A stretch of 64,000 nt of DNA from an uncultured virus (IMG/VR IMGVR_UViG_3300048599_000797) (Duplodnaviria > Heunggongvirae > Uroviricota > Caudoviricetes). Below are positions 1 to 64,000 of this stretch, in pieces. The notes under the pieces were generated by a model, which worked only from the letters and a program-made list of their open reading frames with translations, did no database searches and was not told the origin of the DNA. The translations under genes and the position numbers were made by a program. Position 1 is the first letter of the stretch; every line of letters begins with the position of its first letter. The DNA is taken from the IMG/VR virus record IMGVR_UViG_3300048599_000797. One strand, 5' to 3'.

Positions 1-198
1 ATGACTTTGCTGGCTTATGGGTTCAGCCCGTTCACGCTGGTCGTGCTGTTGATCATTGTCGTGCTGATCTTCGGCAATCGCCTGCCGGGGATGATGCGGT
101 CGTTGGGCGTCGGCATGACCGAATTCAAGAAGGGCTTGGCCCAAGGCGACCAGGGCCAGGACGCGGCCGAGGAGCCCCAAGCGGTGAGCAAGAACTGA
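1..198 (+). CDS. tatA: Twin-arginine translocase TatA/TatE subunit
   Basis: N-terminal TM helix, then LIFG..RLP.MMRSLG.GM.EFKKGL amphipathic signature. Confidence 0.9.
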   Translation: MTLLAYGFSPFTLVVLLIIVVLIFGNRLPGMMRSLGVGMTEFKKGLAQGDQGQDAAEEPQAVSKN

Positions 199-293
199 TT
201 ATCGACTGCCACGAAAGCAGGGAACTACCATGACCTTGGATCCGACCAGCGCGATTGAAGAGAATCGTACCCAGTGTGTGCAGGACCGGGCTG

Positions 294-363
294 CCCTCAC
301 CCCCGCCCCTCTCCGGGCACCGCGTCAGCGGTCAGCGGGCGAGGGGAACAGGGAATCTCGCTC
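294..363. repeat. CCCTCACCCC-type REP-like palindrome, copy 1
   Basis: ccctcacccccgcccctctc...agcgggcgaggg...gaatctcgctc; similar copy at 2231-2286. Confidence 0.7.
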
Positions 364-364
364 C

Positions 365-1960
365 ATGCGGCGGTTGCCGTTCCGGCTGCAGGATTTCACG
401 CGGATTGCCTGGGCCAGCGACGGGGCCCGGGAGGTGTGGCAGCCGCGAATCGGACGGATCAGCAATGCGTGGCTGGAGATCGAGTGGCAGGCCGTGGTGG
501 CCGGCCTGCGCGCGTGCTGCATTACGATGGCTACGCCGGAGCAGTTTGTTGAGCGCGGGCCGAAATGGGCGGAGCACGGTTTGACCGCGGTGCCGCTGGC
601 AATGGTCGGAATTGCGCCCTCGTATGCGAGCACCTCGGTGGCGGCCCAGGCGGGCAAGCCGTTCGCGTTTCGGATGGTGCTGGGGGCGACCCAGGACGTG
701 GCCCGCTTCCGAGCGGCGTTCGACGCCTCCGACGATCGGACGATCGGCGAGTTGCTGGGCTATCCGGCCTGTTGCCGCGAGTTCTTCAGACGCGTATGGG
801 TCGACGAGGCGATGGTCGACACCACCTGGCCCATGGCCGTGGCCACCGCGGGAGCGGAGATCGGCGATTCGGTCGTCGAAGTCGATTCGCCCTCCAAGTC
901 GAACATTCTGTGGCGGTGGATGGGCGTGCGGGCCGTGTCGCACCTGCCCTGCAGTTTCACCTGCCAGGCCACGATGGAGCTGGCCGACCACTTGCTCGAC
1001 GTCGGTCGCAAGAATGGCTTCGGCCAGGAAATGGACTGGATGCTCGAGATCCTCGACTGGCCCGTGGAGTGGACCGCGATGCACGGCGTGGCCGAGATCA
1101 AGACGCCCGTGCTCAAAGTCTCCACGCGGACCGATGCCACGTCGTCGAAATACACGGTGCGCTATCGGGGAAGAACCACGCCGCCGGAAACCGCGCGCGG
1201 ATTGCGATTCCCGTTCCTCACCGCATCGGCCCCCGTGCTCACCGAGTCGGAGGCTTTTCGACGAGGGCTGAACCAACCCATCGTTGAATCCACGCCCACG
1301 GCGGGTGCGGCAACATTTCTTGGCGCAGCCAGGGGGACAGGCACCATTTGTGCGGAGCACCCTGCGGGCCGCTGCGCGGCAAATGGTGCCAGTCCCCAGC
1401 CAAGAAACGCTGCCGCCCCGGCCCCCTGGTACGCCACGGACAACGGTTTCTCCACGGCGGCCGCCATGGATGCCGCCCACGCGCCGCTCCTCGCGGCGGC
1501 CAACCGGCTTCTCGCCGAGCAGCCCGGCCCCGTGCTGGATCTCGGCTGCGGGAATGGCGTGTTGCTCGAGAAGCTGCTCGCGGCGAACCCGGCGATCGTG
1601 CCGTTCGGGATCGACGTCGATCCAAGTCGCGTGGCGCACGCCCGGGAACTCTTGCCGCAATGGGCGGAGAACTTCGCGGCCGGCAATCTGTTCGACACCG
1701 AATCGGTGTGGACTGACGGCCGCCGCTACGCGCTGGCCCTGCTGATGCCCGGCCGGCTGCTGGAAGTGGCCCCCACCCAGGCCGCCCGGCTCCGCGCGCG
1801 CCTGGCCCAGCAGTGCGACCGGGTGCTGATCTACGCCTACGGCGATTGGCTCACGCGCCACGGAAGCCTGAAAGGCCTAGCCGCAGCCGCAGGGCTCAAA
1901 CTCCTCGTCGACGACGAGCGTGCCACGGCGGGCCTGGCCGAGGTGGTCGCCCCGGCGTAA
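365..1960 (+). CDS. Cys-motif (LLGYPxCC, DUF483-like) domain fused to class I SAM methyltransferase
   Basis: LLGYPACC and HLPCSFTC motifs; C-terminal VLDLGCGNG/GIDVD; start set at ATG 365 because the upstream extension crosses a REP. Confidence 0.7.
   Translation: MRRLPFRLQDFTRIAWASDGAREVWQPRIGRISNAWLEIEWQAVVAGLRACCITMATPEQFVERGPKWAEHGLTAVPLAMVGIAPSYASTSVAAQAGKPFAFRMVLGATQDVARFRAAFDASDDRTIGELLGYPACCREFFRRVWVDEAMVDTTWPMAVATAGAEIGDSVVEVDSPSKSNILWRWMGVRAVSHLPCSFTCQATMELADHLLDVGRKNGFGQEMDWMLEILDWPVEWTAMHGVAEIKTPVLKVSTRTDATSSKYTVRYRGRTTPPETARGLRFPFLTASAPVLTESEAFRRGLNQPIVESTPTAGAATFLGAARGTGTICAEHPAGRCAANGASPQPRNAAAPAPWYATDNGFSTAAAMDAAHAPLLAAANRLLAEQPGPVLDLGCGNGVLLEKLLAANPAIVPFGIDVDPSRVAHARELLPQWAENFAAGNLFDTESVWTDGRRYALALLMPGRLLEVAPTQAARLRARLAQQCDRVLIYAYGDWLTRHGSLKGLAAAAGLKLLVDDERATAGLAEVVAPA
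1307..1416. repeat. Nested inverted-repeat element lying in frame inside the CDS
   Basis: Outer arms 1307-1324/1399-1416 (16/18 match); inner arms 1333-1350/1380-1397 (17/18). Confidence 0.75.
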
Positions 1961-2057
1961 CGCATTATCGTGCGCGGCGTGTGGCACGCGTGGTGTGAGA
2001 AGCAGACGTGATCTTCGAGAGGCGTGAGACGGTTTTGAGACACGGACAGATAGATGA

Positions 2058-2214
2058 ACCACGGAGGCAGGAGGACACGGAGGAGAAGAAGAAGACAGAC
2101 AGAAAGAAATGGAGCCACAGATGGACACAGATGAACACGGATATCCGTGTCAATCGGTGTTCATCTGTGGCCCCCTATTCTCCGTCTTCTCCGTGACCTC
2201 CGTGCCTCCGTGGT
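2058..2214. repeat. Nested palindromic intergenic repeat (cacggag and cacagat types)
   Basis: accacggaggca.../...tgcctccgtggt outer arms; gccacagatg...cacggat/atccgtg...catctgtggc inner arms. Confidence 0.7.
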
Positions 2215-2230
2215 GAATTCGATCGGGCCG

Positions 2231-2286
2231 CCCTCACCCCCCGCCCCTCTCGCGCAAGCGGGCGAGGGAAATCGTGAATCTCGCTC
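2231..2286. repeat. CCCTCACCCC-type REP-like palindrome, copy 2
   Basis: Similar to 294-363, including the gaatctcgctc tail. Confidence 0.7.
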
Positions 2287-2474
2287 GCGCCCCCGACTGC
2301 AGGTAGGCCTTTCCCTCACCGCCCGGATCGAGGACGCACGCGGTTTCCCGCAAGCGTCGGCACGGCAAATCCCGCCATTTTCGGCGGGCAATTTGCAGCC
2401 TCTATTGCCGACAATCCACACTCCCTCAATAGCGCGGGCGTGTGGAAACCTCTTTTCCTTTCAGGAGCCTCGAT

Positions 2475-3299
2475 ATGTTCAAGCGATTTTCAATCGCCGT
2501 TAGTGCGTCGGCACTGGTGTGCTTGATGAACCTGGTTGCCCTCGGCGGCCAGGGGGGCACATTGACCGAACAGGAGATGATCCTTCCTTCCCATGACCTG
2601 GGTGGCTTGCAGGTCTACAACCGCGACAACTCGAACGATAAGCTGGGAAGCCTCGACAACCTGATCATCGACGCCCATTCGGGCCAGGTGCTGTACGGGG
2701 TGTTGAAGACCGGGCTGCTAGGAAAACTGATCCCCGTACCGTGGACCGCCCTAGGGCTACGTCGCACCCCGGACACGGACAACTATTGGATGGTCCTGAA
2801 CAAGACGCGGGACCAACTGGCCAACGCACCGACGTTCGACAGCAAGCGGACCGACTTCACCAACGCTCAATGGTCCCAATCGGTCGACAATTTCTTCGGC
2901 GTGCATACCATGGCCCGCCCCACGGGAACTGGCGACCTTACGGCCAATCAGATGGTGTTCCAATCGAGCCATTTGAGCGACTTGGCCGTCCACAACCGCG
3001 CCGACAACAGCAAGAAGCTGGGGAGCCTGGAGAACTTGATGATCAACGCCCACCATGGCCGGGTGCTGTACGGGATCCTCGACACGGGAATGGGAGGCAA
3101 GATGATCGCGGTCCCGTGGAATGCGTTCCAGGTGCAGAAGAAGCCCGACTCGGAGAAGTACTGGCTGACGCTGAACAAGACTCAGGACGAACTGGCCTCA
3201 GCGCCCGCCTTCGATAAGAACCGGGTCCGCGACCTCACCGACAGCAACTGGCAACAGCAAGTCGATCGGTTCTTCGGCGTTCAACCCGCGCGCCAGTAG
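2475..3299 (+). CDS. Secreted protein with two PRC-barrel domains
   Basis: Signal peptide; twofold repeat KLGSL.NL.I.A..G.VLYG.L..G..GK.I.VPW.A; AGGAG RBS before ATG 2475. Confidence 0.85.
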   Translation: MFKRFSIAVSASALVCLMNLVALGGQGGTLTEQEMILPSHDLGGLQVYNRDNSNDKLGSLDNLIIDAHSGQVLYGVLKTGLLGKLIPVPWTALGLRRTPDTDNYWMVLNKTRDQLANAPTFDSKRTDFTNAQWSQSVDNFFGVHTMARPTGTGDLTANQMVFQSSHLSDLAVHNRADNSKKLGSLENLMINAHHGRVLYGILDTGMGGKMIAVPWNAFQVQKKPDSEKYWLTLNKTQDELASAPAFDKNRVRDLTDSNWQQQVDRFFGVQPARQ

Positions 3300-3345
3300 G
3301 CGCGTCAGAAAGCCACCCGTCGGCTTTAGGGGAGCCCCGAGTGGG

Positions 3346-3483
3346 ACGTGTTTAGCGTGGGGGCGCCGTGGCGGGAAACCCCCGGGGCAAAGCCCGGGGC
3401 TACAATACGGCCCACCACCACAACTTCAGCCCCGGGCTCTGCCCGGGGTCGGTCGCAATGGCTTCGGTCACCGCTAAACACGT
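3346..3483. repeat. MITE/REPIN-like element
   Basis: Perfect 12-bp terminal IR acgtgtttagcg/cgctaaacacgt enclosing an inverted pair of GTAG-type REP palindromes (~3379-3402, ~3427-3448). Confidence 0.7.
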
Positions 3484-3521
3484 ATCCCGAGGGGCAGGCC
3501 TCCCCTGTGCTCTGGGGCTAC

Positions 3522-3565
3522 AAAAAAACCCCGGGCGGCATGCTGTGGGGCATGTTTCCCGGGGT
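3522..3565 (-). terminator. Intrinsic terminator downstream of the tRNA 3' end
   Basis: accccggg/cccggggt stem followed by 7 T on the minus strand. Confidence 0.75.
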
Positions 3566-3572
3566 CTTCGAG

Positions 3573-3623
3573 TGGGCGGCACACGACTCGAACGTGCGAC
3601 TTCCACCGTGTGAGGATGGCGCT
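3573..3623 (-). pseudogene. 3' fragment of tRNA-Val(CAC), prophage att site
   Basis: Minus strand AGCG-CCATC-CTCACAC-GGTGG-AAGTC-GCACG-TTCGAGT-CGTGT-GCCGCCC-A has anticodon arm, T arm and 3' acceptor strand; the 5' acceptor strand and D arm are missing. Confidence 0.88.
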
Positions 3624-3706
3624 TTGCTGTAGCTCAACTGGCGATCAGTTGATCACCAAGTGGCATTTCCGCGCCTGGCTTTCCCGTAGCGACCGATACT
3701 GCCGGC

Positions 3707-3940
3707 ATGGGAAAGCCAGGCGCGAAGCACACCGGGACGGAATCTTCGGAGTCACTCCGAAAGAAGGCAAAATCCCTAGAAGCGGTCGCGTCTGATCTAC
3801 GTGAGGTCGCGGAACGAATGGACAGACGCGGTGTCAGAACGATAATCGTTCTGCACAGCGAAGGGCTGAAGTCTGTCGTCGTCAAGCTCAAGGCCTTCGC
3901 CGTAGACGCCGACAAAAAGGCGACCAAGGCCGGCGCGTAG
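3707..3940 (+). CDS. Small basic hypothetical protein
   Basis: 77-aa ATG ORF just inside att. Confidence 0.5.
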   Translation: MGKPGAKHTGTESSESLRKKAKSLEAVASDLREVAERMDRRGVRTIIVLHSEGLKSVVVKLKAFAVDADKKATKAGA

Positions 3941-4046
3941 CCCTGGCCTGTTCGCTGAGCCGTTCGCGATCGCCGGCCCCGCACTCCCCGAATGGGTCTC
4001 GACCCCGGGTGGGATTATTTTCTACTGCGCCATTGGCGGTTTTTCC

Positions 4047-4074
4047 TTGCAACTTCGCGCACGGCCGGTAAACT
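4047..4074 (+). promoter_or_regulatory. Putative sigma70 promoter for the GT/MTase operon
   Basis: TTGCAA-16-TAAACT upstream of ATG 4108. Confidence 0.5.
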
Positions 4075-4107
4075 GATCGGCCAGACAGGGTCACGGCGGA
4101 CCCCTTC

Positions 4108-4902
4108 ATGCGCGCCGGTTTTTCGGATTACACGCTCGTGGTCGGCTGCGACGAGCGGACCCAGGAGCAGCTCCGCGGCACCTGGCCCACCTGGCGCCGG
4201 TATCGGCCCGAGCTGCTCAACCAGCCGATGGTCGTGATCTGTGACGCCCGGTTGTCGCCGGATCCCGACTGGTGGCGCAAGCGGCTGCACTGGCTGGATC
4301 ACCCGGCCTGGCGGCCGTTCCTCTGGGACTGGCCGGCGCCCGACGACGGCATCACGCGCGAGGTGAGCCAGCGGGAGCGGATGCTTACGGCGTTCATTCG
4401 CGTGGCTCGCGTGATTTCGACGGCCTGGTATCTCAAAATCGACACGGACGTGGTGGCCACGGCCGGCGGTCCGGTGATTCTGCCCGAGTGGGTGGCCAAG
4501 ACCGACGAGGGCGTGCCGGCCTTGGTGGCGTCGGCCTGGGGCTACACCAAGCCCGGCGACTTCGTCGACGATCTGCAGGACTGGGCCGACAAGCTGCCGC
4601 AGCTCAGATGTTTCAAGCGGCTCGATCTGCCCAGCGGCCGCGGGATCAAACGCTTCCGGCACCCCCGCATCTGCTCGTGGATCTGTCTGATCAATACCGG
4701 GTTTGGCCTGCTGGCCAACCAGCTCTCGCCGCATCCGAATCCGCTGCCGGCGCCATCCCAGGACACGTACCACTGGTACGTGGCGGCCCGGCGCGGCGAT
4801 CGGATTCAGCGAGTCAGCTTCAAGCGCCTCGGCTGGCACACGTACAGCAAGAACGCGGCCCGTGAGGACGTGATCCGCGGCTTGATGGAGGGCGACGGCT
4901 GA
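4108..4902 (+). CDS. Putative GT-A fold glycosyltransferase
   Basis: WYLKIDTD (DxD) motif, late SQDT motif and C-terminal His. Confidence 0.65.
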   Translation: MRAGFSDYTLVVGCDERTQEQLRGTWPTWRRYRPELLNQPMVVICDARLSPDPDWWRKRLHWLDHPAWRPFLWDWPAPDDGITREVSQRERMLTAFIRVARVISTAWYLKIDTDVVATAGGPVILPEWVAKTDEGVPALVASAWGYTKPGDFVDDLQDWADKLPQLRCFKRLDLPSGRGIKRFRHPRICSWICLINTGFGLLANQLSPHPNPLPAPSQDTYHWYVAARRGDRIQRVSFKRLGWHTYSKNAAREDVIRGLMEGDG

Positions 4903-5462
4903 TGCACCCGAACTCGCTCAAGACGTTCATGAGGCACGCAGGGGTGTGGATCCGCGAGGGCGATCGGATCCTCGAGCTGGCTCCGAACCGCGTTCCCAGC
5001 TCGTACATGCGCGAGCTCGGAATACTCCCGGTGATCGACTACTGGATCACCGATCTGCGTGCCCGCCGCCAAGGCCGCAAGGTTATCGTGCAGCACGACG
5101 ATTACACACTCGGCTGCGGGCCCGAGGAGTTCGATCTGGTGCTGGCCGGCAACGTGCTCGAGCACGTGTGGATGCCGTGGCGCTGGGTCCGTGAGCTTGC
5201 TCGCGTGCTCAAGCCTGGCGGCCGGCTAATCCTGGTCTCGCCGGCGACGTGGAAGGTGCACCAGGTGCGCTGCTTCCGCGGCCGGCGCCAGGACGGCTGG
5301 CGCGTGCTGCCCGACGGCATGCGGGCGCTGTTCGAGGAGGCCGGCCTGGATACCGTGGTCGCCGCCCTGGAGCAGCTCGACCTGGGCAACGAGGCGGCCC
5401 GCAAGGCACAGTTGCTCGAGGGTGATCCGTACGACTGCATCGGGATCGGGAGGAAGCCATGA
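4902..5462 (+). CDS. Class I SAM methyltransferase (type 11-like)
   Basis: FDLVLAGNVLEHV..PW..VRELARVLKPGGRLIL; coupled to upstream stop. Confidence 0.88.
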   Translation: MHPNSLKTFMRHAGVWIREGDRILELAPNRVPSSYMRELGILPVIDYWITDLRARRQGRKVIVQHDDYTLGCGPEEFDLVLAGNVLEHVWMPWRWVRELARVLKPGGRLILVSPATWKVHQVRCFRGRRQDGWRVLPDGMRALFEEAGLDTVVAALEQLDLGNEAARKAQLLEGDPYDCIGIGRKP

Positions 5463-5755
5463 GCCGGTATCCGGTCAATGCGTTATGCATCGGCGGACCG
5501 GCGGACGGGCTCGTGATCTTCACACAATATCCGTGGTTCCAGTACCGACTTCCCGATCCGCTGAGTGTAGACGACTATGCATTTGACGACCTCGGCCCTC
5601 GCAGCGTGGAGGTGGTCTGCTACGAAGTTGATCGCCTCTGCTGCGACGGCGTGATGTTCTACTACGCGCGACCCGCGGGAACAACTGCGGAACAGGCGAT
5701 GCGGCAATTGTTGGCCGGATACCGAAAGCCAGGAGCAACACCATGTACTGCGTGA
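5459..5755 (+). CDS. Hypothetical protein, GGPxDG motif
   Basis: ATGA coupling; paralogous to 11619-11957. Confidence 0.65.
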   Translation: MSRYPVNALCIGGPADGLVIFTQYPWFQYRLPDPLSVDDYAFDDLGPRSVEVVCYEVDRLCCDGVMFYYARPAGTTAEQAMRQLLAGYRKPGATPCTA

Positions 5756-6234
5756 TTCTGCTCTTGGTGCTGGCCGGCGACGGCCGCTCACCGCAGTGGC
5801 CGGCAGTGCGCGCGGCTTGGTTATGTGTGCACCCGGAGTGCGCGGCGTGCGGCGCGCGGAAGGAGCTCCGGGTGCATCACATCGTGCCCGTGCACGTCGA
5901 CCCGGCGCGCGAGTGCGACCTGGCCAACCTGCTCACGCTCTGCGACCGCTGCCACCTGCTGATCGGCCACCTCGGCGATTATCGTTCATGGAACGCGGAC
6001 GTCGTGGCCGACGCCGCCCGGCTGCGGGAGAAGGTTCGCAACCGGCCATACTTCCAACTCAAAAGGAGCCTGCCCCGTGACCACTGGGATTATCTACTAC
6101 CACGCCGGCCGCGGCTTCGCGACCCGGCTCTGCGTCAGCCTCGTCAGCTTGCGGCAGCATTACCGCGGGCCCGTGGTGATCTTCACCGACGCGGTGGCTC
6201 GGGAGATGTCACAGCGCATCGGCTCCTCGCTTGA
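5743..6234 (+). CDS. HNH endonuclease
   Basis: CAACG...VHHIVP...NLLTLCDRCH; the 3' part overlaps the next gene and may be a non-functional extension. Confidence 0.8.
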   Translation: MYCVILLLVLAGDGRSPQWPAVRAAWLCVHPECAACGARKELRVHHIVPVHVDPARECDLANLLTLCDRCHLLIGHLGDYRSWNADVVADAARLREKVRNRPYFQLKRSLPRDHWDYLLPRRPRLRDPALRQPRQLAAALPRARGDLHRRGGSGDVTAHRLLA

Positions 6235-6886
6235 GTGCTCGGTCGTCGAGGTGCCGACGCCGCAGATGCGGCGCCACGGGCATTACCTGGTGAAAACCCA
6301 GCTCTGGCGCCACTCGCCGTTCGATCGCGGGCTGTTTATCGACGCCGACACGGTCGTGGCCGGGCCGCTCGACGAGCTGCTCCAGGCCGACGGCCGCGTG
6401 GTGCTTACGCACTTCGCCGATTGGCGGAGCGACGGCCGCAAGATGCGGCGCCGCATCGAGGGCTTCCGCGGAGTGACGCCGGCGATCGACCGCCTGGTCG
6501 AGGACCAGGTCTCCCGCAGTTGGCCGGCGATCAACACGGGCGTGTTTCGCTTCGATCGCGATTACGCCGGCCTGGAGCAGTGGGAGTCGATCACGGCCGC
6601 GGTCTCGCCGCGGTTCATTGCCGATGAGATCGCGGCGCAGGTCGTGTTCCCGTGCTGGGGGCGCGATTGCACGGTGGTCGACGATCGGTGGAACTGCAGC
6701 CCGATCTTCGGCGCGCACAAGGCCGAGGCCCGGGTGTGGCACTTCCACGGAGAAAAACACGTCCGCAAGGGCGGTGAGGTGTTTTGGATGCCAGCGTTTC
6801 AGCAGGCCATGGCCGACAACGTGGCCGGGATCCGCGGGTGGGCCGCGGCCGACGATAAATGGGTGAGGGAGCAACGACTCGCATGA
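6077..6886 (+). CDS. Glycosyltransferase, GT8-like
   Basis: SLRQHY; GLFIDADTVV; INTGVF; DE.A; RWN; WHFHG; AAGGAG RBS. Confidence 0.82.
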   Translation: MTTGIIYYHAGRGFATRLCVSLVSLRQHYRGPVVIFTDAVAREMSQRIGSSLECSVVEVPTPQMRRHGHYLVKTQLWRHSPFDRGLFIDADTVVAGPLDELLQADGRVVLTHFADWRSDGRKMRRRIEGFRGVTPAIDRLVEDQVSRSWPAINTGVFRFDRDYAGLEQWESITAAVSPRFIADEIAAQVVFPCWGRDCTVVDDRWNCSPIFGAHKAEARVWHFHGEKHVRKGGEVFWMPAFQQAMADNVAGIRGWAAADDKWVREQRLA

Positions 6887-7545
6887 TCCGATTTCGCCAC
6901 AACTGGACTTCGAAGCTGGCCGCCAACTGGAATGAGTTTTGCGCGCCGCTGTTTCCCGACTTTCCTGAGCGCAGGCCAATCAACTGGCTCGAGATCGGCG
7001 TGTTCGAGGGCCGCACCGCGCAGTGGGTGCTGGACAACGTGCTCACCACACCCGGCGATAGTTACAGGGGGATCGATCCCTGGGAACTCCAGGCCATGGA
7101 CCCGATCAAATGGCCGCGCGACGGCCGAGGCCAGGAGCAGATCTCGGCGGTCGAGGCGACGGCGAGGTCGCTTCTCGAACCGTATAACAAGGACGCGAGG
7201 CCAGGCGTTCCGTTTCGGGTCCGGCTAATCAAAGGGAGGTCCGCAGACGTGTTGCGGTCGGACCCGGATTACTGGGTCGACGGCGAGTGGGACGTGGTCT
7301 ACATCGACGGTTTACACACGCCTCTGGGAATCATGTCCGACGCCGTGCTCACCTGGCCGCTGCTGAAGATCGGCGGCATCATGATCTTCGACGACTACGT
7401 GGTCAGACGCCGCTTCGTGCGGCGGCAGATTCAGCGTACGGTCGGAGACTTCCTGGCGGCGGTGGCGGGGGCGCATCGGGTGCTGTTCGTGAACTCTCAG
7501 GTGGGCGTGCAGAAGCTGGCGGAGGGCTACCAAGTCGCTTGGTAG
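6883..7545 (+). CDS. Class I SAM methyltransferase (Methyltransf_24-like, possible sugar O-methyltransferase)
   Basis: LEIGVFEG; DVVYIDGLH; LKIGGIMIFDDY; ATGA coupling. Confidence 0.88.
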   Translation: MIRFRHNWTSKLAANWNEFCAPLFPDFPERRPINWLEIGVFEGRTAQWVLDNVLTTPGDSYRGIDPWELQAMDPIKWPRDGRGQEQISAVEATARSLLEPYNKDARPGVPFRVRLIKGRSADVLRSDPDYWVDGEWDVVYIDGLHTPLGIMSDAVLTWPLLKIGGIMIFDDYVVRRRFVRRQIQRTVGDFLAAVAGAHRVLFVNSQVGVQKLAEGYQVAW

Positions 7546-7855
7546 CTTCGTCCTGGGCCTTGAGCTCCAGGTGCCGCAGGTAGAGCCAGCAGCAAAATCC
7601 GATCAGAATGAGTACGCCCGTCAGAAATCCGAGTCGCCTGCCCGCCTCGCCAGCGCCGGGAGGTAGTTCGCGATTGCTGAAGATCTGTCCGTGGCACCGC
7701 GGACATTCCCTCGACTGCGCCAGCAGGGCGATCAGGAACCAGGGGATCAACCAGAAGCCGGCGGTGATGACCGTGAACAGGCCGTGCAAGACGTGGTTTA
7801 CCTGCCCGGGGACCGGCTCGACCCACTCCTCACACTCCACGCACCACTTGGCCAT
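7403..7855 (-). CDS. Membrane protein with split Zn ribbon (LITAF-like)
   Basis: CxxC - NHVLH..TVITAGFWLIPW - CPRC; 3' end overlaps the convergent gene. Confidence 0.7.
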   Translation of the reverse strand: MAKWCVECEEWVEPVPGQVNHVLHGLFTVITAGFWLIPWFLIALLAQSRECPRCHGQIFSNRELPPGAGEAGRRLGFLTGVLILIGFCCWLYLRHLELKAQDEATKRLGSPPPASARPPESSRTAPDAPPPPPPGSLRPYAESAAARSGV

Positions 7856-8390
7856 GATGCTGCCCTCCCGCAATAGCCGCCGCTAGGGCCGCGCGCCGCT
7901 CCGCCAGCGGCGCCGCTCGGCGCCCACTATCTGATAATAATCGCCACCAGCGCCAGTAGCTACCGGGATCCTCCACAATCGCCTGTAGGCCGGCTCCCGA
8001 TCGGCGATCCCCTTCTCGGGTGCCCATGTGCGTATCGCAGTAGGCGCAGCCGTAGGGCGCCACCTGGTGGATCGTGCACCGGCCCGTCTCAGGATCCCAG
8101 AACACGCACCGCAGGCCGTCGTGCCGCGGCACGATCGTGCGGATCCGGCGCATCGTGCCGGCGGCGGCCGGCCCGGCGGCGGCGCCCATCAGCACCAGGG
8201 CGCCGTCGCTGGCCTCGAAGTACTCCCGCACCCAGTCTCTGATGGTCGAATCGCAATCGGGCGATAGTTCGCTGGCCACGATCCGCTCCAGGTCGCCAGG
8301 GATGAGCATGCCCGGCATGTGCCGGCAGCAGGCCTGGCAGGCCGAGCACGAGCAGGTGGTGCGTTGGTAATAGGTGCGGGGGTCGCGCAT
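7830..8390 (-). CDS. YkgJ/CxxCxxCC-like cysteine cluster protein
   Basis: CSCSACQACC...CVFWD...CTIH...PYGC. Confidence 0.78.
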   Translation of the reverse strand: MRDPRTYYQRTTCSCSACQACCRHMPGMLIPGDLERIVASELSPDCDSTIRDWVREYFEASDGALVLMGAAAGPAAAGTMRRIRTIVPRHDGLRCVFWDPETGRCTIHQVAPYGCAYCDTHMGTREGDRRSGAGLQAIVEDPGSYWRWWRLLSDSGRRAAPLAERRAALAAAIAGGQHHGQVVRGV

Positions 8391-8430
8391 TGGTCACTCG
8401 TCGTTAAAGGTCACGGTCCTCCGGCAGTGG

Positions 8431-9312
8431 CTAGTCCTTCCATTTCATGGCGGCCTGGCGGAGCCGGTGCCGGGCCTCCTCCTGGCGAGCCACGGCGGCC
8501 TCCCAGAGCTCCTCGTCCCGGTACTGCCGCACCGCCTGACGCACCAGGTCGGCCAGCACGGCCGGCTCCAGGGCGTCGAGCTCCCAGCTCTCGTCGCCGT
8601 GGACGCGGATGTAGCCGGCGTAGCGGCTATCGGTGGTCTTGGCCGGGTTCGGCGGCGGGTTGTACTCGTCGACCTGGTCCCGGTTCAGCGCCAGCCGCTG
8701 GACGCGGATCTCCGCCTCGCTGTAGAGCTCCAGCCGGTCGGTGATGTCACGGGTCATGTCGATCCCGCTGGGATCGTGGTCGCCGAAGTGGAGCACGATT
8801 GGCGTCTGGCCGGCCTCGAGGTAACCCATCAGCCGGCGGCCGGCAGCCCACACCTCGCTCTGGCTCGTGTAGCCGCGGCAGGAGAACAGCGGCACGTCCT
8901 CGTCGCGACAGACGCCCTCGAACACGCCGACCAAGGCGTCCTTCTCCACCCAGACCTCGACGCGGTGGCTCTGATCATCCCAGAGGTGATAGCGGAACTG
9001 GCGCGAGCAGGCCTCGAGGATGTCTTTCGGGCTGTCCCAGTGCGGCTGCTCGCGCAGGTAGCGGGTGCGATCCTCGATCGCGTCCCAGTCCACCAGGCCG
9101 GCGTTGCGCGCGTCGGCGATCACGGCGCCCAGTCGCTTGTACTCGGTCTGTTTGTTCGGGATCAGGTCGCGCGCCACGAACTGGTAGTAGAGCTGCCGCA
9201 ACGTGAGGCTGAACCCCTGGCGCTGGTACTCGGCGATGATCTGGTTGGCTCGCTTGATCAGGTCGATCGAGCCGTTCGAGAACGATTTCGGCACGTAGCA
9301 GATTTTCGGCAT
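8431..9312 (-). CDS. Topo VI-A/Spo11-like winged-helix plus TOPRIM protein
   Basis: LTLRQLYY; VWVEKDAL; RGYTS; FGDHDPSG; WELDAL. Confidence 0.8.
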   Translation of the reverse strand: MPKICYVPKSFSNGSIDLIKRANQIIAEYQRQGFSLTLRQLYYQFVARDLIPNKQTEYKRLGAVIADARNAGLVDWDAIEDRTRYLREQPHWDSPKDILEACSRQFRYHLWDDQSHRVEVWVEKDALVGVFEGVCRDEDVPLFSCRGYTSQSEVWAAGRRLMGYLEAGQTPIVLHFGDHDPSGIDMTRDITDRLELYSEAEIRVQRLALNRDQVDEYNPPPNPAKTTDSRYAGYIRVHGDESWELDALEPAVLADLVRQAVRQYRDEELWEAAVARQEEARHRLRQAAMKWKD

Positions 9313-9354
9313 GTTCGGTTCTCACTCCTTGCATGCGTGGGTGGTGGTGGGTGG

Positions 9355-9702
9355 TTAGCAGCCGCCGTCGTCGGGCAGGTGGTCCACGTAGGGGCTCTGG
9401 TACCCGCAGCCGGCCACGTCGGACGGCGTGAATCCGTACTCGATCTGCACCCAGGTCTGCGCCTCCTCGAGCGTGGGCCACTCGCAGAGGAACTTGCGGC
9501 ACTGCTGGCCGGCGAGGACCGAGGTCCGCGGGTAGCGGGAGTACTCGTACACGCCGAAGGCCTGGCGGCAGTAGGTCTCGCCCCGGCTGGGGAATTCGAT
9601 GCGGATGTCGGGGCTTTTCGCCGTGCGCGGCGTGGGGGCCGGCTTGGACTTGCGGCGGCGAGCTCCGAAACAGCTGTTGGGTCGGCGATGGAAGCATCCC
9701 AT
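9355..9702 (-). CDS. Hypothetical protein
   Basis: GGAG RBS; in leftward operon. Confidence 0.6.
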   Translation of the reverse strand: MGCFHRRPNSCFGARRRKSKPAPTPRTAKSPDIRIEFPSRGETYCRQAFGVYEYSRYPRTSVLAGQQCRKFLCEWPTLEEAQTWVQIEYGFTPSDVAGCGYQSPYVDHLPDDGGC

Positions 9703-9722
9703 GGCGGTCTCCAGGTTAATGG

Positions 9723-10049
9723 TCAGGTGCTGGACGCGGCGGCCGCTTCCGCCTCGTCGAGCTTCTGCAACTGGCGCAGCACGAGGTCCGTCTCCGCTTC
9801 GATGTAGCGGGGTACCAAGACCTCGGCCAAGCGGCTGCGGAGTTTGACGATCGCTTCTCGCACGGTCAGATTTGCAGGTCCGCCGTCGACCCGCATCATG
9901 CTGTCGCTCGTGTCGCAGTGTTCTCCGGCGACGAATTCGAGCAGAGGGTCGATCGCGGCGTCGAGCTGGGTATTGAGCCGTTGGGCGGCTCGGCGGTTGA
10001 TGCGTTCCTGCAGGACTCCGAGGGTGGCCTTGGGCGTTGCGTTGGACAT
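9723..10049 (-). CDS. Hypothetical protein
   Basis: GGAG RBS before ATG 10049. Confidence 0.6.
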   Translation of the reverse strand: MSNATPKATLGVLQERINRRAAQRLNTQLDAAIDPLLEFVAGEHCDTSDSMMRVDGGPANLTVREAIVKLRSRLAEVLVPRYIEAETDLVLRQLQKLDEAEAAAASST

Positions 10050-10066
10050 GGTTGTCTCCAGGTTGG

Positions 10067-10264
10067 TCAAGCGGGCGTTTTGGTGAGCAGGCGGTGGGTA
10101 ATGACGCCGCGCTCTTTCGTGCGCACCAGGGGGAACGATCCGACGGGTTCTTCGCGCGTGGCCTCGCGGATCACTTCCACAACTGTCACCGGCCGGAAAC
10201 AATCTCCCCAGCGTTCGTAGATCACCGCGTCGGCTTTCAGTGCGAGGGCTTCACGTTTACGCAT
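10067..10264 (-). CDS. Hypothetical protein
   Basis: AAGGAG RBS; first gene after the leftward promoter. Confidence 0.55.
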   Translation of the reverse strand: MRKREALALKADAVIYERWGDCFRPVTVVEVIREATREEPVGSFPLVRTKERGVITHRLLTKTPA

Positions 10265-10306
10265 GACGTTCTCCTTGATTGCTGTCGATTGCACCCTTCT
10301 TGCCTA

Positions 10307-10405
10307 ATTCTATCCATCGGCGATTGTCCATGCAAGGATGGACAATGAAATATTCCACCTCAGCGTGGACAATGACTTGACGGGCTACGAGCTACGGGGT
10401 ACGAT
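10307..10405. promoter_or_regulatory. Divergent promoters with TGGACAAT operator sites
   Basis: Leftward TTGCAT-17-TAGAAT (10335-10307); rightward TTGACG-17-TACGAT (10377-10405); palindrome attgtccat-N6-atggacaat. Confidence 0.75.
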
Positions 10406-10424
10406 ACCCCGGCAGGAGGATGCT

Positions 10425-10697
10425 ATGGTAGGACGTTACCCTGATCGAGACCGTTTTCCTGACACGCTGGCCGGCCGGCTCGGCTACAATCTTCGCCGGC
10501 TGCGAATCCAGGCCGGCCTATCGGGCCGGGAGGTCGCTGAGGCGGCGGGATGGCAAAAGACCACCTGGTACCGCTTTGAGGACGGGCGGGCCAGCACGCC
10601 CAGCCTGGGCGATCTGGAGCGGGCCGCCCGGGTGCTCGGCGTCGACCCCTCGCAGTTCTTTCGCCGCGTTCCCAAACGCCATCGGGAGGCACCATGA
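10425..10697 (+). CDS. XRE-family HTH regulator
   Basis: NLRRLR..AGLS..EVAEAAG.....W.R.E.G...PS...L...A..LGV; AGGAGG RBS. Confidence 0.9.
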   Translation: MVGRYPDRDRFPDTLAGRLGYNLRRLRIQAGLSGREVAEAAGWQKTTWYRFEDGRASTPSLGDLERAARVLGVDPSQFFRRVPKRHREAP

Positions 10698-11395
10698 AGA
10701 TCGACATTATCACCCACTGCTGGCGATATTCCCGGTGCCTGGCCTACCAGCTCTCGAGCCTCGAGCTCTGCCGGCCGCAGGCCTCGGTGCGGGTGGTGGT
10801 CGTCACCACGCCCGACGACCAGGAAACCAACCGGCTGATCGACTACTACCAGCAGCTCGCCGGCTGGGACGGGCCCGAGCTCTGCGTCACGCGGATGCTC
10901 CAGCCGCTGCGCTCGGTGCTGCAGCGGGCGATCGGCCGCAACAACGTGGCCCGAGAAACCTCGGCCGACGTGGTGTGGTTCGCGGATGCCGACCACTGTT
11001 TTGGCCCGGGCTGCATCGATGCCATCGGCCTGCTCCCGCCGGGCGTGTTTTATTGGCCAGGCACGGTGCTGCGGCATCGTTCGCACGCGATTGGCGACGA
11101 GTACATCCGCAGCGTCAGCGGGCCAGGGATCTACTGGATCCGCGACAGTGATTTTGAGCCAGTGAAGATGGCTCGCGGGATCGGCGGGATCCAAATCGTC
11201 GACGGCAGCACGGCGCGCTCGATCGGCTACTGCGGGGAGAGCCGCTGGCAGCGGCCGCTCCCCGAGGGCGCCACGAAATTCGAGTTCGGCAGCGACGTGG
11301 CGTATCGAAGAAAGTTCGACACGAAGATCGCGCTCAACCTGCCCAACCTGTACCGGATTCGGCAGACCACGAGCGGGGAGGTGGATTCGCTATGA
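10694..11395 (+). CDS. Glycosyltransferase, GT2-like
   Basis: GRNNVA....ADVVWFADAD; late SDV motif; ATGA coupled to XRE. Confidence 0.8.
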   Translation: MKIDIITHCWRYSRCLAYQLSSLELCRPQASVRVVVVTTPDDQETNRLIDYYQQLAGWDGPELCVTRMLQPLRSVLQRAIGRNNVARETSADVVWFADADHCFGPGCIDAIGLLPPGVFYWPGTVLRHRSHAIGDEYIRSVSGPGIYWIRDSDFEPVKMARGIGGIQIVDGSTARSIGYCGESRWQRPLPEGATKFEFGSDVAYRRKFDTKIALNLPNLYRIRQTTSGEVDSL

Positions 11396-11619
11396 GAATC
11401 GACACGCAAGAGCGGAGCTGCGAAACGTGCGCGTTCTTCTTCACGTACCCGAGCTCACAATTTGAGGGTGAGTGCCGTCGGTACCCGCCGGTCGTGACTC
11501 GCTTCTCCGGCCAGGGCGGGCCATACATCAGCGTGCTTGGTTCGTGCCAGTTTGCGCGGACCATCTCCACGGACTGGTGCGGCGAATGGCAAAGGAAACC
11601 CCAACCCGAGGCGACCTGA
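11392..11619 (+). CDS. Small Cys-rich phage protein
   Basis: CETC...GECRRYPP...DWCGEW. Confidence 0.7.
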   Translation: MRIDTQERSCETCAFFFTYPSSQFEGECRRYPPVVTRFSGQGGPYISVLGSCQFARTISTDWCGEWQRKPQPEAT

Positions 11620-11957
11620 TGATCGTGCTATTTGTGATGGGCCCGGCGGACGGGCAGCTGCGGGCGATCTCCGACCCCAGCCAGCTTACACAGGTGAGAA
11701 TCTACTTGCCGGCGCGGCTCGACCAAGAGCCCAGGCAGGAGGTCATTGAGTACCTCGTGTTCCACAAGCTGGAGGCACTCGGCGAGTTCTACCTCGCGGC
11801 GCCTAAAAACTGCACCGAGGCGCAGGCGCTGGCGGCGCTGGTTCAGGGCTACCAGACGTATGGCGATCAGGCGCGACAGGCGAGCTATCGCGAGGCATTT
11901 CACCCCGGCGACTGCCCCTCGTCGAAGCGCACGATATCCGCCGGATCGACGGCCTGA
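11619..11957 (+). CDS. Hypothetical protein, GPxDG motif
   Basis: TGATG coupling; paralogous to 5459-5755. Confidence 0.6.
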   Translation: MIVLFVMGPADGQLRAISDPSQLTQVRIYLPARLDQEPRQEVIEYLVFHKLEALGEFYLAAPKNCTEAQALAALVQGYQTYGDQARQASYREAFHPGDCPSSKRTISAGSTA

Positions 11958-12244
11958 CCGGGCAGGGCCGTGTAGAGCTCGATCAGGTCCGTGTCCTGCA
12001 GGAACGTCATCCGGTGCCGCAGGCCGGGGCGCACGGTGAACGAGTCGCCCGTGCCCAGCACGATCTCCGTCTCGCCGACGTCGATCCGCATCCTCCCCTT
12101 GCGCACCAGAAACGTGTTCGACTTGTGGCGGTGCAGATGGAGCGAGCTCGAGCCGCCGGTGCGGCCATGGCAGCGGACGATCTGCACCACGGCGTCGACG
12201 TGCAGGGGACTCGCCTGGCCCCAGAGATGTTGTTCAGGCGGCAT
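11900..12244 (-). CDS. Cupin protein (sugar isomerase-like)
   Basis: WG...SSLHLHRHK.NTF.V..G...LG.GDSFTV.PG..HR. Confidence 0.82.
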   Translation of the reverse strand: MPPEQHLWGQASPLHVDAVVQIVRCHGRTGGSSSLHLHRHKSNTFLVRKGRMRIDVGETEIVLGTGDSFTVRPGLRHRMTFLQDTDLIELYTALPGQAVDPADIVRFDEGQSPG

Positions 12245-12539
12245 CGCTGGACTCCTCTTCGGGTTCGGCGGCCGGCGCCGCAGCCGCGTGGGCCTTCTCC
12301 GCGGCCTTGCGGGCCTGCTCGGCGAGCTCCCGCTGCCGCTCCTGCTCCTCGCGCTGTTTGTTGAACTTGGTCAGGTCGGCCTTGAACAAGGCCAGCGCGT
12401 TCGGCATCTCGGCGTAGGGGAAGCGGTCCGTCGCCATGTGCAACCGGAGCTTCTCGCCTTCGATGACAAAGATCGCCACCATCTTCGGATGGGCGCTCGC
12501 CTCGGCCAGCCGTTCGGCGACCTGTTCCTGTAGTGCCAT
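12234..12539 (-). CDS. Hypothetical protein with coiled-coil tail
   Basis: Coupled ORF in tail gene run. Confidence 0.65.
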   Translation of the reverse strand: MALQEQVAERLAEASAHPKMVAIFVIEGEKLRLHMATDRFPYAEMPNALALFKADLTKFNKQREEQERQRELAEQARKAAEKAHAAAAPAAEPEEESSDAA

Positions 12540-12540
12540 G

Positions 12541-13596
12541 TTACTCGTCCTTGTTCTCGTACCAACCCCTGGTGTTGAGCGGCTCTTCGAACGTGGCCGT
12601 GGCTTCGGCCAGGGCCGCGTCGTAGCTCTTCTCAGGAAAACTCCAGAGCCGCGAGCCGGGCGTGCAGTTGATCACGTGGTAGTCGGCGGCCAGGAACCGC
12701 TTCTGGAGCTCGTCGCACATCACGCACATGTCGAAGAACTTTTCGTTGTTGGTGCGTGCGGCGCTGGAGGTTTTGCCCTCGTTGATCGCGTACGGCTGAT
12801 CGGGGCGCATGTAGAAATCCGCGCCCAGCAGGTACACGCGGCGGAAGCCGAGGAAGTAGGCCAGCTTTAAGACCACGAAAAACGTGTTCACCACGTGCGG
12901 CCATTTGTGGAACGCCGGCTCCTTGGAGCTCACGCCATTGCAAAACGTGGGCTCGCTGAGGAACCGGTCGGGATCCCAGTCGTAGTTCCGCGCGAAGCCC
13001 AGCACCCCGGGCATCGAGCGCGCGGCCACGCCGAGCTGCTTGCGGATCGTGCCGTCCGGCTGGCGGAAGCGGAGCGAGCGTTTCTGGCCGCGGCCGAGGT
13101 CCCACTGCGTGGCCGGCGTGAACTTGAGCACCACGCCCGGGTCGCGCCAGATCGAGTCGTGCATCTTCCGCGCGGGGTCGGAGTGGACCCAGATTTGCGG
13201 CCGCACGCCGGCGGGCAGGGCCCCGGGACAATTGTTCGCCGAGAGGATGATCACGCCGCGGGCGTTGAGCCGCGTGAGGTCCATCTGTTTGAGGCTCGGC
13301 CCGCCCATCACGGCGAACACGCTCGCGCCCAGGAACAGGTCGTGGACGCCGGCGGGTAAATCGTAGCGGTTGAGCACCGTGTGCTGGTAGGCGTCGGGCC
13401 GCGGCGCCGGGCGGATCAGGTTCGCCTCGTCGATCGCCAGCCGCGGCGTGGCGGCCTGGTGCTGTTTGCAGGCCAGGCAGTGGCCGAGCGTCGTTTGGGA
13501 CCGCCGCCAGCGGTGGCAGCGATACACGGGCACCTGGGCCTGACCGACTTCGCGGGTGCCCACCTGGCCGCCGAGGTGGATGCAATCGAGGTTCAC
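12541..13596 (-). CDS. DUF115/Maf-like (MptE-like) putative glycosyltransferase with N-terminal Cys domain
   Basis: AVMGGPSL...SANN...HSD; LAYFLGFRRVYLLGADF; VINCTPGSRL. Confidence 0.72.
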   Translation of the reverse strand: MNLDCIHLGGQVGTREVGQAQVPVYRCHRWRRSQTTLGHCLACKQHQAATPRLAIDEANLIRPAPRPDAYQHTVLNRYDLPAGVHDLFLGASVFAVMGGPSLKQMDLTRLNARGVIILSANNCPGALPAGVRPQIWVHSDPARKMHDSIWRDPGVVLKFTPATQWDLGRGQKRSLRFRQPDGTIRKQLGVAARSMPGVLGFARNYDWDPDRFLSEPTFCNGVSSKEPAFHKWPHVVNTFFVVLKLAYFLGFRRVYLLGADFYMRPDQPYAINEGKTSSAARTNNEKFFDMCVMCDELQKRFLAADYHVINCTPGSRLWSFPEKSYDAALAEATATFEEPLNTRGWYENKDE

Positions 13597-13630
13597 GCCG
13601 CCGCTCCCTGAGAATGAAACGCGGAGATTG

Positions 13631-14077
13631 TTACCCCTCCGAAAAAATCACGCAATCGAAGCCCAGCAGTTTTTCGTAATACGCGGCGCGCGGGTCGCAA
13701 TCGCGGATCCGCGTGCAGAGCAGGTGCTGGGCGTAGAAATGCACGCACCCCAGGCACGTGGCCACCCGCTCCGCGAGCTCCTCGGGCACGGCCTGGCCCT
13801 CGGCGGCCGCGTAGGCTTCGACCTTGGCCTGGAGCTTGGGGCCCAGCTCGGCCAGGCCGGCGGCGGCTTGGGGATCGTTGGCCACGTAGTCCGCCGAGGC
13901 CAGGCAGGGATACTCCACCATGTCCACCGTGGCGCCGTCGGGGATTTTGCGCAGCCGGCCGCAACGCCGGCAGCGGGCGCGGCCCGGCTCGTCGGTCGGC
14001 TCCAGCTCGCACAGCAGCCGGGGCCGATTCCCGGCCAGCCGTTCCCCCAGGGCTCGCGCTTGCGCCGCGGGCATCAT
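13631..14077 (-). CDS. Cys-rich hypothetical protein
   Basis: CRRC and CLGC motifs; coupled. Confidence 0.6.
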   Translation of the reverse strand: MMPAAQARALGERLAGNRPRLLCELEPTDEPGRARCRRCGRLRKIPDGATVDMVEYPCLASADYVANDPQAAAGLAELGPKLQAKVEAYAAAEGQAVPEELAERVATCLGCVHFYAQHLLCTRIRDCDPRAAYYEKLLGFDCVIFSEG

Positions 14078-14556
14078 AGCTGCACCGTGCAGATCGCGTT
14101 GCCGACATTGCAGTCGGGCGCCAGCTCGTCGTTCCAAGTCAGCTGCAGGGTCTGTCCGCTGCAGAAGAACGGTTGGTAGACCTCGTATTCCGTGTAGGTA
14201 AACATCATCGACGAATTGTCAAACCACACGTTGCACTGCCGGTAGAACTCCACCATGTCGTAGATGAACTCGAGGAAGATTTTAGTCTGCAGCCCGTAGC
14301 AAAAGTAACGCTCGATGGACGCCCAGTTGACCCAGGTGCAAACGCGCGTGCCCTCGTTGAGGCACGCGTCGGAGCGATTGGGGACGGAGTAGGATCCGTT
14401 GGCGTTGCTGCAGTTCACGCAGGCAGGATCAGCTGGCCCGGGATCGACTACGCCCGAAACCGTAATGGGAAAGGACGTCTTCTGGTTGCAGTTCGGGTCC
14501 AGGCACTTGCAGCCGCAATTGCACGGGCACCAGAAGCGATTGTATTGCGCGGTCAT
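14074..14556 (-). CDS. Cys-rich tail-associated protein
   Basis: WCPCNCGCKC N-terminus; ATGA coupled to the large tail gene. Confidence 0.65.
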   Translation of the reverse strand: MTAQYNRFWCPCNCGCKCLDPNCNQKTSFPITVSGVVDPGPADPACVNCSNANGSYSVPNRSDACLNEGTRVCTWVNWASIERYFCYGLQTKIFLEFIYDMVEFYRQCNVWFDNSSMMFTYTEYEVYQPFFCSGQTLQLTWNDELAPDCNVGNAICTVQL

Positions 14557-17500
14557 GGGCAGCTCGCGGCGAGGACGTAGAATTTGCGCTCGGCCTGCGA
14601 GTAGCCGATGAGCACGGTGGAATTGGTGGCCAGCGTCTCGCTCGTCTTGAGCAGCGCGTCGTAGACGGTGACGGTGACCGTGGGGGACGTGCCCGCCAGG
14701 TCCGCTTGCACGTTCCCGCCGCGGCTGAGCTGCGTCTTGAGCGTGGCCTTGTAGATCCCGCCGAACGGGCAGTTGAAATAGAACTTGTCCTCGTCCGTGG
14801 CGTACCAGATCACCACCTCGGTCCCGTTGGCCAGGGTGGCGCCGGTGGGAAAGCCGGCCCCGAACGCCTTGACGTCCACGCTGGCATCCAGCACGGTGAC
14901 GTCGACCCCCGCGTCGTCGCCGGCCACCTTGTTCCATTGGGCCTTGAGCGTGGCGCGGAACGTCATCTGCTCATTCCACAGCGCGGTGGCGACCCAAGCC
15001 TGGGCGCTGAAGTCGTACATCGCCATGCCCCACTGGTTCGTGCTGGAGCCCGTGGGGAGCTTGGCGAAGGATCCGTCGTCCTTGGGGATCGTGCCGCGCC
15101 AGCCGACGACTCCCGAGCCGGTCTTGGCAAACACGCCGCCGCCGGCGTTGTCGTAGTGGTAGAAATCGCACTGCGCCACGCAGGAGGCGTCTCCATCGTT
15201 GGCCTGTCCGCTGGGAAACTGCCAGGATCCGGTGAGGCGGAACGCGGCGAACAGCGTCCGCGGCTTGACCTCGTACACGCCCTGCGCGGTCTGCGAGCAG
15301 GCGTAGATATCCCCCGTGCCACCAAAGGGCAGACCGGAGCCGTCGGGTGACCAGTTGAGGGTCACCTCGATCTGCGCGGTGCTCTCCGACCCGCCGTAGA
15401 AGATCTTCGCCGTCGCCGTGCCCACGTTGGCGTGGTAGGTCCACTCGCCGCTGAGCTTCACCAGGCCGGACCAGCTCAGGCCGTCGATGATCTTCCACTG
15501 GTTCTCGCTGATATCGGTCGCCCAGAACAAGTGCCCCGCGGCGCCGGCAGCACACTGCACGTAAGTGCCGTCGGCCTTGCGCGGCGCTTGCACCCAGTAG
15601 AGTTGCACCGTCTGCTGTTCGTCGGGATCGGACGTCACGCGTTTCGCCTGGCAATACGGTGCGGTGGTGGTGCCGGACCAGGTCCAGCCGCCGTCGGTGC
15701 GAAACAGGCCCATGTGCTTCGCCGTCTGGCTGTCTTCGCTATCCTCGTCGCCGCCCGCATCGCCCTCGCGCGGAATGCCGATGAACACGAACGAGCTGTC
15801 GTCGGGAAGGAAACTCACGATCACCTGCGCGCCCTGGCGGAGCTTAGCGCCCTGGGCGAAGCCGTAGCCGAACGCCGAGACGTCGAACGATTGGCCGCCC
15901 GAGTTGACGGTCACCGCGCCGCTGGTGCCGCCGCTGGAACCCGAGCACTCCCAGTCGGACTGCATCGTCCCCACGTACACCGCCTGGGGATCGAACATCG
16001 CGACCACTTCCCAATAGCCGCCGTCGGCGTTGAATCGGGCGGCGCCCCACGCACTGCCGCCGGAGCCCACGGGCAGGCCGTAGGCGTTGCCGCTGCCGTC
16101 GAAGGCGCCGCCGCCCCAATACACGGTGATCGTCTGATCGCTGGCCCGGTATTGGCCGGCGGAGTACTCCTGCACGATCGCCGTGGCCGACCGCGGCCGG
16201 AGGCTACCCGACCAGCCCGAGGAGAGCTTGAACACCACGAGCTCGGTGCCGCTGGCGCCGCCGGTGACCACGTACAGATTGTCGTGCGTGCGCATCACGG
16301 TGTAGATCTGCCCCGCGGCGCCCTTGGGGTTGCCGGTGTATTCGCCGTTGTCCTGCGGCGCCGCCGGGTTGTAGATCGTCACCTCGTCGCTGGCGGTGTA
16401 GCTCGAGCCGTTCCAGTACATCAGGCGGGCCGAGGCCGACGGCGCGCCGCCGGAGTAATCCCAGCCCGAGCTGAGCCGGGCCAGCAGGCACAGGTCCCAG
16501 CCATCGATGATCTCCCACTTCCCGCCCATGCGAGCCAACACGTTGGGATCGCTCGACACGAACTCCGTGTTTCCGGTCTGCCACACGCACGCGAAGCGCA
16601 ACCCCGCGGCGCCCGCCACGGCGTGCAGGTACTTGCCGTCGCTGTCGCGCGGGCACTGCGACCAGTAGATCTCGACCGTGTCGCCATAGGCCTGGTAGTC
16701 GCCCGGTGGGTAGGTGGTCTTGCCCTCGTCGTCGGTGTCGCCGTGGGGCTGGATGTAGGTCAGTTGCTTGGCCGGGCAGTGGATCGGTTTGTCGTCGCTC
16801 TCCCACACGAACGGCCCGATGGTCTCGAACAAGTGGACCTGCGCCACGCTGCTGACCACGCGCCACTCCCCGAGGTCGGGAAAGTAGCGGATCAGCGCCC
16901 GCTCCCCCATGCGCAGCGGCGGCAATTGGCTGGAGGGCATGAACGCCACGCGCACCGGCGCGTACGTGTTGTCGTTGACGCGCATCACGCCGTTGCTGGA
17001 GCTGGCGATATCCTCCGCCGCCGAGGCATAGTACTCGTACTCGGTGAGCCACTCGGCGCCCGCGTCGTAGTCCTGGCTCTGGCCGCCGTTCTGGTAACTG
17101 CCCTGCCGCTGGATCCACGCCGGCACGTCGGTGATGCCGAACTGCGACGGCAGGCCACGGACCACGGTCAGCATCCGGTACCCGCCCGGGTTGTGCTCCT
17201 CGCCGGCGGCGCGGCGCTGCGAGCCGCAATGGTAGATCACGCAATCGTCGTAGCCGGTGAGCTTCCACGCGGCAATCCCCGGAAACGTGAACGTGTAGCC
17301 GCCGCACTGCCAACTGTAATAGGCCTTGGCCAGCAGCTTGGCGATCGCCTGCAGGCGGGTGTTGTTCCGCACGCGGGCCGCGGTGCGCCCGTCGAATGCC
17401 GGCCGGTTCGCATCGCACTTCAAATCTTGCGCGTCGGCGAACGCGCCGCAGCGGATGGTCCACGGCGCAAGCTGCGCCGTGCTGACCTTCGTGCCGGTGT

Positions 17501-18569
17501 TGATCGCGCCGGCCTGTCCGAACTCGACCTTGACCCGATAGTGCATCTGGTCGTTTGCGCCCCATTCGTTGAGGAACGCGGGGAATTCCACGTGCACTGC
17601 CGATGGGACGGGCGTGTTATGGCGGCCGCCGTGGATGTGACTCCACGCCTTGGTGTTGGCGTTGAGCAGCGCCAGGGCACCGATCGGCGTCTGCGCCTCG
17701 TAGTAGCGGGCCGCCTGCTGCCGGTACGCCGCCGGCGTGCTGGCGTTGGAGGCCTGCGACTGCAGGGGATTAGTGGCCGTGGTACTCTTCACATTGAACT
17801 TGGGCACGATCCGCAGGCCCGCGCAGGCGCATGCGGCATCGAACAGCAACGCCTCGCTGTCGGGCCGGCTGTCGAACTCACCGCTGGGGCGAAAGCCGGT
17901 CTGCGTGTTGTCCACCGCGCCGAACACGCCCTCGGGAAATTCGCAGCTCAGCGGATCGAGCGTCTGGCACAGCTCTTCCCAGGTGGTTTCGGTGGAGACC
18001 GTCGCCGTGTCGATTTGGTGCTGCCGGTAGTAGCGTTCGTCGACCAGCACCACGAGGTGCGCCTGGTCGGCCTGGTACGCGTTGGCGTTGGCCCGGTACG
18101 CGGCCGGCGTGCCCGCATTGGCGGCCTGGCTCTGCAAGGGGTTCGCGGCGGCGGCCGCCGTCTGCTGCTTTTGACTGCGGCCGATGGGGATCACCGCCAG
18201 CACGAACATCCGATAGGTGATTGGCGTCCCCGAGCCGTCGCCGAGCGTGAGCTCGCCCACCTCCGGCAGCTTGTTGGCCGTGGTCCCATCGCACAAAAAC
18301 AGCCCCACGCTCCACCGGCTGGCCCCGGTGGGCACGTAGAGCTGGTTGATCTCGAGCTTCGGCGGATCGGGCCAGGCCGGCGCCTGGATCGTGGGCAGCA
18401 CGTGCCGCGGCCAGCGCGGGGGAAGGTACACCTGGGCCGGGCGTGGCGTGGGCCCGGCCCAGGCGAACAGGTTCAGCCGCTCGAGCTCGGCGTTCCGCGC
18501 GAGGAAGTCGCCGAGCTCGAAGCCCTCGTCGAGGGCCAGAAACGTGTAGCCGCCGTAGGTGATCGCCAC
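14553..18569 (-). CDS. Large tail tip/baseplate protein with internal duplication
   Basis: 1338 aa, beta-rich, position in tail module. Confidence 0.7.
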   Translation of the reverse strand: MAITYGGYTFLALDEGFELGDFLARNAELERLNLFAWAGPTPRPAQVYLPPRWPRHVLPTIQAPAWPDPPKLEINQLYVPTGASRWSVGLFLCDGTTANKLPEVGELTLGDGSGTPITYRMFVLAVIPIGRSQKQQTAAAAANPLQSQAANAGTPAAYRANANAYQADQAHLVVLVDERYYRQHQIDTATVSTETTWEELCQTLDPLSCEFPEGVFGAVDNTQTGFRPSGEFDSRPDSEALLFDAACACAGLRIVPKFNVKSTTATNPLQSQASNASTPAAYRQQAARYYEAQTPIGALALLNANTKAWSHIHGGRHNTPVPSAVHVEFPAFLNEWGANDQMHYRVKVEFGQAGAINTGTKVSTAQLAPWTIRCGAFADAQDLKCDANRPAFDGRTAARVRNNTRLQAIAKLLAKAYYSWQCGGYTFTFPGIAAWKLTGYDDCVIYHCGSQRRAAGEEHNPGGYRMLTVVRGLPSQFGITDVPAWIQRQGSYQNGGQSQDYDAGAEWLTEYEYYASAAEDIASSSNGVMRVNDNTYAPVRVAFMPSSQLPPLRMGERALIRYFPDLGEWRVVSSVAQVHLFETIGPFVWESDDKPIHCPAKQLTYIQPHGDTDDEGKTTYPPGDYQAYGDTVEIYWSQCPRDSDGKYLHAVAGAAGLRFACVWQTGNTEFVSSDPNVLARMGGKWEIIDGWDLCLLARLSSGWDYSGGAPSASARLMYWNGSSYTASDEVTIYNPAAPQDNGEYTGNPKGAAGQIYTVMRTHDNLYVVTGGASGTELVVFKLSSGWSGSLRPRSATAIVQEYSAGQYRASDQTITVYWGGGAFDGSGNAYGLPVGSGGSAWGAARFNADGGYWEVVAMFDPQAVYVGTMQSDWECSGSSGGTSGAVTVNSGGQSFDVSAFGYGFAQGAKLRQGAQVIVSFLPDDSSFVFIGIPREGDAGGDEDSEDSQTAKHMGLFRTDGGWTWSGTTTAPYCQAKRVTSDPDEQQTVQLYWVQAPRKADGTYVQCAAGAAGHLFWATDISENQWKIIDGLSWSGLVKLSGEWTYHANVGTATAKIFYGGSESTAQIEVTLNWSPDGSGLPFGGTGDIYACSQTAQGVYEVKPRTLFAAFRLTGSWQFPSGQANDGDASCVAQCDFYHYDNAGGGVFAKTGSGVVGWRGTIPKDDGSFAKLPTGSSTNQWGMAMYDFSAQAWVATALWNEQMTFRATLKAQWNKVAGDDAGVDVTVLDASVDVKAFGAGFPTGATLANGTEVVIWYATDEDKFYFNCPFGGIYKATLKTQLSRGGNVQADLAGTSPTVTVTVYDALLKTSETLATNSTVLIGYSQAERKFYVLAASCP

Positions 18570-18572
18570 GGA

Positions 18573-19619
18573 TTACACTCCGCTGGAGGAGCCGGAAGTA
18601 CTGGTCGACGACGAGCTGGAGCTGTTGCTGGTCTCGGACGACGTTTCACTGGCCAGCGTGGAGCTCGAGCTGCTCGAGTTGCTCGAGCTCGAGGATCCGC
18701 TGCTGACGCTGGTGGTCGAGTTGGCCGAGCTGGCGCTGGTCGTCGACTGCGACGTGGTGGACAGGCTCGACGCCGAGCTGGGCGAGCTCTTGGAGCTGGT
18801 CTCGCTGGCCAGCGTGGAGCTCGAGGAGTTGGAGCTCGCCGACTTGCTGGAGCTGGTCTCGGACTGCGCCGTGGACGTGCTCTGCGACGATTGACTCGTG
18901 GTGCTCTGGCTGGTGTTCGTCGTGCTGGGGCTCGACTCGGAGGTGTACGACTGACTCGAGTCCGAGCTGATCGACTGACTGGTGGTGCTGTTCACCGAGC
19001 TGGCAGAGCTCTGGCTGGTGGTGCTCAACGTGGATTCCGACGAGCTGAGGCTGGTCGTGCTGAGGCTCACTTCGCTCGAGCTCGAGGAGCTGCTGGCCGA
19101 CGACTCCTCTTCGCTGAACGTGCCGAAGCACCGCAGATAGCCGTAGATCTTGCCACGCGTCAGCCGGCGACCGGCCACGGTCACGGTCACCGCGCGTTCG
19201 GCCGTGGTGAGAATCGCCTTGGAGGCGCTGCCATCGGGCACGACGTCCTTCAGCGCGCCGGCAGTGAACCCGCCGTAGGCCGCCGCGGCCAGGATGTCGC
19301 CCGCGGTCTGCAGATGGATGGCGATCGTGGCGCCTTCTTCGCCCTCCAGGGCCTGGACCACGTGCAGCATCCCGTCGACGACGATCGTGTCCGCCGGAAC
19401 CTTCACGTCCAGCGAGTGGGCGCCCACCGCGCCGCCGTCCACGGCCGGCTCGTACTCAAACGCGATGTAGCCCTCGGGCCGCCACCGCGTGCCGTCGTTA
19501 AAATGCCGGGCGAGCGTGTCTTCGACCAGCGTGCGGGCGCCGATGTCGCCGCTCTGCGGCAGGTAGGCGTGGGAAGGGACCGACAAGGGAATGCCGTTGA
19601 CCGAATTGCGGGCGACCAT
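18573..19619 (-). CDS. Virion protein with C-terminal Ser/Thr-rich tract
   Basis: Beta-rich N-domain plus ~180-aa S/T tail; AGGAG RBS. Confidence 0.75.
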   Translation of the reverse strand: MVARNSVNGIPLSVPSHAYLPQSGDIGARTLVEDTLARHFNDGTRWRPEGYIAFEYEPAVDGGAVGAHSLDVKVPADTIVVDGMLHVVQALEGEEGATIAIHLQTAGDILAAAAYGGFTAGALKDVVPDGSASKAILTTAERAVTVTVAGRRLTRGKIYGYLRCFGTFSEEESSASSSSSSSEVSLSTTSLSSSESTLSTTSQSSASSVNSTTSQSISSDSSQSYTSESSPSTTNTSQSTTSQSSQSTSTAQSETSSSKSASSNSSSSTLASETSSKSSPSSASSLSTTSQSTTSASSANSTTSVSSGSSSSSNSSSSSSTLASETSSETSNSSSSSSTSTSGSSSGV

Positions 19620-19628
19620 GAGTTGACT

Positions 19629-19926
19629 CCTATTAGCTGACGGTGGGGTTGTTGAACAGGTGACCGGCGTCGTCGGGGTTCGGGTAGTAGCCGCCGACCG
19701 GCGAAGCGTCGGGAGTGGTTTGGTAGTACGCCCCGTGATACGGCCAGTGAATCGCCCAGTTGCCACCAGCGAAATTCGCCGCCTGGATGTAGATCTTCGG
19801 GTGATCGGGGTCGTACGCCGAGACGTCCTTCGACCACTGGGGCGTGCCGCTGGTCCGCCAGGGGTTGTCCTCGTCGTCGTACAAGTACTGGCCGTCCCCG
19901 TGCATCTCCTCGTCGGTCCCGCTGAC
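19629..19926. repeat. Direct repeat copy A (~298 bp)
   Basis: 7 mismatches versus 20779-21076 by manual comparison. Confidence 0.95.
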
Positions 19927-20772
19927 CCACAGCGAACCATAGGCTGGCGGCGCGCTGGATGCGGTGGACTCCTCGGAAACGCTCGATACGCTGGTGCTCG
20001 ACGTGCCTTCCGACGTGGAGGTGCTGGTGCTGACACTGCTCTCCGTGCTGGCGCTGCTGGGCGAAGTGCTGCTGCTACCCGAAGTACTGGAACTGCTGGC
20101 GGTCGTGGTCGACGTGCTCAGCGAGCTCCCGGAGCTCGCGGTGCTACTGCTGGAACTGCTCACCGTGGTGCTCGAGCTCGACAGGCTGGTGGTCGACGTG
20201 CGGCTGGACAGGTTGCTCGTGGAGCTGCTCGAGGTGTCGATCTCGATCACCGAGCTTTCCAACAGATCCCAATCGAACTCCAGTCCGAATTGCACCGGCA
20301 ACGCGGCCAGTCCCACCTGGTCCCGGGCCGAGGCGAGGATCACCGGCTTGCCGCAGCCCTGCGCGTAGACTGTCTGCCGCAGCTGGTGGCCGTCGAGGTC
20401 GACGACGAATTCCTCGCCCACCAGACTCGCCAGCACGCGGCGTTTGAGGGGGTACAGCCCACGTTCGGAATCCGTGAGCAGGCGAATCGCCACGTCGGTG
20501 GAGTCAGTCTTGATTCGGGTGAAGAGCACCACACTCAACGAGCAGGCCTCGGTGGTCTGCAGCCGGCCGCCGCCGATCTGGTATTCGGGGCCGAACTGGC
20601 TGTCGCCAAACCCGATGACCACAAAAAACGGCCCTCCCTTGGGCACGGTGGGCGGGTCCATGGGATTGAGCGCCTCGTAACAAGTTCGCTCGTTGAGGTG
20701 CAGATCGCGGCGAAGCTTGTCCAAGATCGCCTCGAGGATCAGATGCTGGCTCGTGCCCGCGTGTAGTTCCAT
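19633..20772 (-). CDS. Tail-terminator-like domain, S/T linker, C-terminal aromatic domain (paralog 2)
   Basis: N-domain homologous to 20780-22066; C-domain near-identical. Confidence 0.75.
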   Translation of the reverse strand: MELHAGTSQHLILEAILDKLRRDLHLNERTCYEALNPMDPPTVPKGGPFFVVIGFGDSQFGPEYQIGGGRLQTTEACSLSVVLFTRIKTDSTDVAIRLLTDSERGLYPLKRRVLASLVGEEFVVDLDGHQLRQTVYAQGCGKPVILASARDQVGLAALPVQFGLEFDWDLLESSVIEIDTSSSSTSNLSSRTSTTSLSSSSTTVSSSSSSTASSGSSLSTSTTTASSSSTSGSSSTSPSSASTESSVSTSTSTSEGTSSTSVSSVSEESTASSAPPAYGSLWVSGTDEEMHGDGQYLYDDEDNPWRTSGTPQWSKDVSAYDPDHPKIYIQAANFAGGNWAIHWPYHGAYYQTTPDASPVGGYYPNPDDAGHLFNNPTVS

Positions 20773-20778
20773 CTGTTC

Positions 20779-21076
20779 CCTATTGGCTGACGGTTGGGTT
20801 GTTGAACAGGTGCCAGGCGTCGTCGGGGTTCGGGTAGTAGCCGCCGACCGGCGAAGCGTCGGGAGTGGTTTGGTAGTACGCCCCGTGATACGGCCAGTGA
20901 ATCGCCCAGTTGCCACCAGCGAAATTCGCCGCCTGGATGTAGATCTTCGGGTGATCGGGGTCGTACGCTGAGACGTCCTTCGACCACTGGGGCGTGCCGC
21001 TGGTCCGCCAGGGGTTGTCCTCGTCGTCGTACAAGTACTGGCCATCCCCGTGCATCTCCTCGTCGGTCCCACTGAC
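20779..21076. repeat. Direct repeat copy B (~298 bp)
   Basis: Offset 1150 from copy A; a second 80-bp block 21135-21214 matches 19979-20058. Confidence 0.95.
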
Positions 21077-22066
21077 GTAGAGTGCTGTGATCCCCGGCGA
21101 CTGGCTGGAGAAGCTCGACTCGTCGGCGTCGGAGACGCTCGATACGCTGGTGCTCGACGTGCCTTCCGACGTGGAGGTGCTGGTGCTGGCACTGCTCTCC
21201 GTGCTGGCGCTGCTCACGGTGGTGCTGGAGCTGCTCTGGCTGCTGAGTGTCGTGCTGGAGCTCGATTGGCTGCTCACCGAGGTGCTGGAAGTGCTGACGC
21301 TGCTTGGGCTGCTCTGGCTGCTGGAGGTGCCCAGCGAACTGGACGAACTCAACGTGGTGCTGCTACTCGCGCTACTCAGTGTGGTGGTGCTGCTCGCGCT
21401 ACTCAACGTAGTACTGCTGCTCGGGCTGCTGGCGCTTGCCGTGCTTCGCACGCTGCTCAGCGTGGTGCTGGTGCTCGAGACACTGGCGGTGGACGTTTGC
21501 GACGACAGGCTACTGACTTCGCTGGTTTCGGCGTCCTCCTCGGGGACCGGCAGTTCTTCCAGCCGCCAATCGAACAGCACGCCGAACTGCATCGCCAGAC
21601 ACACCAACCCCACCGGATCGTGCTGCGAGCGGAGCACCTCGGGCGAGCCGCACGATACGGCATACAGAGTCTGCCGCAAGATCTGGTTCCCGCGCTCGTC
21701 GGCCAGGTCGTGGTCGACCAGCGCCCGCAGCACGCGGTACTTGATCCGCAGCAGGCCGCGGGCTTCGTCGCGCAGCAGCCGCGCGGCGTGATCGCTCTGG
21801 TCGGTGCGGATCCGGGTGAAGGCCACCACGCTCAGCCGCGCCTCCTCCGTGAGTTGATCGCGGGCGGCGCCGATCTGGTGCTCCACCAGGAACCGGCTCG
21901 TGGAGAACCCCACCGTGAGGAAGTACGGTCCGCTCCGCGGAAGTTCCGGCGGATCCGCGGGATCGAAGGTCGCGAAGCAGGAGCGTTCCCCCAGATGTAA
22001 GAACGACCGCAGCCGCCGCAGCACGGCGGTGAGGATCGTGGCCTGGTTGGTGTGCACGCGGGACAT
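20780..22066 (-). CDS. Tail-terminator-like domain, S/T linker, C-terminal aromatic domain (paralog 1)
   Basis: 428 aa; same architecture as the adjacent paralog. Confidence 0.75.
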   Translation of the reverse strand: MSRVHTNQATILTAVLRRLRSFLHLGERSCFATFDPADPPELPRSGPYFLTVGFSTSRFLVEHQIGAARDQLTEEARLSVVAFTRIRTDQSDHAARLLRDEARGLLRIKYRVLRALVDHDLADERGNQILRQTLYAVSCGSPEVLRSQHDPVGLVCLAMQFGVLFDWRLEELPVPEEDAETSEVSSLSSQTSTASVSSTSTTLSSVRSTASASSPSSSTTLSSASSTTTLSSASSSTTLSSSSSLGTSSSQSSPSSVSTSSTSVSSQSSSSTTLSSQSSSSTTVSSASTESSASTSTSTSEGTSSTSVSSVSDADESSFSSQSPGITALYVSGTDEEMHGDGQYLYDDEDNPWRTSGTPQWSKDVSAYDPDHPKIYIQAANFAGGNWAIHWPYHGAYYQTTPDASPVGGYYPNPDDAWHLFNNPTVSQ

Positions 22067-22067
22067 G

Positions 22068-24881
22068 TCACGCCTCGGGGAGTTGCGCGCCGACGATGAC
22101 CGACGAGGGAATCAGGTTCTGGCCGCGGGTCGGCAACTGCAGGCCCAGCGCCTGCAGATCAAACAACCGCTGGAACCACTCCTGCAGGCGGCCACGGCGA
22201 TCGTTGCGCACATCGATCGACCACTGGTCGCCGAGCACGGCCGGGCGGATCCCGGTGAACGCCGCGGCCGTCGGGCCGCCGGCGTAGAGCTCGGTGCCCT
22301 GCACCACGCACACATCGTCGACGAACAGCGAGTAGCCGGCCGGCAACGGCGCCGCCAGGCGGAGCCGCAGGTACACCGGCTGCTGCACGCCCTGCGGCAA
22401 GCGGAACGAGAACCCGAAGCCCTGGGTGCCGCTCACCAGGTTCAGATCGATGGCCAGCGCGTTGCCCGTGCTGGAGCTGTCGGCGAGCACCTCGCCGTGG
22501 ATCCCGTCGACGATTTCCACGCGCAGGTCGCGGGTGAATTGCGTGGAGCTCGAGGAGCTCGATTCGCGGGCCTCGGTGGAGCTTGACAGGCTTTGGCTGC
22601 TCTCGGAGCTGGAGAGGCTCGAGGTCGACTGCGAGGAGCTGGAGGAGCTGACCGAAAGCGTGGATGACTCAGAGCTCGAGGTGCTGGAGCTTGAGGCCGA
22701 GCTGGCGGTGCTGGCGCTGGTGTGGGTGAAGATCCCCGACGTGGAAATCTCCGACGAGCTCTCACTGGTCAGCTCCTGGCTGGTCTCCAGCTCTTCGGTG
22801 CTGCTGGAGGATTCCTCCTCCTCGCCCTCGCCAAACAGTTCCTCGTCGGCCGCCAGGGCGCCGTACACGGGGTAGCAGGTCGTGTAACGCAGCTCGCCCT
22901 GGTACTCTCCGCCGACGGCCGGCGGGTCCGCGCGGCACCCCGCAGGGCATTCGGTGCTCATGTTCTGCACCCAATCCTGTTGGGCCGCAATCCACTGCCA
23001 CTCCACCTGCTGCCCCTGGCAGCCGTCGCTGGCACTGGTCACGGAACTGGCCGAGGTGCTGTCGACACTCGAGGAGCTGGAGTTGGAGCTCGCGGAGCTG
23101 TAGCTGCTGGAGGATTTGGAGGTGCTGGTGCTCGAACTGGATTGACTGGAGGCACTCGAGGCCGAGGCGGTGGTCGTCGACGTGCTGGTGAACGACATGG
23201 CCAGGCTGGAGCTGGAGAGGCTCGTAGAGATCTCCGAGGAGCTGCTGGCGCTGGAGGCCGAGCTGGCCGAAGTGCTGATGGCCGTGGAGGAGCTCGAGGA
23301 GCTCGGCGAGCTCGACGAACTGGACTGCGAGCTGGCCGAGGTGCTGATCTCGCTGGAGCTGAGGCTGGTGCTGGAGGTGCTTTGGCTGGACTGGCTGGTG
23401 GTGCTCGAATAGTGCAACGTGGAGCTCGTGGAGGGCGAGCTGGACGAGCTGCTCATCGAGACGCTCGATACGCTGGTCGGGTTTTCGGTGGAGCTCGAGG
23501 CGCTGGATTCGAATTCCGGGTCGATCCAATTCTCCGCCTGCCCCTCGCCATGATCGACCCAGTACGGCACCACGGGCTCCCACACCTTGTTGATCGAGCT
23601 GGTGCTCTGGCTGCTCTGGCTGGTGGTGCTGTAGTTTCGCGCGGTCGACGAACTGGACCAGCTCGAGCTGCTGGACGTGCCGGATTGGGTCGAGGTGCTC
23701 TCTTCGTTCGTGGCCTCGGTCACGGCCACCAGCAGGTGGCAGAAGTACACCGTGTCGGCCGACAGGCCGGAGAGTGACGCGTAGAGCGTGGTGAGCTCCA
23801 CACCGTCACCGTCGATCCGTAGCGACTGGCCGGTGGCCGAGCCCGCATCGCCGGGCTGCACGAGCTCGATCGACACGCCGCCGCCAATCACGTGATCGAT
23901 CACCTCCAGCAGGTCCACCCGGCCGCCGAGGCCGGTAAACGCCACCTGGTGGATCGTGGCCGAGTCGCGCCACGCGCTGACGGTGACCTCCTCCAGGCCG
24001 GGCAAGGCCGCCAGGGCCGCCTGGACGTCGGAGGCCGTGGCATTGTACTCCAGGGCCGCGGTCGAGCGCCGCACGCCCCAGCGATCGGTGTACACCAGGT
24101 AGTACACGCCGCCGGTGGCCGTGTCGCTGACGTGCACCCGTTGCGTGGCCACCAGGGCCTGGCGCACGCTCCGGCCGGGCGTGCCAATGGCCACCACCCA
24201 GCCCTGCGGCAGATCGCCGTCCCAGGTGGAGAACGAGCCCTTGGCCAGCAAGCCCGAGTCCGTGCCCCCGGTGGCCGTGAGTGTGGTCTGCAGGCCCGAG
24301 CCGGCCGGCCAGTCGACGCCCAATGCTCCCGAGGCAGCCGCCGGACCGCTGATCTGAATCGAGGGGGACGTGTCCGACTCGGAGCTAACGACGGCCGTGA
24401 GCTGTTCGCTGAGCGCGAACTCACACGTCCGGCCATCGCCGCGGCGGGTGGTGACCAGGAGCTCGACGCTCCCGACGTTGAGCGGATCCGCGCTGACCGT
24501 GGCCACCACGTTATTGCCCTGCACATAGAGGTGCGCCGTCTCCATCGCCGCCACCAGGTGCTTGAGCGCCGTGGACAGGCCGGTGTCGGGCGGCTCGAAC
24601 TGCGCGGCCCAGGCGGTGATCAACGAATTGAGCACGGCCTGCGCTTGGTAGGCCAAGGTGGTGCCCGACGTGGTAAACCCGGTTACCGTATCTCCCAGGC
24701 CGGCCAGGGCCTGGGACGTGGTGAGGTCCGATAACGGTAGTCGCTCGACCTGCGCGGCAAACGCCCGCATCCCGCGTGGGATCGTGATCGCCAGCAGCGG
24801 GTAGGCCGTTTCCAGCGCGCCGATCGCCGAACCGATGGCGTGGAACAGCGAGTTGCCATTGCGGTCGTAGATATAGAGCAT
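22068..24881 (-). CDS. Tail protein with ~380-aa Ser/Thr-rich insertion
   Basis: YNATASDVQAALAALPG motif typical of virion appendage proteins; S/T tract ~22550-23705. Confidence 0.75.
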   Translation of the reverse strand: MLYIYDRNGNSLFHAIGSAIGALETAYPLLAITIPRGMRAFAAQVERLPLSDLTTSQALAGLGDTVTGFTTSGTTLAYQAQAVLNSLITAWAAQFEPPDTGLSTALKHLVAAMETAHLYVQGNNVVATVSADPLNVGSVELLVTTRRGDGRTCEFALSEQLTAVVSSESDTSPSIQISGPAAASGALGVDWPAGSGLQTTLTATGGTDSGLLAKGSFSTWDGDLPQGWVVAIGTPGRSVRQALVATQRVHVSDTATGGVYYLVYTDRWGVRRSTAALEYNATASDVQAALAALPGLEEVTVSAWRDSATIHQVAFTGLGGRVDLLEVIDHVIGGGVSIELVQPGDAGSATGQSLRIDGDGVELTTLYASLSGLSADTVYFCHLLVAVTEATNEESTSTQSGTSSSSSWSSSSTARNYSTTSQSSQSTSSINKVWEPVVPYWVDHGEGQAENWIDPEFESSASSSTENPTSVSSVSMSSSSSSPSTSSTLHYSSTTSQSSQSTSSTSLSSSEISTSASSQSSSSSSPSSSSSSTAISTSASSASSASSSSEISTSLSSSSLAMSFTSTSTTTASASSASSQSSSSTSTSKSSSSYSSASSNSSSSSVDSTSASSVTSASDGCQGQQVEWQWIAAQQDWVQNMSTECPAGCRADPPAVGGEYQGELRYTTCYPVYGALAADEELFGEGEEEESSSSTEELETSQELTSESSSEISTSGIFTHTSASTASSASSSSTSSSESSTLSVSSSSSSQSTSSLSSSESSQSLSSSTEARESSSSSSTQFTRDLRVEIVDGIHGEVLADSSSTGNALAIDLNLVSGTQGFGFSFRLPQGVQQPVYLRLRLAAPLPAGYSLFVDDVCVVQGTELYAGGPTAAAFTGIRPAVLGDQWSIDVRNDRRGRLQEWFQRLFDLQALGLQLPTRGQNLIPSSVIVGAQLPEA

Positions 24882-24889
24882 GGGCCACC

Positions 24890-26755
24890 TCAGACGAATG
24901 TCTTGGGATTGAGTTTGCTGGCGTAGGCGCCGGAGCCCTCACGCGAGACCACGGGCGTGCAGCCAACGTCCATCGGATCGGACTGGCCGGGCATGCGGTT
25001 CATCGCGTACACGTGTTCCACCGCCAGGCGATAGATCAGATCGCGGCCGTCGGGCGTGGGCACGGGAGGGTGCGCCCGGACGTTGGTCCGCAGCAGGGTG
25101 CCGGTCATCGCGCCATCCTTGATCGTGTCGTCGCCCTTCGGGACCTCGGGCCACGCGCCGACGCGCTCCGCGTCGAGCTTGATCACCTTGCGGCACACGG
25201 GCAGCGCCACCGCGGCCACGAAGCACGTGTCCTGGCCCGCGGAGTACTTGGCGGCGGCCCGTGGGAGCTGGATCCGGTGCGCCGGGCCGAGGATCTCGGT
25301 CTCCGCGCGGCAATAGGTGTAGAGGTTCTTCTTGGCGTTCTCCGAGATCCGATTGGGCATCGCGTAATCGGTCGGGATCCCGCCGGTGGCCGACGTGCTC
25401 TGCGTGCTCGAGCTCCGCGAGGCGGGCGGCTCGCCGTGGCCTTGGTAGCCGCCCTGGCCGGCCGCGTCGAGGCTCAGGTCGCCGGTCTGCGTGCAAGGAT
25501 CGTACAGCAGGCACTTGCGCAGCGACTCCTCGAGGTTGGTGCGGATTGTGGTGCTGCCCTCGACCGTGCTGTACCCGCTGGCCGGCGGCGCGCTGGAGCG
25601 GGTCACATCGTACGCCCCGCGGTTGTCACGCAAGGCGGGGAACTTCCACGGGCTGGCGAGCTTCTTGGGGAGCACGCCGTACCAGAAATTCGAGTCCTTG
25701 TAGATCTGGTCGGCCTGGTCGATCGTCTCCAGAATCCGCGCGTAAACCTCGACCGCCGTCACCGCGCCGAACAAGATCGTGATCTGGAACCCGCCGCCGG
25801 CCATGAACGTCCACCCGCCTTTGTCGGCCCCCATCTTGCGGCTGAACATGTTGATCCGGCTGTCGATCGCCTGCAGGGCCCGCGTCACCAGCAGCCCGCG
25901 ATCGACGTTGGGCGGGCCTTCCAGCCGCACGCGACACTCGGCGTGCACGTTGAAGCCGTTGCCCGTGGAGTAGCTGTGGTGGCCGCTGATCGACGTCGCC
26001 GGCCAGGGGGCGGACATGGCGACCTGGCGGTCGACGACCTCGTACGCCGCCTCGAGGCCATTCGGCTCGGTCAAAAACGCCATCCGCACGCGTTTGAAGC
26101 CGTTCTCCAGTCGCGGCAAGCACACGTGGCGGAAGTGGCCCGGGGTGAGCGTCACGGCCTGGCTGATCCGCAGCCGGCCGCGGATGATCCGCGTCACGTA
26201 CCACTGTTCATCCATCTCCTCGGCGATCGACCAGCGGTTGCTGAGCACGTCCGGCAATCCGCTCGACGACGCGCCCTTCACGCACTCCAGCTTGGCGCAT
26301 TCCACGGCGAACACCACGCGGTACACCTGGTCCCCGCCGACGCGGGTGATATCGAACCGCAGCGGACGCGGACCGTTGTTCACGTCGCGGTTTGCGTTGT
26401 GCACGGAGTTCTTTTCACTGGGCACGCACTCCACCAGCACCTTGCCGTGGTTGGTGTACTTGAGCGGCTTGCGGGGCTGGGTGAGCGCCTTGCGAATCTC
26501 CACCTCCAGGTCCGTGGCGTTGCTCGCCGAGGACTTCTGCGGTGAGACCCACGGCCCGACCACGTCCAGGTGCAGGCGACGGTCCTCGTGGGCGTGGATG
26601 TAGCACTCGACTTCGATTTCAAATCGCGTGTACATCAGGTCCGTGCCCGACGGATCGTAGACCACCTCCTGGTGAAAGGTGCGCGTGGTGACGTTGTTCA
26701 GCGTCACCCCGTTGTATTCCAGCCGCGTCACCGGTTGGGCATTATTGGCCGCCAT
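24890..26755 (-). CDS. Putative distal tail/baseplate protein
   Basis: 621 aa, directly after the tape-measure candidate. Confidence 0.6.
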   Translation of the reverse strand: MAANNAQPVTRLEYNGVTLNNVTTRTFHQEVVYDPSGTDLMYTRFEIEVECYIHAHEDRRLHLDVVGPWVSPQKSSASNATDLEVEIRKALTQPRKPLKYTNHGKVLVECVPSEKNSVHNANRDVNNGPRPLRFDITRVGGDQVYRVVFAVECAKLECVKGASSSGLPDVLSNRWSIAEEMDEQWYVTRIIRGRLRISQAVTLTPGHFRHVCLPRLENGFKRVRMAFLTEPNGLEAAYEVVDRQVAMSAPWPATSISGHHSYSTGNGFNVHAECRVRLEGPPNVDRGLLVTRALQAIDSRINMFSRKMGADKGGWTFMAGGGFQITILFGAVTAVEVYARILETIDQADQIYKDSNFWYGVLPKKLASPWKFPALRDNRGAYDVTRSSAPPASGYSTVEGSTTIRTNLEESLRKCLLYDPCTQTGDLSLDAAGQGGYQGHGEPPASRSSSTQSTSATGGIPTDYAMPNRISENAKKNLYTYCRAETEILGPAHRIQLPRAAAKYSAGQDTCFVAAVALPVCRKVIKLDAERVGAWPEVPKGDDTIKDGAMTGTLLRTNVRAHPPVPTPDGRDLIYRLAVEHVYAMNRMPGQSDPMDVGCTPVVSREGSGAYASKLNPKTFV

Positions 26756-26756
26756 C

Positions 26757-27935
26757 TCATTCCTCCCGCGGTGCGTGGTGCGTGCCGATCGACGTGCCGT
26801 AGCGCTCGGAGAACGCGCGGGCCAGGTTCTCCATGGGCCGCGAACCGGCTTCGTAGGTTTCCTTGACGCCCAGCTTGCTCATCAGGCTCTCGCCCAGCCC
26901 CACCAGCCGCATCAGCGACTTGGTCCAGTCGGCGAACTGGGCCACGGTGTTCGCCGCGTCCCGCGCGAGGATGTTGATCGCGTTGTCGATGGCGACCTTG
27001 ATCGGCCGCACCTCGCGCTGCATGTTGATCACCGCCTCGACCATCGGCTGGTAGGTGCCGGCCGTGTCGCGCGCCGTCTGATACCCCATCTGCATCTGCG
27101 CAAAGTCGTACTGCGCGAGGCTCATCCCGTATCCGGGGTGGAAGTCCGCCAGCTCGCGCCCCGCCTCGGCCACGCTCTCCGCGAACTTGGCCAAGGCCAC
27201 GTTGGCCCCGATCACCATCGCGGTGGTGCCCGCCACGGCGCCGGCAAGTGCCCCCAGGCCCCCGGCATAGTTCGCCGCCTTGATTGCTGCGGCGCCGCCC
27301 TCTTCGGCGCCGAACATCTTGGCCGCCCCAAGGCCCATCGACTGGCCGATCTTGCCCCCCAGCCGCGAACTGCGGAGCAGGTTCGTCAGCAGCATGTGCT
27401 CGCCCTGGGGCACGTCGTAGTCGGTTTTGGTGGGCAGGATCACGGGGGCCGGGATCGCCATCCGCTGGGCCAGGTCACGCTCGCTTTCGCGGACCATCAT
27501 CTCCCGCGTGAGCTTGGCCTCGCGCGGGTAGCGGCTGGCCACCTCTTCCGGCGGCAGCAGGTTGCCGCCCTTCTTCAGCCGATCGTAGCGCTGCTCGACC
27601 GATTCCCGGGTGTCCTGAAACAACCCCGGGGCGACCTTGGCCAGACGCTCCAGGGTGCTCGTCAGCCGCTCCAGGGCCTGCTGGAACCGCGATTGCGGCC
27701 GGTCGGAGTCTGTGCCGCCGTACAGCCGCGGGCCCTTGCCGGCCTCCAACAGCGAGCGGAGGTCGAACGGCGAATCCTTGTCGAGCACCGGCAGTTCGGC
27801 GAGCGGCGACTGCACCGAGCCCTGGCCGCGGCGACGGGGCATCGCCCGGCGGATCGCCTGGAACAGCGCCGGCGAGCCCCAGTCGTCGGCAAGTTGCTTG
27901 AGTCCTTCGAGGGCCTCGTTGATCTTACGGAACAT
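26757..27935 (-). CDS. Putative short tape measure protein
   Basis: Helical, Ala/Gly-rich hydrophobic stretch; follows the chaperone pair. Confidence 0.55.
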   Translation of the reverse strand: MFRKINEALEGLKQLADDWGSPALFQAIRRAMPRRRGQGSVQSPLAELPVLDKDSPFDLRSLLEAGKGPRLYGGTDSDRPQSRFQQALERLTSTLERLAKVAPGLFQDTRESVEQRYDRLKKGGNLLPPEEVASRYPREAKLTREMMVRESERDLAQRMAIPAPVILPTKTDYDVPQGEHMLLTNLLRSSRLGGKIGQSMGLGAAKMFGAEEGGAAAIKAANYAGGLGALAGAVAGTTAMVIGANVALAKFAESVAEAGRELADFHPGYGMSLAQYDFAQMQMGYQTARDTAGTYQPMVEAVINMQREVRPIKVAIDNAINILARDAANTVAQFADWTKSLMRLVGLGESLMSKLGVKETYEAGSRPMENLARAFSERYGTSIGTHHAPREE

Positions 27936-28240
27936 GCGTGCCTCCCAGGCCGGCGGCCGCCATCTGGAATTTGACGCGCGATGCGTAGAGCTCGTGGGCC
28001 AGCGTGGCCTCCTGGGGATCGTCGCCGCGGGCCACGAACCACTCCCGCGGGATCACCGGCTGCGCGGCGTCCTGGGTCGCGCGGAGCAGCCACCACGCGC
28101 GGCGCTGGTCCACCCGATCGGCGCACACCACGAGGCCCATCACGTCCTCAAGACTGGCCACGCGCGGGGCCCCGGGCAGGCGCAGCGCATCGAGGCCGTA
28201 GGTGGCGATCAGGTCACACCACGGGCGCCATTTTTTTTTA
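27925..28240 (-). CDS. Tail assembly chaperone, -1 frameshift extension (gpT-like)
   Basis: Open -1 frame starting at the A9 run and ending at the tape-measure start. Confidence 0.7.
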
Positions 28241-28556
28241 GCGCCTCGACGTAGCCCCAGAAGTCGCTGAGCAGGCCCAGCAGCTCGGCGTCGGTCAGTC
28301 CCACGCGGGTCGCCGGATCGAACCGCTGGACCTCGAAATGCCCGCACACGAACTCCGCCAACTGCGTGACCTCGGGCTCGCGCCCTTGCTGGGCCGCGGG
28401 GCCGATCTCCGCCAGGTTCACCGTGGCGTCGGTGGTGATGCGGCGAAACAGCGCGTACGGGTCGACGAATCGCCACTGGCGCCCGTCGAAGTACTCGTAC
28501 AGGCCACGCCGCCGCAGACGTCGCCGTTCTCGCCACTGCCGCATCCATCGAAACAT
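28209..28556 (-). CDS. Tail assembly chaperone (gpG-like)
   Basis: Between tail tube and tape measure; ends ALKKNGARGVT over CTA AAA AAA AAT. Confidence 0.75.
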   Translation of the reverse strand: MFRWMRQWRERRRLRRRGLYEYFDGRQWRFVDPYALFRRITTDATVNLAEIGPAAQQGREPEVTQLAEFVCGHFEVQRFDPATRVGLTDAELLGLLSDFWGYVEALKKNGARGVT

Positions 28557-28574
28557 GTCCTGGGATCCTGGTAA

Positions 28575-29087
28575 CTAGCCCGTGACCGCGTCGTAGAGCT
28601 TGCCGGTGGTGGGATGAGTGTGGGCCTCGAACTCGGTCACGAGCGTGGAGAACCGCGTGCCCATCCCGATCTCGTTCGCCCCGCGGATGATCGCGATCGG
28701 GAAGTTCTTGGGGGCAAATGCCGAGGCGCAGCACACGCGGGTGTAGTACCCGCCGGCCATCATCAGCATCCCGGCGCCGATCCGCGTCCCGCCCACGGTG
28801 CACACGTAGCCGGGGGTTCCGCCCTGCGTGCGGGCCCGGACGCGCTCGGCCACGTCCGGGTCGAACGAGGTCAGCTCCAGGCGGATCAGGGCGATCTCGC
28901 CCATGTACTGCACATCGATCGGCGGCCCTTCATCGCCGCCGTTCGCATCGCCGGGGATGTTCAGAAAGAAGGGCTGATGCACCACGTCGGCCTGGTTCCG
29001 CGTGAGCCCCAGGAACTCCAAGGCCCCCGAGCTCCCCGTGCCGACATAGATCGGCGTTTTGCCGTGGACGACGATTCCGACTGCCAT
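28575..29087 (-). CDS. Putative tail tube (major tail) protein
   Basis: 170 aa, beta-rich, LEFLG motif, canonical position. Confidence 0.65.
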   Translation of the reverse strand: MAVGIVVHGKTPIYVGTGSSGALEFLGLTRNQADVVHQPFFLNIPGDANGGDEGPPIDVQYMGEIALIRLELTSFDPDVAERVRARTQGGTPGYVCTVGGTRIGAGMLMMAGGYYTRVCCASAFAPKNFPIAIIRGANEIGMGTRFSTLVTEFEAHTHPTTGKLYDAVTG

Positions 29088-29089
29088 GG

Positions 29090-29599
29090 TTAATCACCTC
29101 CGCGTCCGAGCGGCAGGCGCGAGGCCCGGCTCGGATAGAAATTCCGTGTGCGATCCGTAATCAGGTTCAGCCGCTGGTAGTCCAGCGCCGACGGGCCGTC
29201 GACCGTAGGCAGCCCGGCCCCCAGCACGCTCTCCACGGGGAACACGCGGTTCCCCTGACGCAACGCCTCGAGGAACTGCTCGCTGCGCTCGAGCATCGCC
29301 GTGATCACCTGGTCGCCGAATTTCGCTGTCCGGCGCTGCATGAGGTACGCCATGGCGCGCTCGCAGACCAGGCCGATGAGCATCGCCCGCCCGTTGCCGG
29401 TGAGCTGCTCCAGCTCGCTCTCGGTGTACACCCGGCCGATGAGCGCCGCGGCGTCGATGTCGCCGGAGGCCCGCTCCAGCGCGAAACGGACCACCTCGCA
29501 GTCCAGCCGCGGGGCCGGGTTGCCGCTGTCGCTGGCCAGGTCGGCGATGTCGCGCCGATCGAAGGCCGCCGCCAGGTTGTCGGGGGTCGCGTACGCCAT
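29090..29599 (-). CDS. Head-tail adaptor, Mu gp36/DUF1320-like
   Basis: MAYAT..DL....D...ALERASGDID.A...GR.Y...LE.L..G. Confidence 0.75.
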   Translation of the reverse strand: MAYATPDNLAAAFDRRDIADLASDSGNPAPRLDCEVVRFALERASGDIDAAALIGRVYTESELEQLTGNGRAMLIGLVCERAMAYLMQRRTAKFGDQVITAMLERSEQFLEALRQGNRVFPVESVLGAGLPTVDGPSALDYQRLNLITDRTRNFYPSRASRLPLGRGGD

Positions 29600-29622
29600 G
29601 GGCACCTCGCCACGTCACGGAG

Positions 29623-29657
29623 GCGGACCGGCCGGCGTGGCCAACCGGCCGGTCCGC
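29623..29657 (-). terminator. Perfect 13-bp hairpin after the major capsid gene
   Basis: gcggaccggccgg-N9-ccggccggtccgc; no U tract, so it may be a stabilising or pause hairpin. Confidence 0.5.
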
Positions 29658-29676
29658 GGTCCCGAGGCAACGCGAA

Positions 29677-30717
29677 TCAGGCAGCAGCCTTGAACAGCAC
29701 GGTGGCGGCCGGGGCGACGAGCCGCACGTCGTAGTTCTCGATGATGCGAGCCACAACGCGCTTGTTGTCCACGTCGTCCTTCTTCTCCGTCTGCATCTCG
29801 GTGTAGGCGAACACCTGCACCGAAGAGAACGACGGGGCGCCCTCGATCCCCACCAGGCCGCCGGGGCGGCTCATGAGAATCGCGTTGGCGGTGGGCAAGA
29901 CCTGGGTCTTGACGGTCGTGGCGCCCTTGCGCGTCGTGACCTTGCGCGTGGCTTCGACCACCAGCTTGAACCCGTACAGCGTGTCGGGCAGGCCGTACAT
30001 CGTGTTCGAGCCCTCGAGCTCGCCGCGGACCTGGGCCAAGGCCTGGGGCGAACCCTTGATGTAGTCCACGATCTCCTGGCACTGCGTGAGCTTGGCGGCC
30101 AGGGCCGAGTTGATCACGAGGATCATGTCCTCCTGGGTCACGCCACCCAGCGTGTCGTCGAGGATCAGCTCCATCGCGGTCTGCAGCGAGCGCTTGATGT
30201 CCTGCCGGGCCGTGGTCGACTGCGCCCAGTTGCCCGTGTTGCCGGAGATCCCGCTCACGGTCATCAGGTGGCTCGGGAGGTGGTTGGCATCGGTCAGCAA
30301 CGCGTTGAGCACCTTCTGCGTGCGGCCGGTCATCGCCTGCTGGGCCTTGATGCGGGCGTGCTGCGCCACGACGTCCCACGAGGCCTGGTCGACGGTCATC
30401 GAGCCGAGGTTGAACCCGAACGCGTAGCGCCGGGTGAGGAACGGCAGGAACTCGTGGCTCTCAGTCTCGTTGTTGAACTCGGGAGCCGCGTTGCCGTCCG
30501 GCCAGACGAAGTTGTCGAGGTTCGCGTTGATGATGCGCCCCGCTTCCTCGACCGTCATCCGCAGGTAGTAGCCCATGGTTTTCTTGCACGGGACCACCTG
30601 CGCGTAGCGGTTCACGGCGAACTTCTTCGGATCGCGGGCGAAGTCGACGACCAGCTTGCCGCTCGCTTCGTGGTCGGGGATGAACGTGGATTGGGCGGAC
30701 GGGTTGACTGCGGCCAT
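29677..30717 (-). CDS. Major capsid protein
   Basis: 346 aa after scaffold and decoration genes; strong AAGGAG RBS; YGLP..LYG and C-terminal VAP.A..LF motifs. Confidence 0.8.
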   Translation of the reverse strand: MAAVNPSAQSTFIPDHEASGKLVVDFARDPKKFAVNRYAQVVPCKKTMGYYLRMTVEEAGRIINANLDNFVWPDGNAAPEFNNETESHEFLPFLTRRYAFGFNLGSMTVDQASWDVVAQHARIKAQQAMTGRTQKVLNALLTDANHLPSHLMTVSGISGNTGNWAQSTTARQDIKRSLQTAMELILDDTLGGVTQEDMILVINSALAAKLTQCQEIVDYIKGSPQALAQVRGELEGSNTMYGLPDTLYGFKLVVEATRKVTTRKGATTVKTQVLPTANAILMSRPGGLVGIEGAPSFSSVQVFAYTEMQTEKKDDVDNKRVVARIIENYDVRLVAPAATVLFKAAA

Positions 30718-30801
30718 CGTAAGAACTCCTTGCGAAATGTGCGGTGTTACCGGGGGTTTGCGGCGGTTTCCGACTCAGGGTCTGGCGTTCTCCACAACGC
30801 G

Positions 30802-31227
30802 TTACACCAAGGCCGGGCGCTCGCTGCCGGCGATCAGCACCTGCACGCGCACCTTCTCGCCGGCCACGCCGGACTCGAGGGCCCGGGCGCCGATCTTCTG
30901 GATCGTGGTGCCGGTGGTGGCGATCGGTACGCCCTTCCCGTCGGCGTCGGACTTGAGCCGGTCGCCGGCGGTGACCGTGTCGCCGAGCTCCAGGGTGGTG
31001 ATGTCGCCGTCGCCGTGGAGGCGGAACGTCTCGCCATCCCGCGCGGCGTAGTTCGTCGCGATCAGGTCCGACAGCGGCGGGCGGTCGGCGCCTTCGCAGC
31101 TCACGCCGATGATGTTCGCGTTGGCGGTGGCCTGCAGCGCACCGTGGTCGGTGGCCGTGTCCTGCATCACGAACCGGCAGGGGGCGATGTTGCCGCGGGC
31201 AACCAGGTTGGGGCTAGCTTGGGGCAT
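30802..31227 (-). CDS. Capsid decoration/cement protein (DUF2190-like)
   Basis: LG.TVTAGDRLKSDADGKGV...A.ALE.G.AGE.V.V. Confidence 0.75.
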   Translation of the reverse strand: MPQASPNLVARGNIAPCRFVMQDTATDHGALQATANANIIGVSCEGADRPPLSDLIATNYAARDGETFRLHGDGDITTLELGDTVTAGDRLKSDADGKGVPIATTGTTIQKIGARALESGVAGEKVRVQVLIAGSERPALV

Positions 31228-31303
31228 CTCTACACTCCTCGGTCAAAAAAGGGACGGGGAAGCCGGCCTGCGCTCAAGCGGCCTGCCGGCGGCTGATCTC
31301 GCA

Positions 31304-33001
31304 TCACTCCAGCGGTTCGCCGCGGTGGACGCGGTCCAGCGCGGTGCCGTAGTCGAAGGGCTTGCCCGCGACGGCGCGGGCCTCGCACCAGCGCATCGCC
31401 TTGTCGGCGCACTCTTTGGCGTAGTGCTCGGTGCGCGGCTTGGGAGTCTGAACGTGGGCCGACGGGCCGACGGGCAGATCGGCGTCGAGGCCAATCTCCT
31501 TGTAGTTGGCCTCGATCAGCTCGCAGTGCGTGGCGAACTGATCGTCGCTGAGCTTCTCGTAGCGGCAGATGTCGACTTCGCGGTCGAGGTCGAACAGGAA
31601 CCGCTCGCGGAGCCCGGCGAGCTTCGAATACCGCTCGGCGTTCACCCGGCGCTGGACCTCGTCGCTCCACATCTGCCGCGTCTTGTGCAGATCGGAGGTG
31701 AGCTGCTCGAAGCGGGCGCGGACCTTGGCGTAATTCAGCTTCTGGCCCGTGCGCTCGTACTTGGCGCGCTTGCCGCAGCCGGCTGCGTAGTCCTTTTTGG
31801 CCTTCGCGCCCTTCTCCTCGGCGTGTTCCTCCTTTGCCGACTCCTTAGCCTCGTGGCCGTCGTCGTCTTCGTCGTCGTCCTCCTCCTCTTCCTCGAGCTC
31901 ATCCAAGAGCTCGTCGACGTCCACCTTCTCGTCCTCGTCGGAGCCGGCCGCATAGCGCCGCGGCTCCCCGGCGCCGAGTTTGTCCGGCTCCTTGTCCTCC
32001 TTCTTGGGCTCGCCGGGCGGCGGACTGGCGGGCTCTTCGGGAGGTGCGGATTCCGGCTCGGCGGTCGGGGGCGCGGGCTCGCCGGCCGGAGCCGGGGCGG
32101 GCTCGGGCACGGCCGGAGGCTCTGCGCCTCCTACGGGCGCCGGCGGTTCCGCCGGCGGCGCGGGTTCGGGAGGCAGACCGGCACCGGCATCCGGCGGTGG
32201 CGGGATCGCGCCCGCAGCACCCAGGTCGGCAGCCATGCCCGCTGCCGGCGGTGCGGCCCCCGGCACGCCCCCGGCGGCCGTGGAGGCAGGCGCCTGCGCT
32301 GCCATCTGCTGCTGGCACCACTGCGCCCAGTCGGTTTGAGAAATCGCCTGTACGATCTGCTGCAGATCTTCGGGAGAGAGCATACCCGTGGCTCCTGATT
32401 GGTAGCGGCGCGGCTCGTGCGCCGGGATGGACACGGAGGTCGCCGACGGCGCCGCGGCCGCCTGGTAACGCTCCACCTGGCGGCCGTCGCGATCGGCCGC
32501 GAACAGAAGGCCCATATCGAGCCGCGGCGCCTGAGCACCGAGCAGCGCGATCGGGTCCAAAAACATCTGGTCGTAGCGGTCCTCGAGCCAGAGCTCGGGC
32601 GAGCGCCGCGGGTGCTTGCGCCACTTCGCCAAGTCCTCGCGGAAGATGTGGCAGTCGGCCAAGATCGCCCACCGCTGGCGCGAACCCTGTTCGCCCAGCA
32701 GTCCCATCCGCCACGGCCCGGCAAACCCGATCAGCTCCGGCTCGGGCATCCCCGCGGCCTTCTGCTCGGCCGTGGGCGTGTGCCCGACCACGATCGCCGC
32801 GTAGTCGCCGGTCTCGCGGATCCGCTGGTTGCAGCGGGCGCACACCTGGCGGAGCTCGTCGAAGCCGAACTTCAGCCGCCGGCCGTCGGCCGCGGTGGTC
32901 TCGTGCTCGGCGAGGATCGGCACGTTGACGATCGTCTCGAACTGCGCCGGGTCGAACGCCGTGTGGGTGCCGCGCACGTTGGCCCGGGGGATGGCGTCCA
33001 T
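31304..33001 (-). CDS. Prohead protease/scaffold fusion (Mu gpI-like)
   Basis: VVGHT, IGFA, RRSPELW, IALLGAQAP; then Pro-rich, acidic and coiled-coil regions. Confidence 0.75.
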   Translation of the reverse strand: MDAIPRANVRGTHTAFDPAQFETIVNVPILAEHETTAADGRRLKFGFDELRQVCARCNQRIRETGDYAAIVVGHTPTAEQKAAGMPEPELIGFAGPWRMGLLGEQGSRQRWAILADCHIFREDLAKWRKHPRRSPELWLEDRYDQMFLDPIALLGAQAPRLDMGLLFAADRDGRQVERYQAAAAPSATSVSIPAHEPRRYQSGATGMLSPEDLQQIVQAISQTDWAQWCQQQMAAQAPASTAAGGVPGAAPPAAGMAADLGAAGAIPPPPDAGAGLPPEPAPPAEPPAPVGGAEPPAVPEPAPAPAGEPAPPTAEPESAPPEEPASPPPGEPKKEDKEPDKLGAGEPRRYAAGSDEDEKVDVDELLDELEEEEEDDDEDDDGHEAKESAKEEHAEEKGAKAKKDYAAGCGKRAKYERTGQKLNYAKVRARFEQLTSDLHKTRQMWSDEVQRRVNAERYSKLAGLRERFLFDLDREVDICRYEKLSDDQFATHCELIEANYKEIGLDADLPVGPSAHVQTPKPRTEHYAKECADKAMRWCEARAVAGKPFDYGTALDRVHRGEPLE

Positions 33002-33067
33002 CGCCGGATCGGCAGTCCGCTGCTGCGAGAGTGCCAGGCCGATGCTCAACGTACGCTCCCAAGAAAC

Positions 33068-33114
33068 AAAAAAAGCCGGCAGGCGCCGGCCCATCGGGGC
33101 GAGCACCTGCCGGC
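33068..33114 (-). terminator. Intrinsic terminator upstream of the protease/capsid genes
   Basis: gccggcagg/cctgccggc stem plus T7. Confidence 0.7.
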
Positions 33115-33135
33115 CTGGGTTGTCCAGTTACCGGA

Positions 33136-33360
33136 TTAATCCTCGGGAAACTCGACTAAGGTCCGTTTCACCGGTCCCAGGTTCCCGGCCTTGGCGGAAA
33201 TTTCCACACCAACCGTGCCGGTGAACCGCGGGTCGAGCGCCCGAGCGAGGAGTCCTTGGAGGATCGACACGGCCTGGATCTTGCGAGCCCGGTTGACGTC
33301 GGCCCTGCGGATCTCCTCGCGTTCTGTGGGTGTTTTCTCGTGCGAAAAATTCTTGGTCAA
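33136..33360 (-). CDS. Small DUF2292/YezD-like protein
   Basis: FTGTVGVEISAKAGNL pattern; GGAG before TTG. Confidence 0.5.
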   Translation of the reverse strand: MTKNFSHEKTPTEREEIRRADVNRARKIQAVSILQGLLARALDPRFTGTVGVEISAKAGNLGPVKRTLVEFPED

Positions 33361-33407
33361 GATGCAGTCTCCGCCGCGGAGTGAAGGAACCGATCGGCGG
33401 GCAGTAT

Positions 33408-33441
33408 CCGATTTGCCAGAATTTGCGTCCAACCCTACACT
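33408..33441 (+). promoter_or_regulatory. Promoter for the ugd cassette
   Basis: ccgat-TTGCCA-17-TACACT. Confidence 0.65.
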
Positions 33442-33481
33442 GGTCCCCCGTTCTTTTCTCCTGGCGGCGGAGATTCTTGAG

Positions 33482-34423
33482 ATGGGCGATCGAATTCAGG
33501 GGATCGGCGTGGTCGGGCATGGCTTTGTCGGGCGCGCGGTGGCCCGTCAGTTTTCCAAGGCGATGCGCGTCTACTGGTACGACTCGGCCGAGGGCGGCAG
33601 CGGTGGCCAGTGGATGGATGGGCAGCCACTGTGGGACTGCACCAACATGGACGAGGGCGGTCGTAAGCATTGGGCCGCCCAACTCTGCCAGGCGTGCGAC
33701 GGGCCGATCTTCATCTGCGTCCCCACGCCCAGCCGGCCCGACGGTGCCTGCGACACGTCGATCGTCGAGCAGGTGATCCGCGAGCTCGAGGAGCACGCGC
33801 CGGCCGACTACCGCAACGTGGCGGTGATCAAGAGCACGGTATCCCCGGGCACCACGGACCGCCTCCAACAGCTCTCCACCAAGTGGCACCTGGTGCACAA
33901 CCCGGAGTTCCTCACCGAGCGCACCGCGGACCAGGATTTCGCAGCGCAGAGCGAGATCTTCCTCGGGGGCCCCGCGGTGGCCACGGCCGCGGTCGCCGAG
34001 TTGTACCGGCAGGGCTTCGACAAGCACGGGCTGAGCATGTATCCGCTCGAAATCCACCACATGCCGGCCATCGAGACCGAGCTCATCAAATACATCCGCA
34101 ACGCGTTCTACGCGGTCAAAATCGAGTTCGCCAACGAGATCTACGACCTCTGCCAGCGGCTGGGCGTGGATTACAGCCAGGTGATCGGCCGCGGGATTGT
34201 CGGTCACCCCTGGTGCGGTGAACAGCACTGGGCCGTCCCCGGGCCCGACGGCATGCGCGGCTTCGGTGGCAAATGCTTGCCCAAGGATCTGCTGGGACTC
34301 GTCGCGCTCTGCCATCAGCACGGCGTGATACCTAGCGTGATGTTCACCGCGTGGCAGCAGAACACGCTGCGCCGGCCGCTGGACAAGATGCAGGAGCTGT
34401 TCCCGATCCTCTCTCCCAGTTGA
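33482..34423 (+). CDS. ugd: UDP-glucose/GDP-mannose dehydrogenase family (short form)
   Basis: GVVGHGFVG; FICVPTP; IKSTVSPGTT; HNPEFL; KY..NAF.A.KI.FANE; GFGGKCLPKD. Confidence 0.93.
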   Translation: MGDRIQGIGVVGHGFVGRAVARQFSKAMRVYWYDSAEGGSGGQWMDGQPLWDCTNMDEGGRKHWAAQLCQACDGPIFICVPTPSRPDGACDTSIVEQVIRELEEHAPADYRNVAVIKSTVSPGTTDRLQQLSTKWHLVHNPEFLTERTADQDFAAQSEIFLGGPAVATAAVAELYRQGFDKHGLSMYPLEIHHMPAIETELIKYIRNAFYAVKIEFANEIYDLCQRLGVDYSQVIGRGIVGHPWCGEQHWAVPGPDGMRGFGGKCLPKDLLGLVALCHQHGVIPSVMFTAWQQNTLRRPLDKMQELFPILSPS

Positions 34424-34436
34424 ACGGAGTTGCGCC

Positions 34437-34895
34437 ATGGAGCTCGTGGAAGCCTTGGAATCGATCTCGAAGGCCAGCCGGCAAGACGTCGAGGCGAATA
34501 TCCGCGAGCTCGAGCTGCGAATCGAGACCGTGCGCCGCCGGGCCCGGGCGGAGGTCGCCGATCTGCGGACCACGATCGCCACGCTCCGCAAATTCGCAGG
34601 GATGGGCAAGCGCAAAGCCGGTCCGGCACCGGTCGAACACAAGCCGTCGGACGAGGCCTGTCGCGAGGAGGGCCAGCGCCAGGCTGACAAGGAGCCCCAG
34701 CCGCCCAAGCCATTGAGCCAGGTCCAACGGATCAAGAAGTACCTCGAGGATCTCGGCCGCCCAGCCACGCCGAGCTTGATTGCGGTTGGTACCGGCATTC
34801 TCAAGTCGTCGGTGAGCTCGCAGCTCGCGCAGCACCACGAGCTGTTTGCGCGGGCCGACGACGGTTGGACCGTCAAAGAACGTCCCATGTCGTAA
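34437..34895 (+). CDS. Coiled coil plus C-terminal winged-HTH protein
   Basis: IKKYL...G.PAT...IA...GI.KSSVSSQL...F......W. Confidence 0.65.
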   Translation: MELVEALESISKASRQDVEANIRELELRIETVRRRARAEVADLRTTIATLRKFAGMGKRKAGPAPVEHKPSDEACREEGQRQADKEPQPPKPLSQVQRIKKYLEDLGRPATPSLIAVGTGILKSSVSSQLAQHHELFARADDGWTVKERPMS

Positions 34896-34906
34896 GGAGA
34901 AACGCC

Positions 34907-35287
34907 GTGCCCTTTTCACCGTTCGCCACGTACCTGCTGGTGGTGTTGCTCGTCCTGCTCGTGGTTTCCGTGGCGGCGAACATCACGCTGGCTCGGCTGC
35001 TGGTCGCGGAAAGCCGGAGTAAGGCCTACTGGTGGCAGGAGGCGCAGGAGGCGCGGCAGTCGCTGGCGATGCGGGATCACGCCCAGGTCGCCGAGGTCCG
35101 CAATGACATTGTCGCCCGCATGAATCTGGCCGTCGAGCTGGCGGGCGATTTCTACGAGCAACTGCAGGACGTGCTGGCGGGCTTTCCCCCCGAGGACGAC
35201 GAGGAGGAAAGCGAAGCGACGAGCGAATCCGAATCCAGCATCTCGTCCATATCGACGACTATGTCCTCGAGCATGCCACTCACCTAG
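34907..35287 (+). CDS. Membrane-anchored protein with acidic/Ser-Thr tail
   Basis: N-terminal TM; AAGGAG RBS; ends ESEATSESESSISSISTTMSSS. Confidence 0.6.
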   Translation: MPFSPFATYLLVVLLVLLVVSVAANITLARLLVAESRSKAYWWQEAQEARQSLAMRDHAQVAEVRNDIVARMNLAVELAGDFYEQLQDVLAGFPPEDDEEESEATSESESSISSISTTMSSSMPLT

Positions 35288-35308
35288 TCACCACGAGGCC
35301 TCCGCATC

Positions 35309-35863
35309 ATGCTCATCGTCTGGTCGTCGGTTGCCACCATCCTCTGCATCGTGATGGCGATCCTCCTGGTCCTGGCGATCCACACGCAGCGCCGGCTGCT
35401 GAAAACCGTTGCCAACGAGCGGGCCCGCATCGATCGCTGCGTCACCTCCACCGGACGCTATCTTGAACGAGCTGATCGCCTCGATGCCGCCTTGCAACGC
35501 ACCGAGTCCGACCTGCGCGATGCGCTGGCGTCGCGCGACAGGTGGGCGGACAAAGCGGTGACGTTGGAGAACGAGCTGAAGCAGGCACAAGCCGCGTTGG
35601 CCGACGAGGGCGTTAAGAATGGCGAATTGATGAGCTTGGTTTGCAAGCACGAACAGCGGATCAGTGAGCTCGACAACCAGGTGCAAGTACTCGGGCTGGC
35701 CAAAGTCAACACGCAGAAGCGCGCCGACGAATTCGAGAAAGCGGCCACGCAGTTGTCTGCGGATAATCGGAGGCACTTGGAGATCATCGGCGAGCGGTTC
35801 GAGCAGCTCGAACGCATCGCGGCGATCGCAAGCGAGCACCTGCCGGGCCACGGGGAGGACTAA
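35309..35863 (+). CDS. Membrane-anchored coiled-coil protein
   Basis: N-terminal TM then heptads. Confidence 0.65.
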   Translation: MLIVWSSVATILCIVMAILLVLAIHTQRRLLKTVANERARIDRCVTSTGRYLERADRLDAALQRTESDLRDALASRDRWADKAVTLENELKQAQAALADEGVKNGELMSLVCKHEQRISELDNQVQVLGLAKVNTQKRADEFEKAATQLSADNRRHLEIIGERFEQLERIAAIASEHLPGHGED

Positions 35864-35865
35864 TC

Positions 35866-36054
35866 GTGAACTGGTTCGACCGAATTTTCTTCTGCATGCT
35901 TGGCACGCTGGCTCGCCTTGGAGCGTTGACCGTCACCGGCTTGGCGACGGCGGACCTCGTGCGGCATGGGCACCTGCCGGATGATCAGATCCTTCCCATA
36001 CTCTGTATTTTCGCAATGTGCTGCGCCCTGTGGAACGTGGACCGGCAACCATGA
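35866..36054 (+). CDS. Small membrane protein
   Basis: GGAGG RBS; hydrophobic. Confidence 0.5.
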   Translation: MNWFDRIFFCMLGTLARLGALTVTGLATADLVRHGHLPDDQILPILCIFAMCCALWNVDRQP

Positions 36055-36305
36055 GCCCAATCTGGATTATCTTAGGCTGTCTTTCGGTCGGCGTGAACGT
36101 GGTGCTGGCAATCGTAGCCCTCACCCAGTGCGACGACGTGGAACGAGCCAACCGCATTCGTGACAAGGCTCGCCGGGAAGCCGACAAGGCGAGGAAAGAC
36201 GCCGCCCTAGCCCGCTCTGAGCTCGCGGACGCCCACGCCGGCCGGGTGTTCTACAAGGAGCTGATCCATAAGATCCACCATTTGATCAATGGGGATGATC
36301 CGTGA
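36051..36305 (+). CDS. Small membrane-anchored protein
   Basis: ATGA coupling; N-terminal TM. Confidence 0.55.
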   Translation: MSPIWIILGCLSVGVNVVLAIVALTQCDDVERANRIRDKARREADKARKDAALARSELADAHAGRVFYKELIHKIHHLINGDDP

Positions 36306-36799
36306 ATCAACCCAACTGCCTGTTCGGCATGCAGATCCTCGCCTGCGACTGGGCCGCCGACACGGTGTGGACCCAGGTCCGCTTCCCGCGTTCGAAGAAG
36401 CGACGGATCCGCAGGAAGTGGGCCAAGGACCGGCGGAACTACCGGGCCGTGACCACGCCCTGGGAACACGCCTACGTCATTGAGGGCAAGACGATCGTCA
36501 TGCACCCGAGGATGGTCGCCAAGCTGGAGCAGGCCTCCCGCGAGTTCCAGCAGGCCACCTGCGACCGGATCGGCCGCGAGATCGCGGCGCGGACCAACGA
36601 GCCGTCGCCGTTCTTCGCCGCGCTGCCCACGCTCCAGGCACCGCTCAATGCCGCGAGCTCGATCGACGCGTTGGCCGACAAAGTGTTTCGCGACTTGGTG
36701 CGGCTCGCCGGAATTCCGCGGCTGCTGTTGGACGGGAAGGCGAGCTACTCGAGTTACTATTCGCTGCCCCGCTATCCACCCACCACGCTGCTGCTTTGA
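36302..36799 (+). CDS. Hypothetical phage protein
   Basis: GTGA coupling; RSKKRRIRRKW...MHP motif. Confidence 0.65.
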   Translation: MNQPNCLFGMQILACDWAADTVWTQVRFPRSKKRRIRRKWAKDRRNYRAVTTPWEHAYVIEGKTIVMHPRMVAKLEQASREFQQATCDRIGREIAARTNEPSPFFAALPTLQAPLNAASSIDALADKVFRDLVRLAGIPRLLLDGKASYSSYYSLPRYPPTTLLL

Positions 36800-36981
36800 T
36801 GCAAGTCTGGCAGGTGTATCTCGAGGTCCGCAGATCGTTCACGTGGCTCGGCCAGGTGGAGGCCTCGACCAAGGAGATCGCCCTCGGCAAGGCTCAGAAG
36901 CTGCCGGGCAGTAACCGCCCACGCCGGCCGGGAACCCGGCTCACGGTGCGCTGCGAGCCTCCCCCGGTAGTCATTCGATAA
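36799..36981 (+). CDS. Hypothetical protein
   Basis: TGATG coupling. Confidence 0.5.
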   Translation: MQVWQVYLEVRRSFTWLGQVEASTKEIALGKAQKLPGSNRPRRPGTRLTVRCEPPPVVIR

Positions 36982-36994
36982 GAGGATCGCCAGC

Positions 36995-37285
36995 ATGCCC
37001 CAGGAAACGCACTCCATCCCTGAGTGGATCGAACTCCTGGTGAAGGACATGCGGACCGTCGACGACAAGGTCGACGAGATCGTCGCGTGGGTTCACCGAC
37101 TGGAGAAACGCCTCGAGGAGCTCGAGCAACCTAGGGTCGGCCTGGTCATGCGCGAGCGGATCCTTAACAGCAATGTGCCGGTGCGGCTCATCGATCTGCT
37201 GCCGCCCATGGAGGGCATCAAGACCGTGCCGCAGCCCCACGTCACGCAGGAGCTCGTCGGCGTGTTCTGGGAGGGGCCGGGCTAG
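36995..37285 (+). CDS. Hypothetical protein
   Basis: GAGG RBS; short coiled coil. Confidence 0.55.
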   Translation: MPQETHSIPEWIELLVKDMRTVDDKVDEIVAWVHRLEKRLEELEQPRVGLVMRERILNSNVPVRLIDLLPPMEGIKTVPQPHVTQELVGVFWEGPG

Positions 37286-37355
37286 CCCAAGAAACGGCAA
37301 CGGGCCGACGCTACGACTACGCCAGCCCGCTGCCGCGTTCAAAGCAAGACCGGGG

Positions 37356-40300
37356 TCATGCGTCCTTGGCCGGCTTGGTGACTTTCCCGCCTTCGGTCCA
37401 CCGCTTGAACTGCTCGAGCGTCATAGGCACGATCGACTCGAACCCGTCCCAGCCGGCCGTGTAGTTGTCCTCATAGAGCTCGCGCGACTCCTCGGCCGAC
37501 AGGCACCCGACGACCACCTTGTGCTCGTCGAACTTGCGGCTCTCAGGGTCGACCTGGTTGACGACGAACACCAGCTCGCTCTCGAGGTGCGGGCCGACGA
37601 ACACGTCGAGCTCGTCCTTGTCCTTGCCCTTGATCCCCGCGAAGTAGCCGTAGTCGTGTTTCATCTCGATCGCCCACGGCTCGCCGGCCTTGTTGATCCC
37701 GGTGCGGATCGAGCCCTTGGGGTTCTCGAGCACGATCTCCAGATCCTTCCACTCCACGCGGCCCTTGGCGTAATTGCCGGCATTCTTCTGGGCGTAACTG
37801 GCATCCGTGTCGGTCGCCTCGCGCGCGTCTTGGAGCTCGGCGTGGGTGAGCTCGGACTGATACCGAATCAGGCCCACGCCGGCGAACGCGCGGTTGAACT
37901 GCTCCACCAGGCCGCTCCGCTCGAACCGCAATACCGCGCGACCCTCGCTGTACCTCAGCGAGTAGCGGCCCTTCTGTACTCCATCGCGAAAGCTCTCCAA
38001 AATCTTCTCGAAGTGCGGCGCCATCGCGTCTGTCTCGGCGTCGTTGGGCCACAGGCCAATTCCTTCCGACCCGCTGGCATTCGGCGCCAATCCGGCCAGG
38101 TAGGTGTTCTTCTGGCCGCGCTTTTCCAGCTTCCGCTGTACAAACCGCTCGAAGCTACGGGCGAACACCTCGCGGCCGGTTCGCCAGTAGTTATTGGCTT
38201 TGTCCTCGGAGATCAGGCCGTCGTTTACGGCCTTCTGTAGCACGCCCCGCAGACGATCGTGGAAACCGCTCTCACGCCAGCTCTGGCGGAGCCCATCGTA
38301 GGCCTGAAACAAGGGCTCGCTGGAGCGATCGATGGTTTTCACTCGCCCCTTCTCATCCAGTTCCACGCCGTGCGGGCCGCGCGGGTCTTTCGCAAACCGT
38401 TTGGCACTGGTTCGCTCTGACTCGTAATCCCCGCTGGAATGCCCGTCCATATCGCCGGAGACCGCGAACCCGGCCAGCGCGTGATCAAAGAAGTGTCCCC
38501 ACTCGTGTGCCAGACTACCCGCTCCGCTGGCCCGCGTGAGGTTGATCACCACACTCCCCGGCTCATAATGCGCGGTGGCGTTGCCCTTGCCCCGTGCGCC
38601 GTAGGCAATCCCCAGCCTGCCCTTCCAGGACACGTATTCCGCGGGCACCCCCAGCACGTCGGACAGATCCGTGAGGGCCTCGGCCGATTTAAGGAGATGG
38701 TGCTCCCGCTCTTCATCGGTTACATAGTTCCCGAACTGTAACCCGCGGAGTTGCATCTTCTCCACAAGGGTCATTTTGGCCGACCGCTGGTCGTGAATTC
38801 CGAGATCCTTGCCCTCGCGGACGGCCTTCTTCACATAGGCCTGGGCCGTATCGAATCGCTTGCGGCTTTCACCCTTCGTGCCAAAGGTTTCGTTCAAGCT
38901 TCGGCCTTCGATCACATCGCCAGCATGCTGCCCCATGGTCTCGTTGAGCGTGTCAGGCGACCAGTCCTCTTCCTCCAGTCCATACTTGTCCTTGAACGCC
39001 CGCGAAAAGTCCTCCAGCCGGTTCTTGATGGCCTTCGTTCCGAACCGCGATCGGACGCCCTGCAGGGCCTTGTGCAGCCCCACCAGGCTATTCGCCGTGT
39101 CGTTGAAGCGGTCGCTCGCGGTGACCTGATCCATGTATTCCGCGCCCTTCTGGCCGCGGTACTTGCGGATCAGCTCGCTCACCTTGTCGTCAAGCCTGTG
39201 GCAGGCCTCGTACGCATCGACGTCGCTGGCGGCCAGACCCTCAGCCGCCGTCTTGACTTCGCGGTAGGCATCAAGGTACTGCTGGCGGTTTTTCTTCTGC
39301 TCCTCTTCGCTGGGCGAGCCTCGCCGCTTGGCGTACCCGGGCTTGGCCGGGAACACCCGCAGCGCCTGGTGCATGGCCAGCGCAGTCAGGGGGTTATGCG
39401 CCACGTGGAGCATCAGCTTATGCGGCTCGTTTTTGAGCAGCATCTCGCGGGTTACCAACTCAGCCGCGGTCCCCTCGCGCTCTGCGTCGTCGAGTCCCTT
39501 CCATGCGTTGGCCTTGTGCCGCGCGGATCCGAGGAGATCCTGTCCGACGTTGGAAACCTTGCTCTTCCGGGCAAAGGCGTATTGCTCGTCGGTATCGCGC
39601 TTCGTTTGCCGTGCTGCCTGTTCGCGGGGAGTTTCGGACGGAATCTCAGGGGCCGTGCTGGGCGTCTCGAGAGTCGCGTTCTCTTCGGGGGACTGCGGAT
39701 CGGAGATGGGCGAAGCGGACGACTGCTCGCCGCGAATCCGCTGCTGCGCAGCGCGGTACTGCGGCAGCCAGGCCTCGATCGGGCGCGGCTCGAGGTGCCC
39801 CTTGACGAATTCCCGATAGTCCTCGTAGGCCGCTTGTTCTTCGGCGGTGGTCTGGCCGCCATCCTTTTCCGCGAACTTTCCATCCGCTTCACGCGGGTGC
39901 CGGTCTTCGTCCCAGTCCACCTTCTGGTAGCGCTCCGGCCGGTACTGACGGGCAAAGCGCTCCACGAGTTCGGGATCCTCCCGGGAATACCGCACTGAAG
40001 GACCGTCCCCCTCTTTGGGTGGATTGAGTTTCTCACCGCTTCGGCCGATACTTCCTGTAGAAAGCCCGGGGGTACGAGGTGCGGCTGAGCCTGGCTCGGC
40101 GGCCTCCTTTGGCCCGGGCTTTCTGATTTCCTGGATGTCTTCGATCGTGTACAGCGAGGCCCCTGCCCGCTCGTTCTTCTTCTCGCCCACGACCAGCACC
40201 AGTTCGGTCGGCCGGCCTGCCAGTTCTGCTTCGGCGTGGAAATACAACCACCGATCAAACCTGGGGGCTGCCGTGTTGTGGTCTGGCGCGTCGTGCAAAT

Positions 40301-42857
40301 AGGCTGCCTGGCGGAGCATCTCGGGCAGAGCTGGAAGCAGTTGGAGCCGGCGGATGTCTCCACTGTGGCTGATCAGCTCATCGATCCCCTGTCGTGATAC
40401 GGTGATGTGGATTGCCGTCTCTTCGTTCGGCAGCGGGCGGCGGAGGTTCTGTTGCCAATACGCAAATGCTCCCTTCCGAATCTCCGCCTTGGATTGGCCT
40501 AATTCGTTCCCGGAGAGCTTGGGCATGGACGGCTGCTCGCCATCCCGACGCAAACGCTTCCAACGATGATTGGCGTTGAGCTCATAGGTCCGGCCCGCCA
40601 CGCTCTTTATCTCTCCCACGCTGTGCTCTGCCGAGTACAAACGTCGTTCGCTCGGTTCCGGCGTCTCGGGCCGTTTCTGCGATTTGGTGCCCGCCACGCT
40701 GGCCACGGTCTTGCCCAGACCCTTGAGTGCATCCACCGGGCCCGGGCCCTTGGGGCGCGGCTCGGGCGTCGACGGCGGCGCCGGCGGTGCCATGGGAGGT
40801 GGCGCCGGGGCTTTGGGGGCGTCTGCCTGGCGGCCGCTGTCGATCCCCGAATTGATATCACGCTGCGGTTGGCCGGGCAGGGCGTATTGCTCGATCCGCT
40901 CCCGTTTGCCTGTGGCGCCGAGGTCGACCATCAGGTAGTAGTCGGGGTTCTCTCGCAAGTGATCGGCCGCGATGCGGGCCGCCTGGGCGATGTCGTCGCC
41001 ATGCTCGAGCTCCACCAGCACGCCCTTCAGAAACTGCTGCCGCTCGACCTTGGCGCCGCTCTCCGCTTCGTACGTGCGGACCTTCACCCGCTCAGAGTTC
41101 TCGGGAAAAGGGTTGGGGGTGACCGCGAACTGTGGTTCGCCCTCCTGTCCCGAGGCGGCCGCCTGCGGTTGCGGTTGCTGTTGTGGCAGTTGCGCGGCCT
41201 GCGGCGTCTCGGGCAGCATCAGCCCCCGGTTGCGCAGGATCTCCTCCATCTGCACCGCGGTCAGCTTCTGCTGCAGCTCGTCGACCGTGAGCAGGGGGCC
41301 CGTGCCGCGGACCTGGGCCCGCGTGGCGGCCTTCTCCTGGGCCACCTGGCGTTGCTGCTGGGCCTCGGCCTGCGCCTGCTGTTGCTGCGCCTGCTGCAAT
41401 TGCTGCTTGGCCTGTTCGACCATCGGGTTCACCAGCACCTCGTCGCTGGCCTCCGGCGCGGTGGCGCCGATCATCGCCATCACGTCGGTTTCCTTGAGCT
41501 TGCAGCCCATCTCGTACGCCTGCCGCCACGCGTTGAGCTTGCTCTCCACGTCCGGCGACTCGGTCTGCGTCACGAACTGCACGTGGACGTTTCGGGCCCA
41601 CGGGAAATTCTTCTCCTTCAAGGGATCGACGATGTCGGTGGTGATCGTCTCGTCGAGATTCTTCGCGTCGTACCGCACGATCTGCAGGTACGTGTCGAGA
41701 TGAATCGACGCGAGGTTCGACCCCAAACCCGTGGAGGCGGCCTCGGTGGTCAGCGTCTGGCCGAGGATGTAGCGTTTGATCTGGTGGCCAAACAGGTCGG
41801 TGATGATCGTCTTCAGCGTCTCAGCGCCGGCCATCCCCGTCTCGAGCTTCTCCACGCCATAGGCCTGGCTCGTGGCGTTGAGCGGACGCGGCACGAGGAT
41901 CACGTTCCGCCCGCCGCCGATCCGCTCCTCAGCCGCGGTGCGCATTTCCTTTTCGGCCTTGGCAGAGCCCCACGGGTAATACCAGATCTCCAACCCGAAC
42001 GCGGACCGCTCCAGAAACTCCATCAGCCAGGCCAGGGCCTCACGGGCCTGGTACCAGGTCCAGTAGATCCGGTGGCGAATCCCCACGCCGTGGATCCGGC
42101 CGGCGGACCACACGTCTTCGTACTCCCCGTCTTCAATGCGGTGCGTGTGCACCGCCATCAGCTTTCGCTCGTAGCCCTCCAGAAAATACGCCATGCCGCA
42201 GTCGGTCGGCTGCACCCGATTGGGGTCGAGGTTCTTGTTCATCATCCAGGTCGGGCCCACGCGGATCCCGATCTGATCGGGGTCGTAGTCGCCCGATCCA
42301 TCGTCCAACCGGAACACCAGCTTGTCGCCATGCACCGGGCGCCAGCGATCGATGGCCACGCACTTCTTGCCGCCGATCCACTTCCACCGGTAACGCATCG
42401 ACACGCCGTATTTGCCGTACCACAGCGCCTCCTGCAGACTCTCCCGCAACTGGTGAAAGCGCTTGGTGCGCTCGAGGATCCGCGTCAGGTCGTCGCAGAG
42501 CTGCTGCTGCCGCTGGTCTTTTTCGTCCTCGGGGACCAGGTGCCAGTCCAACAGGCACACGCTCCGCTGGCGATGCTCGAGGCATTCCATGATCGCCAGG
42601 TCATTCCGCATGTACCTGGCGTTCTCACGCGAGGCGAGCAGGGCCTGGTCGCTCGGCCGGTAGACCTTCGAGATGGAGCTCATCAGGCCCTGGAACGAGA
42701 TCACGTGCGGGATCACGTCCTCACCGAAATTCGGCGGCATCCCCGGCACGTCCAGCGCCGGATCGTGGTAGTTGAGCCGGGCTTTGTTCTCCAGGCCCTT
42801 GAGGAAATTGGCGGGCTGGGACGCGGGATCGATCGACGGGCTAACGCCGGTGGACAT
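37356..42857 (-). CDS. Portal (DUF935/Mu gp29-like) fused to polyvalent cargo domains (DUF5661-like, LPD3-like, zincin/LPD1-like, inorganic-PPase-like)
   Basis: Portal ALWYG and ILGQTLTT; VELEH...ADHLRENPDYY; QFGNY...AHYEP...INLT...SLAHEWGHFFDH; YW....EVFARSFE; ENPKGS.R...DYGY...DELDVFVG...FDEHKV. Confidence 0.85.
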   Translation of the reverse strand: MSTGVSPSIDPASQPANFLKGLENKARLNYHDPALDVPGMPPNFGEDVIPHVISFQGLMSSISKVYRPSDQALLASRENARYMRNDLAIMECLEHRQRSVCLLDWHLVPEDEKDQRQQQLCDDLTRILERTKRFHQLRESLQEALWYGKYGVSMRYRWKWIGGKKCVAIDRWRPVHGDKLVFRLDDGSGDYDPDQIGIRVGPTWMMNKNLDPNRVQPTDCGMAYFLEGYERKLMAVHTHRIEDGEYEDVWSAGRIHGVGIRHRIYWTWYQAREALAWLMEFLERSAFGLEIWYYPWGSAKAEKEMRTAAEERIGGGRNVILVPRPLNATSQAYGVEKLETGMAGAETLKTIITDLFGHQIKRYILGQTLTTEAASTGLGSNLASIHLDTYLQIVRYDAKNLDETITTDIVDPLKEKNFPWARNVHVQFVTQTESPDVESKLNAWRQAYEMGCKLKETDVMAMIGATAPEASDEVLVNPMVEQAKQQLQQAQQQQAQAEAQQQRQVAQEKAATRAQVRGTGPLLTVDELQQKLTAVQMEEILRNRGLMLPETPQAAQLPQQQPQPQAAASGQEGEPQFAVTPNPFPENSERVKVRTYEAESGAKVERQQFLKGVLVELEHGDDIAQAARIAADHLRENPDYYLMVDLGATGKRERIEQYALPGQPQRDINSGIDSGRQADAPKAPAPPPMAPPAPPSTPEPRPKGPGPVDALKGLGKTVASVAGTKSQKRPETPEPSERRLYSAEHSVGEIKSVAGRTYELNANHRWKRLRRDGEQPSMPKLSGNELGQSKAEIRKGAFAYWQQNLRRPLPNEETAIHITVSRQGIDELISHSGDIRRLQLLPALPEMLRQAAYLHDAPDHNTAAPRFDRWLYFHAEAELAGRPTELVLVVGEKKNERAGASLYTIEDIQEIRKPGPKEAAEPGSAAPRTPGLSTGSIGRSGEKLNPPKEGDGPSVRYSREDPELVERFARQYRPERYQKVDWDEDRHPREADGKFAEKDGGQTTAEEQAAYEDYREFVKGHLEPRPIEAWLPQYRAAQQRIRGEQSSASPISDPQSPEENATLETPSTAPEIPSETPREQAARQTKRDTDEQYAFARKSKVSNVGQDLLGSARHKANAWKGLDDAEREGTAAELVTREMLLKNEPHKLMLHVAHNPLTALAMHQALRVFPAKPGYAKRRGSPSEEEQKKNRQQYLDAYREVKTAAEGLAASDVDAYEACHRLDDKVSELIRKYRGQKGAEYMDQVTASDRFNDTANSLVGLHKALQGVRSRFGTKAIKNRLEDFSRAFKDKYGLEEEDWSPDTLNETMGQHAGDVIEGRSLNETFGTKGESRKRFDTAQAYVKKAVREGKDLGIHDQRSAKMTLVEKMQLRGLQFGNYVTDEEREHHLLKSAEALTDLSDVLGVPAEYVSWKGRLGIAYGARGKGNATAHYEPGSVVINLTRASGAGSLAHEWGHFFDHALAGFAVSGDMDGHSSGDYESERTSAKRFAKDPRGPHGVELDEKGRVKTIDRSSEPLFQAYDGLRQSWRESGFHDRLRGVLQKAVNDGLISEDKANNYWRTGREVFARSFERFVQRKLEKRGQKNTYLAGLAPNASGSEGIGLWPNDAETDAMAPHFEKILESFRDGVQKGRYSLRYSEGRAVLRFERSGLVEQFNRAFAGVGLIRYQSELTHAELQDAREATDTDASYAQKNAGNYAKGRVEWKDLEIVLENPKGSIRTGINKAGEPWAIEMKHDYGYFAGIKGKDKDELDVFVGPHLESELVFVVNQVDPESRKFDEHKVVVGCLSAEESRELYEDNYTAGWDGFESIVPMTLEQFKRWTEGGKVTKPAKDA

Positions 42858-42869
42858 GGTGAACCTCCG

Positions 42870-44075
42870 TTATCCGCCGGGGCCAGTGGTCCCGCGGGTG
42901 CTGAGAGTCCGCGCCACGTTGATGTCGGGCGCGGGCGCGACCGGCAAGACCGAGGTCAGCCGGCGCTGGGATTGAGTCCAGATCGTGCGCGGCTTGAACC
43001 ACTCGCCGACCTGGCCCTTGTATTGCGGGTCACCGGTGACGGTGTAACCCTCGCCGTAGATCGCCTTGCGCGGCACGTAATCGCCGGTGACGCCTACAAG
43101 CTGGTAGTCGTACTGGTGCCCGCTCCACGTGCCTTGGATGCGGATGTGGCGCCAGAGCCATTCGCCCTTGCTCTCCGTGAGCAGGAGCGACTCAAACAGG
43201 TTCTCGGGGACGTCCGAGTAGCGGTACAGCGGCCCGGGGACGTGCGGCGGGATCTGCCCTTCAGCCAGGCCCTTGCGGGCCGAGGGATCGATGTACCGCA
43301 CGTAGAGCGATTTGCTGACCAGGTCGTAGCCGAACGAGTGCACGTTGCTCGAGGCCACCGCGTCGACCATCTCCCCGGTGACGATGGGGTGCGTGGGCGA
43401 CCATACGCGTTCCTCGCCCTGCAGCGTCTGGCCCACCACCACGTCGCCCTGGGGCGGCACCGGGAACGGCATCCCGGGGACGCGGGCGTTGACCTCGGCG
43501 ATGTCTTCGTCGCGGGCGCCGTGCCCACCGACCTCCACGCCCCGATCGCGGAGGAACGCCAGAGCGGCGCGCGTGGCGCGGGCCATGTCGCCCACGTTGG
43601 CCCGGGGCTTGCCCGGGGGCGGCAGCACCTCGTAGCCATGGGCCCGCAGCAGGCGGATCGCCGACTCCAGGTCGCGATCGAGCGCCGTCTGCCGCCGGCG
43701 GGCGCCCTCCTTGCCGCCGCGGCCGATTCCGCCCACCAGGGCCCACACCAGGTCGCCGGCCGGCCCCATCGAGTGCAGGAAGTCCTGCACCACGGCATGG
43801 CCGGGCCCGCGGGCGTAGCGCTCGATCGAGTGCGTGAAGGTGGCGAAATCCACGCCCCACAGGTCGCGCATCACGGCCCGCGTGTCGCCCGAGCGGGCAA
43901 AGCGCTCGATCGCCCCGCTGACGATCGCCGCGGGCTTGGTGCCGCGGGTGCCGGCCGCCTGGACGTTCCGCACCAGCTTGGCAATCTCGGTCGCGCCCCA
44001 GTCGGCGCGGGCCTGCGAGCGGAACTGGCGCGAGGCCTGGGTGAACAGCGGCGAGTGGGAAAACGGGTCGGGCAT
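42870..44075 (-). CDS. KTSC-domain protein
   Basis: VASSNVHSFGYD....LYVRY...YRYSDVP...F..LL...SKG.W. Confidence 0.75.
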   Translation of the reverse strand: MPDPFSHSPLFTQASRQFRSQARADWGATEIAKLVRNVQAAGTRGTKPAAIVSGAIERFARSGDTRAVMRDLWGVDFATFTHSIERYARGPGHAVVQDFLHSMGPAGDLVWALVGGIGRGGKEGARRRQTALDRDLESAIRLLRAHGYEVLPPPGKPRANVGDMARATRAALAFLRDRGVEVGGHGARDEDIAEVNARVPGMPFPVPPQGDVVVGQTLQGEERVWSPTHPIVTGEMVDAVASSNVHSFGYDLVSKSLYVRYIDPSARKGLAEGQIPPHVPGPLYRYSDVPENLFESLLLTESKGEWLWRHIRIQGTWSGHQYDYQLVGVTGDYVPRKAIYGEGYTVTGDPQYKGQVGEWFKPRTIWTQSQRRLTSVLPVAPAPDINVARTLSTRGTTGPGG

Positions 44076-44081
44076 GCGCCG

Positions 44082-44116
44082 ACGCTAGCCGAAAAAAAAT
44101 TTTCGGCCGAATCGGC
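44082..44116 (-). promoter_or_regulatory. Putative late promoter, leaderless
   Basis: 24/32 identical to 57511-57542; TAGCGT 6 nt before ATG 44075. Confidence 0.55.
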
Positions 44117-44134
44117 GCGGCGCAGCGTGCGCAG

Positions 44135-44197
44135 AAAAAAAGGCACTGGCTTCAGAGTCGCCCGGGGCAGGGAGACGAATCCGCGGCCAGTGCCCAA
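44135..44197 (-). ncRNA. Candidate ~60-nt small RNA or attenuator hairpin
   Basis: Promoter TTGCGT-16-TATACT directly upstream; ggcactggc/gccagtgcc stem plus T7. Confidence 0.45.
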
Positions 44198-44326
44198 GTG
44201 AGCAGTATACCGCTTGCCAAAACTTACGCAAGCGGTAGGATAGGTCTCGACCCACGAGGGGTTTCGGCGTTCTCCAGCGCAGCGCCCGGTTCGGTCATAC
44301 GAACTGGGCGTTGGCGTTTCTTGGGC

Positions 44327-46015
44327 TCAGTAGTCCACGCCCGGCCGCAGCCGGTACACGCTCCCCAGGCCGCCCATGGCCGCGCGATCCAACTGGACCC
44401 CGTGGCGGTCCGAGTACTCCTGGTGCTTGTAGCTCGAGGGCACCATCCCGCGCTGCCGCTCCACGGTGTAGATCATGTACCGCAGCGCGTCGGCCAGGTC
44501 GTCGTCACGCTTCAGCGGCTGGGGCTTGGCGACCTTGGGGTTGAGCAGGTTCGCCTCGCTCGGCTTGCGGCTCCGCATCCAGCGATACTTCCGCATCTGC
44601 TGGATTAGGCGCACGCAGTTGCGGCCGATGTGCAGCTTGGGCTTGAGATTCTTCGGGTTCAGCTTCAGCATCGAGCGCACGCAGTTGATCCCGCCGTAGA
44701 CCTCGTTGTTGGCGGCCAGGGTGTTGATCCCCAACTCGCTGAACTCGGCGAGCTCGCCCGGCCGGCTGGGATCGGCGAAGCACTCACCCCAGCGACAGTA
44801 GCCCCGCACGCGCTTCACGCCCGACCTGCGGAGCTCCTTGTAACGCTTGCCCACCATCCGGTACCAGCCGCGGTTCTCCGCGATCCACTCCGGGTCGCGC
44901 CACTCCTCGGGCATCGGCCAGCCGTAGGCCAGCGACCGGGCCAGGATCTCGCACGCGTGGTCGCGGGTGATCGAGCCCTGGCTCGGGTTCCAGTACTCGT
45001 CGTAGATCCACCAATCGCCGATCCCGTCGCGATAGCCCCACACGTTGGCCTGCGGGTGCTCTTCGCTGGCGCCCCAGTCATTGCCGAGGTAGTGCTCACA
45101 GCCGGGCGGAAACTTGATGTCCTTCGGATCCACCACGTGCACGTTGACGTCGAACGACTCGTAGATCTGGTTCTCAAACCGCGCCAGGGCCCCGGTCATG
45201 CGCGTGTCGCGGAGCTCATCCGGCACCAGGCCGAAGAACTGCTCGAACCAGCCGCTGGCCAGGTTTTCCTTGTTGAGCTCCGTGTTCGCCCGGTAGAACT
45301 TCCAGCCGGCCGGGGGCTTTTCCATCACGACCTCCAGCCACGCGCAGAGCTCGGGATCGATCGGGCAAAACTCGGAGAACTGGCCGCCGGGAAACATGTA
45401 CTCGCGGCAACCGCGAAGGACTTCGATGAACACGTCCAGCACGAACTGCTCGCTGAACCAGAAGCCGCCGATCGAGCGGGCCTGCATGGCCGCCCGGCCC
45501 TGCTCATAGCTCTTGAACTCGATCACCCAGTTCTTCCCGGGCCGGCCCGACCAGGCCTTCAACGGGACCGAGGCGGGCATGTTCTCCCGGCGATCGAGCC
45601 AGGCGATCTCCTCGTAGCAGATTTCCGAGGCCGGGATGTGCCCGTGCCCCTCGAGCTTCTCGCCCCAGCACGTTTTGCAGACCTGGTCGTAGTTATTGCT
45701 GAGGATCCAGAAGGGCGTGTTCTTGCGTGGCGGCGGCTGATTGAGCAGGAAGTTCGCACACTTGAAAGCCGACGATTCGGTCTTGCCGGAGGCGTTGCCG
45801 CCGATCAGGAAGGCCACCGGGTCCTTGCCGTACACGTAGCTCGAGTGCTGGTCGAACGACTCGACCTTGTCCGGCCGCGGCTTGAGGTTCATGTACCCCA
45901 GCGGCGCTTCGTCACAGGCGCGGTAGTTCAGCAAATACGGGTCGGTCGCCAACAGCTCCTTGGCGTAGTCCCGATCCGCGCCCTCGAATCCCGCCAGCAG
46001 ATCAAGCACACTCAT
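44327..46015 (-). CDS. terL: Terminase large subunit
   Basis: Walker A GGNASGKT; FKSYEQGR..MQ; nuclease GNDWG, YDEY, ADPS, DDDLADALRY. Confidence 0.92.
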   Translation of the reverse strand: MSVLDLLAGFEGADRDYAKELLATDPYLLNYRACDEAPLGYMNLKPRPDKVESFDQHSSYVYGKDPVAFLIGGNASGKTESSAFKCANFLLNQPPPRKNTPFWILSNNYDQVCKTCWGEKLEGHGHIPASEICYEEIAWLDRRENMPASVPLKAWSGRPGKNWVIEFKSYEQGRAAMQARSIGGFWFSEQFVLDVFIEVLRGCREYMFPGGQFSEFCPIDPELCAWLEVVMEKPPAGWKFYRANTELNKENLASGWFEQFFGLVPDELRDTRMTGALARFENQIYESFDVNVHVVDPKDIKFPPGCEHYLGNDWGASEEHPQANVWGYRDGIGDWWIYDEYWNPSQGSITRDHACEILARSLAYGWPMPEEWRDPEWIAENRGWYRMVGKRYKELRRSGVKRVRGYCRWGECFADPSRPGELAEFSELGINTLAANNEVYGGINCVRSMLKLNPKNLKPKLHIGRNCVRLIQQMRKYRWMRSRKPSEANLLNPKVAKPQPLKRDDDLADALRYMIYTVERQRGMVPSSYKHQEYSDRHGVQLDRAAMGGLGSVYRLRPGVDY

Positions 46016-46238
46016 CCAAAGGCGCCTCCCCGGGGTCTTCGATGCACGCCACGCGGGCCGCGGTGCGCACATCCAAGAACCCGACGAGCCAATGCACGCG
46101 GTTCGGCCCGCGCGGGCAGTCGCCCTCGCCAGCCTCACCATGTTTCAAAAACGCCTCCCGCCCCGCGTTGTACGCGCGGGGGTTCACGCGCCGCGAGTCG
46201 CAGCGGTCGACCGGCACCTCGGGCTTAGCCTTCGCCAT
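46002..46238 (-). CDS. Small Rmf-fold-like protein
   Basis: AYNAGREAF....CP....R.HWL.GF. Confidence 0.55.
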   Translation of the reverse strand: MAKAKPEVPVDRCDSRRVNPRAYNAGREAFLKHGEAGEGDCPRGPNRVHWLVGFLDVRTAARVACIEDPGEAPLDECA

Positions 46239-46491
46239 GCGGTACCTCCTGCCCTCGCCGCGTGCGGCGATCGGCACTCCACTTTTCGAAGTACTCCACG
46301 GACGCACAGATCGAGGCGAATGTGAGCAGCACCACGAGAATGCACGCGCACCAGATGAGGATCCACAACGCAAAATCCACGCCCGGCAGGCTGCGCAGCG
46401 AGCCTCCTCCGCCGCGGCCGAAGATCGGCAACGGCGATGGGCTCGGAATGGGGATCGGAATCACAATCGAAAACGGATTCATGTTCGCCAC
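46225..46491 (-). CDS. Small membrane protein
   Basis: Single TM segment; coupled. Confidence 0.5.
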   Translation of the reverse strand: MANMNPFSIVIPIPIPSPSPLPIFGRGGGGSLRSLPGVDFALWILIWCACILVVLLTFASICASVEYFEKWSADRRTRRGQEVPHGEG

Positions 46492-47127
46492 CTACTGTTT
46501 GGCCACTTGTGCCCCGTACCGCTCGCAGACCATCGCCTCGTGCCGTTTCCGCTCCGCCACGCGTTCGGCCAGGTACTTGAGCGCCTCCTCGTCGATCTCC
46601 TGCCGCGTCTTGCCGGCCACGCGGAAATCGGTCTCCAGCGAAATCTTCTCCGCGGCATAGATCCCAGAGACCTTCGAAAACCAGTCCAGGCACCACCGCA
46701 CATAGTCCAGCCAGCAGGCCTCGCCGGTCCTGGTCGTGGCCCGGCTCACACGCTCCACCACGTCGCCGTCGACGCCTTCCTTCGCCAGCGTGCGCTTGAT
46801 CTGCTCCATCGTCTGGGGCTTCTGCGACTTCTGGAACTGCGCCCAAGCCACGGTGTAGAGGTGCTCCACCTTGAGCACGATCTCCTCGATCCGACTCTCC
46901 CAGATCGTGCGCTGCTTGGGGATGATCGAGGCGCCGAGGTGGTACTGGACCGTCGATCGATCGCAGCCGAGCTGCTTGGCAATCCAATACAGGCTGCGGC
47001 CCTCGCACCACCAGATGCGGATCCGCTCGATGTTCTCGGGCGTGCCCACGCGCTGCTCGGGATGCGGTTTCCCCGGGGCTCGATGAGCCGGCGCGGGAGC
47101 CGTTCGCTGCTGGTTCTGTTTGGCCAC
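46492..47127 (-). CDS. Putative terminase small subunit (HTH)
   Basis: GRSLYWIAKQLGCDRSTVQYHL; upstream of terL. Confidence 0.65.
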   Translation of the reverse strand: MAKQNQQRTAPAPAHRAPGKPHPEQRVGTPENIERIRIWWCEGRSLYWIAKQLGCDRSTVQYHLGASIIPKQRTIWESRIEEIVLKVEHLYTVAWAQFQKSQKPQTMEQIKRTLAKEGVDGDVVERVSRATTRTGEACWLDYVRWCLDWFSKVSGIYAAEKISLETDFRVAGKTRQEIDEEALKYLAERVAERKRHEAMVCERYGAQVAKQ

Positions 47128-47169
47128 GGTACCTGGCGAATAACTGGATAAGCTGGGTGATTTCGGAAT

Positions 47170-47430
47170 TTACGTGGAGCCCGGGGGCTCCTCGCATTTT
47201 CCGCTGGCCACACAAATCCTCGAAAGCAGTTCGGGATCCGTCGCGAAGGCGGATTCTGCGTGCTGCGTCGTAAAGGAATTTTCCCGCAGTTCCTTCACCT
47301 CGGCCTCGAGCTTCTGGATCCGCTGCTCGGCCTGGGCCAGGCGTTCGATGAGCTGCATGATCATCGGCGGAGCTTCTTCGAACCCCACGCGGCCGCCGGG
47401 CAGAATTACACCGCGTACGATGTCAGCCAT
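47170..47430 (-). CDS. Hypothetical coiled-coil protein
   Basis: Coupled ORF. Confidence 0.55.
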   Translation of the reverse strand: MADIVRGVILPGGRVGFEEAPPMIMQLIERLAQAEQRIQKLEAEVKELRENSFTTQHAESAFATDPELLSRICVASGKCEEPPGST

Positions 47431-48469
47431 GGGCGAAGGCCTCCGGCTCGGATTTCCAGCGTGCGATCACGGCCGCGACCTTCGCCGGCTTGACCTCCAG
47501 GTCCGGCCGGCTCACGTGGCGGCAGATTTCGATCGGGCTCTTGCCCGCCTGGTGCAGTTCGACGATCGACTGCTCGAGCGTCTTGGGCTTCTCGCTGGCC
47601 ACCGGGTCGCTGGCCGCCGCGCGGGGGCGTTTGCGGCCCCGCGTGGGATTCGCCTGCTCGGCCGCGATGGCCCGCTCAACCTCGGGCAGGACTTCTGGCT
47701 CGGCCGGCGCCCGCGAGGCCTCCGGCGGTGCGTAATCGAGCTCCGGGGGCTCCAGGCCCAACTCCCGAATCTCGTCGGCCGCCTCGTCGACCGTCATGTG
47801 GTGCATGCCGGCGATCTGCCGCAGGCTCAGGCCCTGCGCCACGAGTTCTTCCAGCGGCTCCGGCGGCCGCTCCACGGCCGCCTGGGCTTTTTCTCGCACC
47901 CGGGCACGCACCCGCTCGAGCTGCTCCCGATCCCGGCGGTCCTGCTCCTGGCGTTCCCGCTCGGCCGGCGGCACGAAGCCCGATTGGGGGCCCGTGTGCT
48001 TGCCGGGATGGGCCCGTTCCTCGGCCAGCTTCCACAATTGCGGCTGGCCGGTGCGCGGATCCATCCAGCCGTAGATCTCGCAGATCTGCCGCTCGTCGAC
48101 CTTCTGCGCCAGGAGGTCGCCGATCGACTCGAGATGCTTTCGCTCCGGCTCTTCCATCCCCCGCCACCGCGTCTCCATGGCCTCAAACGCGGCGTTGAAG
48201 GCGTTGTCCGGCAATCGCCGCGGGTCGCCCGACTGCAGCACCTGGTCCTGGTACCGCCGCCACTGCCGCTCCACGGTTTCCACGTCGCGTTGCAACGCCC
48301 GGCAGTCGCCCGGCATGTCGCCATCGCGGAACGCGGCAAAGCAGTCTTCGAGGGCCTCCTCGTAGGCCCGCGTGACCACCTCCGCGTCCGATTCGGCCCA
48401 TTGGTTTCGCGCCTCGGTCAGCAATTCCACCGAGGCCAACAATAGTTCGCGCCGCTCCTCGAGATCCAT
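47423..48469 (-). CDS. Hypothetical protein with repeated HTH-like motifs
   Basis: ESIGDLLAQKVDERQI / EPLEELVAQGLSLRQIA / IVELHQAGKSPIEI; AAGGAG RBS. Confidence 0.7.
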   Translation of the reverse strand: MDLEERRELLLASVELLTEARNQWAESDAEVVTRAYEEALEDCFAAFRDGDMPGDCRALQRDVETVERQWRRYQDQVLQSGDPRRLPDNAFNAAFEAMETRWRGMEEPERKHLESIGDLLAQKVDERQICEIYGWMDPRTGQPQLWKLAEERAHPGKHTGPQSGFVPPAERERQEQDRRDREQLERVRARVREKAQAAVERPPEPLEELVAQGLSLRQIAGMHHMTVDEAADEIRELGLEPPELDYAPPEASRAPAEPEVLPEVERAIAAEQANPTRGRKRPRAAASDPVASEKPKTLEQSIVELHQAGKSPIEICRHVSRPDLEVKPAKVAAVIARWKSEPEAFAHG

Positions 48470-48500
48470 GCTACGCTCCTTCCCGCGCTAAATGTCGCCC

Positions 48501-48830
48501 CTAGTCGATCAACTGAACGAGCAGCGTGCCGTACACTGCTCCCGCCGTGAGCTTGAAATGCATCTGCTGCCCGAGCCGCGTGTCGCCATAGCCGATATCG
48601 CTCGTGTTGAGCACGAAATTCTCGTTGGCCGCCAGCGTCATCGGGCCAATGATCGCGGCCGCATCCACACCCGACGCCGACTCGATGGTGAACGTGGCGC
48701 CGGCCGCACCGGCGGACAACACGCCGCCCAGCAGCCGCCAGCGCTTATTGGCCATGAACGTGGCGAGGGTTTTCGTGGCCGCGGCCACCTGCACCGGAAA
48801 TACGGGCCCCAGAGTTCCGAGTTGGCTCAT
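48501..48830 (-). CDS. Small beta-rich putative virion protein
   Basis: AGGAGG RBS; 109 aa. Confidence 0.6.
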   Translation of the reverse strand: MSQLGTLGPVFPVQVAAATKTLATFMANKRWRLLGGVLSAGAAGATFTIESASGVDAAAIIGPMTLAANENFVLNTSDIGYGDTRLGQQMHFKLTAGAVYGTLLVQLID

Positions 48831-48841
48831 GCTAAACCTCC

Positions 48842-51800
48842 TTACGTGGGTCGGGTTTGCCGCTCCAGCACCTCGACCAGGCCGCGGACGAGCGTCCGCT
48901 CGGCACCGGCCAGGCTGGCGGCGACCAAATCGAATTTGCAGGCGTCGAGGCCCAGCGGCAGGCTCCGCGTGGCCGTGCTGGTGAGCGGGAACCGCACCTG
49001 CGTGTGCGCCCCGGTGGTGATCACCGTTCCCGTGGACGCCGTGAGCAGCTCGTCGGTGAACGCGTTGCGGATCGTGAGCGTCACCACGGCCGAGCCAATC
49101 CAGGTGGGCCACGTGTCGCCGGCGTCTTCCCACACCAGGGCGTTTTCGCTGGCCACCGTGTATTCGTCGCCCCACACCAGCACCAGCGACTCGCCGGTGA
49201 GGCTCACCGCCGAAACCACCGTCACCTGGCCGGCACCGGTGATCAATGCGGTCTTGGCGGAGATCGCGTCCAGCCGATCGGTGATTTCACCCAATGCGTC
49301 GAGCACGTCGGACCCGACCTCTGGCGCGTTTTCCAACGCATTGGCCGTGAACTGGTACACCACGCCGTCGGCCACGAGCAGCGTGTCGAGCTTGGTGGTC
49401 ACGAGGTCCATCGCCGTAGCCTTCGTCGCCGCAGTGGTGGCCTGGGTGGCGGCCGTGGCTGCCGAACTGGCGGCCGCCGTGGCTTGCGTGGCGGCCGTCG
49501 CGGCCGAGCTCGCGGCGGCAGCAATGTTCGCGTTGTCGGGAGCGGTGTAGTCGGCCGCCGCCAGACGCGTGTTGACCACCGTGTTTGAGGCCGGGTCGCT
49601 CGGCAGGTTGTCGGTCTTCGTCTTCACCCCCGCCAGCACGGCCGAGGTCGCCAGCCCCGACTGGATCGAGGTGATCGTGCCCGCGGTGAGCGTCATCGCC
49701 GATCCGACCGCTGCGGGCGAGGCGGGCAGGTTGTCGGTCTTCGCCTTGATCGCGGTGATCCCCGCGTTGTCCGGCGCCACATAGGACGCCGACGCCAGGC
49801 GAGTATTCAGCTGGGTATTGCTCGCCGGGTCGCTCGGCAGGAGATCCGTCTTGGCCTTGATCGCCGTGGTCGTCGTGTTGATCGTACCGGCCGTGGTCGC
49901 CGCCGACGTGGCCTGGTTTGCGGCCACGACGATATTGGCGTTGTCCGGCGGCACGTAGGTCGCGCTGGCCAATCGCGTGTTGACCACCGTGTTCGAGGCC
50001 GGATCCGTAGGCAAAAGGTCGGTCTTGGCTTTGATCGCCGTGGCCGTGGTGGCCGTGGCCAGGCCCGACTGGATGGCCGCGATCGCCGTGGCGTTGGGGG
50101 CATTCACCAGGTCCATTTGCGATCCGACCGCTGCGGGCGAGGCGGGCAGGTTGTCGGTCTTGGCCTTAATCGCAGTGATCCCCGCGTTGTCCGGCGCCGT
50201 GTAGGAACTCGCCGCCAGGCGCGTATTGACCACGGTGTTCGAGGCCGGATCCGTAGGCAAATTGTCGGTCTTGGCTTTGATCGCCGTGGCCGTGGTGGCC
50301 GTGGCGTAATTCACCGCGCTCAACGTCCGTGCGTTGAGCTGCGAGCTGGTGACCGTTCCATAGTTGCTCAACGCGCTGGTTACGTGGGCCTCGATCGTGG
50401 TCTCCAAAGTCAATCCATCGTGAATCGCCTCAATGGCGTACGCGTTGGGCGCGTTCACCAAATCCATCTGGCTACCGACCGCCGCCGGCTGCGCGGGCAA
50501 CAGGTCGGTCTTGGCCTTCACGTCACTGAGCACAGTCGCCGTCGCCAGGCCGGCCTGGATCGCGGCCACGGTCGCGCCCGTAAGAGTCATGGCGGACCCG
50601 ACCGCCGCCGGTGATGCCGGCAGGTTGTCCGTCTTCGCCTTGATCGCTTGCACCTCGCCCCCGGAGGTCGCCGTCTTGGTGCCGGTGATGCCGATCGCGT
50701 AGCGGATCTGCTCGCGCTCGCTGGCGGTCCAGTCGCTGGTACCGCCGGCGCCCGACGGGCCGAGCTCCAGGGCATTGGCCGTGAACTGATACACCGCACC
50801 GTCGACCACCAACATCGTTCCCAGTTGGCTGGCCACGGTGTTGATCGTCTGCAGTTGCCCACCGATCGCCGTGGTCTTCGTGCCGTTGATCCCCAGCGCC
50901 GAGCGGATTTGCTCCCGCTCGGCTGCGGTCCAGTCCGTGCCGCTGCCCGCGCCCGAGGGGCCGAGCTCCAACGCGTTGGCCGTGAATTGGTACACGCCCC
51001 CATCCGCCACCAGCAGCGTATCGAGCTTCGCCGTCACCGCATCGATCGCCGTCGACTTCGTCGCGGCGGTCTCGGTCTGGCTGAACAACAGCGCCCACGA
51101 GCCCGAGGTGATCGTCTGCGCCGCGGCGGTGGCGGCCGAACTCGCCGCCGCCGTGGACTGCGCGGCCGCCGTGGAGGTTGCGGCGTACCACGTGGCGTAG
51201 ACTCCGCCCCCGGGGGCCGCCATCGCGCCACCGCTGGAGTTGAGGCCCAGCGCGCTCCGCATCTGAGCCACCTCGCCCGTGGTGAATTGCAGGGGCGCCA
51301 AGGCAAAGGCATCCGCCGTGAAGCGGTAGGTGGAGCCGTTGAGCACCAGCATCGTGCCGATCTGGTCCGTGATCGCCTTGATCGCGTTGGCCACGGTCGA
51401 CGTGGCCAGGCCGCTCTGGATCGCGGCCACCGTGCCGCTCGTCAGCGTCATCTGACTGCCGACGGCCGCCGGCGAACTGGGAAGCGTGTCCGTCTTGGCC
51501 TTGATCCCCGAGCAATAGGTCTCGATCGAGTTCGTGCGGGTGACGATCGTCCCGACGTTCGTGTCGATCGTAGCGATCCTGGCGTTATCCGGCGCCACCG
51601 TCGGCAACGCGTCGACCTTTGCCCGCAGCGCCTGCAGGGAGTGCGTGGCCGAGGTGAACGTGCCGCCGATCAACGCATCGGTGCTGAAATCGCTGCGTGC
51701 CAGGGAGCGGATCAGCGACAGCAACCAGACCTGGATCAGCGCGCTGATCTCGTTCACGGTCTCGCGGACCACGGTCACGCTGATCGCGGCCGAATTCACA

Positions 51801-52012
51801 AACTGGTAGGCCACGCAGGCGTAGTTCGTTTCGGCGGCCGTGGGCGCGTAGATCCACAGACCGCCTCCCTTGTGCGTCACGGTGCCGGCGCCGGCACCGT
51901 ACGTGCCGTTGTCTCCGCAGACGTAGACGGTCGTGGTGCCGGTGGTCACCCCCACGCCGTCGGCGTTGAACAGCTGCGCGGGTACGGTTTGGCCGGCGAC
52001 GTTTTTCTGCAT
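48842..52012 (-). CDS. Repeat-rich fibre protein
   Basis: 9 K[AT]KTDxLP repeats, 4 Y[QR]FTA[ND]A repeats; Ala/Thr-rich. Confidence 0.75.
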   Translation of the reverse strand: MQKNVAGQTVPAQLFNADGVGVTTGTTTVYVCGDNGTYGAGAGTVTHKGGGLWIYAPTAAETNYACVAYQFVNSAAISVTVVRETVNEISALIQVWLLSLIRSLARSDFSTDALIGGTFTSATHSLQALRAKVDALPTVAPDNARIATIDTNVGTIVTRTNSIETYCSGIKAKTDTLPSSPAAVGSQMTLTSGTVAAIQSGLATSTVANAIKAITDQIGTMLVLNGSTYRFTADAFALAPLQFTTGEVAQMRSALGLNSSGGAMAAPGGGVYATWYAATSTAAAQSTAAASSAATAAAQTITSGSWALLFSQTETAATKSTAIDAVTAKLDTLLVADGGVYQFTANALELGPSGAGSGTDWTAAEREQIRSALGINGTKTTAIGGQLQTINTVASQLGTMLVVDGAVYQFTANALELGPSGAGGTSDWTASEREQIRYAIGITGTKTATSGGEVQAIKAKTDNLPASPAAVGSAMTLTGATVAAIQAGLATATVLSDVKAKTDLLPAQPAAVGSQMDLVNAPNAYAIEAIHDGLTLETTIEAHVTSALSNYGTVTSSQLNARTLSAVNYATATTATAIKAKTDNLPTDPASNTVVNTRLAASSYTAPDNAGITAIKAKTDNLPASPAAVGSQMDLVNAPNATAIAAIQSGLATATTATAIKAKTDLLPTDPASNTVVNTRLASATYVPPDNANIVVAANQATSAATTAGTINTTTTAIKAKTDLLPSDPASNTQLNTRLASASYVAPDNAGITAIKAKTDNLPASPAAVGSAMTLTAGTITSIQSGLATSAVLAGVKTKTDNLPSDPASNTVVNTRLAAADYTAPDNANIAAAASSAATAATQATAAASSAATAATQATTAATKATAMDLVTTKLDTLLVADGVVYQFTANALENAPEVGSDVLDALGEITDRLDAISAKTALITGAGQVTVVSAVSLTGESLVLVWGDEYTVASENALVWEDAGDTWPTWIGSAVVTLTIRNAFTDELLTASTGTVITTGAHTQVRFPLTSTATRSLPLGLDACKFDLVAASLAGAERTLVRGLVEVLERQTRPT

Positions 52013-52016
52013 GGGA

Positions 52017-52847
52017 TCACCTCGCTCTCTGGTTCACTAACCCCGCCCATGCCGCCCGCCCCGCCGCCGCCGTCGCCAGCCCGGAAAACGCCGATTCCTC
52101 GGCCGCCCGCCAAGCGGCCATCGGATCCCGTGCCAAAAGCCGGATCTCCGTCGGAGACAACCCCCGGCTCCACATCGAGACCGGCCCCATCAAGCCCCAG
52201 AAGAGGTTCGTCTGCGTGGCCACCCACCCGCCGATCACCGTGTAGTCCGAATTCCCGTTGGGGTCGTAGGTCACGTTGTTCGACCCGTCGGGCACGCCGT
52301 CCAGCCACAAGTCGACGACCCAGCTGCCCGATCCTCCCCGCCGCCGCATGGCGAGCGTGTACCAGCGGTTGGCCTCGAGGTTCGTGCTCGAGGTGAGCTG
52401 CTGCCCTGCGCCCCATAACACGTTGACCCGCCCCGCCGTGCTGTTCAGCTGCAGCGCGTAGTCCGAGGCCGACACGCCGGTCCCGTTGGCGATCAACGTC
52501 TGGATCGCGCCGCCATCCACCGATGCCGTGGCGAACGAGATGACGATTGTCAGGTCGCCTTTTTGGTACTGGTTGCTGCACGTGATGCCCAACCCGTACC
52601 CGTAGTTCATGTACTGCAAACAGGCACCCCATGGCGATCCCCCGGGCACCCACACCAGCTCGGAGCCTTGCGCGCCGTTCACCTGTTCGATCCACACTCG
52701 CGCGGCGCGGGCGTTCTCGACCATCTTCTGATGCTGGATCCCCAGGCCGGGCGCGACCGCGAACCACAACCGGTCCCAGAGCTGCGGATAAGCAGCCTCG
52801 GCGGCGTTGCAGGCGCGGTCGGCGATCGAGACCGGCACGAAACCCAT
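52017..52847 (-). CDS. LamG/concanavalin-like domain protein
   Basis: NRWYTLA....LWLDG....IGG...F.G....V.MW.RGLS..EI. Confidence 0.8.
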   Translation of the reverse strand: MGFVPVSIADRACNAAEAAYPQLWDRLWFAVAPGLGIQHQKMVENARAARVWIEQVNGAQGSELVWVPGGSPWGACLQYMNYGYGLGITCSNQYQKGDLTIVISFATASVDGGAIQTLIANGTGVSASDYALQLNSTAGRVNVLWGAGQQLTSSTNLEANRWYTLAMRRRGGSGSWVVDLWLDGVPDGSNNVTYDPNGNSDYTVIGGWVATQTNLFWGLMGPVSMWSRGLSPTEIRLLARDPMAAWRAAEESAFSGLATAAAGRAAWAGLVNQRAR

Positions 52848-53330
52848 CTACAAGATCTCCCGGCAGTACGTTTGCAGGCGAAGGATCGACCCGCTGCTGT
52901 AGCCGGACAGCGGTTGATTCGTACGGTTCTTCAACAAGACCTTGAAATTCGTAGGATAGATCCGAATGCCATGGACGTGTGCCACCTGCACCGTAGTGAT
53001 GGCACGTACCGGAATCACGGCCACCGGTGGCACCGGGGGATCAATCGCGGCACCGCCGTCGGTGAACACGTTGTCGGTGTAGGTGTAGTTGTCCTCGTAC
53101 AGGAAATACACCTCCAGCACCTGGTTCAGCGTCGGCGAGCCTGATGGGAAGGTGAACGCCATTCCGATCAGCGCGAAGCATCGTCGGCCCGGGGCGGAAC
53201 CGTCGTCGTACGCATTTCCGTTGGGCACGATCCCAGCGCCAAACGCGCCGCTGCCGCCGGCGATCGTCTGGTTGCCGATCTCGCCCTGCGTCTGGAACAG
53301 CAACCCGCCCCACGTTTCGACTTTGGCCAT
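52848..53330 (-). CDS. Putative virion structural protein
   Basis: Beta-rich; GGAGG RBS; adjacent to LamG gene. Confidence 0.6.
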   Translation of the reverse strand: MAKVETWGGLLFQTQGEIGNQTIAGGSGAFGAGIVPNGNAYDDGSAPGRRCFALIGMAFTFPSGSPTLNQVLEVYFLYEDNYTYTDNVFTDGGAAIDPPVPPVAVIPVRAITTVQVAHVHGIRIYPTNFKVLLKNRTNQPLSGYSSGSILRLQTYCREIL

Positions 53331-53342
53331 TAGGGAACCCTC

Positions 53343-53696
53343 CTACGCTTTGGCGGTCAGCTCGCGCTGCTTTTCCGCGGTCCAGAAGCAGGGACGCGCC
53401 GCTAAGGCCTCGCTGAGCTTGGCCACCACGGCGGACATGTCTTTGCTCGCGGTCTGCGAAGCGACGAGCGCCGCGCGCGTCTCCCGCACTTCCTCGAGGA
53501 GCGTCGTTTGCACGTACTCCTCGAGCCGGTTGAGCCGCTCCGTGAGCCGCGTCTCGCGCTGCGCTGCGTCGGCCAGGATGAAGCGGATCAGGTAGCCGGC
53601 GCCGACGATGACGAACAACATGATCAGCGCCAACAGCCCGGCTTCCCACCCGCGGCTGGCGGCTTGTTCGACGACTTTCTGCGCTGCTTGTTCCAA
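53343..53696 (-). CDS. Holin-like single-TM coiled-coil protein
   Basis: TM then heptads; BhlA-like layout; adjacent to peptidase. Confidence 0.5.
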   Translation of the reverse strand: MEQAAQKVVEQAASRGWEAGLLALIMLFVIVGAGYLIRFILADAAQRETRLTERLNRLEEYVQTTLLEEVRETRAALVASQTASKDMSAVVAKLSEALAARPCFWTAEKQRELTAKA

Positions 53697-53720
53697 GATG
53701 CGATTCCTTTCCTGCTGGGG

Positions 53721-54491
53721 TTACACCGCCCGCCGAGTCTGCAGATACTCCTTGAGCTCCCTCGCGGAGATGCCCCGCTTCTTCTTGGGAGTGTTCACGG
53801 CGTCGATCACGCCATAACACTCGCAGCAGTAGGCGTCCCAGAACCGCCACGTCATGGGCTGCCAGCGCATCCAGGTCAGGCACACCGGCCCGTCCTTGGT
53901 GAACTTCACGTCGGCCACGCAGTGCCCGCCCCAGCTGCCCGCTACGCCGCGTGCGCCCTTGACCACGTCCCACACCTGGTTCTTGTCGATCTGGTCCGAC
54001 GCCGAGAGCGGCAGCCGCAGACCGACGTTCACGCCGAGGTCCAGGTAGATCGCCTGCTTCACCGCCTCGTGATCCTTGGGCGTGACCTGGGCGAAGGCCT
54101 TGATCTTGTAGTTCTGCCCCTCGGCCACCCAGCCGGACGTACGCCACCGCTTGAGCGACTTGAGGATCGACAGCCCCGAGTCGTTACCCCCGGATTGCCG
54201 GAAGTACTCGTCGACGACCTCGTCGTCGGAGATCTTGATCAGCCGCTGCTGCTCCACGAGCTCGAACCGCACGCGCTGGTTGGCCTGGCCGGCGATCACG
54301 CAGTCGCCATACCGATCGTTGGCGTACATGCGCAAGGGGATCTTCCGCTTGGCCGTGGCATCGAAATCGTACTCCGCCGGCACGGCGATCTTCTTGGCGA
54401 TCGCGCGGAACTGCAGGTTGCGTTCGTCATGCTGGGCGGCGCGGGCGCCGAGCTTGAATTCGGGGTGGTGGTGAATGCCTTTGGCGATCAT
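53721..54491 (-). CDS. Papain-like cysteine peptidase
   Basis: ND.YGDCVIAG; GGHCV; CLTW. Confidence 0.7.
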   Translation of the reverse strand: MIAKGIHHHPEFKLGARAAQHDERNLQFRAIAKKIAVPAEYDFDATAKRKIPLRMYANDRYGDCVIAGQANQRVRFELVEQQRLIKISDDEVVDEYFRQSGGNDSGLSILKSLKRWRTSGWVAEGQNYKIKAFAQVTPKDHEAVKQAIYLDLGVNVGLRLPLSASDQIDKNQVWDVVKGARGVAGSWGGHCVADVKFTKDGPVCLTWMRWQPMTWRFWDAYCCECYGVIDAVNTPKKKRGISARELKEYLQTRRAV

Positions 54492-54576
54492 GGCGGGCTC
54501 GAGTGAGGAGAGGAGGAGCAGTGCCAGGCCGAGGTGTAGCTCCCCGGCCTGGCACGTTGGCAAAAAGAGCGTGCGG

Positions 54577-54858
54577 TTACCGACGCAGGCGCCAGAGCAG
54601 GCGGTGGTGGCGAACGCGATGGGCTCGCCTCTCCTGCGCGGCGGTATGTTTCACCTGGTGCACCCTCGCCACGGGCTTGGGGGCCGCGGCCTTTTCGAGG
54701 GCCGGCACCTCCTGGGCCAGCGGCGCTTTTGCCAAGACCAGCAAACTATATTTGCCGTTGTGGCAGGGGTTCGTGGGCTTCGCATCGGCCGTGCTCAACA
54801 GCAGGCCGGCGAGAGCCAGGCAGACCAGGGGAAGTAGAAGCACCTGATAACCTCGCAT
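54577..54858 (-). CDS. Small secreted protein with Arg/His-rich tail
   Basis: Signal peptide; AGGAGG RBS. Confidence 0.55.
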   Translation of the reverse strand: MRGYQVLLLPLVCLALAGLLLSTADAKPTNPCHNGKYSLLVLAKAPLAQEVPALEKAAAPKPVARVHQVKHTAAQERRAHRVRHHRLLWRLRR

Positions 54859-54872
54859 CGCAAACATCCTCC

Positions 54873-55301
54873 TTACTTTGAGGTGGTGGTGGTGGTTGAA
54901 GTCGTCGGCGCCTCGGTGGTGACGCGGACGCCGATCGCGGCCTCGGGCGTGGCCGTGCTCACCGCCGGCGCCGCTGGCTTGCGGAACCAGTCCAGCGCCC
55001 GCTGCGCGGCCAGGCCGCTTCCCGCACCGCCGGCCAGCAGCGCGGCCACCGCCGCTGCCTTGCCGATTGTCGATAGTCCCGAGCTCTGCGGCGCCGCTTC
55101 CGCGGGCGAACTCGGAGCAATCGCCTGCTGGTAGTAGTTGTTGGTCACCGGCGAATCCACGTAGGTCTGCATCTCCTCGCCCTCGTCACTTCCCGCTTGA
55201 TCCACCGGACTCGCTGTCGCCTCGGGCCAGGCCGCGCCGAAGCGCGCCTTGGCCAACGTCTCTTGCAGGCGGTGATTGAAATCGTGCGCGGCGTCAACCA
55301 C
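54873..55301 (-). CDS. Hypothetical protein with C-terminal TM (start uncertain; frame open to 55415)
   Basis: AAAVAALLAGGAG segment; Thr-rich end. Confidence 0.5.
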   Translation of the reverse strand: MVDAAHDFNHRLQETLAKARFGAAWPEATASPVDQAGSDEGEEMQTYVDSPVTNNYYQQAIAPSSPAEAAPQSSGLSTIGKAAAVAALLAGGAGSGLAAQRALDWFRKPAAPAVSTATPEAAIGVRVTTEAPTTSTTTTTSK

Positions 55302-55521
55302 CTTGCGGTTCCGTGCCAGCAGTTGGAGCTGGTCCGTTGCCGCCGCCGTCGCCGTCAGCTTGGCCAGGGAGGCCAAGTTCTCGGCGCAGGTCGTCGATGC
55401 GCTGCTGTTGCTCACGCCGTAACTCCTCCACGCGTTGGCCGATCAGCGGGGTGAGGGTGTCGGCGCGGGTGCCGAAACCCTCCACCGCCGCTGTTCGGAG
55501 CTGGGCCAGGAACGGATCCAC
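55294..55521 (-). CDS. Hypothetical protein
   Basis: 75-aa ORF filling the gap. Confidence 0.45.
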   Translation of the reverse strand: MDPFLAQLRTAAVEGFGTRADTLTPLIGQRVEELRREQQQRIDDLRRELGLPGQADGDGGGNGPAPTAGTEPQGG

Positions 55522-55523
55522 GA

Positions 55524-55853
55524 CTACGAGGTCGCCGGCTTGATCGCGCTCGGGGCGACGACGAACTGGGGTTGCCCCATCACGCTCCGCTGATCGAGAA
55601 TCCGCGAAGCGAGGCCGTTCTCGAGCTGACCGGCCGCGTGCGCGTTGACCAAAGCGAACGCCTGGTTCGCCGTGTTGCGGAGCAGTTCGGCGACCTTCAT
55701 GTCGCCACTGATCGCCGAGTTTTGCAGCACGCGCATCGTGTTCTGCTGCTCAGCGAACTGCTGATCCAACACCTTTTCCACGGTTGGGTCGATCGTGGTC
55801 GCCATAGAAGACTCCTCTGTGCCTACTGGCACGGTTACGATTGGGTCGGCCAT
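55524..55853 (-). CDS. Hypothetical helical protein
   Basis: Gln/Ala-rich; alternative start 55805. Confidence 0.55.
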   Translation of the reverse strand: MADPIVTVPVGTEESSMATTIDPTVEKVLDQQFAEQQNTMRVLQNSAISGDMKVAELLRNTANQAFALVNAHAAGQLENGLASRILDQRSVMGQPQFVVAPSAIKPATS

Positions 55854-55865
55854 GTGCCGCCGCCC

Positions 55866-56885
55866 TCAGTGGTTGCGCACCGTGATGACCTGGATGTGCA
55901 GAGTGGCGCCCGACGGTGCTGCGAGCGTCTGCACTTGGTTGCCTTGGGGATCGGTAATCGTCAGCGGTTTGCCGTCCGCGCCGTAGAAATGCAGCACCGC
56001 CGGCGGCGCCGGAGCCGGCGGCTGCGTGGTCGGTTGTGTCGGCGGGGTGGGCTGAGCCGGTTGACTCGGCTGAGGTTGCGGCGGCTGTTGCGATGGCAGC
56101 GGTAGCGGCGGCTGCAGCGGCGCGACCGGCTGCGTGGGCGTGGTGATCGTGGTCGTGATCACCGGGACCAGCGGGCGATCGAGCGGCCGTAGCAGGCCCG
56201 CCAGCCACCTGCGGATCCAGCCGCACCACGTGCCGTAGTGGTGCCCGTCGCGCGAGCCCCACACGATCGCCACCACCTGCCCCTGCTGGTTGAGCACCGC
56301 GGCGCCGGAGTCGCCGTTGCGCCCCTCGCCCGTGATCTGCACCCAGTCGTACGGGCCTTTGACGGCGATTTGCACGTAGCCCACCACGCGCCCGGAAAGC
56401 GGGCGGTAGATGCGGTTGGCAAACCCGGTCATCACCGTCACCGTGCCCGGCTGCGGCGGATCGGCGGCCAGCGGCCGCACGGGAAGTCGTGGGTCGGCGA
56501 TCGACAACGCCAGCAGATCGCGCTGCGGTTCGGCCCCCAGCACGCGCGCCGCGAAGGCCGCGCCGGTGTAGGTATACACCACCACGCTATCGCCGCCGTC
56601 GCGCATGCCATGCCAGCAGGTGAGCACCACGGCCGTGGTGCCGTTGGCCTCGACGATCACGCCGCTGGTCCAGAAAATCCCGCTTTTCGCATACACCGCC
56701 ACGCTCACCGTCGATGGGTCGGGCGCCTCTTGCACGGCATTGGCGCCCTGCGTGATCGAGCATCTGCCGTCGGCACACGGGGTGCCGGGAGCGCACGGTC
56801 CGCCGCCGCCGACAAACGTCGTCGGCTGCTGGCCGAGGGTCGCAGTACTCACGAGCGCTGCTACGATCGCCGCCGCGAATCGCAT
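55866..56885 (-). CDS. Secreted trypsin-like serine protease with Pro/Gln/Thr linker
   Basis: Signal peptide; LTCWH, DLLAL, GDSGAAV triad. Confidence 0.88.
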   Translation of the reverse strand: MRFAAAIVAALVSTATLGQQPTTFVGGGGPCAPGTPCADGRCSITQGANAVQEAPDPSTVSVAVYAKSGIFWTSGVIVEANGTTAVVLTCWHGMRDGGDSVVVYTYTGAAFAARVLGAEPQRDLLALSIADPRLPVRPLAADPPQPGTVTVMTGFANRIYRPLSGRVVGYVQIAVKGPYDWVQITGEGRNGDSGAAVLNQQGQVVAIVWGSRDGHHYGTWCGWIRRWLAGLLRPLDRPLVPVITTTITTPTQPVAPLQPPLPLPSQQPPQPQPSQPAQPTPPTQPTTQPPAPAPPAVLHFYGADGKPLTITDPQGNQVQTLAAPSGATLHIQVITVRNH

Positions 56886-56887
56886 GG

Positions 56888-57469
56888 CTATTCCCCGGGA
56901 ACGAGGGTGTGGTCGAAGCGGAAAAACGGCGAGCGGGCCAGATCGGCCGGCTCGGTGATCTCGTCGGCCAGGTGCTGCACCGGATCCACGCCGCCGCCGA
57001 GGCGGTAGGCCATCGAGCACGCCTGGCTGCAGAACGGCGGGCGGTGCGAGGGATGCAGATCGTCCGTCTGCGGCTTGCGCACAAAACGCACCAGCGGCAG
57101 ATGCAGCAGGCCGGCCTGGAGCACGCCTAAGTAGCCGTAAGGGCAACCGCACAGCCGTCGCATGTAGGCCGCGGCGCCGTCGCGGTTAAATTCCGGCCAC
57201 CGGCCTTGGGGATTGGCCACGTAGTGATCGATCGCGCCGGGGAATTTGGCGACCTGGCTGGAAAGCATCACCGCGCGGCCGCCGTGCCACTCGCGCACCT
57301 CGACCGCGAACAGGTCGTCGCCCCACCACACGGCCATCGCCGCGTGTGTGTACTCGCTACGGCCGGCCACGGCGATCAGGCGGATCGTGCCGCGAAACAG
57401 CAACAGGTCGCCGGTGGCGATCTGCCGCCGGACGGCGGCATACGCTCGTGGTTTAGGATCCTGAAGCAC
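56888..57469 (-). CDS. Permuted papain-like NlpC/P60 (YiiX/YebB-like) enzyme
   Basis: GDLLLFRG...YTHAAM...G.PY...FCSQ...P.DL. Confidence 0.82.
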   Translation of the reverse strand: MLQDPKPRAYAAVRRQIATGDLLLFRGTIRLIAVAGRSEYTHAAMAVWWGDDLFAVEVREWHGGRAVMLSSQVAKFPGAIDHYVANPQGRWPEFNRDGAAAYMRRLCGCPYGYLGVLQAGLLHLPLVRFVRKPQTDDLHPSHRPPFCSQACSMAYRLGGGVDPVQHLADEITEPADLARSPFFRFDHTLVPGE

Positions 57470-57507
57470 GGGCTAGCTCGCGCGAGGGGAATGGTTAATT
57501 CCCCGGC

Positions 57508-57542
57508 GTTCTAGCCCGCGGAAAAATTTCCGCCAAATCGGC
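57508..57542 (-). promoter_or_regulatory. Putative late promoter
   Basis: gccgat-TTGGCG-17-TAGAAC; matches 44085-44116. Confidence 0.55.
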
Positions 57543-58070
57543 TCAGATTTTTTCGAGCACGAGCAGGATCCCCGGCTCGAGGCCCTTGATGATCCGGGGC
57601 GGAAAGATCTTCAGCTCGCGATCGTTGGCGAATACGCCACCGTCGGCCAAGCCGTCGATCGCCGGCTTGAGGGCGGCGATCAAATTATCGGGGTCGGGAT
57701 GCCGCCGCGTGGGGTACACGGCCACGATTTGCAGCGTGGCCCGTTTCCACGCACCCCGCATCCCGGCCCGCATCCTCGCCACGGCCGCCTCGTCCGCCGT
57801 GCGCCGACGGAGGGACTTCGCAATGCGACCTTTTTCCGCCCAGTGCACTCCTCGCGCCCGATTCGGCAGCAGCACCGGGTTGATCGGCGGAACCCGTACC
57901 GCCAGGCGGAGCACCACGAGCTCCTCGGGCAATGGCGGCAGCCGCTGGGGCTTGTCCGGCTTCCGTCGCTTGCGTTTGGCCGGCCGGGCCGCCGGCGCGT
58001 CGACGAAGCCCTGGAACGATCCTGGGAGCTTCGCCGACACGCCGGTGATTAGTCCCTTGGGAAGTCCCAC
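57543..58070 (-). CDS. RusA-like Holliday junction resolvase
   Basis: PN.....HW; DPDNLIAALKPAIDGL...ND. Confidence 0.78.
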   Translation of the reverse strand: MGLPKGLITGVSAKLPGSFQGFVDAPAARPAKRKRRKPDKPQRLPPLPEELVVLRLAVRVPPINPVLLPNRARGVHWAEKGRIAKSLRRRTADEAAVARMRAGMRGAWKRATLQIVAVYPTRRHPDPDNLIAALKPAIDGLADGGVFANDRELKIFPPRIIKGLEPGILLVLEKI

Positions 58071-58265
58071 TCAGTCCTCCTTGGCCCACCGCAGGGCCTC
58101 CCGGGCAATCTGCCGCGACACGGGATGGCCGCCGGATTTGTTTTTTGCGGCGATGGCCAGGTTGCGCCGGAATAACTTCGACTGGGGGTCGCATTTGCTG
58201 CGTGACCTTGTGGAGATCCACGCGCGGACGCGGGCCCATTCGACGGCCGACAAGGATTCGATCAT
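58071..58265 (-). CDS. Hypothetical protein
   Basis: ATGA coupling. Confidence 0.5.
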   Translation of the reverse strand: MIESLSAVEWARVRAWISTRSRSKCDPQSKLFRRNLAIAAKNKSGGHPVSRQIAREALRWAKED

Positions 58266-58717
58266 GACTCGTTGACTCCAGCCCAGAACAGTTGCTCCTC
58301 GACGACTTTCAGGGGCACGTCGAACAGCCCCTGGGCGCCACGATAGGGGATCGGCCGCTGAAATCGTCGCGCATCGTTGAGCACCCAGGCGCAGGGGCCC
58401 TCGGTGTGCTGATGCGTTTCCAGCCACGGGTATCTTTGCGCGTCCTCGGCCCGCCGCGGATCGCCCAGCGAGTTGACCTCGACGCAATCCACGAGCGCCA
58501 CGACCCCCACGATCGCCCCATAAATCAGGGCCTCGAAATGGTGCGGAAAACTGTTCAGCCACCTCTTCGAGAGTCCGGCGTGGATCAGCAGCAGTCCCCG
58601 GTACCGCGTGGACCAGGTGCGGTTCTCGACTCGCTTCTGGAAGATGAACCGCGGCAGCTCGGCCTGCGGGGTGACGATGAGGTGGGCGTAGGGTTGGCAA
58701 ATCGTGAGACACTTCAT
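58262..58717 (-). CDS. ASCH domain protein
   Basis: LTICQPYA.LI...KRVENRTW.T.YRG.LLIHAG; GAIVG; RGAQGLF. Confidence 0.9.
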   Translation of the reverse strand: MKCLTICQPYAHLIVTPQAELPRFIFQKRVENRTWSTRYRGLLLIHAGLSKRWLNSFPHHFEALIYGAIVGVVALVDCVEVNSLGDPRRAEDAQRYPWLETHQHTEGPCAWVLNDARRFQRPIPYRGAQGLFDVPLKVVEEQLFWAGVNES

Positions 58718-58723
58718 CGCCGA

Positions 58724-59182
58724 CTAGCCTCCCAGATCGGTGCGCAGGCCATCGAGTTTATGCTCGAGCTCCCACACTCGCCGCTCGAGGGTCTCGATCC
58801 GCTCGGCCTGGCTCAGCACCACCTCGTCCACGCGCTTTTCCAGCTTGCCGATCCGGCCAAACAGTTCGCGGGTGTGTCTCTTGTCGTCATGCCCTCCCTC
58901 GGTCTGCTTCCCGTAGACCTTGAGCTTCCGCCAGCCGAGCGCGTTGCGCATGTATTCAATCTGCGATTCGGTCATCTCGAACGCCAGCGATTGGGAGCAT
59001 ACACGGTGCAACTTGATGGTCCCCAGATGCTCGAGCGTCTCCCGCCGCTCCTGCAGGAACGTGAGCAGTTCGTTGCGTTCGAGAATCGTCAAGCAGCGGC
59101 GTTTCTTCTTCTGCTGATCCTCGGGTTCGATGGGGCTCTGCGGGACGTGATCAAACAGCGGCGTTCCATTGGCGTTCGACAT
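58724..59182 (-). CDS. Hypothetical protein
   Basis: AGGAG RBS; coiled-coil C-terminus. Confidence 0.6.
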   Translation of the reverse strand: MSNANGTPLFDHVPQSPIEPEDQQKKKRRCLTILERNELLTFLQERRETLEHLGTIKLHRVCSQSLAFEMTESQIEYMRNALGWRKLKVYGKQTEGGHDDKRHTRELFGRIGKLEKRVDEVVLSQAERIETLERRVWELEHKLDGLRTDLGG

Positions 59183-59210
59183 TCTGCGTTCTCCTGAAGA
59201 AAAGGGGTTT

Positions 59211-59438
59211 TCACTTCACGATCGCCGCCAGGATCTCCTCCTTGAGCGGCTTCACGCCGAGCTCTTCGGCCACGGCGTACACAATCTCCCGAAAATCCAA
59301 CCACGTGGATCCGGCGGCGCTCACGGCGCCGCAGCCCGGGGTTTCGATCCGCACCACCTCGTCGGCCATCACATTCGTCATCCGCGCCACGGCGTTCTCC
59401 TTCCTGCTAAGCGATTTGGGCCGGCCGCTCCTGGTCAC
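59211..59438 (-). CDS. Hypothetical protein
   Basis: Short ORF in operon; start uncertain. Confidence 0.45.
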   Translation of the reverse strand: MTRSGRPKSLSRKENAVARMTNVMADEVVRIETPGCGAVSAAGSTWLDFREIVYAVAEELGVKPLKEEILAAIVK

Positions 59439-59883
59439 GGACCCAAATCGCGGCCATCACGGTCAGCTCCAGCGAATTCTTCAGGCCCAGGCGGCGCTGG
59501 ATCTCCGCCAGGTGCGTTTCCACGGTCTTCACGCCGAGACGCAGCTCGGCGGCGATCTCGTGCGTGGTATACGCGCAGCCCCGGAGCCGGAACACCTCGC
59601 GCTGCCGCTTGCTGAGCTTGCAGAGCGGCGCGTCCGCCTCCTGTTTCCACAACCGGCACGCGGGATCCGCGGCACGAATATCGGTTGCAGGCCCGTGAGT
59701 CCAGTGATCCCTGAGCAGTCCACACTTGCGCCACCGCTTACCGTGGTAGTTCACCCGGCAGTAGTGGGCGCACGTGCGACAGGTTTCGCCGGCCGGGCCG
59801 GTACCGGGCAGCGCCGGGTGGGCCTTGTCGATCTTCCGCTTCGAGGGTTCGTCGGCGATCTCCTCGCCAAACAGGCTTGTCAT
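59407..59883 (-). CDS. Zn-finger plus LuxR-type HTH regulator
   Basis: GTGPAGETCRTC; LSKRQREVFRL...T..EIA.EL.LG.KTVETH...I..RLG. Confidence 0.8.
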   Translation of the reverse strand: MTSLFGEEIADEPSKRKIDKAHPALPGTGPAGETCRTCAHYCRVNYHGKRWRKCGLLRDHWTHGPATDIRAADPACRLWKQEADAPLCKLSKRQREVFRLRGCAYTTHEIAAELRLGVKTVETHLAEIQRRLGLKNSLELTVMAAIWVRDQERPAQIA

Positions 59884-60221
59884 AGTGCTTTCGGCTCCTC
59901 CACGAGTCGGTACAGCAGGCTGCCTGGGTACATCCGCAGGCACTCGCCGCAGATAACACACGCCCGCCACTTGCGGGCGATGAACACTTGCGCCGCGTGC
60001 GGCGGGTTCGCCGTCCGGCCGCAGCGGCGACACCTGGGTACCGCGCCATCTTTCGCCGCGCGGGCCGCCGAGGCCACCTCCGGCCAGCGGCTGAGGGTCG
60101 ATTGGGATACGCCCAGTTGCGCGGCGATCGAGCGGAGCGTCATGCCGGCCGCAGCCAGTTCCTTGGCCTTGGCCCGCACGGACGGGTCGATCGACTTCGC
60201 GGGTTTAAGTGCGTTCGCCAT
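59880..60221 (-). CDS. HTH plus Zn-ribbon protein
   Basis: GMTLRSIAAQLGVSQSTLSRW; CRRC, CGEC. Confidence 0.7.
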   Translation of the reverse strand: MANALKPAKSIDPSVRAKAKELAAAGMTLRSIAAQLGVSQSTLSRWPEVASAARAAKDGAVPRCRRCGRTANPPHAAQVFIARKWRACVICGECLRMYPGSLLYRLVEEPKAL

Positions 60222-60963
60222 TGGGTCGTTTTCCTTCACGAATGGTCTTCGTCAGCCGTTCGATGATGGCGAGCAGATCCTCGATCCACACGCGGTTGAA
60301 ATCCTCTTGTCCCCGGTCGTAGTGGAGTCGAATCGTTTCGACGTTCCGCCTCTCCTCCGCGGTGAGCGGGTCGGAGGCCTCTTGGCAGGCCGCCGCCAGC
60401 TCCCAGAACGTCGCCTCTGGAGCACATGCATAGCAGATTGCGTCTCGGTCACACTGGAGTGGGCCGCCACACGATCCGCAGCGCGCATCCAAGTGGAATT
60501 CCCCGCCGGCCCCCGGGGTGTCGTGAGACGCGGCGGGGGCTGATAACTCCCCGCAGCCCCGGGGGCCGTGCCCTGACAATGACTCGGCCATCGCGATGAC
60601 GTCGGATAAAATCCGCGCCCATTCAGCCCACCAGGCATTTCGTTTTTCCTGCGGCCAGTGAGCGGGCAGCATGATCTCGGGTCCAGACCCTCCATCCTTG
60701 TCTCGAATCATGGCCGCCAGCCTCTCCGCTGCGGCCCTGCAGAGGGCGGAGGCATCCTGGCATGCGTGCTTGTCTCGCAATGTGGACTCGTAGTGCACAC
60801 GCCAATTTCTGGCGCCTGCCTTCGCCGCCTCCAGCTCGGCGACGAGGCGGTCACGCTGGAAGGCCAGGCGGCTGATCACGTTCGTCTGGCCGGCTGCGTT
60901 TTCAGCACCGACCATTTCGGCAATCTCTTGTTCGGTCGGCGGTATCTTCACGTCAGGTTTCAT
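60205..60963 (-). CDS. Hypothetical protein
   Basis: Coupled ORF; CGSC/CYAC. Confidence 0.55.
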   Translation of the reverse strand: MKPDVKIPPTEQEIAEMVGAENAAGQTNVISRLAFQRDRLVAELEAAKAGARNWRVHYESTLRDKHACQDASALCRAAAERLAAMIRDKDGGSGPEIMLPAHWPQEKRNAWWAEWARILSDVIAMAESLSGHGPRGCGELSAPAASHDTPGAGGEFHLDARCGSCGGPLQCDRDAICYACAPEATFWELAAACQEASDPLTAEERRNVETIRLHYDRGQEDFNRVWIEDLLAIIERLTKTIREGKRPNGERT

Positions 60964-61165
60964 CACTAGGTTCCTTCTCGCCTTTCGGCTGCTCTCGAAT
61001 CCTGCATTGGCACGGCACATGCCCACGGCCAGTCAGCACCAACGCAAAACCTTCCAGGTCAACGCGTACGTCGATTCGCGTGTCTCCGTGCCGAATCTCG
61101 ATGGCTATGTACTCCTCGCCGTCGCCGGGGATAGAGCGCGAGATTGAAAGTTTGTCGGTGCTCAC
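60953..61165 (-). CDS. Hypothetical protein
   Basis: GGAG RBS; coupled. Confidence 0.55.
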   Translation of the reverse strand: MSTDKLSISRSIPGDGEEYIAIEIRHGDTRIDVRVDLEGFALVLTGRGHVPCQCRIREQPKGEKEPSDET

Positions 61166-61168
61166 CCA

Positions 61169-61813
61169 TCACTCCCCGCCGGCCTCGGGCTCGGCGACTG
61201 GCGGCCTCAGTCGTCTTTTCAATTGGCGCATCGACAGCGCACGAAATCCGTTGACCCCAGCTAGTCGACGGATGTTTATCCGCTGTCGACTCGTCCACTG
61301 AAAGGGCCAACCGTGTCCACACCCGTCGCACTCAATCAGCCCCAGCGTCCAAAGCAAGTCGGCATCAGCTTCGGCGATCCGAATACGGACGCCACCTTGG
61401 GTGTGCATAGTCCACCTTGCCGGATCATCCGGACTAGTGATGTATCCCGATTTGTTGATTCGATGGAGATCGTCACCGCTCAGCATCCGCCGAAGGATAA
61501 CTGCCGCTCCGTGCGTAACTACGACCGACTTCGGACTGGCAAGCAGATCGAGGCACGGCACGAATACCCCAGAGGCCGGAACCAAGTACGCAAATCCGGC
61601 GATCGTAAGGTTGTTCATCTCTCCGTAGGACACGCCGCGATTCCCGAATCGCCACGGGGCAATGGCGGCGCGTTTGCGCTGCGCCGTGAAGGCATCCCGG
61701 AATAGCTTGGCAATAATCTTGTCGCGATGCGTGAGCATCGTGCAGGCGTTTACGGCATCCTGCCATCGTTTCCACGACCATCGCTGTCGATTTGTGGTTC
61801 CTTCGGTCGTCAC
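61169..61813 (-). CDS. Hypothetical protein
   Basis: 214 aa; visibly lower GC than neighbours. Confidence 0.55.
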   Translation of the reverse strand: MTTEGTTNRQRWSWKRWQDAVNACTMLTHRDKIIAKLFRDAFTAQRKRAAIAPWRFGNRGVSYGEMNNLTIAGFAYLVPASGVFVPCLDLLASPKSVVVTHGAAVILRRMLSGDDLHRINKSGYITSPDDPARWTMHTQGGVRIRIAEADADLLWTLGLIECDGCGHGWPFQWTSRQRINIRRLAGVNGFRALSMRQLKRRLRPPVAEPEAGGE

Positions 61814-61860
61814 GTTGTTATCTCCCTCCCCTCCCGCCCGCCACGCGGGCTCTAGCGTTG

Positions 61861-62040
61861 TCAGTCGCGACTCGCCGCTTCAACCATCCCATGCACGCGG
61901 TTGCAGATGAACTCGATCTGCTTCAGTTCCTGTTGCGTCTCGGGGCAATGGAGCGAAACCGTCGCGGTCACATCCTTCGCTAACGCCCGTAACGCAGTAA
62001 GTTGGCCTTGCAGCCACGCCTTGCTAATACAGTCCATCAT
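61861..62040 (-). CDS. Hypothetical protein
   Basis: TGATG coupling. Confidence 0.45.
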   Translation of the reverse strand: MMDCISKAWLQGQLTALRALAKDVTATVSLHCPETQQELKQIEFICNRVHGMVEAASRD

Positions 62041-62330
62041 CACCCCTCCCCGGCCTGCTCGCCCTTCGCTAAAGCGGCCTCGACCGCCTCGGCCCAGGCC
62101 GTGTACTTGTGCTCGGCCTCCTTGAACGATTCGTAATACCGCTTCCGTTGCTGGTCTGAGTAGCGTCCCCAGCGGTTCTCGCCGCGTTGGCACTTGTATG
62201 CTTGCGTGGCGTGCTTCTGCGCGAGCTTGCGCAGGTAGATCGCCAGGTGAAACAGCGGCTGCGACATGAGCGCTCGGCCGCATTGCGGGCAGAACGGGGT
62301 GTCGCGATTCTTCTTGCAGCATTGGACCAT
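62040..62330 (-). CDS. Zn-ribbon hypothetical protein
   Basis: CC...FCPQCG; TGATG coupling. Confidence 0.55.
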   Translation of the reverse strand: MVQCCKKNRDTPFCPQCGRALMSQPLFHLAIYLRKLAQKHATQAYKCQRGENRWGRYSDQQRKRYYESFKEAEHKYTAWAEAVEAALAKGEQAGEG

Positions 62331-62587
62331 CAATGCACCTCGCCTTCGGCCTTGGCGGCGATCTCCACCGCGAATCCGCACCACTCCGACGGGATCAGCT
62401 TCCGCTGGTCCGCGGTCAACGGGCGGTTCGGCTGGACGTGCAGGACGCCCGATCGGGCCTTTACCCACTTTCCGTTGACGCATCGGCTCGTGGTGTACCC
62501 GACCATAGACGAGATCCCGAGGCGGGATAGCTCATCGAGGAGCGAGCAACAGGCGCGGTCGCGTTTCGTGCGTACGTAGGATTTCAT
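62330..62587 (-). CDS. Hypothetical protein
   Basis: ATGA coupling. Confidence 0.5.
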   Translation of the reverse strand: MKSYVRTKRDRACCSLLDELSRLGISSMVGYTTSRCVNGKWVKARSGVLHVQPNRPLTADQRKLIPSEWCGFAVEIAAKAEGEVH

Positions 62588-63048
62588 GTGTGATGCTCTC
62601 CCTCAAGCAACAGCTCGCACCAATCGCAAATCCGGCCGGCGCACACGTCGCGGATGCCGTCCCAGTCGGCCGGGTAGTCCGGCCCAGCGCCGCGTTGCTC
62701 CGAGTGGAAGCTCACCTGGCCGGTAGGGAGATCCACGTACAGCACCCAGCGGTGGTAGCTCTGTTCCGGGTCGATCTTCCAGCCCCAACGAATGCCGAGC
62801 TCGGCCGCGTGCCGGCCCAGCACCTGGACCAGGTTGCCCATCGACCATTGCTTGCGGTCGTAGGCCATGTCCCGGTACCGGCCTTTGCCAGCGATGCCGC
62901 CGCGGTAGACCTTGGCCCTGGCCGAGCACTTCTGCGCGCGAAACAGATTCAACGCCACGGCGCCAACCGGTCCCAATTCTCCCAGGCGAGCATAAAGAGC
63001 CTTGGTCGCTTCGCCGTCGCTGGCCAGGTAGATCTGGTGAGGTGTCAT
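62584..63048 (-). CDS. Conserved phage protein (LPTGQVSFH motif)
   Basis: VLYVDLPTGQVSFH...WDG. Confidence 0.7.
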   Translation of the reverse strand: MTPHQIYLASDGEATKALYARLGELGPVGAVALNLFRAQKCSARAKVYRGGIAGKGRYRDMAYDRKQWSMGNLVQVLGRHAAELGIRWGWKIDPEQSYHRWVLYVDLPTGQVSFHSEQRGAGPDYPADWDGIRDVCAGRICDWCELLLEGEHHT

Positions 63049-63347
63049 AATCGACGCTGCCCCTTCCTCGCCATCTCCCGGCGCTCGGCCCGCTCAGCGT
63101 TGATCTCCGGCGAGCGGTAGCCGACGTCGCCGTCGTCCTGACCGTCAAACTCCCGCTTGCAGTTGGCACACCAGAAATTCCGCGGCCCGTCGGGGTGCAC
63201 ATGCTTGTCGGTCTTGCACCAAGGGCAGGGCGGGATCGGGGGCGGATCGTCGCTCGGCCGCGGCCGTGGGCAGCGGGGGCAACCGTGGTCCCCCTGCTCG
63301 TCCTCGGGCTCGGAGAAGAATCTGCGGTGGATCGGGCACCATCCCAT
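63045..63347 (-). CDS. Cys-rich Zn-ribbon protein
   Basis: CPIH, CPRC, CPWC, CANC. Confidence 0.6.
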   Translation of the reverse strand: MGWCPIHRRFFSEPEDEQGDHGCPRCPRPRPSDDPPPIPPCPWCKTDKHVHPDGPRNFWCANCKREFDGQDDGDVGYRSPEINAERAERREMARKGQRRL

Positions 63348-63350
63348 GGC

Positions 63351-64000
63351 TCACCTCTCTGCGTAGCTGGGTCCGTTGATGATCAACACCTCGGGGGCCT
63401 CCTTCAGTTGGCTCCCTCGCCCGTTTTGCACATGCAGGTTCTTCTGCCGTGTCTTCTCGACAAAGGTCCACCCTTGGTAGAGATCACGCACTCGCGGGCT
63501 GTCGTAGTAGCTGATTACGATCCGCGCCCGCTTGTACCCAGAGACGATATCCCGCAGGCGAACGTGATCGTCTCCAAACAGCTGATCATCGTGGCTAAAC
63601 TCATGCAGGTACTTGTGATCAGGCCCCTTGCCCTTGCGGTAACCGCTGCGCGTGTCCGCCAGGTATGGAGGGTCGAGATAGATGGCGGTTTTCGGCGAAT
63701 CCTCAAAGCGGTCGAGGATGGCGAACGCGTCTCGCTGGAGAATTACCACGTTTTGCAGCCGTACGTGCCAAGCAGGAAGCGACTCGACGGCGTTTCTCCA
63801 GCGGACCGTGGGAGACCCGCCGTTATTTGTCCATCGAACAGCCAGTTGATAGTCCACTCGCTTTGTCCCAGCGGTACCGTTGCGTCCCATCCATGAGGCG
63901 AGGAAACACCAGTACGCGCGGTTCAGTGGATCCACTTCGGATTGCAGCGCCTGGCGGGCATCATTGAGTATCCCCTCGCAGACCAAGGCACGCTGAAGAC
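63351..64000 (-). CDS. dam: DNA adenine methyltransferase (Dam/D12 class), 5'-truncated by window
   Basis: RLQNV.I...DA; IYLDPPY; ISYY; EVLIIN; frame open to window edge. Confidence 0.9.
   Translation of the reverse strand, partial: LQRALVCEGILNDARQALQSEVDPLNRAYWCFLASWMGRNGTAGTKRVDYQLAVRWTNNGGSPTVRWRNAVESLPAWHVRLQNVVILQRDAFAILDRFEDSPKTAIYLDPPYLADTRSGYRKGKGPDHKYLHEFSHDDQLFGDDHVRLRDIVSGYKRARIVISYYDSPRVRDLYQGWTFVEKTRQKNLHVQNGRGSQLKEAPEVLIINGPSYAER

Follow-up and report, generated by a model that had tools for sequence, protein, structure and literature searches.

Why does the portal gene of an uncultured virus run on into a string of enzyme-like modules, and what might become of these modules once the portal has been built into a head? 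The first minutes of infection are decided by phage proteins carried in the head, and to our knowledge the loading of such proteins is understood in few model phages only. In T4, IPI-III and Alt carry a capsid targeting sequence, are loaded into the prohead, trimmed by gp21 at a short motif and ejected with the DNA. We addressed this question in a window of 64,000 nucleotides, the whole stretch of DNA that was analyzed, in which no tRNAs were found. Its head module is arranged as follows:

44327..46141 (-): large terminase (PHROG terminase families, E 1.6e-13)
42870..44075 (-): KTSC-domain protein of 401 aa, encoded between the terminase and portal genes (Pfam KTSC, E 5.7e-10)
37356..42857 (-): P0001, the portal-cargo gene, 1833 aa with an ATG start, the only portal-like ORF of the window
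33191..37285 (+): island of six ORFs on the opposite strand, interrupting the head module and lying outside the system
31304..33106 (-): p600, a 600-aa candidate head protease (aa ~49-191) with a Pro-rich linker and a scaffold-like tail, assigned by synteny and fold
29677..31227 (-): cement/scaffold-like protein (30802-31227) and major capsid protein (29677-30717) (PF22758, E 1.5e-06, phrog_673; phrog_1005, weak)

P0001 is thus the sole portal gene of the window; it lies next to the large terminase gene, with the candidate protease, scaffold and capsid genes downstream. We gathered related loci by an alignment-based search; a single portal sequence used as query retrieved none. The KTSC-domain protein is present in 67 of 80 related loci, and the cement and capsid genes are syntenic in 22-23 of them. 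Five of the six island ORFs have no homologue in these 80 loci.

The portal-cargo reading frame and its relatives

A first-pass annotation of this DNA had described a stop-free ORF of 1833 aa, comprising a portal, a Gln linker and DUF5661, LPD3, zincin/LPD1 and InPase domains. Indeed, the frame of P0001 translates with 0 internal stops, and Pfam together with a motif check located every domain on that list within a few residues of the positions given earlier:

41475..42617 (-): Mu-type portal core, aa 81-461 (Pfam PF06074 Portal_Mu, E 1.9e-36)
41058..41429 (-): Gln-rich, then Pro/Gln-rich linker, aa 477-600 (sequence)
40932..41048 (-): DUF5661 module, aa 604-642 (Pfam PF18905, E 8.4e-07)
40560..40589 (-): TYELNANHRW motif, aa 757-766, N-terminal companion of LPD3 (sequence)
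40167..40493 (-): LPD3 module, aa 789-897 (Pfam PF18798, E 1.3e-14)
37956..39560 (-): zincin/LPD1 module, aa 1100-1634, ~535 aa, with a helical N-terminal half and a predicted zincin-like metallopeptidase
37395..37793 (-): InPase module (family I pyrophosphatase-like), aa 1689-1821, C-terminal (Pfam PF18823, E 8.3e-47)

The match to Portal_Mu (PF06074/DUF935) scores 126.5 bits (cut-off 23.9) and covers profile positions 5-332 of 336. The PHROG portal family phrog_113 aligns with aa 68-539 (E 3.1e-26), and a profile made from alignment A1 matches solved structures annotated as 'Portal protein' (8rka_A, 2.2e-13; 9khx_X, 1.5e-05). These matches place the predicted portal of P0001 among the Portal_Mu family. 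The Gln-rich stretch expected behind the portal core is present, and by comparison with the portal barrel of E217 and Pa193 the linker probably forms a barrel helix followed by a flexible tether.

The earlier description had itself raised the possibility that an assembly error hides stop codons. The fusion is genuine and no artefact, because a separate record, P0002, shares it and is identical save for an in-frame deletion of 25 aa (75 nt, aa 1193-1217), and because extended portals are common among the relatives. The portal is N-terminal with cargo behind it in 120/120 long homologues among the matches listed, 142 of the 150 top-ranking portal-part representatives exceed 625 aa and hence carry a C-terminal extension with variable cargo, and 36 of 69 complete IMG/VR portal ORFs are fused. 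That sequencing or assembly has joined a portal gene to a separate downstream gene for a polyvalent protein would agree with the split forms that do occur in relatives (for example L002, L031, L042 and L070), but is very improbable in view of these fusions and of third-position GC (GC3), which is coding-like throughout the frame.

GC3 nevertheless varies along the gene. Values of 0.895 for the portal part and 0.93 for the InPase lie close to those of the window's other head and tail genes (0.87-0.95), whereas aa 700-1100 have 0.65-0.78 and aa 1300-1600 have 0.72-0.77. The more AT-rich codons reported for the middle cargo are thus real at third positions, whereas overall GC hardly differs along P0001 (0.61-0.69). 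We considered an ancestral portal-InPase fusion into which the middle cargo was later inserted; GC3 agrees with this order of events, but the variable module order and the location of InPase mostly right behind the portal in relatives do not. Since InPase usually follows the portal directly and module order varies, our claim is limited to module shuffling, the middle part of lower GC3 being the more recent.

The relatives bear out the notion of swappable effectors, in that the portal stays constant and the cargo changes. Besides InPase, LPD1/zincin and LPD3, their cargo includes ART-PolyVal, SAM lyase, PAPS reductase, topoisomerase IB, sigma-70, methyltransferase, 2H and zeta toxin domains. 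Some relatives encode cargo separately, in the same slot: in L002, a portal of 532 aa precedes a separate InPase-LPD3-LPD1 gene of 1846 aa, and in L047 a portal-InPase fusion precedes a zincin/LPD1 gene of 1674 aa. The lineage probably consists of Planctomycetota (pro)phages with no cultured relative. Among 50,697 phage records the portal part found eight weak matches, 0 of them to Pbunavirus (E217/Pa193-like) records; the only match from Pseudomonas was phage Bise, at 23.8% identity.

The cargo modules

The first module behind the linker, noted earlier as an ELEH/DHL.E.PDYY stretch, corresponds to DUF5661, which is carried by 15 of the 120 listed long relatives. The TYELNANHRW motif and the LPD3-like domain, likewise recognized before, lie at aa 757-766 and aa 789-897, respectively. 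The TYELNANHRW segment adjoins LPD3 also in P0019, P0026, P0047 and P0052, and in P0131 and P0035 it is directly followed by RY[AS].

The zincin/LPD1 module moves as a single block, present in 29 of the 120 listed long relatives and missing from the other 91. Its HEWGH sequence is located at aa 1451-1455 (nt 38493-38507), and LPD1 (aa 1552-1623, Pfam E 3.3e-13) makes up the C-terminal helices of the zincin-like module. H1451, E1452, H1455, E1563 and E1570 are invariant in the 19 sequences of alignment A3. We compared an AF2 model of the module (pLDDT 79.8) with known structures: for aa 1342-1634 the VIA-wide best match is the catalytic domain of anthrax LF (Z 9.0, rmsd 4.0, 181 residues aligned), followed by 3dl1 (Z 8.5) and PPEP-2/3 (Z 7.4/7.3), and a Foldseek search of the PDB with the module model returned 0 matches at E<=0.001. 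The HExxH helix, the downstream glutamate and the modeled zincin fold together point to a zincin-like metallopeptidase, in line with the HEWGH zincin/LPD1-like region of the first-pass annotation.

The C-terminal InPase matches its Pfam profile with 158.9 bits against a cut-off of 26.8, over positions 2-134 of 135. The acidic residues E1711, D1746, D1748, D1751, D1777 and E1778 are retained; as to which InPase residues bind metal, we take the assignment to be that of family I pyrophosphatases. Position 1767 is an asparagine in P0001 and an aspartate in 62 of the 65 InPase-bearing relatives, and the activity of this copy may accordingly be low or absent. InPase is non-terminal in 58 of these 65 relatives, mostly just behind the portal.

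A fusion of this kind is present in structures that have already been solved. The InPase of the window is homologous to aa 636-761 of the Pa193 portal gp19 (9b41_L, E 1.9e-27), and by this sequence match a portal-InPase fusion is present, unnoticed, in the solved Pbunavirus portal entries. In E217, residues 97-528 of the 765 of gp19 were modeled, with the C-terminal barrel projecting into the head; residues 529-765 are without density in Pa193 gp19 (PDB 9b41), and the Pa193 supplements give a Mascot score for gp19 and no peptide map. Like E217/Pa193 gp19 and BcepF1.124 of Burkholderia virus BcepF1, the latter described by Iyer et al. 2017, P0001 combines an N-terminal portal and an InPase behind it in one chain. 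Unlike in the Pbunavirus and BcepF1 fusions, its InPase is the last of four modules and lies ~1200 residues past the portal, and its portal core is not close to that of E217/Pa193.

Module joints, a tag and a candidate head protease

Two of the linkers between modules contain a recurring tripeptide, [R/K]-Y-[A/S/Q], and one of them is followed by a longer tag:

39918..39998 (-): joint with two [R/K]-Y-[A/S/Q] motifs, VRY|SRED (Y957) and ERY|QKVD (Y977), candidate protease sites
39873..39914 (-): WDEDRHPREADGKF tag at aa 982-995, found once in the window
37854..37970 (-): joint between LPD1 and InPase with three [R/K]-Y-[A/S/Q] motifs, Y1632, Y1636 and Y1666 (sequence)

All five strict sites of P0001 fall in inter-domain linkers, the portal core and the Pfam domains being free of them; the definition of the motif is partly post hoc. 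Across the 44 proteins of the window, 13 of 19 [RK]Y[ASQ] sites are found in head-module genes. Observed counts exceed expectation in p600 (4 vs 0.36), the capsid protein (2 vs 0.2) and the KTSC protein (2 vs 0.29), and the tails of 23 p600 homologues hold 16 RYS (0.6 expected) and 19 RYA (1.7 expected). Around the InPase of 64 relatives, the motif occurs 17 times just before the domain (<=20 aa upstream), 0 times inside and 36 times just after it, with ~2 per bin expected. Stand-alone cargo genes have it within their first 40 aa in 6 of 9 cases. RYQ, the form of two of the five P0001 sites, is not enriched in cargo (11 vs 13.7 expected). The sequence GQVS[RK]Y[AS] behind InPase is so highly conserved that it could be a piece of the domain instead of a cut site; the InPase of the window ends ~2 residues short of the RY|A position of its relatives. 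Motif density in cargo is 1.93 per 1000 aa in loci with a p600 homologue (17 sites) vs 0.99 in those without (11 sites), a roughly twofold and weak covariation.

Between the portal core and aa 957 of P0001 we found no strict [RK]Y[ASQ] site, the weaker look-alikes there being RTY|E (596), EQY|A (658) and RLY|S (741). The portal ring might therefore keep DUF5661 and LPD3.

The tag had been picked out before as a WDEDRHPR..DGKF motif and is now located as the sequence listed above. In the general form WxExxHPRxxxGxF it is present in 178 copies in 132 of 203 extended portals, often 5-15 aa behind an RY[AS], and among tripeptides HPR shows the strongest enrichment in cargo (177 vs 19.1 expected, 202 portals). 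Module joints, the scaffold and the leaders of stand-alone cargo genes are the places where motif or tag occur. Neither the [R/K]-Y-[A/S/Q] joint nor the WxExxHPRxxxGxF tag was found described in the literature searched.

If the joints are cut, p600 is the candidate enzyme. It is located between the portal and the cement/capsid genes in 25 related loci, and E67, H109, T110, S169 and E171 are invariant, with H68 nearly so. When a model of aa 49-191 was compared with 48,161 chains, the top two matches were the T4 gp21 protease (Z 6.8, rmsd 4.5, 117 residues aligned) and the VZV protease (Z 6.3), and HCMV protease gave Z 5.0; all of these values are below 8, under the safe-match level of the tool. 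Foldseek against the PDB gave 0 matches at E<=0.001 for the p600 model, a sequence search of the PDB gave none for p600, and Pfam matched neither p600 nor any of 23 family members. Judged by its model, p600 looks like a protease-scaffold of the assemblin/gp21 fold. We also considered p600 as a member of the Mu gpI/P2 gpO protease families (PF10123, PF05929), an assignment whose sole support was an Atlas lead; none of the 23 members has a Pfam match, and hhalign against Mu gpI gave a probability of 0.08. The family assignment was dropped and the fold-level reading kept, because Pfam, the PDB sequence search and the gpI profile all lack a match.

A possible route of loading, release and delivery of the cargo

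How could these parts work together? P0001 would be a single precursor with a Mu-type portal core, a flexible linker and four modules, DUF5661, LPD3, zincin/LPD1 and InPase. Since the C-terminus of a portal faces the head interior, each of the twelve ring subunits would carry one cargo chain into the procapsid, which would give twelve copies per virion without a separate packaging signal; by analogy with known portals, the ring may reasonably be regarded as the loading device. The chain would then be cut at the [R/K]-Y-[A/S/Q] joints by p600, possibly with help from the zincin domain, and the WxExxHPRxxxGxF tag behind one joint may represent a header common to head-cargo modules. Once released, the modules would exit together with the DNA and become active early on in the next host, where InPase may target pyrophosphate or a nucleotide signal and the peptidase the polyprotein or host proteins. 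We lean, if only slightly, toward this explanation as a whole, in which a portal-cargo precursor is loaded at twelve copies, cut in the head and ejected for early action in the next host.

Release might instead be the work of the zincin-like peptidase itself, the Y-[A/S/Q] motif being either its own site or a linker feature that is not cut. Its HExxH and downstream glutamate are invariant, its modeled fold resembles zincin endopeptidases, the module occurs in nearly a quarter of the listed long relatives (29/120), and self-processing by zincins in polyvalent proteins is proposed by Iyer et al. 2017 (PMC5512222). We consider this unlikely, as the 91 of 120 listed relatives that lack LPD1/zincin still have multi-module cargo, and the motif is enriched also in the protease-scaffold, at the N-terminus of the capsid protein and in the KTSC protein, which are classic substrates of head proteases. 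Alternatively, the cargo may never be cut, serving as a ring-tethered internal body or DNA-organizing mass, or acting in the head or the producer cell (for example in pyrophosphate clearing) and staying undelivered. The stretch up to aa 957 without a strict joint motif would fit such a tether, and the unseen C-terminal 237 residues of E217 and Pa193 fit a flexible tether as well as cleavage. The ADP-ribosyltransferase, SAM lyase, sigma factor, topoisomerase and methyltransferases of the relatives, however, suit a host cell and not a capsid, and the same modules exist as free-standing genes with leader-like N-termini, which makes permanently tethered cargo quite improbable.

The favored sequence of loading, cutting and ejection would resemble T4 in its working; the model of the p600 N-domain matches gp21 best. 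Whereas T4 uses an N-terminal peptide with affinity for the scaffold core, the cargo here is attached by a covalent portal fusion, and the place of L/I-x-E would be taken by the candidate motif [R/K]-Y-[A/S/Q]. Mu gp29 belongs to the same Pfam family, Portal_Mu, and the virion structure lacks its last 124 residues, a loss that the authors ascribe to cleavage by protease I. The lost tail of Mu is, however, short and has no known enzyme, and p600 has no sequence-profile likeness to gpI. MuF fusions (SPP1 gp7/Mu gp30) also join swappable C-terminal enzymes to a head-assembly carrier, and on the Mu map the MuF gene occupies the slot directly behind the portal that is used here. In contrast to them, the carrier here is the portal itself; by Pfam, the Phage_Mu_F domain is absent from P0001, from the 24 fused or split relatives scanned and from the nine stand-alone cargo proteins scanned.

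Phage-type polyvalent proteins, as portrayed by Iyer et al. 2017, likewise combine LPD1, LPD3, a zincin-like peptidase and InPase in one chain among head genes. With at least two predicted and unrelated conflict-type domains and its location in the head/packaging module, P0001 fits this class. The proposed kinship to polyvalent proteins thus stands as far as the domain set is concerned, but not for the DarA/DdrB type: Pfam found no DarA-N, DdrB-ParB or methylase-helicase domain in P0001 that would relate it to P1 DarA, DdrB or DarB, and a PHROG 'DarB-like' match is restricted to the zincin/InPase part (aa 1450-1830). Stx phages have a homologous zincin/LPD block (29.6% identity over aa 1293-1657), matches that we do not equate with gp47 of the Stx phage phi24B, a large LPD5/LPD1/LPD38 protein detected in virions by proteomics. 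Whereas classic polyvalent proteins are separate, the cargo of P0001 is welded to the essential portal, fixing its copy number and head location.

The kind of protein, a portal-enzyme fusion, is already published. Iyer et al. 2017 (PMC5512222) report portal fusions to InPase, PBECR and 2H domains and infer their packaging and injection, an idea that has been published for Nudix and ART domains as well. What was predicted in 2017 is here given breadth, with no new principle. Our analysis adds the Planctomycetota lineage, the slot for separate cargo genes, the reading of p600, and the joint motif and tag.

It is possible, although we would rather doubt than assert it, that joints and tag form a shared cut-and-address code read by an assemblin-fold protease-scaffold. 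Such a code would let a large, uncultured and mostly Planctomycetota phage lineage hang any enzyme on its portal, or encode the enzyme beside the portal with a short leader, for fixed-dose loading of modules that are freed in the head. P0001 is a large and clearly marked example of a known way in which phages carry helper proteins in the capsid, and exemplifies the simplest possible loading rule, cargo that is part of the portal. If the head protease does read the joint motif and the tag, these would provide a testable rule for spotting head cargo in phages known from metagenomes, as well as a rule for designing capsids that carry chosen proteins.

A portal gene with enzyme and polyvalent cargo

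The gene under study encodes the 1833-aa protein P0001, in which enzyme and polyvalent modules lie C-terminal to a Mu-type portal core. It and its neighbours are arranged as follows:

46492-47127, minus: HTH protein
44327-46141, minus: large terminase
42870-44075, minus: 401-aa KTSC-domain protein, between terminase and portal
37356-42857, minus: portal-cargo gene (ATG start, 1833 codons, no internal stops)
33191-37285, plus: 4-kb island of six ORFs, between portal and protease genes
31304-33106, minus: 600-aa gene (p600), candidate head protease-scaffold, beyond the plus-strand island
30802-31227, minus: cement/scaffold-like gene
29677-30717, minus: major capsid protein
29090-29605, minus: Mu gp36-like adaptor

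Translation of 37356-42857 gave the uninterrupted ORF claimed by the first-pass annotation, and the motifs it had quoted are found at their claimed sites (TYELNANHRW at aa 757-766, WDEDRHPREADGKF at aa 982-995, HEWGH at aa 1451). Its claim of more AT-rich codons in the middle cargo holds at third positions, where GC3 falls to 0.65-0.78 at aa 700-1100 and 0.72-0.77 at aa 1300-1600, from 0.895 in the portal part, 0.93 in the InPase and 0.87-0.95 in other head and tail genes; total GC is almost flat. Five Pfam families in P0001 each exceed their curated cut-offs:

aa 81-461: Portal_Mu (E 1.9e-36)
aa 604-642: DUF5661
aa 789-897: LPD3
aa 1552-1623: LPD1
aa 1689-1821: InPase (E 8.3e-47)

The PHROGs portal assignment concurs (phrog_113, aa 68-539), and the remainder of the protein matches PHROGs families of large phage proteins, mostly of unknown function. 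The window contains a single portal-like ORF.

We consider the portal-cargo fusion to be almost certainly real. P0002, an 1808-aa homologue from a separate record, is identical to P0001 except for an in-frame 25-aa gap (aa 1193-1217) of exactly 75 nt (window 39207-39281), which lies between imperfect repeats GATGC[C/G]TAC and falls within the helical half of the zincin module. A search for homologues restricted to 1008-3208 aa scored 8000 candidates and returned 231 matches at E<=0.001; PF06074 is present in all 120 of those listed, N-terminal every time. Querying 1.84 billion representatives with aa 1-520 yielded 1732 matches at E<=0.001, 943 of them at E<=1e-30. Among the best 150 of the 1732, 142 are longer than 625 aa (maximum 3126 aa) and 8 are not, with identities of 46-65% except for P0002, which is identical across the portal part. 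The extended share is lower in more distant relatives: of the 69 complete portal ORFs taken from IMG/VR loci 36 are extended, and among related portal ORFs of GTDB genomes 13 of 39.

Cargo variation, gene neighbourhood and host

The 120 long relatives listed carry InPase (65), LPD1 (29), DUF5661 (15), LPD3 (12) and ART-PolyVal (10), and 21 lack a recognised cargo family. Further cargo in this set includes an ADP-ribosylating toxin domain, topoisomerase IB, 2H phosphoesterase, sigma-70, zeta toxin and methyltransferases; SAM lyase and PAPS reductase are additional cargo in IMG/VR relatives. The block at aa 1101-1630 travels undivided wherever it is present (29 of the 120), and the InPase mostly sits directly after the portal, lying within 40 aa of the C-terminus in 7 of 65 cases. 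In several relatives, the same slot holds cargo as a separate gene. Locus L002 encodes a 532-aa portal followed by a 1846-aa InPase-LPD3-LPD1 protein, and L047 a portal-InPase followed by a 1674-aa zincin/LPD1 protein; L042 has a separate 1577-aa sigma-70 and InPase protein, and L070 a 2062-aa 2H-helicase-intein-InPase protein. None of these separate cargo proteins contains a MuF domain. One portal gene here specifies a product with four modules, and its relatives swap modules or encode them adjacently. In L070 (3282-9470), LAGLIDADG/Hom_end matches lie within the helicase region of the cargo protein, which looks like an intein inside a head-cargo gene.

The head-gene order is shared by IMG/VR loci: among 80 related loci, the KTSC protein is found in 67, p600 in 25, the cement gene in 23, the capsid gene in 22 and the adaptor in 18. 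Homologues of five of the six island ORFs were found in none of these 80 loci, and the island looks like a moron island occupying the slot of the relatives' cargo genes. It encodes a UDP-glucose/GDP-mannose dehydrogenase-like protein (Pfam 3e-18, 4.6e-18). Past the head genes, seven large minus-strand ORFs at 14553-28556 (115-1338 aa), presumably tail genes, had no Pfam or PHROGs match at E<=0.001, and no tRNA was found within the window. An Atlas lead places KTSC fused to another portal family in a 93-member cluster.

Among 50,697 isolated-phage records, the portal part had 8 weak matches (<=26% identity); whole P0001 matched such records via cargo pieces only, with 80% coverage in none of 660. 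Of 54 GTDB loci with related portals, 45 lie in MAGs titled as Planctomycetota lineages, namely Planctomycetaceae, Pirellulales, Thermoguttaceae, Schlesneria and Fuerstiella, all of them members of that phylum. Since some related portals sit on contigs of 1.1-2.4 Mb, these are prophages, and the loci point to a prophage lineage in Planctomycetota. The host of the window phage is therefore probably a planctomycete, from a phylum with hardly any known cultured phages.

Zincin and InPase modules

We modelled aa 1100-1690 of P0001 with AlphaFold2 from 19 sequences (pLDDT 79.8). The N-terminal half is helical. Compared against 48,161 chains, the C-terminal half (aa 1342-1634) resembled zincin peptidases most closely: the catalytic domain of anthrax lethal factor came first (Z 9.0, rmsd 4.0, 181 aligned), then hydrolase 3dl1 (Z 8.5) and, at Z 7.4 and 7.3, Pro-Pro endopeptidases. 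Foldseek by itself gave no significant match for this model. The HExxH and two Glu further downstream are all invariant, and LPD1 makes up the last helices of the modelled domain.

P0001 retains the residues invariant in 65 InPase homologues except at aa 1767 (nt 37557-37559), which is Asp in 62, Asn also in the homologue P0054 only and Lys in P0112. Because N1767 replaces this conserved Asp, the activity of the InPase is uncertain, and this copy may be weakened or may have been repurposed. An InPase of the same type forms the end of gp19, the solved portal of Pa193 (residues 636-761, E 1.9e-27).

A candidate protease, joint motif and proposed cargo delivery

Pfam and PDB sequence searches with p600 gave no match, and profile comparison showed no likeness to Mu gpI. 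Its N-terminal domain contains invariant E67, H109, T110, S169 and E171. Out of 48,161 chains, a model of aa 49-191 (pLDDT >90) matched prohead protease gp21 of T4 best (Z 6.8) and varicella-zoster protease second best (Z 6.3), with the cytomegalovirus protease at Z 5.0; an Atlas look-up points in the same direction. Behind this domain, a linker rich in Pro leads into a charged helical tail. It is likely that p600 is a protease-scaffold fusion, a grade we do not raise because the fold Z-scores are moderate.

A candidate protease site, the joint motif [R/K]-Y-[A/S/Q], was defined partly post hoc. It occurs 19 times in the 44 proteins of the window, 13 of them in four head genes (observed versus expected: p600 4 and 0.36, portal gene 5 and 1.74, capsid 2 and 0.2, KTSC protein 2 and 0.29), and once in the tail-side genes at 14553-28556. 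The five in P0001 (Y957, Y977, Y1632, Y1636, Y1666) all lie in inter-module linkers, with none in the portal core or in Pfam domains. In 23 p600-homologue tails, RYS is the most enriched tripeptide (16 versus 0.6 expected), and ERY, YSR, YSK and RYA (19 versus 1.7) are also among the top seven. In 64 relatives the motif flanks the InPase: the 20 residues ahead of it hold 17 copies and the 20 behind it 36 (context GQVS[RK]Y[AS][KR]), with none inside and about 2 expected per bin. It is found within the first 40 residues of 6 of 9 stand-alone cargo genes; counted from the end of the portal core, its first copy most often comes at 60-80 residues (21 of 205) and never within 40.

Other observations temper a reading as protease sites. 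The post-InPase motif could be part of the InPase domain, and P0001 ends about two residues before that site; it lacks the strict motif from the portal core through to aa 957. RYQ is not enriched across cargo at large, and motif density differs only about two-fold with p600 presence. A second signal is HPR, which is enriched above every other tripeptide in the cargo of 202 portals (177 versus 19.1 expected). The tag tested, [W/F]-x-E-x-x-H-P-R-x3-G-x-F and then glycines, was counted 178 times in 132 of 203 proteins, frequently 5-15 residues downstream of RY[AS], as in the window (ERY/QKVDWDEDRHPR). Neither joint motif nor tag is described in the papers that we found; support for both is statistical, and we treat them as candidate signals.

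E-[R/K]-Y-[A/S]-[K/R] occurs at about aa 83-128 in some 30 of 67 KTSC-protein homologues, a pattern that would fit trimming of an N-terminal piece. In the major capsid protein, NRY/AQ at aa 38 (shared by 3 of 22 homologues) and RRY/AF at aa 98 (8 of 22) point to a possible N-terminal maturation site.

Portal-enzyme fusion as such is already in print. Iyer et al. 2017 (PMC5512222) place InPase, PBECR and 2H domains on portal domains, e.g. BcepF1.124, and infer injection; a 2022 survey by the same authors adds Nudix, 2H and ART. P0001 is a further case, bigger, multi-module and from an uncultured lineage. Portal C-termini point into the capsid interior, and the E217 portal barrel extends into the head; residues 529-765 are unseen in both the E217 and Pa193 portals. 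The Mu portal loses its C-terminal 124 residues, for which the authors of the Mu structure hold protease I responsible, and a large polyvalent protein is abundant in phi24B virions. Every step beyond the fusion itself is less certain; we lean slightly towards the whole of a chain of events in which the portal ring would bring twelve cargo chains into each procapsid, the protease-scaffold and/or the zincin would cut them at the joints, and the freed cargo would exit the head with the DNA.
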